A stretch of 64,000 nucleotides of DNA. It comes from Marsupella aquatica. Its lineage: Eukaryota; Plantae; Marchantiophyta. The DNA is taken from the NCBI GenBank assembly GCA_973895155.1, contig OZ316895.1, forward strand, positions 3,149,659 through 3,213,658, in the 5' to 3' direction. The notes below the pieces were generated by a model. It was not told the DNA's origin. It saw nothing but the letters and a program-made list of their open reading frames with translations, and searched no databases. Position numbers and translations under genes: made by a program. Of this stretch, positions 1 through 64,000 are shown in pieces (position 1 is the stretch's first letter; every line of letters starts with the position of its first letter).

Positions 1-385
1 CTCACGTTATGTGGGGTCGGGATTGACGGTCTCACTCTGCCCATGGCGACAGAAGGCAGAGCCTCCGTCGTCGATCATGCTGACACTGTAGGGTTGTAGA
101 CCAGATGCGACTGTAATTTACCTTCGCGGAGGGCTCAGCTAACAAAGCAGGTTTCGCGACAATATATCTCGATTATTTTAATCCATCTCCAAGTACAACC
201 CCAAGAACCTGTTGGGGGGGGGGGCATCCACCAGTCTGTGTGCTCCGTCAATTGTTTATTGGAGTGTGTGTGATGAAGTGAAATTGTTTTATTGGAGCAA
301 ATGAAATAAAGTGGTAAATGTTTTATTTATGCAAAATAGTTTTATGATATTATATTTGATCTACCTAACAATGTCTATTTTCCCT

Positions 386-1250
386 CTAGGTGGCATTGTA
401 CTTGTGCTTCAAAGAAGTGCCCACTGTCGATGTCTCATCCCCGTTCGGAGCGGGGATGTCGGTGATGAGGCCTTCCTCCCTGCTCCACTGCAAACGATCG
501 ATCAGCGTCTGTGCATGCTCTTTGGTCAAGCTGACCAGCATGTCGATAGACATCTTGAAGTCGTGTCTTAGCCTTGTCACCTGGGTCAGGTGTGCTCCCT
601 TTGTATGTTGGATGTATTCATGTGTCACTTCCTTCTTGGTCAGCTGGTCTTCATCGAAAGGGACTGCCATGAACCTGAGGACCTTGTTCTGCACTCCTGT
701 GTTTCAATTTGTGGTTGAGTTAGTACGTTATTGTTCTTGAATGTTGTGAAATGGGTTTGAGTGGGATTCTAAGCTTGTTACCTGTCGCTGGTCTGTCATT
801 GTAGAGTTCCTTGAAATTCTTTGAAGAATTTCTTGCGGTTGTCAATCAATTTTGACATGTCTCTTTTGCTGATGCCAGAGTCCCATTCCGAGGTCTCCAT
901 TCTCATACCGTCTGCGTACTCAATCTGTTTGGTCGTGCGGACATTTTTCTCAGGACTGTAGTCCCTTGTAGGCAGCTCACGCATGATCAATCATGCCGGC
1001 TCGACTGCCGTCATGGGCTGTAGTGAAACAATGACAAAGTGTTAGTTGGTGTTAGTGTCATCGTCCCCTCCTCTTCATAGAATCTCAAATTCTGCAGCTC
1101 CCGTATTCACAGCCAGAATCCTGTCAATCGACGCAGAAGCGGATCTTATTAGAGTGGATACCCTCTTCCTTGTTCTGACTGACCATACCCTCTTCCGTGT
1201 TCCGCTTCTATCCTCTGCCTTGTTCTGGCCATTCCTCTACACCTCAAACA
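386..1250 (-). pseudogene. Degenerate, probably spliced coding remnant of unknown family (possibly TE-derived)
   Basis: Two protein-like minus-strand ORFs (796-990, 386-694) are separated by a short intron-like segment, with in-frame stops nearby. No domain recognised. Confidence 0.2.
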
Positions 1251-2959
1251 ACAGAAAATGACGCTCAGGCTCTACACTACCCGACGCCAGGCTCTAAGAC
1301 ACCAACAGACGACACCAACAGACTTACATTACTTTCATTGGACTCCTCAACCAAGACATAACGCACTAGTCAATTAACAAGGAAACTTTTTCTTTACTTT
1401 TTTAATTTACTCAAAGAATGATTACTTTATTCTATGTTTTGAAAAAGACCAAAATGTAAATAAAACAGTTACAAGGAGCAGTTTTGCGTCAGTTTTTTAT
1501 CTTTTGATTTGCATGTCCTTTTTTTACATTCTCTTTTACGGCATGGCGTCCCAATTTTTACAGCAAAGTTGCCACAAACACGAATGCAAAAGTTAATTTT
1601 ATCCAAAAACAAGTTTGTTCTTGTTTGCAACGTGCCATGATGATGTGGCATGCTATGGAGCCAGGAATTAAAGCTAGAGCTAAAAAATGTGAGGACCCTC
1701 TCCCTCTATTGCATAACATATATTGATTACGCCACAAAGTAACGTGACCTCACCTTTGTCACATAACATATATTATTTTTCCTTCATTCTGGATCAACCG
1801 CCACCTCAAATGCAACAACCATCACCCACGTTAGGAGCAAAGCCCACATGCCTTAATTTGGTCACGGCTTCCAGAGTTCATGTCAGGAGCAAAGTCCATA
1901 CACCTTTGGTTGCAGCTTTCCGGAGTTATGAGGTCCTCGGTTTCTGGATTTGCGTCTAAAGTTACGAAAAAATTACGGGTTAAGTGTTAAGCCCATGGGC
2001 TTTCCTTATGATAGCTAAAGATAAACTTTACACAATACTTGAGTTATGATAGGGCTATTCTCTTGTTACGTTGGCCTTATAGATGCTGTGATTGAATCCA
2101 TTGAAAACTTACAAAGCTTGCAGACTACTTTTCTTTGTCCACGTTGACGAGTCAACACACTAGTAGCATGGCAGCAATGGCCTTTGCTGCTCTTCTGCAA
2201 TGTGCGCATGGCTTGAAGGCTACCACCAACTCTAGCCACATCCAGAGCATGTTGAGTGTAGTGATTTATTCATCCAGTGTTTCTTTTTTTCATTGTGTTG
2301 TGATTGCTCCATGTCTGCTCTACCCACAAATCAATTGCTCCGTTACAATGCTAGGCCAAGGCCCATGATAGTTTGTTCAGTAACAAGCTCAGTTCTGAAA
2401 AGAGGATTACGATTACTCTTATGGTGCCCACGTACCCTTCGTGGGAGATCTTGGTCTAGTTGGATTGATTTGACCTTCTGTTCCAATGAAGTGAATCATA
2501 TTTTTCTCGGATAGAGTACAAGTGAACGAAAAGCTCTTGACAATGAGCACCTGTTTGTTTGTTCACCTAAAAGTGTCATGAACCTAGAGCTTGATCAAAG
2601 ATGCCTCCGTTCGTGACCAGAAACTGCGTAGTTTTGTGTCAAAAATTCAACTGAGAAGTTTTTGAGTTTTTCTTCCTTCCTTTTAATTGTGTTGGAAGGT
2701 CATACGAGAAAGTTCCTTGCACGAAGACTATTCAATTTGGACGTTGGAACTCATGGGAAGCACATCCACCTTTGCTATCAACAAGTCAATTTTCAGTCAA
2801 TTTTCACATGGGCTTGCTCTTGGTAAAACATAAATGAAACTCATAGGCGTGATTAAATTCTTTGATTCTTACTATTTCTTGCACTCCTTGGTGGTAGGGC
2901 AGCCTTGTTGTAACATACCTCTAATAGAGATTGGTGCCAAATCAGGCCATCATGCTCCA

Positions 2960-3200
2960 CAAAGTTGGCCTCTTTTTGTTGCGATCATAGATCTATGTGT
3001 TTCTTCATATGGATGTAACGTGCCTGAAGAGCTATCTGAGTTCTGATTTTGGTCTATCTTTCAAATAGTAAGCTGTTTCCTATTTGTCTTATAATGCATG
3101 TCATGTTCTCAAAGACCAATTCATACTCAACATTAGAGCCATCTATTCTCTCAATTGGTCAGGAGGAGAACTATTCTAAAATTTCTAAAGTGTTAGAGTA
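2960..3200 (+). repeat. Dispersed copy of two intronic segments of the G-patch gene (about 23333-23462 joined to about 24015-24130)
   Basis: aaagttggcctcttttt..atcatagatcta..tttcttcatatggatg.aacgtgcctgaa and caaagaccaattcatact.aacattaga.ccatctat.ctctca occur at both locations. Confidence 0.75.
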
Positions 3201-3230
3201 CAAAGACACCATAGCCAAGACCCTTAGTCA

Positions 3231-4700
3231 CGGAACTCGACTACCTTAACACTTAGCTTTGGCGTCGCTGACTCCAACGCCAAGCTCCCTTATGATCCAG
3301 GCCCGAAGAGGCCATCCGGAGAGGACTTAGCATGGGGAGACTTGTGGGCAACGAGACGTGGCGCTAGCGAAGGCAAGGAGCCAAGCTGGTGACACACACT
3401 AAGGACTTGGACTAGTTGAGAGTTGGTCGGGTCAAGGGAAAATGGGTCGGGCTCAAGGACGGCCGTCCGGACCTCCAAATGGACTTTGAGTTCTGAGGGC
3501 TTGAGTGTGAGCTCCTCTTGGCCCAAGGCCCATGGAGTTGACGTCATGGGCAACGGACGCTTGGGGCGCAAGTTATGGCCCGATCCGGGTTAGGCCGATC
3601 AGGGGCCCCAAGCGGCAATGAGACCTGAGGACCTAGGCATGAGCACTGGGTCGGCCCAATCACAACGGGCTAAGGCAATCCGCTTGCGGATGCCTAACGA
3701 GAAAGTTATGGGCGTTGCCAATTGGTGGCGCGCCCATTATGCGCAATAGGATCCGAGTTGGAGGCCAAATGTTTAGGGACCAAAGTTGGTCCGGGGGTGG
3801 CAGGTCTCCAGAAGCATATATGAGGGGAGTTGTGTCTCCCTGGGGGCTAAGGGCGAGCCGAAGTTGTGAGTCGCGGCGGTCGCAACACTAAGAAAAACCG
3901 CCAAACGGAAACAACAATATTTTCCCAACGAGAAGTCCGTTGGAGGACTTCTTGGGTGCGTTGGAAAAATCTCAAGGACGGCTACGCCCTCTTGAGATTA
4001 GATGGGTCTAGGGGCACCATGGGTTCTCAGGGTTTGCGGTGTTAACTTGCCCGCTTGCCAAATAGCAGCCAAATAGCAGCCAAGCCGCGTTCAGTCTCCC
4101 AAGAGAGCTTGCGTTGGGGAGGCAAGGCCAAGTAGGTGTGGAGGTTGAGTTCCAAGAGTGCTCGGTCTCTAGACCATCATTGAGGCAAATCGGGAGTTGG
4201 TTGCTAGAGGCGGGGCCATTCTGGTCTCGGCGTGTTGGGACAAGCTTTAGGACAAGCTACGCTATTTGGGCCATGAGCATGTCCTCAGTTCAGGGCGGTC
4301 AGTTGGTGATGGATAGGTACGAGAAAGAACCTGGGCCGCGCCCAAGGAAGGAGCTGTTCGGGACGAACAATGGGCGTGGGTTTTGGTTTCAACTTATGGC
4401 ATCGGGAGGACCTATTTACCAATGTTTGTTGAGCTTGAGTTAGGATGCTAGACCTGGCGAGTTCTAGATCCTGAAGGGTTACTTACCGAGGTGCTTGGTT
4501 GCTTGTGTAGATAGTGAGGACCGTTGAGTAGCGGTCGTGTTGGAGAGCAAGTGCGGCTTCGTATAGGAGGGGCCGCTGGCGGTGCAAGGGGCACTAGGGT
4601 GCTTGCTCAAAGTATTCCATTGAGGCATTCGGGCACCAGGGGCACTTAGGCGTGAGTGTTGGGATTGGTAAGGGCGCTGGGTGGCAAGGTCCACCACTTC
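3231..4700. mobile_element. Dispersed repeat family copy A (unclassified, probably non-autonomous TE)
   Basis: Shares ordered blocks (aactcgactacc.ta.cacttagct; ggaccaaagttggtccgggggtggcaggtc..cagaagcatatatgagggg; gggccatg.gcatgtcct; gggtggcaaggtccaccact) with about 4790-6870, 15616-15797 and 34011-35210. Confidence 0.65.
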
Positions 4701-4789
4701 CTTGGATGAGATGCAAAATGTAGATCACACCTGTAACTAATGTGGTTTGTAACTGCCTCTTAGTCGCGACTACAACTTTCACCTACTCG

Positions 4790-6870
4790 TAATTGCTCCG
4801 GCGTTGCCTAACTCCAGCGTTGAGCCCCTCTTAGATTTGCTACCATCATGGCCATTAGGGATACAACTAACAAAGAGGAGGCTAGTAAGAGCAAGGACAA
4901 GACTTGAGAAAAGCGCGCTCCACTTAACTTTATTGGGCCCATTGCTGATCACGGAAATATGAACTATTTTTCTGACGGATCACCATAGGGGCCCGAGAAG
5001 CCCCACATGAGCCCGATCATGGGGCCGCATATTTCTCGGCCAACGGACCCAGGGGCCAAAAGTTATGGCCGACTCAAGCCGCATGCTTGTAGTTTGGGCC
5101 CGTTGCCGATCATGGAAAAATGAACTATTTTTCCAACGGATCACCATAGGGGCCCGAGAAGCCCCACATGAGCCCGATCATGGGGCCACATATTTCTCGG
5201 CCAACGGACCCAAGGGCCAAAAGTTATGGCCGACTCAAGCCGCATGCTTGTAGTTTGGGCCCGTTGCCGATCATGGAAAAATGAACTATTTTTCCAACGG
5301 ATCACCATAGGGGCCCGAGAAGCCCCACATGAGCCCGATCATGGGGCCGCATATTTCTCGGCCAACGGACCCAGGGGCCAAAAGTTATGGCCGACTCAAG
5401 CCGCATGCTTGTAGTTTGGGCCCGTTGCCGATCACGGAAAAATGAACTATTTTTCCAACGGATCACCATAGGGGCCCGAGAAGCCCCACATGAGCCCGAT
5501 CATGGGGCCGCATATTTCTCGGCCAACGGACCCAGGGGCCAAAAGTTATGGCCGACTCAAGCCGCATGCTTGTAGTTTGGGCCCGTTGCCGATCACGGAA
5601 AAATGAACTATTTTTCCAACGGATCACCATAGGGGCCTGAGAAGCCCCACATGAGCCCGATCATGGGGCAACATATTTTTTGGCCAACGGACCTAGGGGC
5701 CAAAAGTTATGGCCGATTTAGACTCGATTAGAGTCGCCGCGCATCGATGGACCAAGAGGGGGTTGCCTGGACCAGGGGGGTTGCCTGGACCAGAGCGGGG
5801 TTAGGGCCGTAACTTTTAGCCCCTTATGCCACAATTTGCGCTCGAGGCCAAGTTACAGAAGGTTTTCAATTATCTTCGTTTCAAGCTAAGTGGCGGGGCC
5901 CACGGACCCTCGGGTAGGGGGCCAAAGATAGGGGACCAAAGCTGGTCCGGGGGTGGCAGGTCCCCAGAAGCATATATGAGGGGAGTGGTCCTCTCAAGTT
6001 TGAGCTCGAGCTGATCACGATCAACGAAGATACGTCGTTTCGAGTTTTGAAGCGGAAACAAACATAACTCGACGACCGGATCTCCGTTGGGGGAGTTCTT
6101 GGGCTTGTTGGAAAGCTAATGAAGAAAGCTACCTTATGGTGCTCTCTGATTGTGCATTGGATGATTTTGGTTTTGAGGCTTGCAATGGGGGGAGTCCCTC
6201 TTGCCGATCCGAAGTCGAACAGTGACCAAACCGCATTTGGTTCCCATGGGGACCTGATGTTGGAGAGGTAGAACCAAGTAGACTCTGGGGGCTGCCATTG
6301 AGATCTGGTCCCGATGCATGGTGAGAGGTTGAGCGGAACCCAGTTTCGCAGAGAGGTGGCTAAGATCTAGAAATTGAATGGTCTCGGCGTGTTACTACTA
6401 GTTTGTGACAAACTGAGTTTGGGCCATGGGCATGTCCTGGAGGCAGGGCGGTCAGCCATTGACGGGTAGAAAGTGGGGAAGCTTGGGCGACATTCGGTAG
6501 ATAGACTATTCTGGACGAACAGTGATGTCGACCTTAGTTTCAGCTTATGGCAAGGCCATGCGGGTCTGGGAGGCTCTATCCGCTGACCTACTTACTAACG
6601 ACTATTGAGCTTGAGGCAAGACAAGGGTCTTGGGAGTTCCGAGATCAAGACAAGTTCTTACCGGTTGGTTGGTTGCTTGTGCAGATAGCAAAGACCGTTG
6701 AGCGACGGTTGTGCTGACAAGGGCAAGTGCGACTTCGTATGGGAGGGGTCGCTGACGACAAGGAGTATAGTCGAGGAGAACTTGCCCCAACATTTCGTGT
6801 TAGTGCAAGGTTCGACTTGTTTCAAGGCTGAGAAACGAGTTTGGACGGGCACGTGGTGGGAGGGCCACCA
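4790..6870. mobile_element. Dispersed repeat family copy B, carrying an internal 161-bp tandem array
   Basis: Same conserved blocks as copy A at about 5930-5990, 6420-6460 and 6850-6870. Confidence 0.55.
4934..5716. repeat. Tandem repeat, 161-bp unit, about 4.8 near-identical copies
   Basis: Unit gaactatttttccaacggatcaccataggggcccgagaagccccacatgagcccgatcatggggcc... recurs. Near-identical 62-aa ORFs start at 5065, 5226 and 5387 (161 apart). Confidence 0.95.
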
Positions 6871-6904
6871 CTCTCTTCATCTATTAGTATGTATTATGGT
6901 ACAT

Positions 6905-7815
6905 ATGTAACCTGGTCCTAACCAAGGTCAGGTTAACTATGGGCAACCTAGTAATACTTATATTATAACACTCCCCCTTGGTTGCAGTATGACAATAATA
7001 CAAGCAACTATATGAGTATTATGCTAGAGTCAAGTTCTACATCAACATCTCTAAGAATAGGTTTTGTTCCCTATGAAGGGTGAAGGTGTTGCCTCATTAA
7101 AACCCTCTCGTACTCCTGCGAGGGAAAGAGTACAACCACTTTTTACATAAGTGATCAAATAGGATCATTATCTATTAATCTAGATAGTTTTCTCAATGCT
7201 ATATTGTGGCAATGTAGTTGGTGTGTTGCTTGTGGTAACGCCTTGGTAAATAAGTCTTCAAAATTATCTTTTCCAGCAATGGCCTTCACTTCAATGGCCG
7301 TGTCTCCTTGTTGTTGAAGAATTTTGGAGCAATGTGCTTGATTCGATCTCCTTTGACGAAGCCTTTAGACACTTGCTCAACACATGCATAGTTGTCTTCG
7401 TACAAAGTAGTAGGTGTTGTCAAAGTGGGTATATAGGCCTCATTGTGTATTAATATGATTAATCATTCTTCTCAGCCATATGCATTCCCTATTGGCTTCA
7501 TATAAGGTGATTATCTCAGCTTGGTTGGAAGAGATACAAGTTAGAGTTTGTTTAGTGCTTTTCCATGATATTGTTGTATTGTCATATAAAAATACGTAAC
7601 TAGTTTGGGATTTTGCATCGTTAGGGTCTGAGAGGTACCCAACATAAGCATAATCTATTAAGGTTTGGTTAGTATTATTAGGGAAGTATAGTCTCATATC
7701 ATAAGTGCCTTGTAAATATCGGAATATTGGTTTAATGCCATTCCAATGGCGTATAGTATGTTGTGAGCTATGTCTAGCCAACAAATTCATGGCAAATGAA
7801 ATGTTAGACCTAGTT
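6905..7815 (-). mobile_element. Ty1/copia LTR retrotransposon remnant (RT C-terminus/RNase H, PPT, start of 3' LTR)
   Basis: ORF 7440-7790: NLLARHS..HWNGIKPIFRYLQGT..SQTSYVF..ISWKSTKQT..SSNQAEIITLYEANRECIWLR, typical copia RNase H, degraded. The minus strand has a PPT (AGGGGGAG, about 6971-6978) immediately followed by TGTTATAAT. Confidence 0.85.
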
Positions 7816-8229
7816 TAGTTGGCTAAGAACATTAAGGCTCCAATAGCTGAGAGATATGGTTACGGACCCCCATGAGAGGTCCCTTGCAAATTCCCGGCCA
7901 TGAGGTTGCGACACATCAACACAACCAACCACAAACAGGAATGATCCTACTTTTAACAATAACAAAAGTGCACATTCATGTTTCTGACAAAAACAACATA
8001 ATTTTTGGGGCGCCATGCCATAAATATTAAGCGTAATAAAACTAGAATACAAAGGAAGAGTCATTTAGTAAAATAAAGTTATCATTATGATGTTTGTCAA
8101 AGATATATCAGTGTTTTAGATCAAAATGCTTGTATTTTTAATTGTTTGCAAGTTTGAGAAAACTAATCGACAAAAATGTACATAGTTAGAACCCTTTGGC
8201 TCCACGTTGTAAAACTAAATAATCAATCT

Positions 8230-8405
8230 CTTTAGTACTTGATAAAATCTGTTAATGTTTGATTCATTGAAAAGCTCAAGCTCAAGATTTAGAAATTCAT
8301 GACCTTTTTAGTATTGTCTTGATAAAATCTCTCAATGTCACACTCATTGGAAAGCTAGAGTAAAATTAGAAACTCATCATCTCCTTAGTACTTGACAAAA
8401 TCTAT
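8230..8405. repeat. Degenerate minisatellite (cactcattggaaagctagag..aaactcat unit), left part
   Basis: The motif recurs here and at 14690-14990. Confidence 0.55.
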
Positions 8406-9260
8406 GTCGTCTATTTATCAAACGGTAAACACATATATTTTCCTTGTTTCACACCAAATACCGTTTTAATCGTATCACTGGGACGTGGAGGGACGCTATG
8501 TGGACTTCCTCACACCGGAAAGGAGTAGATTCGTTTCCGCTCCCGGAAATGCATTTTTTGATCAAGTCTACCGACTATTTTTCCGTCCTTGCTTTTGATC
8601 AAGTCCCGTGGACTACAGTCTCTCCCTTCCTCTTGGTCTCCAAAGAAGTGCTGTCACCACTCCCCTAGCTCACAGGGCCGACCAAACCTTGCAAACTTCT
8701 CTTAAAAATCCGCTTCCAGGGGGGATTCTGTCACAAAAGCACACCAATACGGCTACGGGAAGGACACAACTATGAAGGAAAAAGAAACCATAACACACAA
8801 CAAAAATTGAAGAGTCATACTGAATCCATAGCTCTTGGTGAACAACGTAATACATCGTATGAGCAACCCGACCTCCTCCCGTCTACTCAACTCCTGCCTC
8901 ACTAGGACGATGCGCACTCCTCACCTCCCTACTTCAGATGACTTCCTCCTCTATGTCACAAGCTAACACTCCAAATCCACTCTAGACTGAGTCCCCTTCT
9001 CTGCCCTTACCAGGGGTTGTTGTTAAGTACTGAAAATCAAAACACCCAAGCACCCAAGGGCCACCGCCCCTTCTCGGGCGACGCCGCTAATTCTAACAGT
9101 CACCTCTAACCTAGAACATGCGGCACACACATGTTTTAAAATACTATTCCTTATTGAATGCCAATGGTGCCTTCATTGGCGTCTACCAACAACTAACTAT
9201 TCCCTACCCTATTCTTCTGACTGATCACTACCTTCTTCCTCGGAGTGGCCACTGACATCC

Positions 9261-11040
9261 TCACTGTCCGACTGAACTGATGCCACCTCGGTCACCACCT
9301 TCTTCACCGGAGTAGTCCTCCCAGAAGTCTGACTTGAACTTTCCTTCTGCCGAAAGTAGGCCAACGCCTTCCATGCAGTGATGTACCCTTGGTTGATAGT
9401 CTCTCTCCACAAGGCGGCCTCCTCGGGTGATCGCAACTCTACGGGCAAGCTTTGGCCGCTGGCCAAAGCCGACATGGATTTTGACCAATCTTGGTGGCAT
9501 ATTGGTGGGACCATGACTAGCTAGTGCATCTCGTAAAGTCTTACGGGCCACCCTCAGTTTGCCCTCTAGGGTTTTGCACTGCTCCTTATCCTTCTTGGCA
9601 GCCTCCAACATGGGTCCATACATTTTGGTAAGCTCTATGACCACAGCGTTGACTGCAAAGTTTAATGCTTCCTGCAAAATTTCTACTTCTAGGGCAACCG
9701 TAGAGGTAGTGTTGGGTAGACAAGGACCCTTCCTCTTCCCAAGGCTTAAAACCTCAGCCCTCTTATTCCTGGTCTCATAAGCACTCACTTGGCTCTGAAG
9801 GTCCAAAATTTGCTTCTTGAGGATCTCGCTTTCTCCCAATGATGATTTCTTCAGGCTTAGTACTTCTCCTTTCAAGGTCACCACCTCTTCCGCTTCCTTT
9901 GTCTTGGTGGCCAATACTTCTTGTAAGTGAGTAACCTTCTCATTGGCCTGCTGCAGGGTGTCTTTGTTCGACAGGATGTCCCTCTCCAACGCTGCAATCT
10001 TGGCATTGGCCTGGTCGAGATCTTCTTTTGTAGTCTGCCATAGCATCATCCCAATGTGGACACCGGTACGAAACTCCCGTAGTTCAGCCAAGTACACCTC
10101 TGGAATGTCATACTCAATGGCCTCCTCCGGATTGCCAACCAGGCCCTCTAGCCACTCCAATGTATACTCTTCGTCATCCTCCTCCTCTTCTAATGCATCT
10201 GTGGTAATCGTAGATGCCGACACCGTAGGTGCCCTCTAGGCCATTCTCTCAATGACTGTGGTAGCTACCCTTCTCACTTCGGTTGAGAAGGAAGGCAGCC
10301 TCCTCCCTCAACTGGTAGAGGCGTGGGACCGGGTATGAGTCCCTCAGCCCGGGCTAGGATGAAAGACCCAATCACATGAATGATCCCACCTGGCTTGAGA
10401 CTCCGAGGATCCGCAGTCAAGGCCTTCTTCACACCGTATGCCCACCAACCATATGCATGCTCCGGATGCCTCTTAAATTCTATTGCGATGGCCAGATGCT
10501 CTCCCATGATGAAACCAGATTGTGGTCGATTGAAGTTCCGCTGATGCACCTTCCCTACAAACCCTTTGTAGGCTAGGTCTTTGAAGGAGGTGAGGGGGAT
10601 GTTGGTCACCGACGTTGGCTCCCTCATAAACTCAGATAATTGGTCTAGGGTGAGTAGTTCAGGCGGCCCCATAGGATAAAATGTGAAATCCTAGTTGGAA
10701 AGCATAAAAAAGCCAGCAATGTCCGAGTGACTTAAGGTGTTGTTGAGGCAACAATAGTATAGCCCCCCAAACCGGGCCTCCATTCCCGCCTCAATGTCCT
10801 AGCTCTTCTCAACATGGCACTTGATGTCTAGTCTCACAAAATCCATAAGCCCGGTGGCTCTAAACAAGTCTCCACTCTCCTCAAGGATTCTGGGGGTGGT
10901 CTTTGGGTATGCACTCTTGAAACTCTTGGGTGCCCTACTCATTCCCTCCCCGGTGATCACGGCCCAGGTCTTCTGTTCGATCTCTCTCTCTCTAGCCACG
11001 AGTGAGGCAATGTGCTTCCGGTAAGCCGCCCGGTACCCCC
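9261..11040 (-). mobile_element. Frame-disrupted coiled-coil ORF of a probable gypsy-type retroelement (accessory ORF)
   Basis: Colinear minus ORFs 10799-10999, 10274-10672 and 9261-10223 (acidic tract plus long heptad region) sit in TE context with no introns. A minus-strand TGTGACGGGG LTR-like start lies at 14679. Family assignment is inference. Confidence 0.45.
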
Positions 11041-13416
11041 GTATACGTGCAATTGAAAACTCAGGCCTATCCCTAGGGACACTATGTACTGTTTTTTAGT
11101 GTAAACCCATACATGTAAACTTTGTTTTTTAGTGTACATTCCCTGAATATTGATCGATAACTTGTGTTTGCCATGCATGTGCAGAAAGCCCAATTGGGGC
11201 AAAGCCCTTCAAAAGAAGAGTTGAGGGCTGAAATTGTGAACACCCGGGCTCAAGAGGGTGCATCTGAATCCTCCAAGCATGTAAGTTATATGAGTTCTGA
11301 TTGGTAATTGAATGACCTGCGTTGAATTTCAGGTGTACACTGTGTGCATATATTGCCCAACATTTCATATGGAGTGATTGAACCTATACCCCTGTGTCAT
11401 GTAGGGAGGTGGATCTTCACTTACAAAGATAAGTGGTCGTTTGAAGGCTGTCGAAACATGTCTTCCAGAGATCAATGAACGTTTGAATTCATTGACTGAC
11501 TTGTTCCATGTGAACTTCAAGACATTAATGGAAGCTGTTGTGTCGGTGAGAGATAAAATTGATTCCAATTCTGCAGGAGTTCCACCATCACCACTTGAGG
11601 TGGCAAAGTTGATGCACTCTTTTGGCATGCCAACGACATGTAGACTTGAAGGTAAGGCCTTTACAACTGTGTGGGATATGATTATTAAATGTATAGTTTG
11701 AATTGACATTGTTTGTTGAATGTGTTATTTTCAGTAACATATATTGTGGTTGTTGTGTCCATAGAGAATAAGACAGGTGCTACAGAGAAGAAGTATGAGA
11801 ACCTGGCAACTACTCGCTGTAATTTAGAGGCAACAAAGTTGCAGTCTGTACAAGCAACTTGTTTGACAGAGGACAGTCAACCATGTTTGGATGAGGATGA
11901 CATTGGCAAGGGAGTGGATGATATCAATGTTGGGGCAAATGAGGATATCAACAAGCATGACAATGATACCATTGAGTCAGATTCATGCTATGTAGATCTT
12001 GACTCCATTGCAGAGATAAATGATTTGCAGAATGTATCATTCTCAATGATAGGTGTGCCTCTTGTTGAGATAAATCCAACCAAAGAGTTAGTTGGTATGA
12101 CACTCCCAGGTGATGAACCTGCTACTGTGACAGTCCTAACAGAGGAACCTACTGAGCCTAGCTTCACTACTGTGAAGAGAGGAAGCATGCGCACACGAAG
12201 CAAGTCTGATGGTGGGAGCAGAGCCACGTCAAAGGTTTCATACAAACCTCCAAGAACAGTGCTGGCAGAAAGATCTAAGGTGGAAGTGGGGAAAGCACCT
12301 AATGCTGAGGGACAAAGTGGCTTGTTAGCTGTTGATGAGAGTGGAACACGAGTAGGATTTGGCAGAGTGCAGGTTGGTTCCACAACGTTCCATGGCAAGA
12401 GGATTCCCCCAGGTTATTCAGTAGTGTTAGTCACATTACTAGTGAAACCTAAAGCTGTCCTTCCCATTCCAAACACAAATGATGATCCTCCTCAAAAGAC
12501 ACTTGGAGATGCTGCAGGTTCTTTGGTATTATGGCCAAGCAAGTTCATAGAGGATCCATAACAATGTCATGCCATTATTTGTTTGTAGTGTGAGTCATGT
12601 TATGTAGATTTTAGATGTCAAGAAGCAGTACAAGAATCATGTCCTCTTGGAGATTCATAGTATCATGCATGTGCTTTCAGTTATCTCATCCTACAGTCAT
12701 CAATTATGAGTTCCTGTTTTGTCTGAATTACATTGATCACATTGTAAACTATTCCATTGGAATTCAAATGATCTTCATTTTTTAGCAAGATTGTGATTGT
12801 GTTTAATTCTTATGAATGTTTTATGTAGGATCTGCTTATATGATGCTTTGTTTCATGTGGATGTCATTCATGCTATGTTCATTTCTTGTATTCAATGTGT
12901 TATATTTCTAAAGTTAGAACATCAGGTTTCTATGTATTGTAATGTCGAGTGCTCTCTCTCCTTATGAACTGTCCCTCTGTGTTCATTAGTCATGGTTATA
13001 ACTTGCATGTGAACCTTATTAGTTATAAACATGAGTATATAGAGTCCCAAATGGTTTTGTTGTGTGACGCGGGCCAGGGTCTCCATTGGTCTCTCCTGTG
13101 ACACTAAATAGTCACACGCTAGTCGTTGTTGAATGTGGGTAAGTCATGTATGTGACTTACGATGTGACTCGCTGAAGTCATATTGCAGTCACGTCGAAAC
13201 AAGGCTAGACTCCACAATAAAGTCACAGATCAGTCACAAATGGGTATCAAGCAAGTTGCAAAGCCCAGTATCAATAGTGACTTCCATTTTTTGGTCTCAA
13301 CTTTTGCAACTCCAAGGGTCACAGCGTGGGTCAAGTCACGTTGAGTCACAATGAAGTCACATGAGCCAAAATGAGTCACATATTGCGGTCTCAGTTCACC
13401 TCGGATTCTTCTAGTG
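11041..13416 (+). mobile_element. 5'-truncated CACTA (En/Spm) DNA transposon with TnpA-like ORF
   Basis: The right end ggattcttctagtg is the reverse complement of CACTAGAAGAATCC. Dense subterminal agtcac(a)/gtgact repeats occupy 13100-13380. ORF 11713-12561 ends in G.V...FHGKRIPPGYSVVLV..V...AVLPIP...TLGDAAGSLVLWP, the En/Spm TnpA-associated C-terminal domain. Confidence 0.8.
11713..12561 (+). CDS. CACTA TnpA-like protein fragment (last exon)
   Basis: C-terminal FHG..IP.GY..V.V...LP.P...TLGDA.G..VLWP motif; lies inside the CACTA end. Confidence 0.65.
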   Translation: MLNVLFSVTYIVVVVSIENKTGATEKKYENLATTRCNLEATKLQSVQATCLTEDSQPCLDEDDIGKGVDDINVGANEDINKHDNDTIESDSCYVDLDSIAEINDLQNVSFSMIGVPLVEINPTKELVGMTLPGDEPATVTVLTEEPTEPSFTTVKRGSMRTRSKSDGGSRATSKVSYKPPRTVLAERSKVEVGKAPNAEGQSGLLAVDESGTRVGFGRVQVGSTTFHGKRIPPGYSVVLVTLLVKPKAVLPIPNTNDDPPQKTLGDAAGSLVLWPSKFIEDP

Positions 13417-14689
13417 CCTCATCCACCTCTTTTAGGCTCGTCCAGCCTTAAGAGTGCTCCCATAATCCTTCCCAACAACCACAAGGCCCGAACAGCCCCC
13501 CAACTTTAGCTCGGTATAGCCAAGGTTCACCCAATAGTCCATGTACCCTACTCGGTCACTCACTCAGGTACCCCGAGGTTGTTGCCCAGAATTCTTAACT
13601 CCCTTATCTTCTTCCCAGAATTCAATAGCGCTAAAAAAGGGGAGAGTCTTGTTTTAGAGAACTCATGCCCAAGTGGGAATGGAGAATGAGGAATAGTAAA
13701 AGAAGCGGAGGGTTTAAGTAGGCTTACAAGAGTGTGACCTTTTGGTCATTCCCCCTTCCAAGTCAAACCTCCCTTCAAACCTTCCTCCAAGTGTAGCAAC
13801 TATCATGGCCACCAACTACTCCCCCATGAAGTGTCACATTTTTCAGAGCATCAACTACTCCCTTAAAACGTGCCCAGCCACCCCGGTTGTTTTTCTCTCT
13901 AATTCTTTGTATCTATAGGGAGACGTGTTGGCTCGTCCTCCCTTCCCTTCTTTTAAAAAAAAATGTCTTGGGCTTGGCGCCCAGCCCCAGTCTTCCCAAA
14001 AGAAAAAAATGACTTATTTAGGAAGTGCCCCCGACTTATGCTCATCCGAGAGTCCACAAGAAAACTAATTTTAGTCTCCTCTAAAAACGTGCCCAGCCCC
14101 ATAGGATTGGGGTTTTAATTTTTCTTTTCTTTTCCCTCCTTCCCCTTCCTTGGCCTGTTCCCAGAATCCGTCTTAATGCTCTCCCCAAAGGCACAAGGCC
14201 CTATGGGGATCCTCCTCCTCCTCCTTCTTGCTGCCCCCAGCTTTACCTTGGGCTCGCCTCCCCATGGCACGAGGCCATATGGAATCCTTCTTTGATTTGT
14301 TTCTATTTTTTATTAATGGGGTTTTTAACCCCCCTAAAGCCCCCCAACTTTAAACTAAACTGGGCCCCCACAAGGATCTCCATACCCGGGGTCCCCAAAA
14401 ATTAATTTGTGGTACCCCTTTAAGATGCCCAGTTTTATTCCCTCCCCCGGGACGAAAAGCCAGGAAACCACGAACTTAGGGAAACACAAAAAAATAAATT
14501 ACTGCCCAAATCCAAGGGCTCCACCCCTCTATGCACCATGACCTTATAATGGCATCAGTAACTTAGGTATGCTAAAGAAATATATATAGTGACCATAGGG
14601 TATGCACATCTGGCTTATTTACAAAGAAAACTTCATTAAACAGCTAATGTTGGGCTTCGGCCCCGATGACCCCGTCACAATCTATCAAT

Positions 14690-14990
14690 GTTAGGTTCAT
14701 TGGAAAGCTAGAGAAATTCAGATACTCATGATCTATCTATTCTTCACGGATAATCCCAATGTCACACATTAGAAAGCTAGAGAGATTGAAAACCTCATGA
14801 TCTCATTAGTACCGTGAAAAAATCTGACATGATGAAATTTATCAATGTCGGACTCAATGTTGGAAAGCTAAAAGAATTCATGAACTCATTATCAAAATTT
14901 CCTATTGTCACACTCATTGGAAAGGCAGAGAAATTCAAAAACTCATTTGGAACTTGACAAAATTTGTCAATCTGAGCACTCATTGGAAAC
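14690..14990. repeat. Degenerate minisatellite (cactcattggaaagctagag unit), right part
   Basis: About 5 copies at roughly 50-90 bp spacing; same motif as 8230-8405. Confidence 0.6.
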
Positions 14991-15615
14991 CCTTTCTCGA
15001 TTAAGAGATATCACAATCTTATAACAGTCGCAAACTTAGCCACTGCAAATTGATTTCTTTGATTACATCATCATTGCTTGTCCACTACGCTTGCTTCTCG
15101 GCTTGAATTGTTTGCATCCCTCCAATCTTCAATTGAAGCTTAATCTAAACACAAGTTGACGCCAAATGCAGTCTCTATGTCAAAGAAACAATTGTTGGTC
15201 TTCCCCTCACACCATAGCTTTATTAAATAAAAAAACTACAAATCCTTCATGTGAAGTGATGGCTTGTCTGTTTTGTGCATTCTTCCCACCGAATCGATAT
15301 TCAAGCGCTCTTTTGATCGCCAATAGTTGAGTGTTGTCCTCCGGTCTGTCTTGTGGTGGTAATATTCAATGTAACTCACAAACAATCAATCAGAAATGGT
15401 AGAAACACGATTTCTCCAATGTGTAAGCAAAATTGTCAAAAAACTTAATTCCTCCACATTCAACCTTCCGTTTGATAAATCTCCTCTGACTATCATTTGA
15501 GCATTCTCTTTTGTACGAGCATACACCAAGACCATCAAGAGACTCAAAACCATCGGTTACCGCCTTGCTGAAAATTAATTTCACTTCAAAACACACATTC
15601 CTTGGATAAAGTCGC

Positions 15616-15797
15616 GAAACTCGACTACCTTAACACTTAGCTCTGGCATCGCTGACTCCGACGTCGAGCTCTCTTATGGTCCAGGGCCGGATAGGCCATC
15701 CGGGGAGGACTTAGCATGGGGAGACTTGTGGGCAATAGAGCGTGGGATTGGCAAAGACAAGATGCTAAGCTAGTGACACACACTAAGGACTTAGACT
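15616..15797. repeat. Fragment (head) of the dispersed repeat family
   Basis: gaaactcgactaccttaacacttagctctggc.tcgctgactcc matches 3231 and 34011. Confidence 0.7.
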
Positions 15798-15955
15798 TAA
15801 TACATTGTTTTTTCAATTTGCCCACAAATGCAAAGTGACCACCATAGTAACATTCACCCTTGCACAAAACAAGCATGAATATTATTTTCTCATTTTTCCA
15901 AATTAGAATGCAAGTTGAGAATTTTGTGTGGATTTGACTTTCTAGCTTATAGAAG

Positions 15956-16200
15956 TGTTAGGAATTGACTCGAGTTTCCGACTTTAGTTTGTTTGGCCTT
16001 ACTAGTGTTAGTTAACCCTAAGATACGCTTAGTTTAGACTCACACATCTTGCCCCCCTTGGGGGGTATAGGTTGGAGGGGGAACATTCTCTCATTCTTCA
16101 CGTGTACTTTCTCATGAGCTATGGATCCTTCAAGAGTTTCTCCATTGTGGTGTCTTGTTGGTGTAGTGTGAGATTGAGTGCTCTCATGTTCCGCATTCAT
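15956..16200 (+). repeat. LTR-like dispersed repeat; inverted copy at about 35543-35815
   Basis: tgttaggaattgactc..gtgtagtgtgagattgagtgctctcatgtt here; the reverse complement aacatgagagcactcaatctcacactaca..gagtcaattcctaaca is at 35.5-35.8 kb. Confidence 0.7.
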
Positions 16201-18539
16201 TGCTATCTAGAATAGAGCCAATGGTTTCTTATAAGAACAATACATAAGGCTGAACAAAGCTAAGTTGTTGTGATGGGGGGGGGGGCTCCAAAAATGGCCC
16301 TGAAATGTATTATCACAAGTATGCGTGTAAATATTGTACATTTCATTGTCAACACATGAATGTCACAAACCTTAGTGTTAAAACTATTGTGACCACAAAG
16401 CTTTGGTCAAGCAACCTGGTTATAGTGGCTGATGATTAGCCTGGCTCCAGTGTTCAAGAACAATAACAATCACCACCTTGCCCTAAAGATGTTAGAAACA
16501 ATTTGTCGCAACTTTCTGTCCTTTGATTTGTCAACTGGTTAGCACCACACACTGCATTGCAAGCACAACACAACAACCTTTGCATACATTCAAGAGCTCT
16601 CCTCTTGCCTCGTTGGGTGTTTCTCCATCAAATCATCATCACTGGTGAAAAAGATGGACCGAGCATTGTTTTCTTCTCTTACTTAGTTCACTAAATTTCT
16701 CGCTAAATTTGCATGGGATCCCAAAATGCTTTTTGTCTAGAAATTAAATTTGTTTACTGAAAATTCATGTTAGTCTAGCTAATTTGTACTCTCACTCCTG
16801 TCTACAATATTAATCATGACTCACTTTGCTGTGGAATGGGCATAACTCATGTGTTTGGGGCCAATTTGATGGGGCACATGAAAGGGTCTTCATGTGTGAA
16901 GCACAGTCAGTTGGGACTCTTACTCCTAAGAGTATGTTAACCCTTACTGGAAAGCGTGCTGTAACTGGATGCTGACCAAACATAGTCACTACAATTCAAA
17001 AAGTCATGTCCAACCCGGTCATTGTAATGCTATTGATTTTTTTAGGCACTAGGGTTTCTGGTTAATATTGCGTGTGTATTTGGAGGACATTATTCAGTTT
17101 TGACTTTCTACTGGATTTGTTGCTGGGTTTCCAACATTGTAATGTGCTGATTTCTAGTATAGAGAAATATTATCCAACAAGGGTTGGGGCTCAATTTCAT
17201 TTGACTATGACTCCTAAACTAGGAAAGGGGGTTGTCACACTGGATAGTTAGCACTTACAATAACCAAGCCTAAAAACCTTTAGACATGTCTAATTGCCCA
17301 AAGGAGAATTGAAGAGAGGCACAACTTTTTGAGGGTTTAAGCTTTTCAGGTACTATTAGAAAAAAACCTAAACTTAATCTTGTGGTAGGCAATTATTACT
17401 TCGGGGGCCTTTTCAGGGGCCTACAGAAAAGGCCCCTGCAAAGCACTGGCACTCAAACTCGTGTTTTGTTAGTCTCCTGAGAGCTTAGAAATCCTATGGG
17501 AGCAACAGATTTAGACTTAGTATCCTGTCGTGCGGACACACATTCATAGACAACTCACATTGCGACACACCATGTAAACAAGAAAAAGGATAATCACACG
17601 ACACACAACACATCTACGCCGAAATCCATAACAATCTCTTGCGAAACGGGACCCCGTTGCAAGGTATCACTAAGTCAAGCCAAACTCACCTGCAAGCCAT
17701 GCGGGACTCCAAGTCTATACACATAGCAGAACCCTGCCAATTTTGCTCTACATGCCAACCGACATACAGTCTCTCTCTCTCTCTCACCATAGCCACACTC
17801 ACATGAGCTCTACTAGTGCCGGGAGACTCAACTTGAATTGGAAGAATGAGGAGCTAATCCCTCATTCTCCAAGGTATACCCCCATGGCACAAAAGCATGG
17901 TAACCTGGGTGAAGAGGTCACCCCTACCAGGTGACCTGCTATACCAGGTCACCCTCCCAAACTCACAACACATGTGCCACCAACAAAGTTGCAACTCAAA
18001 TGCACCATGGGGTGACAATCCCACGAGCAATCCTATCGGATCTTCTAGCTCACGGTGCTGCGCATAGAATTGTCGAGGACTCGATGCGACAGTCTAGCAA
18101 CATGTCGTGCACATACACATTGCTACACAACATACATCACATGTCACACACATCCAAACATAAACACAAACAAACATAGGAGATTGGGTTACAAGTGAAA
18201 CTCATGTCCACACATGTCCAAAGTACACAATAAATTTTCAATGAATTGAGCAGCAATTGATGCCAACAATACACAATCAATCCCGTCCGATCTAGTCATA
18301 CACATATGTCAAAGCCCCACTCACCTTGCACTCAAGGAATTGATGTTACGTAGAAAGAGCTCTCAACCACCATAGCCACAATTCGAGCTCCCCTCTCCAA
18401 AGCTCAACATCGAAAGATAACTTTTCGATGCCTCACAATGTGAGAACTACTTTCCACACAAACCCAAACTAAACCCTATTGGCTCATATAGCAAATATAC
18501 AAAACATACAAACCTAAATAGTATGATATATTACATTGC

Positions 18540-18660
18540 CACTTAAAATGACAGACATATTTGATGGACCCCCAAAATGCAAAGTGTTATTTGATGGACC
18601 CACTTAAAATGACAGACATATTTGATGGACCCCCAAAATGCATTGTTATTTGATGGACCC
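18540..18660. repeat. Tandem duplication, about 61-bp unit x2
   Basis: cacttaaaatgacagacatatttgatggacccccaaaatgc at 18540 and 18601. Confidence 0.85.
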
Positions 18661-18675
18661 ATGAGTGATCCAGAC

Positions 18676-18952
18676 CAGGGTTTTTTTTAGTGGCAAAAAT
18701 TCGCTAGATTCCACCTCCCCAAAAATCCTTCGCCACTTTTGGTTAAAATTCGCTACTTTTTTGATGTCCCACTAGCCGGTGTTCCACCTAATCCCAGGCC
18801 CCATTAGCCAGAATCTAACAGTCTGCCTTAAATCTAGGGAGATCTGACTCTCACGAAAATAATTGAATACAGAATCTTTTGAGTATCTTCTCCTTGACAC
18901 ACTTTACATTCGCCACTTTGGCGAAAAAGTGAAATCCTTAAAAAATACACTG
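18676..18952. mobile_element. hAT-type MITE, 277 bp, with 8-bp TSD
   Basis: Imperfect TIRs CAGGGTTTTTTTTA / TAAAAAATACACTG flanked by a perfect 8-bp direct repeat ATCCAGAC (18668-18675, 18953-18960). Confidence 0.85.
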
Positions 18953-19147
18953 ATCCAGACCCTTCATAGATCTCAAATCAATGTACCCAAAAAGTGTCTA
19001 TCAAGTAATAAATTTAAATTTAGGGGTCCGTCAAATATATCTCTCCTCAAAATGGTGCGAGGAACAAAAAGATGGAGATCACGTCATCAATGTCGTGGGA
19101 TGGCGAAGTCTGCTGTAGTTTTACCGACGTCAGCTTACTACTGCAAA

Positions 19148-19233
19148 GCTTCCTGACAGAATGCAATGCTCGGACCAAAGCCATTTGAGGGCTTCCTGAC
19201 CGAATGCAATGCTCGGACCAAAGCCATTTGAGG
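19148..19233. repeat. 43-bp direct tandem duplication in the promoter/5'UTR region of the G-patch gene
   Basis: gcttcctgac.gaatgcaatgctcggaccaaagccatttgagg x2. Confidence 0.85.
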
Positions 19234-19801
19234 AGATAAGGAGAGAAAGAAGGAAACGAGAACCTCTTGACCACCTTTCAGAGGAATCTCTGATGGACGT
19301 CAGGTGTGCCTTGATTACGTGATTCTGCCCCTAGTCGTAAGAGGACGTGACAGAAGCCCGGTCCAGAGTGACAATTCATTCTGCCGGTCTTTGCTGTGGA
19401 AGGGGACGGAAGGGATTTGTCCACAGACAGTAGTGGTGGAACATGAAAGCGTCCTCAAGAGTCGCATGCTTGAGTTTTGCTCTGCTTAAAACCCGACAAA
19501 TGAGGTTGAGCAGATTATGCACAGCACCTGGGGTCAGGAATTGCGGGAGAGCTGTATTTCGACTCTCCTTCTTCACGACGGGTGCTGATATCGCGTAGCG
19601 GAGAAGAATTGTGCGCAATGAAAGCTGCTCTTTTCGGCCTGGTTTAACCTAATCTACGGTCTCTTCACAGTGAGTTTTTGCTTTATTCCTTGTCTTTAGA
19701 TTTTCAAGGTTGCCAAGGGAGAGATTGTTAATCGTCAAGTAGTGCTTTCTGTTCAGGATGTTCAGTGAACGGGTGAGCTGTTATGCTACCGAACGGAAGT
19801 C

Positions 19802-22800
19802 ATGGCTCAGGACGCCCCCAGTTTCGACCCCGGTTTCGTGTTGGATGAGGCATCTGGGCTCTACTTTCATGCCAGGTAGTGTGATTTCCGTACTTGGAAA
19901 GAAGCTTTTCCGATTATGACCATTAATTGGAGATGGATATGTGTAAACTTTCATGACTGGAAAATTGATTAGTATGCGATTTCCTTCCCATCTGGTCGCA
20001 AGTGTTAGGTTACGGGACTTTATCAACCCTTTCAGTTTCGTAATGCGTCGAGATCCAGCCGTGAAGTGATATTTTTGTCTTCCCTCATGAGAGTGTAACC
20101 GGGTAGATTCGAATTGATTTGTTGGTCTTCCGTCGTTAATGTGTAAGCTGGCAGAGAAGCATGCTCGATCATAGTTAGTAAGGCGTAACAATATGAGAGA
20201 TAAGAAGCAGAAAGGAATGTGCCTCATGTTCTTCTTTCAGTTTATAGCTGTACCACCTCGCAAGAACTTCAATTTGCCGTTCAGCACTTCTATACCAGTT
20301 CAAACTCAAAGGCTACTGTTCGGTAAGGAAGCTTGGAACTGAAGCCCGGTTGTTCAAGTCAATGGGACCGTGTATGGTGACAGCCAAAATAACAGACTGT
20401 GCACAACCGTAGTTACGTTAGTTCACTCCGAAGACATCAGCAAGATTGGGTTCATGACCGCTATGCTGCTCTTTCAGGGCTCTTTAGGACTGTTTGGAAA
20501 GAAGGAGCTTGAAAATGAGCAAGTGTAGTAGGTTTGGAGACACTTGATTGACAATTTTTCTAGTGTGCTTAATAATTTATGGGATTTAAATTCTAAAAGT
20601 TTTCTTTGAATTGCAGCTCCGGATTTTACCACGATGCAAGTGCTGGGTGGTACTATAACACAAACGATGGAGTCTACTATAAGTTTGAGCAAGGAGAGTA
20701 TGTTCCTATTGCGGCAATGTCCAGTTCTGAAAATGTAGTTCCCGAGGTTGAAACCAATGGAAAAGACTCAACGACTGAGTCTACAGCTTTTGAAGTAAAG
20801 GAGCTAAGGGTGACGAGCTCGCAGGTTTCTGCGCTTTCAAATTCTCTAGTTGAGGTCCCTCATGAACCTGTGCTGCAGTCGAGAAGTCCAGAGCGAGGTG
20901 ATCTTTCGCAAGTAGATGCTCCAAATGGGACTGGGTCTGTTCCTCAAGCAGAGACTGGTTCTTTGGAAGTCGGTTTCCCTCTTTGGTACTTTGACTCGTT
21001 ACGGTCAATATACTGGTACTATGATAAAGATACTCGAGCTTATTACAAATATAACGAGGGAGCTTACGATGCGTTGGGAGAGTCCACAGGTGAGGGGGAA
21101 AAATTAGCCGATGTCGATCAACTTCAGCAGGAACAGATCTATGTAAAAGGTAATTTTAAGACTGACGTCTTGTAGCTTTCGATATGAACATAGTTTTAGA
21201 TAAGCTCGTGAGCAAGCTGCAGCGGAGATAATTAGACTGACTGATCCCTGCCATGAGATGCTGAACGACCCATTCCCTTTTTGCCCGTTTAAATGAAACT
21301 TCTGATGATGGGGATTAGCTGCATTTGAAATCTCGCCGAGTATTCTAAAGTTGGGATTGGAGCTTTGGAATTGTAATTGACTTAACGGAATGGTGTTAGA
21401 TCTCATGCTTGGCACAATCAAGAAAGGCTTAGGAAATGTTAGTAAGTGGGCGTGGAAATGTTATATGTAATTCTAGGGCGAAGCAACAACTCCTGTTGAA
21501 TTTTGTTTTGCTCTGAATTGTGAAGAAAGCGGTGGAGAGATGGATAGACTCAGACTGCAAGAGACAATCCAGCCGGAAGAGAATGACGATAACCCCAAGC
21601 CTGCGTCAGGATGGTTCGTTTTTAACTTTAGTGTCGATTTTGAGTCTTGGTAGTTTCATGTGTACATCTCTACAAATGCTGTCGTTTATTTAATCAATGG
21701 AAGATTAGGGCCTGTATCTCTTGGCAATGTTTAGGCTCTTGTGAGAATTTTGGCGTTCAGATTGGAATTGCCTCTGTCAGGTGTATGCTTCTCTAGCCTT
21801 CAACAGTGGCAGTCTGTTAATAATGCTGTAGAGATGTTCTGTGCTAGTTTCGGTAGCTGAAGTTTTTCTTCCAAAGTAGTTTCTGTGTTCTGCAAACTTT
21901 GCCACTTTCAAGTTTCTTTTTGTTGTTGATCTTTATGCTCTATGGTTCACGTCTGGTACCATTGTCTATTCATATCCTTCATTGTTGTTATTCCTGACTT
22001 GTGTATGAATTGACAAGTCGTGTTGGTCCAGTTCTTGAACTAGAGGTGTTGTTTTTGCAGGATTGAGGAAACTCTTATTGATCTATACCTAAGAGGTTAT
22101 CCCAAGGACTCTACCGAGGACGATGGGCCATGGATTACATCAGCAGACATATTTTTGGAGGATTCGCCAAGAGACGTTTATTCGCCTCAACAAGGTTTTC
22201 AGGAGACTTATTACAACAGAAATAGTTTGTTGGTCATTGAGAAACAGTCACATGGGGATTTGAGTTATGATAAGAGTGTTGTGCCGTCATCAGTTGATGA
22301 ATCAGATGAGGGAAGTGAAGAACTGGAAGAAGGAGAATGGGTTCCTGATGAGCCGTTGCGGATAGTTGATGAAAGCCAGTTCATTGAAGGAGTTCAAGCT
22401 GCTGAAGGAAGAATGGACAGTGAAACGCTAGAATCCAGATATTTGTCGGAACTGTATGTTGATAACGGTGGTTACTCTGGAGATCTCGAAGATGGTGAGT
22501 TGGAGGACGGGGAGATCGAGCAGGACAATGGTGACGCAACAAATAATATTACAAATGAACTTACAACGGAAGGTCAGGACAATAATCTTACAGACAATGG
22601 CCAGAGAGTGGATGAAGAACAGTGGCAAGCACAGTTTGGGCAAGTAGTTCGAGAGAAGGCTAAGGAGTATCTTGTACCTGGTGCTATTGATCTGTGGGAC
22701 TGGATAATTGTTGAGATGGAACCAAATGCTTTGAAGCAAGGGAAAGTGACAAAGAAGCTGGTGGGAAGGATAGTTTCCTCTGTAACGAAGTTAGTTAGCG

Positions 22801-24823
22801 CTTCCAGTGGACTGATACGAACAAGTGCCATTCGTGCTGCTGAACTTGATTTTGTAAAGGTCTCGTCAGGTGATTACAAGTTCCTTACTACCTGATTTTG
22901 GATCATCAGTCAGAATTTCAATTGTAATAGCAGTAAGTGTTTATGAAACCTGCATTATATCTCCTAAATACATCTGCCATATGAAGCGTTATGGTTTAGT
23001 GCCATTGTGCTTGACCTTCTTTTTATTGCTTAGGTAAAATCTACAGACTACGTCGTCCCAGTAACAAGCATTTGAGTTCCTTGGGGGCGTACGATTCTTC
23101 AAACCCAACCAAAGATTGGGGCTATCCTGCTCTTGGACTGTCGCTTCTGGAAACATCAGAGGGTCCTTCGCTGGAACGTGGGATTGTGGCAAGTGATGAG
23201 GTTGAGCGAAGAACTAAGTCCCTTGTTTCAAAGCCATTTGTTCCCAACACTGGCCATTGGAAATTCCAGGGATTGGCCACTTCCAAGAAAAAAGTAAGTA
23301 AAGTGACAAGCTTAGCTTCAAAAGAAATTACAAAGTTGGCCTCTTTTTATTGCTATCATATAGATCTATACGTTTCTTCATATGGATGCAACGTGCCTGA
23401 ACAGCTATTTGAGTTCTGGTTTTGATCTGTCTTTTCGGAGAGTAACCCGTTTCCTATTTGTCACGTTCTTATTGAATTGCAGAAAGGAAGCGGGATGCCT
23501 GCTGCTCTGTTAGCAACAAAATATCTGTCCCCTGAGGAGATTTTACTCAATGAGCAGGTAAGGAGCAGATTAATCACATTTTATACAGGTTTGAAAGCTT
23601 GTCGATTGGTCTTTCATAATTCACGGAGAGCACAAAGATCACTGCATAAGCTGATGTCTCTAGTCCTCAAGGTGCTTCAAAGTTGTGACTGGCACACCCA
23701 AAATTGATCGGGGCACGTAAATTTTGACCGCACATACTCTGCAGCACATACTCTTGCAAAAGCCAATAAGTGCTAACCATAGATATGTTTTAGCTTTCCT
23801 GGGGCCTCATATCCGAGACTTCTTGTGGTTTAGACATTTGTTCCTGAAGCAGGTTTATCCACCCAGTTGTCTGATAGATCACCTAGACAACACGATTCAA
23901 CGTGATTCCTCGAACCCCCAAGCCCCGTCAAGACAACATTCCCGCTCGCGATTACCGCAAACCACGTGGTTTGGCAAAGATTGGATATGCTTGCCAGCCG
24001 ATCAATGCAATTTTTTTGTCCCATAACGTGCGTCATATTTCCAAAGACCAATTCATACTTAACATTAGAACCATCTATGCTCTCAGTTGGTCGGGAGGGA
24101 AACTTTTCTAGAGTGTCTGAAGTCTAGAGTTTCACGCCTTCGGGACACAACACGATAGAGCCATCTATGCTCTCAGTTGGTCGGGTGGGGAACTAATCTA
24201 GAATTTCTGAAGTCTGGCTTGGTTTCTGAACTCTTTTCAGTTATCTCTTTTGAATCAATTAAGTTTCTTGAATATCCTTTTAATATGCGAACTCTATATT
24301 CTGGACGATTACTGAAGATCTAACTTTGTGTTAGCAGAGAAAGCAGAAATACCGTGACCGGGCAGCAGAGCGGAGGACATTGCATGGTGGATTTGGAACA
24401 GGTCCAGGGCAGAAGGGTTTGACACCTCAAGAGCAGGAGAAAGTAGATGCTGAAAATGCTGCTGGGATGGAGGGTGCTTTGAGAAAAGCCTCTTTGGCTC
24501 CACCTCTTGGAAAGGATAACGTCGGGAAGCGCATGCTGGAAGGGATGGGTTGGAAGGAGGTTAGTGCTGATGGATATCCGTGCACACTTGTATGTGTACT
24601 TTGTTTCTTATCGAAGACAGAATGAACAGTTTTAGACCTGCTGGTGTGGGAGCTTGTTCGATCTTAGCAGATATTAGATCTGTTTGTAAGGTCTTCCGTT
24701 TGTGGCTGAGGTCCCAATTGTGGCTGTGGATCACAGGGCCAGACATTGGGAGTTGAAGGAGGTTTGGTGGCCCCCATCCAAGCAAATGGAAACGATGGTC
24801 GTGCAGGCTTAGGTTGGAGATGA
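19802..24823 (+). CDS. OCRE- and G-patch-domain protein (plant D111/G-patch family), multi-exon
   Basis: Exons about 19802-19875, 20617-21149, ~21526-21613, 22061-22869, ~23034-23292, 23483-23557, ~24338-24559 and 24737-24823 with GT-AG sites. OCRE: FVLDEASGLYFHASSGFYHDASAGWYYN..DGVYYKFE. Also WIEETLIDLYLRGY, YDSSNPTKDWGYP, YRDRAAERR, and G-patch NVGKRMLEGMGWKEGQTLG...GRAGLGW*. Confidence 0.88.
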
Positions 24824-26822
24824 AGTGATCGAATGAATGTCGTGTTTTCTTCCATACCAGCCAATTCGCATCTTGAATCTTTCTGAAGGTGATGTGTCTC
24901 TTGTGGTGGGTTTGGAAGCCTGTATTTTGATATTATATTCCAAGAATTGGCTTCGAAATTTCTCATGTTGACTTGAGTTTTTAATTAGAAATATATTCTA
25001 GTTATGATTACACACATGCTAGTGCTTTCAGCAATCTTAATGTCGAATCTAAGGATACTACTTTAGAGAAGAGATTGAGAAATAAAGTTTCTGTCCCGAA
25101 TATATGTGTTTGACTGTGACAGATTGACTGTTACAAATCAGTAAATGAATAATCACTCAACCAGATGAACGGATAAAATATTTAGAGTGGTTATTCATAT
25201 AGTCATCTGTAGCAGTCATGCATAAATATCTTAGCAGTATCCCCAGCTTCAGAACTATAGTGCTGCCAAGTGCTAAACGTGCCGTCGTGGCCAGAACAAG
25301 TTTCTCATTAAAAGACACGTCGACATGAGAAATCTGGAAATCGTATTTGAAAAAAAAAACCTCTGTTTTCTTGAAGGATCTCGGAGAATATAGGCTCAAA
25401 TTACCAATTTTGGAATCCACCACAAGAAACGCATTAGCTTTCAGGATACAGGTACATGAACTCCTAACAAGTCTCTTCAGATTTACGTATACTCACACTT
25501 GATTTTCATAATGATATCTCAAAAGTATCAAAGAATGGACTTAGATGTCTCATGTTCAATGAACTTTGTCTGATTCCGACTTATACTTGAATGTCACGGT
25601 TTCATTGCAATTGTACCAACCTTTAAACAACCATCAATGACATGTCTGTTCTTGTTTTCTTTTTCAGGAACGGCTCTGAGATGTTGGAATGGACTTCCAA
25701 CTATTGTGTTCCTGACCCCGTTCCTGGCTCCTTGTGAGCACTATCTGATGGTCGTGATTAGTAGTCCCGCATGTTAGTCCCCGATCACCTCGGTATTTCT
25801 GGTTTAAGGACCGTGCTCCCTTAAGCAATAACTCCCCTGTGAAAGCAAGCAGTTAACATTAAGGGTTGAATTACATATGCTTCTGTCAGTCGTCTGTAGC
25901 GTCAAATCAGACAGCTGCATTAAAATTCACGCCTAGACTAGCAGGAATTTGAGCAAGATAAGTTCTAATCTCCGAAGTGCAGGTACGTCCCTGTAAACGC
26001 AGAGGGGAAGGTAAGCTCTGCGTAACCATTCTTTCCTGCTCAGGTGGGAGAACAAGTGATTCATGTAGGGGGCAGACTGGTACATGGATGTGAGCGTTTC
26101 CATCACATCTCTCTTGTGAAGGTCAATGTCTCCGAAGTTCCATCCGCCGGTCAGAACTGATACCCAGAATAACGTAGACGTTCAGGATGCAAAGATGAAC
26201 TGAAGGTGAATGACTTCTGAATAGATTTCATGAAGCTCGTGTTAGGGTCAGATAGGGTAAATGAATCTGAGCATGTACAATATTTCTTGGAAACTCAGAG
26301 TCAAGAGGATTGCCTCTACTGATAACCAGGATTTCGAACAAGCAGAGAAAACTGAGATGAACTCAAGGAGAACTACCAGACTCTACATATTAATCCTAAG
26401 AGATGTTGATGCCCACCTGCTTAGCTTGGACCCATGGTGACGACTTGTCGAGTTATCAATAATTATCGAGCCGTGTCTTGGTACGGAGACATGTGCCGTT
26501 TGTGGCTGGTTAGATTACGTCTTCTTTGTGTGCATTACTCGGTTTGTCGTTTTCCACTATATTACTATGCAAACTTCTTTGGAACCTTTGGTAGGAAATC
26601 AGAGTCGTGTGTAGTAAGGAGAGTAATCCGGAAACAACAGTCATTTTGTAGCATGACAAGGATTATGCTTTCTTTTGAGAGAATACGGGGATGCACTTTG
26701 TATGTGTTCTACGCATTGAGGAATTGCAGTCATTCCACATGCAATGTAATTAATCCAGTGAATGACTGATACGCACGGCATGGAGTCATTTCACTGGTGT
26801 TCACATTGCACTAGAAGACCGC

Positions 26823-27010
26823 CCTCCTTACCCGACCATGATCCAATGGGATCCAATTGCTGTGGAATGATTTGACTTATCTCATATCCATGTCTAAGAC
26901 TATTACCCAAGCACCTCCTTACCCGACCATGATCCAATGGGATCCAATTGCATTGAATGATTTTACTTATCTCATATCCATATCTTAGAACTATTACCCA
27001 AGCACCTCCC
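26823..27010. repeat. Tandem duplication, about 92-bp unit x2
   Basis: cctccttacccgaccatgatccaatgggatccaattgc...acttatctcatatccat..ct.aga.ctattacccaagcacctcc repeated. Confidence 0.85.
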
Positions 27011-27362
27011 ATCCGGTACCCCGGAGTAGGGTGATCAGACAATGCGTAAGAAGACAAAAGTGTATGTTGCCGGGACTTTTATTCACTTGAAGCTGTACAA
27101 TGCATAAAGTGTTCACAAAATTTTAACCACTAGGTTTGAGGCGGCGGTATGCTGCGAACAATTTCGGTCTCTTTTCATCAGTGTTTGTCTTACATGGAGT
27201 TTTTCAGAATGCATCGTACATGTTTGCAAACAAGTATCAATCTCTGAGCGGAGGAGCATCACGGGCCAGAGACACGATAACTACTGAAATGAAACTGGTC
27301 AATCCCATCTCAATATCAGAATTGGTATCCTCCAATAATACAATTCACATTCTGATTTTCGT

Positions 27363-27561
27363 CTTTCAACGAATTTGAATAGGCTTGCTTCAAAGGCATT
27401 TGCGCAAAGGCTTCTTAATAGGAAACCAGTCCACTTTCAACGAATTTGAATAGGCTTGCTTCAAAGGCTTCTTAATAGGAAACCAGTCCACTTTCAACGA
27501 ATTTGAATAGGCTTGCTTCAAAGGCATTTGCGCAAAGGCTTTCTTAATAGGAAACCAGTCC
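27363..27561. repeat. Tandem repeat, 57-71 bp unit x3
   Basis: ctttcaacgaatttgaataggcttgcttcaaaggc(atttgcgcaaaggc)ttcttaataggaaaccagtcca x3. Confidence 0.9.
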
Positions 27562-28304
27562 AGCATTGTTGAGACAATTCTTTGGGAGAAGCCCTTACAC
27601 GATTACCTTCTGTGTACTGGACCGACTTAAATCAGACTAGAGCTATAAAGGAAAAAAACTTAACACGTGCACCACGTTTCAAAAGTCCCCTAGTTATCTA
27701 GCGATCGACTACTGGAACTCTACCAAATGACATTCCACAGCAACTCCTTATCATAGGCCAGAAGTTAGACTTCACAAGAGAAGACCCGGCCTTAGACATC
27801 GCAGGCTTGCCAAGTAAAGGGTTCGCATCAGTCTCTTCATTCTGGGAGACAATTATGGAACTGGTGGGCGCCTACTAAGCACTCACCTGCAAGGCACAAG
27901 AAAAGAGCACCGTTGCTGCCATTGTACGAACTGAGTGTGAAGATATCCCCACTAGAAAACATGAACAGCATTGTGGGATGCCCTACATTAAGACTCTGCC
28001 CAAAGATAGACATGTAATTCAGTGAAGCATTGCTCCTGCTGTGGTTACAATCAGGGTTAAAGCATCATAAAATTCCATTGTTCGCCTGCATGCGGAGGAA
28101 AATTGAAACTCTTCACAACTTTTTTGTTTTGATTCTAACAATGTACTTTGATGTATTTTCTGAGAGCACTAGTTATGGACTTCAAGAGGTAAGATCGTCA
28201 CTGGAAATTTTCAATGCTCTGGGTCTGAATTTAAGAGGCAAGAAGTGAGGCTTGTATAAATGCTATGATTACATCCGTGGTTCGTGGAACCATGTGGAGT
28301 CTTA

Positions 28305-30122
28305 TCAGTCTAGGGGCTGCAATGTGCTGACAAGACCTATACCGAGCTCTTCAGCAAGTTCGTCCCATACTGGTAAAAGGGTGGCAATTACTAATAACGT
28401 CATCACGGTCAAGAAGGTTTTCCTCCAAGATCCAACATCTGTAACGTCATTTAGGCAGGGTTTCTCTGGTGATCTCTGCGCAATCAGAATGTACAGGCCC
28501 CATGGCAATGACAGGGGCCCACCCAGCACTCCTAGTCCCAATAATAAATACGTGATAATACCGGAAATGTTAAGAGCACCTCTCCCCAATGCTGCTTGCA
28601 TTGCTCGACCGCCATCCAGACACCCTACCGGAAGAAGGTTGAAGGCAGTTGTCGTTAAACCACACCAACCCGCTATGACGAGAGGGTGAATAGACACAGT
28701 AGCTGCGTGCAATGCGGGGTAGCCGAGAACTCCCCTGGAGACAAGACCCAAAAGCAATGAACCTTGCAAGAGAAGGCTGGGCACCTGCACCATTTGATTG
28801 CTTGCGTCCGTGTTTGTAGACAGAATCAGCCCCACGCCAAACATTGACAAAGAAAGAAATCCGCCTGCGAGTGGCCCTGCCAACGAGATATCAAACTTGG
28901 TCTGCCTGTCGGGGCAGATGGACCTGAATTGAGTAATGGAGCCAAAACTGCCCAGGGTGATGTTTGGAATGAAGTAAGGAATGCCCAGTTTCACATTCCT
29001 GGGCGCAGCAGCAAGTCTATGACCCAGCTCATGTAAAACTTGCACTCCAAACACACCGTAAGCAAGTGGCAGAGCAGAGTCCACATACGGGACTAGCACC
29101 TGAAGATCAGGAGGCACTGTTGTCTCTGGATTGGTAATATACTGGACCACCTCAGGGGGCAGCCTGGAGACCTGAGACGAAATGCCAAGCTCGAGGCAGG
29201 TACCACCAGTGAGCAAAAATAAAACGATGGCTACAATATATTGCCATAATGTGGTTGGTCCTATATCTGAAACCTCTTCTCTCTGCAACACAAAACTCAC
29301 ACGAGGGCCACCACGAGGATCTTCCTCTTCAGAATTTGGTTCCTCTACCATGAAGAGATCGTACTTGGTCCCCATAACCTCCCTAAGACGCCTCTGCAAT
29401 TTTGCAAAAACTTCTTCCCTTTTCCCTCTCAGATTTCCCAGAAGCAAAACACCTTCTCCAAGATCTCCAAATGGCTCTTGTCCAGTGATCCAGAACGTGG
29501 AGTAACCAAACACGTTCTCCTTCAGAATCTTCACATCCTCAGGATCGACTTTCTCGGGTCCAATGAGCTCCACAAAGCTGAATGCATGGGGAAGCACATT
29601 AAGGTCCCCATCGCCAGAAGGTGGAGGGGCAGGGGTCATGTTCTCATTCGGTGTGCCGCTGCCTGATTCTGGTCGCTCTGGCTCCTTCTCCGTGGTGCCC
29701 ACACTTCCACCACCCTCTTTCTTGTCGCCATCGCCTTCACCAGCGCGGCAAAGCCTAAGCCTGGGTCTCCTTTGCGGATGAGAATTCTTGCTTAAGCCCC
29801 ACCTCAACAGATTCGCGCACTCTCCCAACCCCAAAACGACCCCATTTCCACTTCTACTTTCCAAATGAATCGTAGGCCTGCTGGAAATCCGAGCTTTGGC
29901 GTAGGATGCCCTAATTCCCATGCTGCTGCCATAATCAAAGACACTACAGCGCCCAGAACCGGACGCTCCTAGAGTTAACATTTGGGAGAAAGAGGTAGAG
30001 GAAGAGGAAGAGGAGGCAGGCAACGAAGAAGACTGACGGTGATATCTGCGACACTCCGGCCGCAGCAGACTAGAACTGCAACAAGAGTTGGAGGCTGAAT
30101 GCAGCATTCTCGTGACCCTCAT
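28305..30122 (-). CDS. EGY1: Chloroplast M50 zinc metalloprotease EGY1, intronless
   Basis: Ser-rich transit peptide-like N-terminus, then EKVDPEDVK..FGYSTFWITGQEPFGDLGEGVLLLGNLRGKREEVFAKLQ, the HELGH zinc motif, NLLPVGCLDGG and multiple TM segments. First ATG in the ORF is at 30122; the true start is uncertain. Confidence 0.93.
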   Translation of the reverse strand: MRVTRMLHSASNSCCSSSLLRPECRRYHRQSSSLPASSSSSSTSFSQMLTLGASGSGRCSVFDYGSSMGIRASYAKARISSRPTIHLESRSGNGVVLGLGECANLLRWGLSKNSHPQRRPRLRLCRAGEGDGDKKEGGGSVGTTEKEPERPESGSGTPNENMTPAPPPSGDGDLNVLPHAFSFVELIGPEKVDPEDVKILKENVFGYSTFWITGQEPFGDLGEGVLLLGNLRGKREEVFAKLQRRLREVMGTKYDLFMVEEPNSEEEDPRGGPRVSFVLQREEVSDIGPTTLWQYIVAIVLFLLTGGTCLELGISSQVSRLPPEVVQYITNPETTVPPDLQVLVPYVDSALPLAYGVFGVQVLHELGHRLAAAPRNVKLGIPYFIPNITLGSFGSITQFRSICPDRQTKFDISLAGPLAGGFLSLSMFGVGLILSTNTDASNQMVQVPSLLLQGSLLLGLVSRGVLGYPALHAATVSIHPLVIAGWCGLTTTAFNLLPVGCLDGGRAMQAALGRGALNISGIITYLLLGLGVLGGPLSLPWGLYILIAQRSPEKPCLNDVTDVGSWRKTFLTVMTLLVIATLLPVWDELAEELGIGLVSTLQPLD

Positions 30123-30983
30123 GCCCTGTCGTTTCTTCAGCTCAACAACATTCTCATAAGTATTCTTCGAGCTTGCCTCCCAGTACGAGGTTGTCGAGCA
30201 TTTCACCAACGGCCCTGCATCAAACGCCACCCACTCTTGTAATTCTCCACACGACCATCTGCGTACTCCTCCTCAACCCCAGCCAGCACCCTCTCCTCGA
30301 AGCCACACCTGCAACTCCTCCTCCTCTCAGCAGTCAGAAAGAGGTAACCCACTTTGAAATTCAAAGCACTGTCCTCCTCTCCTTCCCTGTCACAACAACG
30401 TCAATCTACGTACCCGGAGCTCACAGAAAATGCAATCCTGTAATCACAATCCTCCGGACGAGTCCCTGAGGAAATGGACAGAATCTCCTTCGAAATTGAA
30501 GCGCTCTCCTGTCCTATACTGCACTTCCTTTCCCGAAACCAATCCTACACACTGGGAGCTCACAGGACGAAAATGGAGAATCCGACTACCAACAATCCTG
30601 AGACTTCTGGAGCAGCCATTGCTGACATGGAATCGATGTATCCTGCTCTGAGCACTACTAAACCCCGTCCCTCTTCCAATCCCTCTCGCCCTCCCCCACG
30701 CTTCGTCTCACACTCGCTTTCTGTGAGATTGCTTTCTGCGAGAGTGAGGATGTCTGGCGGATATGATGGGCCTTGGAGATACGGGGGCCACCACCACCAC
30801 CACACCACACCATAGCTGAGACTGGCGTGGCGTGCGAGTGAACGAGTACACAGGTAACAAAGTGGGTCAATCCAAATACCCCTTTGCCCACTAAAGGACT
30901 TAACCACGCCCCTCTAGCATCTTATGGACTCGATGTCATATTATGGACTCACGAAAGTACTTAACCAGGCCCCTCTAGCATCT

Positions 30984-31179
30984 TTTTTTAAATTTTTTTT
31001 TTATTAAATTTTATTAAAAAAAATTATTAATTTTTTTTAAAGGGAAATCTGTGAAACCCCACAGAAAAGGAAGAGTAAGTCACAATAGTAGGGAAGAACC
31101 AGCCCACAATAGTTGAACCCAAGACCTATCAGTCTCTACTCATTCAAGTGAGCTACCACAAAGTCATGCCTCTATGGGC
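30984..31179 (-). mobile_element. SINE-like insertion 1 (A-rich tail, about 14-bp TSD)
   Basis: T-rich run at the left end; flanked by duplicated cccctctagcatct; homologous to 31509-31637; B-box-like GGTTCAA on the minus strand. Confidence 0.6.
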
Positions 31180-31508
31180 AACCCCTCTAGCATCTTATGG
31201 ACTAGATCACATTTTATGGCCCCAAGGAAGGTTTAACCAGGCCCCTTTAGCAGCTTATGGACTAGATCACATTTTATGGCCCAAGGAAAATACTTAACTA
31301 GGCCCCTCTAGCATCTTATGGACTAGATGGCATTTTATGGCCCCTTGAAAGTACTTAACCATACCCCTCTCTAGCATCTTATGGACTCCATGGGATTCTA
31401 TGGACTCAGGAAAGTACTTAACCAGGCCCTCTAGCATCTTATGGACTCTATGGCATTTTACTTACCCAGGAGAGTACCTAACCAGGCCCCTCTAGCATCT
31501 TATGGACT

Positions 31509-31637
31509 CTATTTTATCTTATTTTAAAGGGGAAATCTATGAAACCCCATAGAAAAGGATTAGTTAGTCACAACTTTGAACACATGACCTATGAATCACT
31601 ACTCAAGTGAGTACCACACAACCATGTCTCTCTGGGC
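31509..31637 (-). mobile_element. SINE-like insertion 2 (15-bp TSD)
   Basis: Flanked by agcatcttatggact on both sides; shares gggaaatct.tgaaacccca.agaaaagga..agt.agtcacaa...caagtgag.tacca with insertion 1. Confidence 0.6.
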
Positions 31638-32860
31638 AGCATCTTATGGACTTAATGGGCAAGTTTGGACTTAACAAGTCGTAACCAGGCCCCTCTAGCA
31701 TTTTATAAGGTAATGACGAATCCCCCTTAGCCCAGTAAAGGACTTAACCAGGCCCCTCTAGCATTTTATGTATAGGGTAATGACGGTTATGGGGTGTAAC
31801 CCTGTGACCAGAAAGTGAGGAAACGCTGATCGGCAGCAGCCAAGAAGTTTTTCTGAGATTTATGGGAACAGGGTTTAGACTAGAACCCTAGTCCAAACAG
31901 TCATAATTATACGTAATACCTGTCCGGAAAAAAGATTAATATGGGGTAAGACTTTCCGTGCACACGGGTATGGAAATGATAGCACCTAGTATAAAAGGTT
32001 ACACATCGGTAACCTTTTTTATGACAGGAATTACGGGCCCAGGACAGGACTTAACCAGGCCTCTCTAACATCTTATGGACTTGATGGACAAGTTTGGACT
32101 TAATAGGGCCCCTCTGTCATCTTCTGGACTTAAGAGTCCACCAAGATGCCATGATCGAGGACTCAACCGGGCCCACCGTTGCTGGTTCATGTGGGGGACT
32201 GTGGACGCAGTACAATGTGCATGTAGTGTTTCATAGTAGGGCAGTAGTGTAGTAGGACTTTAGCAAAAACTTTAGCGAAAGTGTAGGGAACAAACTGGAA
32301 GGGGAGCACAGCAGAAGGGGTCGTCGGGGAGGGATGTGCAACGCTGGAGGGAGATTGAGTTGAATGCCAGAGGGAGAACTGAGAAATGCAGGTGTTTTAA
32401 ATGAGTGCAGAGGTAACAAAGTGGGTCAATCCAAATACCCCTTGCCCAGGAAAGGGCTCAACCAGGACCCTCTAGCATCTTATGGACCCAGGAAAGTACT
32501 TCACCAGGCCCCTCTAGCATCTTATGGGCCCAGGAAAGGACTTAGGGCCAACTTGCATGTGTGGGTCCTAAGAAATGCGGCCCTTCAGCTGCAGCAAAAT
32601 ATTGGGCAAAAAAGGAGATCTCTGATAATGAGAAGCAGCCAGGAGGCCGACGACACAACTAAGAGAAGGCAGAAAATGAAAAGTCATGACCTGAAAGGGC
32701 CGGAAAGTTTCCCGCCCTTGCCCTAGGGACCCCATAAAAACCTGTGTCAGGCCTGCCGTATATAGGAGGGGGATGTCGCAGAAAACTTGCCTTCATACAT
32801 ATTGCAACATAACTGAAGTTTAGGGCCATTTTTTATGGCCCTTCAATGTGAGTTGTGTCT

Positions 32861-33662
32861 AAGCCAGGCCCTAGCATCTTATGGACTTGATGGACTTGAC
32901 CAGACCCTTCTAACTGTCGGCCGTTACACATTCAAAAAATGCATTCAATTCATCACAGTTGGCGTTGGGTCTGCGTTTGCTACACAGGGCACCACTACTC
33001 GACTCAGGGCGCCACAAAACCTACAAAATGTGTTTAAAATGTATTATGTTTGAGCTTACAATTGTTAGGCGTGGTTTCTTATTTAAGTTCAAGCTACCTA
33101 CTGAAAAAGTTGAGAGTTTTTGAACACCTCCTTCCACTCAGACAATCTTATATACTCAAAAATATATATTTGTGAACTTTTTTCATAAATCATTTGTTTT
33201 GTTGAAGGATGCTGCTTATAATGTTATACAAAGAAGGTAGGAACGTAGTTGTGGTTCTAAATTGCTCTAGGTACCTAAAGACAATTGCATACTAGCTCTA
33301 CACTGCAATTTGTAAACTAGGGATCTTTGAGAATATAGGATTGAGTGTTGGAGGTGTCCAAAATCTCCCAACATTTTCCAGTAGGTAACTTGAATGTTGG
33401 AAATCACACCAAACAATTCTCAGCTCAAGCAAAATTTGTTTAGTAGTTCAATAAAATATTCAGATTGATCAAAAATTAATATTTTGTAGGTCTTGTGGTG
33501 CCCCGAGTTAAGTATGGCACCCTGAGTAGCAGAGGTGGACCGGACAACCACCGCGGCAAACGTCATGCATTTATTCTTGCAAACCATGCAAAGGGTCTGG
33601 TCAAGTCCTGAATCCATCCTTGTGGTCCATCAAGTCCATAAGATGTTGGAGGGGCCTGGTTA
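32861..33662. repeat. Long imperfect inverted repeat (about 300-bp arms; foldback/MULE-like)
   Basis: 32861-33160 (ccaggcc..agcatcttatggacttgatggac..ttgaccagaccctt..cacaa.acctacaaaat..tacctactg.aaa) matches the reverse complement of about 33325-33662. Confidence 0.7.
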
Positions 33663-34010
33663 AGGGCTGTCTTGAGGGTCGACTCCTATTTTATCAGTTA
33701 TCAGTCATTTTGTCATGTTCTTTGTGAATCTCAGCTGTGCGGCTGAGATAGAGCCTTGCACCTCTATGCATCTCAGCTGAGATGGGCGTATGGACGGAAA
33801 AACAAAAAAAACCCAATTTTTTCCAAAAAACAAAACAACTCATGAGCCATCTTGAGTCTTAGAAATGCACTAGAATTACAAAAGTCAGCAAAAAAATTAA
33901 ATGACATTAAGAATCACTAGCAACTTGCTAACCATACTCTCTTTGCTATCATAAATTTTTGTTTGCTAATAATCCTTGTTCTCATACAATCTCTTTGAGC
34001 CCAATAGTCA

Positions 34011-35210
34011 CGAAACTCGACTACCCTACCACTTAGCTCCGGCGTAGATGACTCTAACGTTCAGATCCTCTATGGTCCAGACCTAGGATGGTCTTCAGAA
34101 GGGGACTAAGCATGAGACTTGAGAGCGAGGAAGCATTGCTCCAACAAAGGCAAGACGCTAAGCTATAGCACAAGGGACCAACTGGCATTAGGAGTTGGTC
34201 GGGCCATGAGATGGGTTAGGCTTGAAATGGACCGTTTGGACCCCCAAACCAACTCTGAGTTTTGAGTGCATGAGTGAGAGCTCCTCTTGGGTCCAAGTGC
34301 ATCAAAGTTCAGTTCATGCAGATAGGACACTTTATGCCCAAAAATAGGCACTGTTCCGGTGGGGCCGGTTGGGACCCTTGATGGACAACAAGCCCTGAGG
34401 GCCCGATCACAAAGGCACTTCACCTATGGACATCTAATTAGAAAGTGATGGGCCTAGAAAGTTAGTTTTGTGTCTAGTTGACTTGGTTGGAGTCCTGGTG
34501 GGGGTCCAACAATAAGGAACCAAAGTTGGCCTGAGGGTGACAGGTCTCCATAAATTAAGCATATATGAGGGCAATGGTGTCTCCCAGTGGGCCAAGGGGC
34601 AAACCCAAATCATGAGGCAGAGAGACACCGTAGAGTAGGCATGGGTGTTGAGGTCCAAGTGCATCATGTCATCAGACTCTCGGTTAAGTTGGATCCGTAT
34701 AGACCGTTGCTAGAGTTGGGGTCAAGTTGGTCCCGGAGCTTGAGACAAGCTTTGGGACATGCTAGCTAATTGGGCCATGGGCATGTCCTAGAGACAGGGT
34801 GGCCAACCAGTGATGGATGGAAGCTTGGGTGGCACACGATAGAGAGTTGTTATGGACATACAATTGGTGTTGACCTTGGCTTCAGCTTATAGCAAGGCCA
34901 CGCGGGCTTGGAAGGCTCTAGCTCTCTGTTCTAACAACTTAACCTTGAGGCAAGACAATGGTCTTGAGATTTGATATCAAAACGGGTTATGTACTTATCG
35001 GGTTGGTTGTTTGTGCAAATATCAGGGGCCATTGAGCGATGGTCGTGTTGAGGAGCAAGTCCAACTTTGTATGGGAGTTGTTGCAAACAGTGATAAGGGC
35101 ACCAAGTTGATTGCTCGTAGAGTTCTGTGTATGCGTTTGGGCACCAAGAGTACCTAGGCAAAGGCATTGGGTTTATTGAGGGCATTGGGTGGCAAGGTCC
35201 ACCACTCCAA
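34011..35210. mobile_element. Dispersed repeat family copy C
   Basis: Same ordered blocks as 3231-4700. Confidence 0.65.
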
Positions 35211-35542
35211 TCCTTGTGCAAATGAGCCAGGGCAAGAAAGGGGTAGCTAGATATGGATAGCGACTAAGACACATATGGATAGGTGGTGTAGAGGGTGAAG
35301 GGAGGCACAAATAGCAAGGCAGAAGGCAGAGAGGTGTGTTGGACTGATGAAATGGCTACAAAAGAACAAATTTTCAGCCAACGGCCAAGATTTCATCTCA
35401 CCAAAATTGTAGTTTGTGAAGAGACCAACAATTGGCCAAATGAGTGGGATTGGATGTTTAGCGTGTACATCGCTGATTGGCTAGAGGACTGCAGTGACTG
35501 TGTGGTAGCTTTGTAAAAAATAGTCAGCTCTAGACTACACAA

Positions 35543-35815
35543 CAATGCGAAACATGAGAGCACTCAATCTCACACTACATCAACAAGACACCACAGAGGA
35601 GAAAATCTTGAAGGATCTTTAGCTCATGAAAAAGTACATGTGAAGAATGAGGGACCCTAAATTCTCTCCCTCCAACCTATATCCCCCGGGGGGCAAGATG
35701 GGGGGGGGGGCACCAAGATCTAATTATCGGATCTTATCCTAATGTAATCCAGGGTTAACTAACCCAAGTAAGGCCAAACTAACTAGAAGCCTGGAACTTG
35801 AGTCAATTCCTAACA
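35543..35815 (-). repeat. Inverted copy of the LTR-like repeat at 15956-16200
   Basis: Direct reverse-complement similarity, ending gagtcaattcctaaca. Confidence 0.7.
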
Positions 35816-36764
35816 AGCTTCTTGAGATGCTTGTTGTGCTTTTCCTTGAAGATTGCCCTCCTCACCAGTAACCCCTATCTCTAAATATGGAGAAGCCAGA
35901 TCCAAATTTAAAACTGTCAACTTTCAGTTTTAGTGAGAAAGGTGGTCGCCAAACCAACCCACTATTCAGACCTTCATTCTTACCAACAGAAGAAAAGATA
36001 CCTCTACCTCATTTTGCATAATATTTGAAGGTATGAATGCACAACTTGAGGAATATAGGTCAATTTGGGGGAGTTTCAGTGGGGTTGTGAATTGTCTATA
36101 ACAACATTGTCATCTCAATGCCCACAATTGCACCTTTATTTGCGTTGCTTGGGGAGCATAAGCCACCACACCAACAACTGTTTATAAAAGGGATATTTAG
36201 GATGTAGTAGAATCATTGATTGCATGCATTCTCGAATCCAAGAGCTGTGAACTTTTCTCCTGTCAAACTACTAATAATGTATTCACAAATTAAAAATGTT
36301 AAGTAACCTCGAGATCTATCTCAAATGAAATATGAGTTTTTCACCCACCAAACTCCAAGTAAGTTGGTTGATAAATGACATTAGTAAACTCAATGTTTTC
36401 AGTCATGTGGCCTGCAAGTATGCATGGCATAAAAGTTTTCCTCCAAGCGAAGTGAATCAAAAGAAAACAAGAGCAGTTGAAATTTTGGAGGGTATAATTG
36501 TCTGATTGACCAACTTTGTAGACTTGGAAATTTGACTTTTGAACCCCTCCATAGTTATTACTCGATACAATCAAATCACTTGCATCACCAGGAACATCCC
36601 CATTATCATGAACAGATAGCCCAGCAAACGGCCTTCACATGGACTGGAGTTGAATGGCAGTTGGAACCTTTTGTCTACTAGCAAGAGACTTGACTTGCTC
36701 ATGACTTTTAAAACTTATCCGTACTCCAGTCTACCTAATCAAAACAGAGTTGTAGTTCGAGATA

Positions 36765-39700
36765 TTACCAGAAGTCCCAAATCCATGACCTGGCAGGCTC
36801 TTCCTCCTCTACCTGTTGCTCCTTTTGAGGGAGTGCTGAGAGTGCGGCTGTATCATCCATAATGTTCCCAGCAGCTGACTGAGCACCTCGCCGAGTTCTC
36901 TGCGCTAAGATTTGAAGCAGTTTGGAAGAGAGGAATTGCTCCATAGCCCCCTCTGGAGACAAGCCTAGGATGTCTGCACACTCTCTTCGAAAATCAGCAT
37001 TCGTAGAAGAGGTTATGAGTCCAGAAATGCAGCGAGCCAGGGCCGGAATGTGTTTCTGCACCTGATGAGCAATCCCCACACCAAAATTTAGTTGACAAGG
37101 ACTTTGGGAGGAGCATCACGACGCTGGCACTCGAGCCACCCCGCCATCATTTGATTGGTTGAACTCGACTTGAATGAAATTACGATGCGGGACGCACAAA
37201 CTCACTATTTGCGGCACAGAGGAGTAGATTAGGTGTGACTTACCTCAACGTCTTGTCGGGTGGACAGGAGGTGTGGCAAGGTCTCCTTCAAATCTTGCAA
37301 TGCTGCTTCGATGGCTGATTTGGCCATCTTTATCTCTCCTTTCCACGTAGGTTTCTGGTCCGGAAGTGCTGTCTGGAGTTAAGGAAGTTTTAAGCTTCGA
37401 TTATGAGAGACACATGATTCTGGAATTCCTAGCCATGACAACAAACACCGCCTGCACACCAACGGTTACCGTGGATGTACTCCAGTCTTTGCAAGCTTGA
37501 AGTGATAGACTTGCGGACTATATATAAGTGCAGGATATAGTCTCTGAATCTATGGAGCACCAAGTCGAATCTTTCAATCTCTCCCGCTGGCCGATCCCAC
37601 ACAATTACCACCGATGGAAGGCCAGCGCAGGATCTTACGTCAACTCGTTTGATCGCCAGTCCAAAGGTTGACCAATCCACGCGGTAGATTGCACGAAGGG
37701 CATAGGAGGGTCTTGAAAGACGATACCGGAAGTCTTCGAGACACAGCACCTATACATGACACTCTAAGTTACAAGTGATTGCGACGGATTGTGTGGTTAA
37801 TGCAGATGTTAAGAAAGAATGTCAGAGTGTTTTTAGCTGTTAAGGAGTATGTTACAAGGAGACAGAAACATCTTAGCCGACTAACGTGTGTTTGGAACGT
37901 TCTGATGCTCTCGTCTGTTCCGGCCACGATCCTCTCTATTTCTTCTTGATCTTTTTGGATAAGAACAAAGCAAGCTTGCATCTTCCACAACGCGTTGTAA
38001 ACCGACTGTCCTTTGCCCACTTTAAGCGCTTGTCTGTACAATATCATCAAATCGTACCAGGACTTGTGATTTGCTAATTTCAAGTCCCTATCAACAGAGA
38101 AAAGAGAGAGTGCCACGGATTTCATTTTCCAAACGGACGCAAAGAATAATATCCCAGCGCGTCTGTAGTTACTAGTTACGTTTTTAGTCAGAGATTGTTT
38201 CCAGAAATTAGCGTAACTAATCAAAGTGATGATTTGAGCTAATTGCGGGGGACGGGAGTTACTGGTAGACCTGAACTCGGTCGGATTACTCACTTCAACC
38301 GGGCCTTATCGCTTGAAGCTTCTTGGTACTTGTAGATATACTTGCTTGTGTAGTCAACAATTCCAATACCTAGACGGTCGAGATCGGACAGAGAGTCTGA
38401 TAAATGAACTTCTCCATCAGTAATGAGCTCGCAGTATTCCTTGTGCTGGTCATAATTAGAGTTTTGTTGCCGGTTGTCTTCCAGGCAGAACTCAATGAGA
38501 ACACCCTAATTCGGGTTTCAATATGCGTGAGTGAGAGCTCTCAGAACCGAATGCTACACGAAATGGTCAGGACGACTACGAATGAAATCGTGATAAAATT
38601 AATTTCAAATGCACGGGTATGTTCTTCTGACTCACCTTTATCTTTAGTATCGAGAGCTGAATATGTCCAATTTTTTGTGTGAATTGTGTGATTGGTTCAT
38701 GAGAAGGGTCCACAGCGAAGCCATTAGAGCATGTCTACTTAGATTCTTCATTACCTTTGCATTACCAGCAAGAAAAAAAAAACGCAATGTCATATTTAAA
38801 TTCCTGTAAGACACCGCGGCCGGTACGTCGATGCCTGCAGTCAAGGTGACCCTCAGCTGTCAGCGAGTCCACGTAAAACCTCGCCGCATCCTCCCAGTGG
38901 TGTGACATTTTTCCTAATCGTGTTTGGGAACTGTACCACTTTTGCAATACCTTTCTGCATAGATTTCGAATGTAGGTTGCAAGCTCAGTGGTATCCCCGA
39001 TCAGGAGCACCGACGCCTCCGTCCCACTGTATCTCCACAATTCAAGAAGAGAATTGGCAATTTGATTGCCAGGAAATATCTCAGTCAATAACCCGTTACT
39101 CAATTATTCAGTGTATTAGAAAGTATCATGACAGTGACTTGGATTGACTCTCGATTTGTTGTGCAGGTAGGCTAATCGTACCTAAATGTGCTCCCAGCTT
39201 TTGGCTTGCTCTCTATTGAGCAAATTCTGCGTCCACTAGTCTTTTCTTTGGTACCGCCAGCTCCGCCTTCATGGATGCTGTAACTGCGAATATCCTGCTC
39301 CTCGATGCCTGACATTACAGTGCTCGCTTTGAATATTAAATCTAATCTACAGAGTTCGTCTTCGATTCTAGTAGCCGTCACTCGAGCTGACGATTCTAGA
39401 TGATCTTCAATTGTTATTCATTCACGGCGCAGGACGAAGTAAGCCTTATCGCTACTTTGAACATGAGATACATTTCTTCGTGACCAGAATCAGAATGCAG
39501 AGGATGACCGTAACGGAAGTTGACTTCCACAATCATGATCAAAGATAGTGAGAATGCTGTGAAATAGATTCCAGATATAGCTTCAAGAAACTTTATATTA
39601 TAGCAGTACCGGTAGACAGTGAGCATCATACAAGCTAAGTGAGTTACGATGAAAACATGGAGGACGTGGGACAGGACCACAGGAGAGGTGTACATATTAC

Positions 39701-40459
39701 CGGTTGTGGTTATGAAAAGAACTCCGTCTGTATTCATAAAACCGATGCAGATATGGCCATTCCACGTCACAAAGTTCGAAAGCAGACAACGCAATCAAAT
39801 TCATATCAATCTGCCGGCGGACAACAGACGGCCATAACTTTGAATTGCCTAGTTCCAATCCGGACCGACCATCATAATGATATAGCCCTTCACAAGTCGA
39901 TGCCAGCTTGAACTCCAGAAGTTTTCAATGAATCCTATTTCCAACACGTCATACCCCAAGATAGATGTCGATCATGATCATCGGAAACCGTCCCAATAGA
40001 GCACATGCGGTATGGAAAGTACTTGGAAACCTGTTGAGGATGTATTCCATATCCTGTGTCTGCAACTACGTAATGACACAATTTCCGACGCGGATTGGTC
40101 TGACGATAATGCATTCGAGAAGAAATGAAAGATTATCGTAAAGTTTCACTCAGGACCAAAGTTCCTACCGGCAATTCTCTCTGAGGGTAAGTATTTATAA
40201 TTCATCCTTTTGAAATCAATACGTGAAACTAGGAGACACTTTTGCAGTAAGTTACTGTAGATCTCTTAAATAAAACTTCAACAATTCTATTTTCAACTCG
40301 AGATCCTTGATGATGATCGTTCAACCAAAATTCCAAGCATCCCTTCCAGACTCGCTCCTGGATAGGTTGTAACGTACCAGACAAGCGAGACTTGCCGCTC
40401 GGTCTATCATCCGTATCCATTGGCAGCCGCGTAAGGGAAACTGTGATGCGAGTCACCAC
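36765..40459 (-). pseudogene. Possible multi-exon orphan gene or pseudogene, unknown family
   Basis: A series of protein-like minus-strand ORFs (40229-40459, 39414-39794, 39172-39381, 38762-39103, 37769-38293, 37429-37749, 36765-37079) with some plausible splice sites. No recognised domain and no complete model. Confidence 0.3.
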
Positions 40460-43400
40460 ATTCGAAACCTTGCATCGATTAAGAGAATCCTCGATTAGCT
40501 GCAGAGAACAAGAAAGATTATGAGGAAATGACGATAGTCGAACAGTTCAAAAATGTACCCTGCTTCGCTTTCTATGTACCCTGCTGCGCTTTCTGTGATG
40601 ACAGGGGGGCTAGTTATCGTACAAATGACCATCGCGACCTTCCGTAACGAGCTGCCAGACATTTCGAAACCAGAACAACTACAGGAGTAGTTGTCGATCA
40701 TGCTTGAACAACGAACTTGAGGCCATTAGCAAAGATCAATGCTATATGTCAGTAGGAACGAATTAGCAATCAATAACCCGTGCATGACAGTCAGATAATA
40801 GATGATAGAAACTTGAAAGATCGAAGCAGCTGCAACAAAGAATTCCACGCATCCATTTTATGAATCGAACAGTTCCTTCCAGTATAACTTAAAAAGTAGC
40901 GCACGGATTTCCGAGTACGGCTTCACAATCGAGGCACATTCACGGCATTGCAATCACGACTTTACGATTAAACGATTATCAGCCGATACAGAGTATCCGA
41001 GGGCTTTTACTCGAGGAGAGACACATCAAGCATCATAACATGAGACCCGACGTTTAGAACGAGGAATGCTTAGCGAGAATTAAAAACACCTATCACGTTT
41101 CTGCAATTCAATACGAAGTACACAAACATGTAGCGTTTCAGACAACTTCCAGGATACAGCGTTTGGAGCAATGAACTCTTACCGAATGAGCCACATAGGT
41201 TGGACTGATATGCCTGGGTTCAATTGGCGGAAGTGTACATTCAGCGTCTTGCCTTCCCCGCTTCATCGATCTTAGATTCCCGATTTTCCAGACAAGATTT
41301 CGTGCAATGTCGCGGAGCTCGAGACTTGAAATCCGAAGGTGGACTGGATGGACCTGTGCTGGTGCTGGCCCGACCGGCGCTGTGTGAGGAGAAGCTCGAG
41401 AGAGCTCTGGGTCAGAAAGTGAGAGGGACAGAGTGTTCAGTCGTTCGTTTGTACTGCCAGCAAATATTTTGAGGACATAGTAGGGCGTGTCCCTTAACAT
41501 TTATTTTTTTGGACGTTTATAGGGTACTTATTTTTATTTTACTTATCAGGGTAGCACGTTACTAACTCATAACCATTTTGGTAATCCATGTCAATAAGTG
41601 CATTTTATGTCCTGAGCCCTAACTCAGATACAAGTGTGCATTGACATGCCCTAGTAGACTGTTCACACTATACAAGTCACATTATTTGGAGTCTCCCTAA
41701 GATAAAAATGTGACAATATACTCTGTTCACATTCGAGCCACATTACTTGGAGTACTTGGGGTCTCCCTAATTGCACATATAAAATGTGACAATACATGGT
41801 TTCCTATGTTACTCCATACCAAGATAAACCCAACTGTTCTTTTGAAATCAACTTATTACTAATTTGCAAACAGAAGCTAGGTTGGGCTCTAGACTTCTAA
41901 AGTGAAATCTCTAGATAGTAACTATGGGGCCATGTATGTAGATGGAGAATAGAATGGGATGTATGGTATGTCAAAATGATGATCACTCATGCTAATTTTT
42001 GTTATCATTCTATTATCATTCAAAGGATGGGCATTCAGGCTTATTGATTGTATTCTAAATATGTATTTAGGTGACAGGTTTTGATGGGCAATTAGCTGGA
42101 CATCATTATTTGCAAAGCCAATATATTGGACATAGTACACTGTTTTACAATATTTAGTGCAATCCACATTATTTGCAAAGCAACAAATATATTACCCACA
42201 CTTTAAATCACTACTAGCACTGTTTGCACTATTTTGTGCAAGCCACATTACGCAAATGATATATTACCCACAACTTTAATCACTACTAATCTGACTATCC
42301 GTTCTTGTTCTTGTAATGTACAAAGTTCATTGTTGACTTATCCCACTACTTGTTTTCTGTGCGCACTCCCCCACTATTTATGCCCCTATTTGTGCCGGTC
42401 TATTCACTCTAGAGACAGTACCTAGGCCTGAGAGTAGCACTGGATTGGGATTATCTAGTTACAGATATAGATTCTAGCATCTTCACTTTTATTGTATTAT
42501 TGCCAATTTGTATTATATAATTGTATATTACTAGCATTATTTGGAAAGATTGGCAAGTGGCTATCACTAGGGTTTAACTAAACTCATTTGCTTCATTTCT
42601 TAGATAGGATGAACAACTAAAGTAGATCACTCCTTACTACTAATGTTTAGTGCAATGACATAACAATCCTCCTATTAGCTATGTTGGAAGTGCAACCAGG
42701 TCGAACACTTCAAGCGAGACTGTAAGAGAAAGACAGCTGAATCTTCATCGGCAAATGTGACAAGGGCTAATGGAGATGTTGATTTACTCAATGATGAGTA
42801 TGTATTATGAAGCCAAGAGTATGCCTTGTGCACATCATATAGGAGAACATAGTTTGTGTGAGTCTGAAATTGTAAGCCAGGATCTTTTAAAGTCATATTT
42901 AGTTGGGTAAATGAGTTCCCGGATCTACCATGAGAATCCCCAAAATTTGGGAACAAGTTTCTAGCTTCATTTAACCAAGCATGGCACTCAAAATTGGTGA
43001 ATTTTGGGTATCAAAACTAGCCAAATAAGTTTGGGCATGGCTTTCAGATATTCCACCTTTTATCAGTTTTTGATTGATAGTAAGACTACATTGGAACTCC
43101 TCTATCCTCTATCAGGCCCCACTAGAAGGGATCTTTAACAACAAAGACTTCTTATACATGTCATGATACCTTCCAAGTCTCTTGGCAAGATTTGCCCGGT
43201 CTATCTTTGGAAAATTGTAATGCCCAAACACTACAGCCATTGAGGTAAATACTGATTTCTTGGACTGATAATGATGACCTGTTCTGGTTTTTTACCTGGT
43301 CAGCTCCAAAGATGACATTCTAGTTATCTTGAAGCTGTTAAATAGTAGATATTCAGGGCATAATCTTTCAAACTCGCCGGCTACACTTGTCATGGACAAT

Positions 43401-44706
43401 AATGGTACCCTCCCATGAAGCAGTGTCCTGGCCCTACAGTTGAGACACCCCTGATTGTTATTACTACTAGTTTGATTACTCTTTTCTTGAACATAAATAG
43501 AGATGAAAAAAAGAAGCAAAAAAATAGATTCTACACTATTTCTTGTTTATATTTGCCTCATCAGTGTTTTTCATTCACCCTCATTTTGTCCTTGTTTAGA
43601 ATTTAGTTTTTATTACAATATTTGGAGTTACCCAGCCCTTGAAAGTAGTTTCCTAGCCCTTGAAAGTAACTTTATTCTTACAATATATTAATAAAATTTG
43701 ATCGAGTGAAACTTGGCGAGAAAATTATCTAGAGGCTTCAATCTAGACCCTAGTGTGCACTGTCTCTGTCAAAACCTAGATACACCAGGTCTCACTATTT
43801 TGAGTATCATTTTATTGAAATTACGGAGCAAAATCTCACCCTAAACAAAAAATAAATGAAAAAGTGAAAAGTATTAGACTATGGACAGTGGTGTAAAGTA
43901 ATTTATATTCGCCATTTATGAGTAAGATTACATCCAGTGAAATCTCTAGTCACCTGGAAATGGACAACATTTCTTAGTAAAATTACATCCCGTGAAGACT
44001 CACCCAGAAGGCCGGAAATGAACAAGCAAAATGGACAGGCTCACATACAGCACCTTCCGTGCGTTCCTGTGGGAGAATAGCATTCGGGGAATGTCCTTTT
44101 TCCTAGTGAGGTACCGGCCGGAATGCAATTTGAATGCTGGCTTGATCAGTTGATCGTGAAGAACGAGAGGAATTATGGTAGAGTGACCGTACTTCGCCGC
44201 CAATGGGCACCTCTTCTTGATGATTGTCTCTGGAGTAAAATTCTGTCAGCATCGTCTCGACAATCGTGCTTGGCCGCCATCTTCTTGATTACGGTCTGTC
44301 TCGGCCTCGCTTCGGTAATGCCTAATGGTTCTCTTGAGGCGAAGAGTGCTCGCATTATTGGTATCCGGAGGAAAGGGATGACAGCTATTTGACGTTCTTG
44401 ACCGATCTTGGAGAGACATGTGGGACTTTTCTCGAAGGGACGAAAAGGATTCTTGTGGATAGTGGAACGGGCTTGGAGGACGGTGAAGGTAGAGGCCATT
44501 TCTGTTGCCTTTGTTGCAATTTTGTTCGTATCTGCTTTGATTTGTATTTTCAGTGGCTTCTGGTGAATTCCACCTCCTGTTTTTCTGAGGAATTGGCAGA
44601 GTTACTCGTAGAATTGCGGGGGTGAACTCTCGGACGCTCCACCTGACTTTACTTTATCGTGAACTTCACAGGCAAGCAGAATCTGGAGACGCGGAAGAAG
44701 ATAGAG

Positions 44707-47700
44707 ATGGAGATAGATTCTCTTCCCTTGCCCTTCACAACAGGCCGCAAGGCGGACTTTCAGTTTGAGAAAATCAGACTGGATGAAGAGATTGCGAAGG
44801 AGGACGACTGGAGGTGGGCTGTTGCCAAGGCATTTTTCGACCACAGAGGCCTTGTCGCCGACCACATTACCTCTTACAACAACTTCGTGGAGAAAGGAAT
44901 ACATGAAATGTTCAAGGAGGCTGAGCCATTTGAAGTTACACCGACTGAAGAAGGTTCCGTCCAAACGAAGGTTGTGGTAAGCTTCGGTGGAGTAGACCTC
45001 AGCAGAAAACCCGAGGTGGACGCCGATGATAGAGTAATCAACCCACAAAGCGCTGCCGAAGAATCGGACGGAAGTAAGAACGCAGATTATGGGGTTGGAA
45101 AGGGCAAAGGGGTGAGCTTGAGCTGGGTTACGAATGATGAGGCCGGTCCCAGCTCGAAAGCAAACGGCGATGCCGCTTTGGGAAGTGCTAGTTCAGGGGA
45201 CGCCTGTCAGAAGCTGAAGGGAAAATGTGATCATGCCACAAATGGGTTGAAGGAAGATGAAGAGGAGCCACCAATCATCTCGCAGGATAAGTGGGGAATT
45301 GATAGTCCTCCAACGAAAGTAGGCATGGACGAGGATATCGAAGAGGATGGTCCCAGTAAATCAGGAGAGAGTGAATATATGGACGTCGACGACCTCACTC
45401 AGGGGAAGACAGGCAAGGTTGCTTCGAAGGTTTCTCAGTTTAGCAAGTCTAGGAGCGCAAATGCGAGTCTCAGGCTCCTGCCTGTGGAGGCTCGAGTGAG
45501 AGGGATGACGTATTCTTCTCCGATTTACGTCAAGCTCATTCTAAAGGTTAGATCATGCTTACATTGTTAGAAAGCTTTGGACAGGCTGTGTAAAGCTCTC
45601 GTTCTCGGGACTCTCCTTTCACTTACTGTGCCGTGTCCTATTATCTGTTGGTATCCATTGCATGTCCATCAAAGCTAATAAACTCACTCTCCTAAACAAA
45701 CGATATGTGTTTGGCACAGACCACTACCCAGGTAAGCGAGCAGCCTCCATCAAAGAAATCGAAGTCTTCGTCTTCTTCCTCATCATCGAGAAAGAGATCG
45801 TCTACAGACACCAGAGAATGTCGTGTGCTGCTTGGCAGGATTCCTGTCATGGTGAAATCGTCTTTGTGCCACCTGAATTCTCAGAGCTCTCATGAGCCTC
45901 TGAAAGGTGACTGCAGTTTTGATCCCGGAGGCTACTTTCTAATCAAAGGCTCCGAGAAGGTACATCTTCTGTCCATGCACTTCATCAGTTACGATGAGCA
46001 TTTCCCCTACTTGTGTGAAGTGATACGCCGGTGGGAAATCTCCTGTTCATAACATTAATCTTCACGATATTTGTCTAATTGGAATCTGTGGTCTCCAGAG
46101 AATATTGCTCGTGAATGTAACTGCATGAAGAATCATCCTGAATCACTTGTACCTGAATGATATAGGTAATCGTGGCTCAGGAAGAAAAGATTCTGCAACG
46201 ACTTTGGGTGTCTTGCTCGAACGGCGTATGGTCGGCTACTTGCACAAGCAGACGCAAAGGCTTTGCTAACTACAATTTTCACAAGACCATAGTGAAGTTG
46301 GCTGTTCCCAAGAAAAATGGCACAGGCCAAGGCGGTGCTTTGCCATTGATAACAGTGTCTCTGTCGGGTATAGAATCGCTTCCTGTCGGTGTTCTTTACT
46401 CTGCCCTTGGTGTGTCTTCTGACCGTGAAATGTTGGAAATGATATGCGGTGATCTAGATGATACAGAGCTGCTTCAAGTTATTTGTCCCTCATTGGTCGA
46501 ATGTGACCGCGCTCTTGAAGGAGCACTGAAGGACTTTTCTGACAACACGTTTGCCGAAGCTGCTAGCAAGCGGGACAAAGCAGTGGCCCTATTCTACGTT
46601 GGGTCCAAGAAGACTTTTGGCACGAAGTCATTCGACGAGCAGACAGTAAAGGATCTACTCCAAGTGAAGCTCTTGCCACACATAGATTCCAGTGACAGGT
46701 GTAAGGCTCTCTATTTGGGATACATGGTTAGGACTCTTGCGTTATGTTTCTTAGGACGCCAACCGGGAACAGATCGTGATGACATGAAAAACAAGCGATT
46801 GGAGTTTGCTGGTGAGGTCATGAGTCACCAGTTCAGGAAGCTCATGGGTCAAGTCATCAATACAATGAAAAAGAGAATGCAAAAGCACCTGTCAAAAGGA
46901 ACTGAACTTCAGAGTATTGAGAAGTATCTTGATGACAAAGTGATCACTAGGGGCCTCAAAGTGGCTTTCACAAGCGGTAATTGGAGGGGCCATGACACGG
47001 TCAAGAACTCCGGTATAGTATTTGACCTCAAGAGAGGAAATCCTCTTTGGACACTTTGTCAATTGCGAGAATTGAGAGTCTTTTTTCCTCCCACTACGAG
47101 AGTTGGAGACGAAGCTCGCCATCCGTAAGTCTCATTCTTAAATGGCCATAGTTTCAGTGATTGCTCGCAGCAGTTGTTCAAGGTGTTTTCCCCACACTAA
47201 TGCCTTGCAAAGCTTGAGACTTTAGCCGGCGTTAATGTTTCGTTTTTGAGGGATCTGAGACTTTGATTGCAGGACTTTTTCTCAATGGGGTAAAGTGTGT
47301 CCCATTGATACACCTGACGGTGAGTCCTGCGGGTTGGTAAAAAATATGGCACTTACTGGAATTGTAAGCTGTGCAACTCCAGAAGCGCCAATCCTGAAGC
47401 TGTTGGCAGATTCGAGCATCGAGGCACTCGAGTCGGTGAAGGATCTGTCCAGCTTGCACAAGGCTATCAAAATATTTTTAAATGGAAGATGGATAGGTAT
47501 AGTAGCAGACCCCCAAGAAGCAACCAGGTTGGCTAACAAAATCAGGGAGGAGAGACGTCGAGGACCTGCAAAACCTGATCTAACTCAGGTATACGACAAT
47601 ATTGTAACCATCCCCAATGAATCGTGAGTGCAGCAACAAACTTTCTATCAGCATAATCCCGGTGCAGTTTATAGTTAACCTTGGATGTCTATGTTCTATG

Positions 47701-49744
47701 CAGGTGGAAGTAGTGCAGCACAATAGCCGCCGAGAAGTCCATATCAGCACTGATGGTGGCCGAATTGTACGACCCCTTCTAGTCGTGAAGGACCAGACGT
47801 TAGTCCTGAACGAGGACCATGTAGTAGCTATTCAACATCGTGTTGATAAAAAGAAATGTTTTCCGTGGTTATTAGCAAAGGGAGTTGTGGAGTTGCTCGG
47901 AATCGAAGAAGAAGAAAAGGCCATGGTCGCTCTTCATGGAGAGCATATTTGGAACGCAAAGGAGAAGGCGGAGGGCGGTCAGAAAGCCGTACAGTTTACG
48001 CATGCCGAAGTTCATCCTTCTCTGATTCTTGGTCTAAGTGCATCTGTCATTCCGTTCCCAAACCGGAATCAGAGTTCGAGAAATCTTTTTCAAGCTCATA
48101 AACATAGTAAGCAAGCTATTGGCTTCTATGTTACGAACATCAACAGTCGAGCAGACACTGCAGGACAACATCTATTCTATCCTCAGGTACACTTGGAATT
48201 TTGTCACGGGCTGTTTTCGATAGTTATATTAGTTCAGGTTCGCCCTCCCATGCTGTTTTACTTCTATTCTGAATGCTCCACTCTTTTTTGTTGCCACCAA
48301 GTTTGCTGTGGATAAGCTGTTTATGTATGTGATCGTCATTTCCAGGTGCAACTCGTGAAGACAAATGCATATGAGTGCCTACAAAAGCCAGAGATGTTTA
48401 GTGGGCAAAATGCAATAGTTGCCATTGCCTGCTACACAGGATATAATCAAGAAGATTCAATCATTATGGATCAGTCGTCTCTGGATCGGGGAATGTTCAG
48501 GACAACCCATTATATGACTGTTAAAGCGGAGGAAAGAAAAGACATAGAAACCTTTGGAAAGCCCAGCGAATATGATATCGGTGGAGAAAAGCTTGGAAGG
48601 TCTCTCGAAAAATTGGATGAAGACGGGCTCCCAGTTGTAGGGTCGGCCCTGGGTCCTAAAGACGTCATAGTTGGCAAGCTGAGCAAGTCACAGAGTGATA
48701 ACAATTCCTGGCTCACAGCTGATCGCAGCCAGCGACTCAAAGCCCATGAAAAAGGCAGAGTCGCACAAGTGGTCCTGGTGCAGGACGAAGAAGGGCAAAA
48801 AGTTGCTAGGGTTAAATTGCGGGAATCACGAATGCCGCAGGTTGGAGATAAATTCTCTTCCATGCACGGCCAAAAGGGCGTTGTCGGTATGGTCTTCACA
48901 CAAGACGACTTACCTTTTACCAGTGAGGGCATTGTTCCGGACATAATCATCAATCCCCATGCTTTCCCAAATAGGCAAACGCTAGGGCAAATGTGCGAGA
49001 GTGCTCTGGGAAAAGTAGTGGCCAAGACTGGAGAGAGGCTCTTTGCAACGCCTTTCAACCCTTCATGTACAGTGGAATCGATTTCAGACGCACTACAGCA
49101 GTAAGTTTTGTCTGTTTCTGCAAAGGCTTGCCATGACATCGTTCTTTCGGCTCTGAGGCGTTGAAAGACGCTCTACCTGAAATAGTTTGTTCTTCTTCTT
49201 GTACCCAACAAAGACCAGCCTGAGGGACTTACTGTTGTTCGTCTGTTGATACAGGGCTGGATGTGAAAGATGGGGTACAGAGGTCATGTACAACGGGTTT
49301 ACAGGCCAGCCCATGGAGGCGAAAATTTTCATGGGGTCTACCTTTTATCAAAGGTTGACTCACATGGTTGAAGATAAAATAAAGTTTCGGAGCCGTGGGC
49401 ATGTGCACCCACTGACGAGGCAACCTGTGTCTGATAGAAAGCGGCATGGTGGAGTGAAATTCGGAGAGATGGAAAGAGATTGTTTAGTAGCACACGGTGC
49501 CGCAGCCACTCTTCAAGAGAGAAGTTTTATTTTGAGTGATTTCCACACGGTGCATGTGTGCACTGTATGCGAACAGCTAGCTAACTGGAATTCGGAAAGA
49601 GTGCCAGCTTGCCGGCACTGCACCAAAGAAAAGAAGAAAGGGAGTTCCATTGTAAAGGTGGAGTTACCATATGCTTGCAAGCTTTTGATACAGGAGCTGA
49701 TGAGTATGTGCATATCCGTCCGTCTGAAACCAGAACTTATGTGA
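44707..49744 (+). CDS. NRPD2: DNA-directed RNA polymerase IV/V second-largest subunit (NRPD2/NRPE2)
   Basis: Exons 44707-45546, 45720-45959, 46166-47124, 47273-47588, 47704-48186, 48346-49100 and 49255-49744 (GT-AG, frame-consistent; an upstream exon is possible). Motifs: GRIPVMVKS, FDPGGYFLIKGSEKV, TPDGESCGLVKN, GYNQEDS. GDKFSSMHGQKG and HPLTRQPVSDRKRHGGVKFGEMERD are NRP(D/E)2-like rather than RPB2 (GDKFSSRHGQKG; TRQPAEGRSRDGGLRFGEME). Confidence 0.9.
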
Positions 49745-50967
49745 GCAATGTGGAACTACCAGGTTTTGTACAAGCTCTGTAGCTCGCTAAAAAGGAAAAG
49801 CATTGAAATGGTAGCCAGATAGTGGTGAACCTGTATCATAGAGCTTGTATAGGTTCATTAATGTACTGGCCTAAATTTTGGTAGAGCACCTGTGGAGAGC
49901 ATGACAATCAGCTCAGTTACTCATTTTCCCCTGTAGACCTACCCAATCTTAGAATGCACGGAAATTTTGTACGATCGTTAATACTTACAGTTCTTCAATA
50001 CTAATTGTTCATTGCTTCTATTATGTTTATTTTCAGTCGCTGTCCTGGGGTCTTCAGTGCCCGTGTACATGGGTCACACTCACATTCATGCGTTTCTACA
50101 GTTTCAGTGGATAGTTTGAAGGCACATAGTTTGGAGCTGATGGTGTGACATTATTCTTCGAAAGAACAATTCATACTGAACAGAAGCGTCAACTTCTCAG
50201 CTACTCAAGAGTACTTGAAGTCAACATTTAAATTTCCATCAGTGTATTAACCTAACCAACTTTCTTTTCTAGTAGTGCGCATTACTCGCGCCCAGATTCT
50301 TCCAAGCCCTCGAGAACAAACACATAGTCGTCCAGCTTCAGGGAGATAAGGCGTCCATGAATGCAGTTCCCACGTCCATACAAGCCACATTACATCCTGA
50401 GTCTGGTCAGCACACAGGTAAGGGGACTTCAATGGATCGAGAGGAGAAGGATTGCCTTCAAGGTCTCTTAGCAACTGGCGGTCAACATCCTCTCAATGCA
50501 GGCTGATAGACCAACTGAAAGGGTCTCTTGCCAGTGCTTAGCACGATAAGAGTTTAAATTCTACGTCTGAATAAGAGTGTCAGGAACAGTCTGAGATCTC
50601 GGAAAGGACTTCCAAACTCTTTGCCTTCCTGACATCTTGTGACCAATTGCTGCACATCTTCATTTTGGTTCCCCAGTGTTCCTTGGTTGTCTCAATGTTT
50701 CTGGCTCAAGAGCCGTGCAACCTGATGCAGAAGTCTTGTCATGGCTCCTAGATTGCAGATGATTAGCTTGTTGGTACAATGCATTCTCTTTGTGTGTACT
50801 ACTTGGCCCTTCTTCATCCGCATAGTTCTCGCCATAATTTCCACTCTCGAGTGAGCGATAGTCGAGTACTTCGTCCCGTCCTAGTCTCACTCACTGGCTC
50901 TGCTTTTGCGCTACACACCATTGGAAGGCCCCGTTTGACGTGCTGCAAAGAAAACACGCGACACTAA

Positions 50968-51475
50968 TGGATTTGGATATTGGCACTTTTATGTGTAAGA
51001 GACATTTCCAATTTGGAAGAAAAAAGAGATGTTCTCAAAAACTGCGGAGGAAAGAGGCCAGAGAGGACTACCGAAAACCTAAGAAAAACCCGGTATTTTA
51101 AATATTTTGCGTCTACGATGGAGAGAAGATATCTTCATTTCTCGTGTTGTTGATCTACAATTCCTCTAAAACCACTGAGGATTTGTTGTTCTCACAATAA
51201 AGATGGCACAAATGAATGCAAGTGGAGGTCCGGCTTACTGGATTTGGATATTGGCACCTTTTACTATGTACGTGAAGGGACACTTCAAATTTTGGAGGGA
51301 AGAGCGAGTTTTCTGAGAAAAGTGTAGACGAAAAAGATCAGGAGAGAACTAACGAAAATCTAAGGAGGTGTTTTAAATTCTCTTTCCACAACGATGAGAA
51401 GAATTGCTCTGAAAACGCCCAGGTTGATCTTTCCTTGAGGAAAATGACACCATGAATGCAAGTGCAGTGCCCGGC
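50968..51475. repeat. Diverged tandem duplication, about 270-bp unit x2
   Basis: tggatttggatattggcac at 50968 and 51238; atgaatgcaagtg at about 51212 and 51452. Confidence 0.7.
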
Positions 51476-52515
51476 ATCCTCGTCCAGGCCCCCGGGCCCC
51501 AGCAATACTCTGCAGGTGCCGTGGATAAGTCTTTTTGCCTTGAAATCAACACTTTATTGTATTGTCTGGGCCCAGGCGATGTCACAGAAGGGTTAATAAT
51601 TTAAAGTACTACAATTGCTTACTGTAGCTGGGCAAGGAGATGGATGCTATTCGAGCCTGACAGTTCCACACGCGTGTCCCTGCTCCAGCATGGGAGCTCT
51701 GTCCAAGCAAAATTCGCGGAGGGAGAAGTGTTGACGGTCCCAAAGGACAGAGTCGGTACTTGAGGAAAGGGAGGGGGGACCTTCCAGATGCCCGCCGCAT
51801 CCATAAAGAATCAAGAGGGATTGGTTCACCTCCTGACCATGAGGTGTGCAGTTTTTGTTTTGTGTTTTTTAAGTGCGGGCTGCACCCCTGAGATGTGTGC
51901 ATACGTGGGATGCGGCAGCCACAGTAATGGTCGTCACCAGCATCCTTGACGTCGGCAGCAAATGACCTCCGATTGCATTGAAGGGGGCGGTTTTGAGGTA
52001 CTCTACTCCGTGGCTGAGGACGACTAAAGTACAGTAAAATAGCGGGGAGTAGGAGGGTGGCATGGCTAGCGCGGCAGGGCCTTGCCTGGCGGGACTGCTG
52101 GAGATTTGATTGTGTTAAAGGTGAAGCCTCGATCGGTTGTGACGGACCAGAACTTGCATCGTTGCTGGCATGGAATTGCTCCGTTGGTACAGTAGCGGGT
52201 GTGTCCTGGTGAGGTGAGAGGCGAAGGCAGGGAAGAGCAGGTCAGGTTCACGAAAGGTGCTTCATTTTGCTTCGCTTCCCGTCTATTGTAGGAATTCCGG
52301 AGAGCACAATTGGACCCACGAGCGACCATACATCGAAGCAGCTGCTCTAGCTGTAACGGTAGCTGGTGGCGCCTACGGTAGGCCGCTCCCTGTTCGGCTT
52401 CACTGAAGAGTTTTCAAGAAACGCTTGTGATCTACTTCAGACTCCGTGTTCGATTGCGAAGGTCGGCGAAGTTTTTCAGAAGACGAAGCTGCAGCATTGC
52501 CATCGCTTGGCAGTC

Positions 52516-55500
52516 ATGGCGGAAGACACTTCTATGCTGGTCAAAACGTCCGACGTGTTTGTCCGGGCGCTTGAAAATGAGGGCGTTGAGTGAGTTTTGT
52601 TCTCCTCTCTGTACTGATTTTGTTGCATCCCGATTCTCCCTTTCTGGAATTGTATCGCTGGATTTAGCGTGCGGCCCTACTTTCTTTTCTGCATTCTCTT
52701 GTGTACCCATCTTGTGTCTGGATCTTGTCGAAAGCAGATCAATTGTGTCCTAGTCCTAACACATCTAGTATCCTTTAGCTGCTGGACAAATGATCGGTGC
52801 CTGATCCTCCACGGTTGAAGGCTGTCACAAACTTTGGAAAACTTGATGGATGTTACACTAGAGTCAGTTGCACAGCGACGGTGGTCGTGGATTTGAATTC
52901 TGGTATTCTGTATCTGGATCTTGTCACCTTCACTGCTGGTTTGCTGATGGCATGTCGTTGGCGAGTAGTAAAGTGTAGAATGTCGAAAACTTGTAGCTTT
53001 TCGACTAACGTCTTTGTCAAGTGTTGTGACGAAGAGGACTGTTTCGGACTTGGAACTCTGTTCTCTATCATCCTTACATGGTCCCACATTTGAGTTGGCC
53101 TCTTGCATCATGCATTCTCTGAATGTCATTAATGTCTAGGGACCATGAACAGATCCGAAAGTTTATATGATGTCGCTTTGCGATGCGGCGTTGAACATGA
53201 TAGCTGTCACCAATATCGCAGGAAATTGTGGTTTGGGTGACTTTCACTCACTTTGCCTTCAGTGCATCCATTGGCTATATGCATTTGTTGGATGTTACTG
53301 AGGTGTAGTAGCGGAAACTAGATTTGTGAACTTTTCTTTTTCTGTTTATGAACAAGCACCAGTAGGTCTAAGGGCGCGACTACGATGAACGGACCTTCCG
53401 TTCATTTTGCTAGCTCGCTTTGAATGTAGCTGTAGCATGTAGCATGATTTCATCAATACTCTAAGCTGACCCTGAAAGAAATTTCATCGTTACGAGTGAA
53501 GGCTGAAGCTTGTTGAAACCACGTCCCACTCTACCGGTGTCTCCCACGACCTGGGCTATGTGGATTGTTCTCCGAATTACGGAGCTCATGGAATGGGGTG
53601 TTTGTCCTCCGAGCATGCAAAAATGCAGCGCTGGTCCTGACTTGTCAAACCTGTACTGCGAGCTGTACTGTCGATGTTTTCGCTTGAGCTTGATCTTCAA
53701 TCTTACCGGTCGAGTATTTGTGGTCTTGTTTCCGCCAGGTACGTCTTTGGCATACCGGGAGAAGAGAATCTTGATCTGCTGGACTCCCTAAGGAATTCTA
53801 CGATCAAACTTGTGGTGACGAGACATGAGCAGGCCGCTGGTTTCATGGCTGCGACGGTTGGTAGATTGACTGGGAAAGCTGGAGTCGCTTTGTCCACCCT
53901 TGGACCAGGAGCTACAAACTTCACTACAGCGGCTGCGTATGCCCAGCTGGCTGGATTTGCAATGATGATGGTCACTGGCCAGAAACCAATTCGGAAAAGC
54001 AAGCAGGGCTCATTTCAGATCGTGGACATTGTTGAAAATATGCGGCCCATAACGAAGTTCACAAAGCAGATACAAGATGGGGATCTTGTGCCGTCACTTG
54101 TGAGAGACGCTATCAGATTATCTGAGGAAGAGAAGCCTGGAGCTGTGCATCTGGAACTGCCAGAAGATATAGCTCATCAGATGATCGATGTGAATGACGC
54201 CCACCTTTTTCCAGTACACCCAGTGAGGCGACCAATTGCTGAGGCGAAGGCCATCCGACAAGCGATTGATATGATTCAGGCTGCAGACACTCCGCTCCTG
54301 CTTGTAGGTGCTGGTGCAAACAGAAAATTGACGCAAAAAATGCTTTTGGAATTTGTGAACAAGCTGGAAATCCCATTCATCACAACTCAAATGGGAAAAG
54401 GGGTTATAGATGAGTCGCATCCTCTCTATCTGGGTTGCTGTGCACTATCAAGCAATGATTACGAGCATGTCTGCATTGAGAAAGCAGACCTTATCTTAAT
54501 GATTGGCCATGATGTGGTTGAGAAACCACCTTTTATTATGAAACACGGGAAGCCGCCTCTAGTGATCCATATCCACTTTTATACTGCGAAGGTGGATAAT
54601 GTGTATTTTCCTCAGTTGGAAGTCGTGGGAGACATTGCAAATGCTATTTGGCAATTGAAGGAAAGTCTGACGAAGCAACCCCATTGGGACTTTTCGTACA
54701 TACATCAGATGAAGAAGGAGCTCGAAGCGCACTTGCTGAAGGGCGTAGATGACCCTCGATTTCCACTCATGCCACAACGTATTGTTGCCGATGTCCGGAG
54801 AGCTGTTCCGTCTGATGGAGTTGTTTGTCTTGACAATGGGATGTACAAAATCTGGTTTGCCAGATGCTACAAGGCGTATGAGCCCAACACACTGCTTTTA
54901 GACAATGCTCTGGCAACGATGGGTGCAGGACTGCCGTCAGCAATCGCGGTTGCAATCTTGTATCCGCACAAAAAAGTTGTAGCTGTTTGTGGGGATGGTG
55001 GTTTCATGATGAATTCCCAAGAAATGGAAACTGCCGTTCGCTTACAGCTGAATCTCACAGTCCTTGTGTTAAATGACAACGCTTTTGGGATGATCGTATG
55101 GAAGCAGCAAACACAACATTTGCCCAAGTGGGGCTTAGATCTCCAGAATCCCGACTTTGTAGCATATGCGCACTGCTACGGTGCGAAAGGCTATCGTGTA
55201 ACAGCACCTGATGAGTTTCAGAAAACTCTTGACAAATGTCTCAGTGAAGGGGGAGTGAATCTCATCGAGGTACCAATTGACTATACTTGGGCAAATGCGA
55301 TCCTCGACAAAGAATTGCCAGGAATTATGAAACCGAAGATGGCCGATGAGCAGACGAAACCAAGAATCTCGTTTGCTTTATCTGAAGCAACAGCCATCCC
55401 ACCCACTGTTAGTCCTGGGCCTCAGTCACCTCGTATTCATAAAGAAGAGAAGATTCCTGCCGAGCCATTTGAGAAGCAGGAGGCATCTGCATCACTGTCC

Positions 55501-57063
55501 TCTTCTCCTCCACTACTTTCTTCTGCTCCCAAGGCCGAGTCTAAGGCTCAGATTCCCAACATTCAGCCTCGAACACCTACACCAACAGCTTCGCATAAGC
55601 CAGCCGAACCCTCAAAACTTCGAGCTACTGAATATCCACTGTACATTGCAAACAGAGCCTACACTCCAAACTTGGATCTTGAAGTTACTAATAAGTACAC
55701 TGGGCACGTTGCTGCACGCTGTGCTCTGGCCGGTCAAGCAGAGATTAAGGAAGCTATAACTGCAGCAGAAAAATCCATGCCTGCTATGGCTGCTCTAGGG
55801 AGCTACGAGAGGAAAGCGGTGCTCGAGAAGGTTGTTGCTGAAGTCAAGGCTCGCTTCGAAGAGTTTGCACAGGCACTATGTGTAGAGGCTGGAAAACCAA
55901 TCAAAGACTCCAGGGGTGAGGTACAGCGTCTGATTGAGACTTTCCAAATTGCAGCAGAAGAAAGCATTCGCATATATGGCGAATATACCCCCTTGGACAT
56001 TTCTGAGCGTGGCAAGGGTTACCAGTCAATCGTTCGGCGTTTTCCAATTGGCCCTGTGAGCATGATCAGCCCGTTCAACTTTCCCCTGAATCTGGCTGCC
56101 CATAAGATTGCACCCGCACTGGCGGTTGGTTGCCCTTTTGTGCTGAAGCCAGCAAGCCGTACCCCACTGGGTGCGTTACTTCTTGGAGAGATTTTATCCC
56201 GTTGTGATTTGCCTGTGGGTGCATTTTCTATCCTTCCCTGCGCAAGAGGCGCTGCCGATCTCTTTGTCACAGATGAGAGATTCAAACTTGTTTCGTTTAC
56301 TGGGTCGCCAAAGATTGGCTGGGAATTGAAGGCCAAATCAGGAAAGAAGAAAGTGGTTCTTGAGCTTGGGGGAAATGCTGCGTGCGTTGTTGAGGATCTG
56401 ACACCCGATCTCGATACAGTTGTGGAACGTATAATCCATGGCGCATTTTATCAAAGTGGGCAATCGTGCATCAGCGTCCAACGAGTTTACATTAAGGAGA
56501 ATCTGTACGCTACTGTGAAGGAGGCGCTTGTCAAGGCAACATCTGCGCTACGTAAGGGTGATCCAAGCGATGAAAATACTTTCATTGGACCTCTGATCCA
56601 TGAGTCAGAAGCGAAGAGAATAGAAGGATGGGTTGAGAAGGCGATTGCTTCTGGGGCGAAGGTGTTAACGGGAGGAAAACGTGATGGAGCCTTCTATGAT
56701 GCAACAATACTAGAAAATATTCATACTGAAACTGAGGTTCACGTAGAGGAGGTCTTTGGTCCACTCATTGGGCTGCATTCATACTCAGACTTCAAAGCAG
56801 CTATTGCTGAAGCCAACAAGTCAAAGTTTGGTCTGCAGGCTGGAGTTTTTGTGACCGACTTGAACAAGGCTTTCTACGCTTTTGAGCAACTGGAAGTTGG
56901 TGGCGTCTGCATCAATGACGTCCCCAGCATGCGTATTGATTCCCAGCCATATGGAGGTGTGAAAGACTCTGGACTCGGTCGTGAGGGTGTGAAATACGCA
57001 ATGGAGGACATGACTGAACTCCGGGTCATGATCCTTCGAAATGCTGGGCAGCTTAACTCTTAA
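52516..57063 (+). CDS. Fusion protein: bacterial-type acetolactate-synthase-like ThDP enzyme + ALDH21-type aldehyde dehydrogenase (about 1132 aa, 2 exons)
   Basis: Exon 1 is 52516-52589 (MAEDTSMLVKTSDVFVRALENEGVE), followed by a GTGAGT..CCGCCAG intron and exon 2 at 53739-57063. ThDP part: YVFGIPGEENL, RHEQAA, TLGPGATN, GDGGFMMNSQE...LNDN. Pro/Ser linker at about 55320-55630. ALDH part: ISPFNFPLNL, LKPASRTP, FTGSPKIG, LELGGNAA, FYQSGQSCISVQR, EEVFGP, YGGVKDSGLGREG. Confidence 0.92.
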
Positions 57064-60000
57064 GTATTTAACAGCTTCTCTTGTTCGAAGAGAAGATCTT
57101 ACCCTTGCGTGGTTTGATGAAGGCTGGGAATAACTAGTTTTGAACAGTTCATCAATTATGTCAATGACCGTACCCTTATCCTGTTTGCAAGCTTGCTTAG
57201 TTCGGAAACTGTACATTCTCTTTCTATCAGCCTGACAGCTTTCAGGGTTCTTACTCTTACTCCTCCCAAGTAACTAGAAACCAGGATCGCGGATCAGTCT
57301 CAACTCAGGCTTGGAGTATGCCTCACTCGCCTGTACCGATCTAGAATATTGCAGGATACAGAGAAAGCCGTCACACGAGGACGCAAACATCCTCCAAAGC
57401 AATCAGAGAAGCAGCAGTAGGGATGACCTACTTTTGAGGATATTTTGTTGTAAACTGAGATTGTGTGGGTTTCCAACCACTGGTTGAGCCTCAATGGATA
57501 TGCTCAAAAGATGGGATTCCTTAAGAGCCATGTCTCTTCACCTAATGCCATATAGGAGAACTTGCTCTTTTTTTTGGCATCATTGGTTGTGTGGTACGCC
57601 AACAATAATAACGTCTGCTGTAAACTTATCATGTGCGTCATTGACCCTCCGTTTTCACTTGATACGTAGCCCAGCACCGTCTTGCTAAAAAAACAGTTCT
57701 CATCTCTCTTCGTCCTACCATAATTAAGCAGATACAATTCTATCTTTTCTGCTTTTCATGGAATGGAATTAGATAAAGAAGATGGACCACATAGTCTAGT
57801 TATATGTCCGCCAATTGGTCAGGGTTTTCCATGCAGAGCTTATGCAAACAGTGGGTCTAGAACATCAAACATTTCATTCTCTAAGATGGAGAAGAGGCTA
57901 CTCGCAACAGTCTCAGCATGATTATCTGATCATTGTTATCCATGAAATTCTATGGTTCTCGCTGAAACTGTAACTCTTGGAGTTCCTGCATAATTCGGTT
58001 CCTCTTGCTGAACTTTCACGGATTCATTCGAACATTGCTATTTGTAAGCAGGAACAACTGAATATCAGAGTTTCCCGGAAGATCCTAATGGCATGGCCTG
58101 CTTGTGCCCTCTCCAGATTCAGGGGCAGATGTCATTCCATCTTTCTCCTCGGTAAAGCAAGATCTCAAGAAAATCTATGGCCAGGAATATGTAAATTTGC
58201 TCGTTTCAGGCATTTTGCCTGCACGCAGACAGACATTTCTAGCATCTGAAATTCTGAATCGGTCGCTCTCCACAGATGTGAATTCTTCCAGTATCGTTAC
58301 ATTTACATTCTCATTGAACTACTCTACCAGCCAGTTTACCAGCCCTGGAATGTGCTCTCATGTGGCACGAGGCAATGAGTCCTACCATAATCGAAACTGT
58401 CTAATGGAGTTTTCTAGTGAGCAGGTTGACCAGCCCCTCCTTTCCTGCGGTTTACACTTTGGTGGGCGAGGAAAGGAAGGCCAATATTATGTTAACCAAT
58501 GCTTTGTCGAGAACACCATCTTTACATTGGACGGTCTGGATTAAGTTCTCACTTGGTTGAAGGTCTCTTTCCCACTTTTCTTCAACAGTGTTGAAAAAAA
58601 CAGCAATTGCCCTCACACATCAGACTTACCCTGCAATCACTGCACCCTCTGGTCCGACACATCACTTGACAGTAGTGTGTTTCGTTATTTCACTTGAGTC
58701 TGTTTTAGTATTTCACAATGTGTTGTTTTCTAGGTACCAAAACAAGTAAATTTTTGTTTGACCTGCACATACCAGCAATATGGGATTTGATGGTTTCTTG
58801 GGTAACATCAGAGATTTCTGTTCAGCAGTCAACTCCATTTCTTTGCTTTGCACAAAAAATAGGTCATGTGTTTTCTTTGATCCTGCTATCTGTTCAAATA
58901 TAAATTCGTCAGTTAATCGATCAATAATTGGTGAGCTATTCAAATATATGAAAAGAGAAGAACCCAAGGTGGATACAATCACAATAGAGAATTCTTCGAG
59001 TACACTTGTTGGAGTCACCATTAGTAAAGGTCACCCTCACAATCAATTTAATTTCTAGATTCGTAAGCTGTAAACCATGTTTTGGGGTTGACAAACTATG
59101 ATTTCCAGCAATGCAAAACCCTGCACTGTCCCTTTAAAAAAAGAAAAACTCCGCGCTGTCAAAGTAAATGACTTCTTATTCAGATCAAACACTGGAGGTT
59201 TGGAGCCAAAGAGAACACAGGAAGTACATTCCCTAGTTCAAGGTCTCTTTCCATGGAGTAAAACAGGCTTGCGACTCTACTGTAGATGTCTTTTGCGCTG
59301 AATGAAGGTTCGAAATTCAGACATTCTGCTTATTTAGGCCAGATCGAACCAAAATCTGAGCCAACGAACTCTACTTTAACTCGCATTGTGGGTGCTTCCT
59401 GGAGATTCATTTCTTTCCCTAGCTAACTTGCAGCAAGAGTGTGCGGTCTAGTGACCTATTTTCCTCTCTCTTACCCTTCATCACTATACCGCGAAGAACC
59501 GGAGAGATAGCAGGCCGTGCATTGTAGCAGGACGGCAGCGGGGAAAAGGATTCAAGGTGACCACAACATTTGAAGGCGAGAAGTGCAGGAACTTACAATA
59601 CTGACTGGGGCAACGTTTTGCTGATCAGATTTTCACAGGTGCGAGAGTTCAATTTGAATTACGGAAGGAGCTGCTACAACAGCTACGTTCGGAGATTGAA
59701 AGACAGAAACATCTAGAGTACCATTGTGTCACAGGTTTGCTTCTCTGGATACTCTCTGTCGCTCTTTTGTCTTGGTTGGCATGTGCCTTGAAGTGGAGAC
59801 AGCCCATTTCTCAGGCCAACGCGATAACATCTTGACGAAACAGTTTTAGAAATAAGATAGCTATTTGAGTACCGTTCCTGATCTTCATCACTGTGTTAGG
59901 GTACAAAGTTGACGATAATGTAGAAATTCCATTTTTCACTCTGTTGGGTAGAGAAACAAGGGGAAAAACTAGAAATGGACTGTTAGAAATGTCCGAACCA

Positions 60001-60620
60001 TATATGCCTGGAATGGACTCTTTTAAAGATGAAGGGCCAAATTAACCTAAAGCTCTCAGTTGTGGCGGCTGAGATAATAATAAATTTATAGCAGCAGCGT
60101 TCGCAACCTCATTAGAGAAATTTGATTTGTTGACCCAAAAAGCCGTCAGTTCCTTGGTATAGACTATGATGCAAGAATTTCATCGCGGAAATTTGCCAAG
60201 TAGCGTTTGGAATGTTCAGTAAGCCAACTCTTTGCAGAATCCTTGGTTCAGAGTAGTGATCCCTGCAGCGCATACTGATATTTTGCCTCAACCCAAGCTT
60301 TCAAATTATCAGGTTAAGTGAGAGCGGCTGAGCAGTTGAAATTTCAACTTGGTACTGTACAATGAAGCCTATTCTAATTCGGACGTTTCCTCCTGTGATG
60401 TCTCAGGAAAATTTCAACTTGGTACTGTCACCTGTTCTAATTTGGACGTGTCCTCCTGTGTTGTCTCAGGAAAATCTTCCAACTATTTATCTGGTGATCA
60501 GGGATATTCACCAAGGAAATGTGGTGAGCGATTGAGGGGGACCGCAGACGCAAATCTGTGTTCCTTTGTTTGGCTTCTATTGTGAGGCGTTCCTTCACTC
60601 TAAATCAGCCGACCGACGAG

Positions 60621-61256
60621 ATGGAATTCTGTCCAAGTTGTGCTAACCTACTTCTGGTGGAGCACGCGTCACTTGGTCGCCTTCTCCGATTCTTTTGCCC
60701 CACGTGCCCATATGTTTACTCCATCGAGCGCAAGGTTTTCCAGCCTTAGACCCTACTATTTCGATCTTTGAAGAGAATATGCTTTGACCGAGAGGAATGC
60801 CTCCTGGAGTGACTGGGCCTTCGAAGGATTTTGAAACTATGGAATGTCTTTGACTGGCAGATCAGTAAGAAGCTGCCGCTTAAACAAAAAGAGGTCGATG
60901 ATGTCCTTGGAGGGGAAGATGCATGGAAGAATGTGGATCGAACTGAGGGTACTTACTTCACTGTCCTGTATAAAAATAATTGTCAAAAGATTGTACGGAG
61001 TCTTCGTACATACAAACTAGTTTGATGACACGCTTCGCGAGTGGAAAGGTACAACTCTATGATCCAAAGTAAGATTAGAGATCAGAAGATACCTATGTCC
61101 TAATTCAGCTACTGTGCCATTGCAGTGACGTGTCCACAGTGCTCCTACAATCAGGCCTACTTCATGCAGATCCAAATTCGTTCTGCGGACGAGCCTATGT
61201 CAACTTTCTACAAGTGTTGCAACAATACCTGCAGTTTTAGATGGAGAGATGGGTAG
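60621..61256 (+). CDS. RPC11: DNA-directed RNA polymerase III subunit C11 (RPC10/RPC11), 110 aa, 3 exons
   Basis: Exons 60621-60734, 60861-60948 and 61126-61256. MEFCPSCANLL..FFCPTCPYVY, KEVDDVLGGEDAWKNVDRT, and the TFIIS-like zinc ribbon CPQC..AYFMQIQIRSADEPMSTFYKCC..C..RW. Confidence 0.93.
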
Positions 61257-61555
61257 GATTACAGAAAGGCGTTCACTAGTATTCATGCTGGTCATTTTTC
61301 CATCAGTGTTGTACCTCCAGAAAGTGTTTTACCTCCAGAAAGACTATCTCTAGTGAATACTGTGAACAGGAATTGGGATGTGAACCACTCTCAATCCTCC
61401 CCGGCAGTCTTGCTGAAATCATGATAGTTGAAGCACGACGCTTTTCGTCTTGATTTTGCTGTAGGTCCAGAAATTTGCAAACCTGTTACCCTACAAATAT
61501 TGGCTTCTTCACAATTGAATGGTACTTGGTCGTCGAGGCATACAGAGAAGTCACT

Positions 61556-61861
61556 AGGACTGCCGTGTTTAGATTCACCTGAGCTTCTATGACAATTGCC
61601 ACAATTACAAGTATTGATACCGAAGCGGTGACTGCACTTCAATTTTACCCGCGGTCGGTGGATCGTGTGGACCAATTCTATGGTCCTCATGAACACCCAT
61701 TGTTTAGGACTGCGGTGTTTAGATTCACCGGAGCTTCTATGACAGTTGCCACAAGTGCAAGAAGTATTGATACCAAAGCTGTGATTGCACTTCAATCTTA
61801 CACCGGGTCGGTGGATCGTGTGGACCACTTCTATGGTCCTCACGAACACCCATTGTTTAGA
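61556..61861. repeat. Tandem duplication, 150/153-bp unit x2
   Basis: aggactgc.gtgtttagattcacc at 61556 and 61706. Confidence 0.9.
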
Positions 61862-61933
61862 CATACTCACGTAAAATTTGGGAAGACTCCGGGTCTTACT
61901 TGCAACTGACCGTCAGTGTACATTGCGATCAGC

Positions 61934-62173
61934 CAAGATCGTAGTATGTGAAGTGGGTGTGCGAAAATCGCTCTTGCACATCTGTTCTTCGAAATTGATG
62001 TGATTTGTTTTTGCAAAGAGGTGGTGATCCTTGGCCCAGCCGGCAAATGTTGTCAAGATCGTAGTATGTGAAGTGGGTGTGCGAAAATCGCTCTTGCACA
62101 TCTGTTCTTCGAAATTGATGTGATTTGCTTTTGTAAAGAGGTGGTGATCCTTGGCCCAGCCGGCAAATGTTGT
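61934..62173. repeat. Tandem duplication, 120-bp unit x2
   Basis: caagatcgtagtatgtgaagtgggtgtgcgaaaatcg at 61934 and 62054. Confidence 0.92.
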
Positions 62174-63184
62174 TACTGCGACCACCTCTGCCTTGTACCA
62201 GCGTTTAAACGGTACGCAGCGCAACATGACTTCCGAGATGTCACTCACCACCCGCACGGAAAGAAGTACAGGAGATTTGAGACTACTTGAAGAGAAAGAC
62301 TGGGATCAAGTTTTCCAGATGGACACGAGCAGCTATCACGCATTCGATAGCCCATCCCAAATGATACCCAGCCTTAGTAACCATATCTAATACCCAATTA
62401 ACTCTTGTGCAAGCAATTGAGATCACCGTGGTTCAGACTACCATATGCATCGATCCTACCGCACCTTGAAGATTAGGGATGATAGGGATAGGGGGGGAGG
62501 GCGAGAAAGTTAGACAAAGAGCGGCAGTGGACAAACGGATTGATATGGGAAAATAAAGGTTACATCTTTCAGGTTCGTTTGTAATAAAGATATGTAGAAG
62601 TACATTTCATCGTGTCAAAATTTGTGTCACAATTCAAGTACACTGCACCGAGTAGCGACATCTTTCCGACATTCTGCTGAGAAACGACCTCATAGAGAAC
62701 AGTAACGTAACGAGACCTCACAGTAAGACATCGAATTTTACGCAACACATGTGACGAGACGAAACTCAACCTTTCACTGCCTGGCTCCATAAGAAAGACA
62801 TCCACAAAGCAACTATCCCTCTTCAAGCCAAATGTCAGATACAAAAATGTATATTTTTGTTTGTTGGTCTGTGTCACCGTATTACCATCCATCCTCACAT
62901 CCATCTTCATTAAAGCCTTGCGATAAGCAAAAGGATAGCTTATCTTCAAACCGTGTGAGACTTAGCAAAAATTCAGCGATGCCAACACATGTACACTGCA
63001 CTATCAATGAACCTTTGCATCGGTGAAAGCTAGGTCTCTGCCATGAGCTAAAAAGTTGGATAAATTTTGCTATCTCCAAATGTGGATCCAAACTACAACT
63101 AATGGTGCACATCTGCAGTCAAGAAACCAGACTGTCCAGTGCAAGAAATAGCAGACTGCTTGAGTAAAAGTCTGACAAGCTTCA

Positions 63185-63883
<699 letters not shown>

Positions 63884-64000
63884 TCAACCACTGTGGCAAG
63901 CTTCGATGTTGCAAGAAAATATATCATCAGCGAGCCGATGCGCAAGTAGTGCATCGTAAATATTGACCTCACCTAAAAAGCACATTTGGTGAGGCAACCC

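Follow-up and report, generated by a model that had tools for sequence, protein, structure and literature searches.

Can a plant carry both steps of a route from 2-oxoglutarate to succinate on a single polypeptide? This question is raised by a nuclear gene of Marsupella aquatica whose ATG lies at position 52516 of a 64,000-nucleotide stretch of contig OZ316895.1 (the window), and whose product joins a ThDP-dependent enzyme to an ALDH. Plants have a mitochondrial OGDH, whereas the cyanobacterial bypass replaces a missing OGDH: cyanobacterial OgdA reportedly pairs with an SSADH and closes the TCA cycle. Moss ALDH21 is said to be an NADP+-dependent SSADH. A two-step bypass of this kind is otherwise known from cyanobacteria, and the version in the window is probably a one-chain shortcut, as we propose here from sequence comparison.

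Structure of the fusion gene

The spliced coding sequence comprises 3399 nt and specifies 1132 amino acids, with its sole stop codon at the end, while the open reading frame at 53641-57063 (+) runs for 1140 codons without interruption (Table 1). All of the motifs originally named for the two halves were found, namely FGIPGEENL (53746), RHEQ (53821), GDG (54991), NDN (55072), LELGGN (56359) and GQSCIS (56458), and Pfam analysis identified all three TPP-enzyme domains plus Aldedh, every one far above its cut-off. The original prediction had placed both enzymes on a single exon; one chain does contain both domains, but exon 1 supplies the ~25 residues with which the ThDP half begins. These residues align with the N-terminus of bacterial relatives without an N-terminal extension, and no transit peptide was found at the N-terminus in this alignment.

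Table 1. Features of the fusion gene (positions within the window)
Feature	Position	Strand	Description
Exon 1	52516..52589	+	ATG and the initial ~25 codons of the ThDP half
Single GT..AG intron	52590..53738	+	1149 nt; joint 52589->53739 in contigs of relatives
Exon 2	53739..57063	+	Rest of the ThDP half, linker, ALDH half, stop codon
ThDP-dependent enzyme half	53739..55323	+	To about residue 553; NCBIfam PRK08322; likely 2-oxoglutarate decarboxylase
Pro/Ser/Ala/Lys/Glu-rich linker	55324..55626	+	About residues 554-654; poorly conserved, predicted disordered
ALDH21-type half and stop codon	55627..57063	+	About residues 655-1132; likely NADP+-dependent succinic semialdehyde dehydrogenase

Comparison with public sequencing runs confirmed that the fusion gene is real. 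One contig (record 8 of run X10) covers 53998-57600 unbroken with 21 differences, and this run comes from a different study than the run with an exact match to the window, which may be the source of the window; the gene is not an assembly artefact. The window also carries an intron-split Rpb2-family polymerase gene and other eukaryote-type genes, which, together with the spliceosomal intron, rules out bacterial contamination. Contigs of related organisms, from runs guessed to be RNA although not recorded as such, skip exactly the intron (run X2) and break at 53739 with exon-1-like letters (runs X1, X2 and X4). Such contigs also run across the linker without a break (X3 record 17, 53739-56838; X1 record 4, 55132-55806; X4 record 12), and no GT-type donor motif was found within the linker, in agreement with the earlier claim that one chain spans both domains. 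The metatranscriptome X5, the sole run recorded as RNA, gave no continuous linker bridge at the likeness used. That the gene is an artefact of misassembly, two-gene read-through or bacterial contamination is therefore a negligible prospect: the long single exon and the near bacterial relatives (60-66% identity) would fit such a reading, but it has been largely refuted by the intron, the eukaryotic neighbours, the independent contigs, a placement among liverworts in the tree and the presence of fusions at full length in fern and red-algal transcriptome sets.

The linker (~100 aa) shows only 2-25% identity outside Calypogeia, and residues 579-652 are predicted to be disordered. In an AlphaFold model (mean pLDDT 75, pTM 0.51) both halves are folded and the linker is disordered, with neither the orientation nor the contact of the domains fixed.

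The C-terminal half belongs to ALDH family 21

The nearest solved structure of the C-terminal half is moss ALDH21 (PDB 5MZ5; 673 bits, E 2e-201), as expected for the predicted family 21, while any other assayed ALDH scores at most 315 bits. Membership of this family is defined by over 40% identity to ALDH21A and by ALDH21A being the closest relative; the window protein is 63% identical to the Ceratodon protein P0453, and its best PDB match is again 5MZ5. An Arg at the position of Arg228 of moss ALDH21, which presumably binds the 2'-phosphate of NADP+, is kept in all 39 eukaryote-type fusion rows. Arg121, Arg457 and Tyr296 of PpALDH21 bind the SSA carboxylate (bioRxiv 10.64898/2026.01.13.699213). 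If the PDB chain is taken to carry an 18-residue tag, an assumption that brings all three residues into register, Arg121, Tyr296 and Arg457 correspond to R755, Y929 and R1090 of the window protein, whose catalytic residues are E900 and C935. Across the same 39 rows, Arg121 is present in 39, Arg457 in 38 (one is truncated) and Tyr296 in 37. The arginine pair was considered as a unique SSA signature and rejected, as both arginines also occur in the archaeal lactaldehyde dehydrogenase 3PQA, where only the tyrosine differs; they are thus a clade trait and not proof of SSA as substrate. Residue identity with moss ALDH21 makes it likely that the ALDH half would use SSA and NADP+.

The N-terminal half is a candidate 2-oxoglutarate decarboxylase

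As predicted, the ThDP half is PRK08322-like (NCBIfam HMM, 804.8 bits versus a cut-off of 509), whereas it falls below the cut-offs of the biosynthetic AHAS and AlsS models TIGR00118 (333 versus 538 bits), TIGR02418 (394 versus 551) and PRK08617 (433 versus 510). A near-copy of the assayed Microcystis decarboxylase MaKGD, L135, belongs to the same NCBIfam family (876 bits) and was used as its stand-in, with all 17 residues numbered in the MaKGD study (PMC10418658) at identical numbers. Eleven of these 17 site residues are kept in the window and six differ. The residues that matter by mutagenesis, E50, D435, D462 and M410 (PMC10418658), are all kept. The catalytic residues of the window protein are E55, K395, M419, GDG 443-445, D471 and K480, among which E55, M419, G443-D444-G445 and D471 correspond to the ThDP/Mg and catalytic residues E50, M410, GDG and D462 of MaKGD.

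K386 and K471 of MaKGD contact 2-oxoglutarate in docking to a model, not by mutagenesis (PMC10418658). Three of the six contacts, which come from docking only (Q254, V382, K386, A408, L467 and K471), are identical in the window, namely both lysines and the alanine, while Q254 is changed to S, V382 to N and L467 to M. Both lysines are retained in 29/29 eukaryote-type fusions, 8/8 plant stand-alone proteins, 59/59 bacterial operon proteins and 42/42 bacterial fusions, and these positions are Q/W in a biosynthetic AHAS and Y/Q in a catabolic ALS. They do not form a tight signature, since K386 also occurs in 80 and K471 in 54 of 96 more distant representatives.

The proposed place of this half in the OgdA group held at the level of the shared PRK08322 family, but in the tree OgdA forms a separate branch, to which that of the window is sister, and a joint clade of eukaryotes and OgdA is rejected (p-AU 1.4e-45). 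Identity to the OgdA branch is 37-42% (67 full-length loci; 40% to L135), little above that to catabolic ALS. The substrate is therefore deduced from the family, the two conserved lysines and gene neighbours, rather than carried over from an assayed protein of high similarity; the literature consulted yielded no assayed member of this ThDP branch. MaKGD does not act on pyruvate. Taken together, the comparative evidence supports 2-oxoglutarate as the substrate of this candidate decarboxylase.

Gene neighbours of the bacterial relatives

An ALDH gene lies within 4 kb of the ThDP gene in 60 of 80 bacterial loci, directly downstream in 59 of those, and an adjacent ALDH is absent from the other 20, some of which are incomplete. 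The 60 neighbours fall into three families: 39 are ALDH21-type, 17 belong to a sister family that keeps the Arg/Arg/Tyr set in 17/17, and four are nearest to 4IT9/3VZ1, the solved cyanobacterial-type SSADH. The OgdA branch pairs with the same SsaD type in 55/80 flanked loci. Two of the three families are nearest to assayed SSADHs, and ThDP genes beside an ALDH21- or SsaD-type ALDH account for 43 of the 60 loci. In at least 43 proteins, some named Candidatus Obscuribacter, the ThDP enzyme is joined instead to an ALDH of the sister family, a second kind of fusion. Glutamate dehydrogenase makes 2-oxoglutarate, and a gene for the NADP-dependent enzyme (over cut-off) adjoins the ThDP gene in 15/80 loci in two arrangements, a linkage confined to Alphaproteobacteria that reflects few independent events. 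Among four small genomes with a ThDP+SsaD pair, all incomplete assemblies, only one has a full-length glutamate dehydrogenase, and KARI (0/4) and acetolactate decarboxylase (0/4) were not found.

Distribution and origin

Of the 120 homologues listed, 38 show the same fusion, and the carriers named among these matches are liverworts, ferns, zygnematophytes, chlorophytes, a red alga and a thraustochytrid; Marchantia has it (P0034), and no seed plant appears among the 120. Mosses have the ThDP half alone from this gene, with a separate stand-alone ALDH21, and a second Calypogeia copy has lost its ALDH half. Both halves are similarly conserved from algae to ferns. Judged from these sequences, the fusion is an old, widespread eukaryotic gene and not a one-off plant oddity.

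Trees were built by quick search under LG+G4 from subsets of 78, 99, 40 and 36 rows, drawn at random within groups, with the ThDP tree rooted on a single long AHAS outgroup. The rejected clade of eukaryotes and OgdA is the one that corresponds to a plastid or cyanobacterial origin of the ThDP half, and no cyanobacterial name was found among the 40 plasmid matches listed out of 168, which are bacterial homologues. As to the bacterial donor, groupings of the eukaryotes with ALDH21-operon proteins (p-AU 0.44) and with bacterial fusions (p-AU 0.52) are both allowed, so the independence of the two fusions follows only from their differing ALDH families. The likely origin of the gene is a non-cyanobacterial operon whose two genes, with that for the ThDP enzyme ahead of that for the ALDH as in the fusion, became joined; this would have happened once, early, or been followed by later spread between eukaryotes. 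Mosses would have lost the ALDH half of the fusion gene and kept a stand-alone ALDH21. The latter, exemplified by P0453, is a paralogue and not a split-off half, given its 63% identity and its position outside the clade of fused streptophyte halves. A split of moss ALDH21 from a fused ancestor is suggested by one tree (SH-aLRT 91), but with fewer rows the value drops to 57, and the alternative is not rejected (p-AU 0.27); a separate origin from the sampled bacteria is weakly rejected (p-AU 0.016).

Proposed function and alternatives

We propose, with a probability of roughly 0.75, that the gene encodes a one-chain cytosolic bypass in which decarboxylation of 2-oxoglutarate by the ThDP half would yield succinic semialdehyde for the ALDH half to oxidise to succinate, likely with formation of NADPH. 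A cytosolic location is suggested by the missing N-terminal extension. The variable, disordered linker suggests that tethering would provide a high local concentration rather than a fixed tunnel. Parent ThDP and ALDH enzymes are tetramers, so higher-order assemblies are probable. The chances are about even that this represents an ancient, overlooked cytosolic route of algae, liverworts and ferns, derived from a bacterial operon, in which the first partner of ALDH21 was a decarboxylase and not a GABA transaminase, with a two-gene version in mosses, made up of their stand-alone ThDP protein and ALDH21A1, and loss of the module in seed plants.

The same two-step logic could serve another acidic 2-oxoacid (2-oxoadipate to glutarate via glutarate semialdehyde, or sulfo- or phosphonopyruvate), which we consider unlikely. 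The changes Q254S, V382N, H385Y and L467M are near-invariant in the branch and could reflect a change in specificity, the ALDH half scores highly, albeit below cut-off, against the SafD and PhnY profiles for other anionic aldehydes, and a D-2-hydroxyacid dehydrogenase gene lies upstream in 15/80 loci. However, the 4 loci with an SsaD-type partner and the 15 with a neighbouring gdhA speak for C5/C4 chemistry, the recurring neighbours identified (larger clusters) include none from lysine, sulfonate or phosphonate catabolism, and the C-terminal half matches moss ALDH21 at 673 bits against at most 315 for other assayed ALDHs. It is improbable that the substrate is pyruvate, converted by an acetolactate synthase or by a pyruvate decarboxylase feeding acetaldehyde into a pyruvate dehydrogenase bypass to acetate. 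The family and the nearest solved structures carry the label 'acetolactate synthase large subunit', but this label also covers MaKGD, which lacks pyruvate activity, and the ThDP half falls below the AlsS and biosynthetic AHAS cut-offs, has Lys/Lys in place of the ALS residues and lacks a transit peptide. Genomes with the ThDP+SsaD pair but without KARI and ALDC, and an Arg/Arg/Tyr channel that suits a carboxylated aldehyde, argue in the same direction. Marchantia, which has the fusion, becomes a branched-chain amino acid auxotroph without its ordinary ALS (bioRxiv 10.1101/2022.08.31.505973), which opposes an acetolactate role.

Very improbably, the halves are co-located but uncoupled, with the ALDH clearing GABA-derived succinic semialdehyde and the ThDP half performing an unrelated carboligation or carrying little flux. 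Moss aldh21 knockouts accumulate GABA and glutamate, the ALDH half was lost in mosses and in the second Calypogeia copy, and the disordered linker and the model leave the domain orientation unfixed. Against this, the two genes are linked in operons in many phyla and have been fused in two ways, and the halves are similarly conserved, all of which speaks for an intermediate that they share.

Comparison with known systems

A close counterpart of the proposed bypass is the cyanobacterial OgdA/KGD + SsaD pair (Synechococcus PCC 7002 A2770/A2771; Microcystis MaKGD), which shares PRK08322 membership, catalytic residues, both docked lysines and pairing with an SSA-type ALDH, and whose net reaction is predicted to be alike. 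It is encoded by two genes, its ThDP enzyme is a sister at ~40% identity from which the window half does not derive, and its SsaD-type ALDH is about 30% identical to the ALDH21-type half. Cytosolic moss ALDH21A1 (PpALDH21) has identical substrate and catalytic residues, but is a stand-alone enzyme whose assigned role lies in the GABA shunt. The sequences nearest to both halves (58-66% identity for the ThDP half, 57-64% for the ALDH half) come from bacteria, whose PRK08322 + ALDH operons (Alphaproteobacteria; ALDHs of the Burkholderia type, 5J6B/5KF0/5JRY) have the same gene order and site residues but mostly consist of two genes, and the Obscuribacter-type fusion contains an ALDH of another family (32-38% identity to the window). 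Plant acetohydroxyacid synthase and catabolic ALS share the ThDP fold and database label, while the window protein differs in pocket residues and in its ALDH partner. The 'putative OGDC in land-plant chloroplasts' (PMC4224347) is this ordinary ALS and not the fusion gene. PutA, PaaZ, AdhE and ALDH1L also join an aldehyde-producing domain to an ALDH, but have no ThDP domain, and a linker of such length and disorder casts doubt on a PutA-like tunnel. The words 'thiamine' and 'ThDP' are absent from a 2025 review of ALDH fusions (PMC12041015), and we found no description of a ThDP-ALDH21 fusion in the literature searched, although Kopecna et al. 2017 may mention fused fern or liverwort sequences.

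If correct, the proposed bypass would add to mitochondrial OGDH and the GABA shunt a third route leading from 2-oxoglutarate to succinate in seedless plants and many algae, one that is cytosolic, CoA-independent and NADPH-yielding, and would change models of carbon/nitrogen balance and redox supply for Marchantia, Physcomitrium and Ceratopteris. It would provide a source for the cytosolic succinic semialdehyde oxidised by ALDH21; succinate is down by about 20% in moss aldh21 knockouts, and ScALDH21 is in use as a stress-tolerance transgene. A function would also be assigned to a bacterial PRK08322 branch that is very large, with about 2200 matching stretches as estimated from a genome scan, and is mislabelled 'acetolactate synthase', and a decarboxylase and SSADH on one chain would be convenient for engineering succinate or 4-hydroxybutyrate pathways.

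Structure and expression of the fusion gene

The fusion gene is a real and probably expressed plant gene, and intron-split eukaryote-type genes lie elsewhere in the 64-kb window, including an Rpb2-family gene that ends ~2.8 kb upstream. Pfam analysis identified three TPP-enzyme domains and an Aldedh domain in its product, with the two halves separated by a Pro/Ser/Ala-rich linker of ~100 residues that is poorly conserved among homologues and disordered in a structure model. One contig from a separate study covers 53998-57600 without a break, while contigs of related organisms, from runs presumed to be RNA, skip the predicted intron exactly and run uninterrupted through the linker. The open frame, the Pfam domains and these bridging contigs confirm the original prediction that both enzymes share one chain and, if the runs are RNA, suggest that transcripts of related organisms cross the linker. 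The observation of one exon for both enzymes was correct but for a small detail: the frame is continuous through exon 2, but a 74-nt exon precedes the intron.

Features of the window and of the fusion gene
Feature	Position	Strand	Details
Open frame	9261-10235	-	No Pfam match
Open frame	11707-12561	+	No Pfam match
OCRE-domain exon	20597-21175	+	
Open frame	22044-22895	+	No Pfam match
Peptidase M50 domain	28305-30272	-	655-codon open frame
Second-largest RNA polymerase subunit gene, multi-exon	44647-49744	+	Rpb2 family domains, five ORF pieces
Fusion gene, start codon	52516	+	ATG; first exon 74 nt
Fusion gene, intron	52590-53738	+	GT..AG
Fusion gene, second exon		+	3325 nt; product 1132 aa in total
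Fusion gene, open frame	53641-57063	+	1140 codons

Full-length fusions are also present in transcriptome-derived sets from Pteridium, Psilotum and Rhodosorus. Among the matches listed, the closest named protein belongs to Calypogeia fissa, a leafy liverwort (87%), and each half clusters with liverwort sequences in trees, which makes a leafy liverwort the likely source. Low-depth matches to contigs of related organisms (runs again presumed RNA) occur in intron patches at 53300-53770, and may reflect conserved intron sequence, intron retention or alternative 5' ends.

Distribution of the fusion

A fused-length search, in which the best 120 of 202 homologues were considered, returned 38 proteins with a ThDP half followed by an ALDH21-type half, of which 10 are incomplete N-terminally, and a further 43 in which the ThDP half is joined to another ALDH (32-38% identity). 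Named ALDH21-type fusions come from the liverworts Calypogeia, Riccia (two) and Marchantia, from Ceratopteris, Adiantum, Pteridium and Psilotum, and from Spirogloea, the 'Mesen1' model (presumably Mesotaenium), Ostreobium, Bryopsis, Coccomyxa (two), Elliptochloris, Rhodosorus and Hondaea. Their database names are hypothetical protein, acetolactate synthase or NADP-GAPDH. No seed plant is named in three lists of best 120 matches, although many rows are nameless and absence is therefore unproven. Nearly all homologues lack an N-terminal extension, which points to a cytosolic protein.

Physcomitrium and Sphagnum encode the ThDP half without the ALDH half. As these proteins are nested within fused streptophyte sequences (SH-aLRT 100), the ALDH half of the fusion gene reads as secondarily lost in mosses. 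Besides its full fusion, C. fissa has gene models P0032 and P0504 (620 and 692 aa); P0032 contains the ThDP half, the beginning of the linker and nothing more, and is either a recent repeat of the moss-like loss or a broken copy.

A second, bacterial fusion type (P0035-P0075, P0078 and P0117), with some members named Candidatus Obscuribacter, combines a ThDP half of this branch with an ALDH from a sister family. In 40/43 rows it lacks the arginine associated with NADP+ use.

The ALDH half

By the available sequence-based tests, the C half is a member of ALDH family 21, as originally predicted, with moss ALDH21 (PpALDH21) as its nearest solved structure. According to a preprint, PpALDH21 binds the carboxylate of succinic semialdehyde (SSA) through Arg121, Arg457 and Tyr296 (bioRxiv 10.64898/2026.01.13.699213). 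These correspond to R755, R1090 and Y929 in the fusion protein and are conserved in 39/39, 38/39 and 37/39 fusion rows, respectively, which is consistent with SSA as substrate. An archaeal lactaldehyde dehydrogenase (3PQA) used as a control has both arginines without the tyrosine, so the set fits SSA but does not prove it.

Moss-type stand-alone ALDH21 (63% identity) falls outside the clade of fused streptophyte halves and is probably a paralogue. Loose contig ends at 56940-57060 in sequencing runs X2, X3 and X5 encode a moss-type, ALDH21A-like C-terminus unlike that of the fusion, hinting that these samples also contain stand-alone ALDH21; co-sampled mosses could be the source. Stand-alone ALDH21-type proteins from Balamuthia (P0385) and Nuclearia (P0393) extend the family past plants and algae.

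The ThDP half

The N half scores 805 bits against PRK08322 (cut-off 509), in line with the original prediction, and falls below the cut-offs of the AlsS and biosynthetic AHAS models. For comparison with MaKGD, the assayed Microcystis 2-oxoglutarate decarboxylase, a 550-aa metagenomic near-copy (L135) was located via motifs from PMC10418658; all 17 residues numbered in the available part of that paper are in place. L135 scores 876 bits against PRK08322 and is 40% identical to the fusion ThDP half, as against 37-42% for 67/67 full-length loci of the OgdA branch. A single clade of eukaryotic ThDP sequences and OgdA was rejected in a tree test, so the half was not inherited via the plastid. Its predicted place in an OgdA-containing group thus holds for PRK08322, common to L135, but not for the OgdA clade itself.

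Of the 17 MaKGD-numbered residues, the fusion retains 11, among them four essential ones (Glu, two Asp and Met) and the two lysines that contact docked 2-oxoglutarate. Both lysines are invariant in the tallied rows (158 of the window's branch, 20 of the OgdA branch) and substituted in AHAS and catabolic ALS. Three docked 2-oxoglutarate contacts differ, however, and the lysines are also frequent in farther relatives (80/96 and 54/96), which limits the case for 2-oxoglutarate. The closest solved ThDP structure, PDB 13bb chain A, is labelled acetolactate synthase; of the two lysines it keeps the second, with Met in place of the first.

Bacterial gene neighbourhoods

Of the substrate evidence, gene neighbours carry most weight. 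Among the best 80 of 597 confirmed bacterial loci, an ALDH gene lies ≤4 kb from the ThDP gene in 60, and directly downstream in 59, matching the order of the fusion. These 60 ALDHs comprise 39 ALDH21-type, 17 sister-family (with the identical Arg/Arg/Tyr set) and four SsaD-type proteins. For all four of the last type the top NCBIfam model is PRK09406, below its cut-off; the one searched against the PDB best matched 4IT9/3VZ1, a cyanobacterial-type SSADH. The window's branch is thus served by two unrelated ALDH families whose nearest assayed relatives are SSADHs, and the OgdA branch adjoins an SsaD-type ALDH in 55/80 flanked loci. An NADP-glutamate dehydrogenase gene adjoins the ThDP gene in 15/80 loci, all Alphaproteobacteria (seven divergent, eight on the same strand, with a 26-nt gap in one).

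The ThDP and SsaD-type pairs of L007, L011, L012 and L036 lie in ~1 Mb genomes, two of them named Magasanikbacteria and Uhrbacteria. No branched-chain amino acid pathway marker was found in these incomplete assemblies, and one of the four has a full glutamate dehydrogenase. In such reduced genomes the pair may supply NADPH.

Proposed role

We propose, with a probability of about three in four, that the N half would catalyse ThDP/Mg-dependent, non-oxidative decarboxylation of 2-oxoglutarate to SSA and the C half its NADP+-linked oxidation to succinate, both in the cytosol, with the linker as a tether. Another acidic 2-oxoacid is an unlikely substrate. Pyruvate chemistry by the ThDP half is less likely again: KARI and acetolactate decarboxylase were not found in the four small genomes (incomplete assemblies), and Marchantia without ordinary ALS needs branched-chain amino acids despite its fusion, as reported in a preprint (bioRxiv 10.1101/2022.08.31.505973), although compartment could be an alternative reason. 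That the two halves work uncoupled is quite improbable. An artefact is scarcely credible for a gene bridged by relatives' contigs.

Decarboxylation followed by SSA oxidation would resemble the cyanobacterial OgdA/SsaD bypass (PMC5160925) in its working, with the ThDP half outside the OgdA clade, and would vary a known pathway. The fusion is real and is conserved among seedless plants and algae; its presumably bifunctional product has apparently not been described before. Neither it, its eukaryotic range nor its proposed role was described in the literature searched, although Kopecna 2017 and Zhang and Bryant 2011 could mention homologues. 'Fusion', 'Marchantia' and 'fern' are absent from the accessible text of the moss ALDH21 preprint (bioRxiv 10.64898/2026.01.13.699213), as are 'thiamine' and 'ThDP' from that of a 2025 ALDH review (PMC12041015).

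In sphingomonads, the ThDP gene closely follows a D-2-hydroxyacid dehydrogenase-like gene (L065:2802-3779 and its equivalents at 14 related loci), which may tie the module to 2-hydroxyglutarate or a different hydroxy acid, unless the arrangement is plain synteny. One homologue, P0103, combines D-2-hydroxyacid dehydrogenase-like and ThDP domains in one protein.
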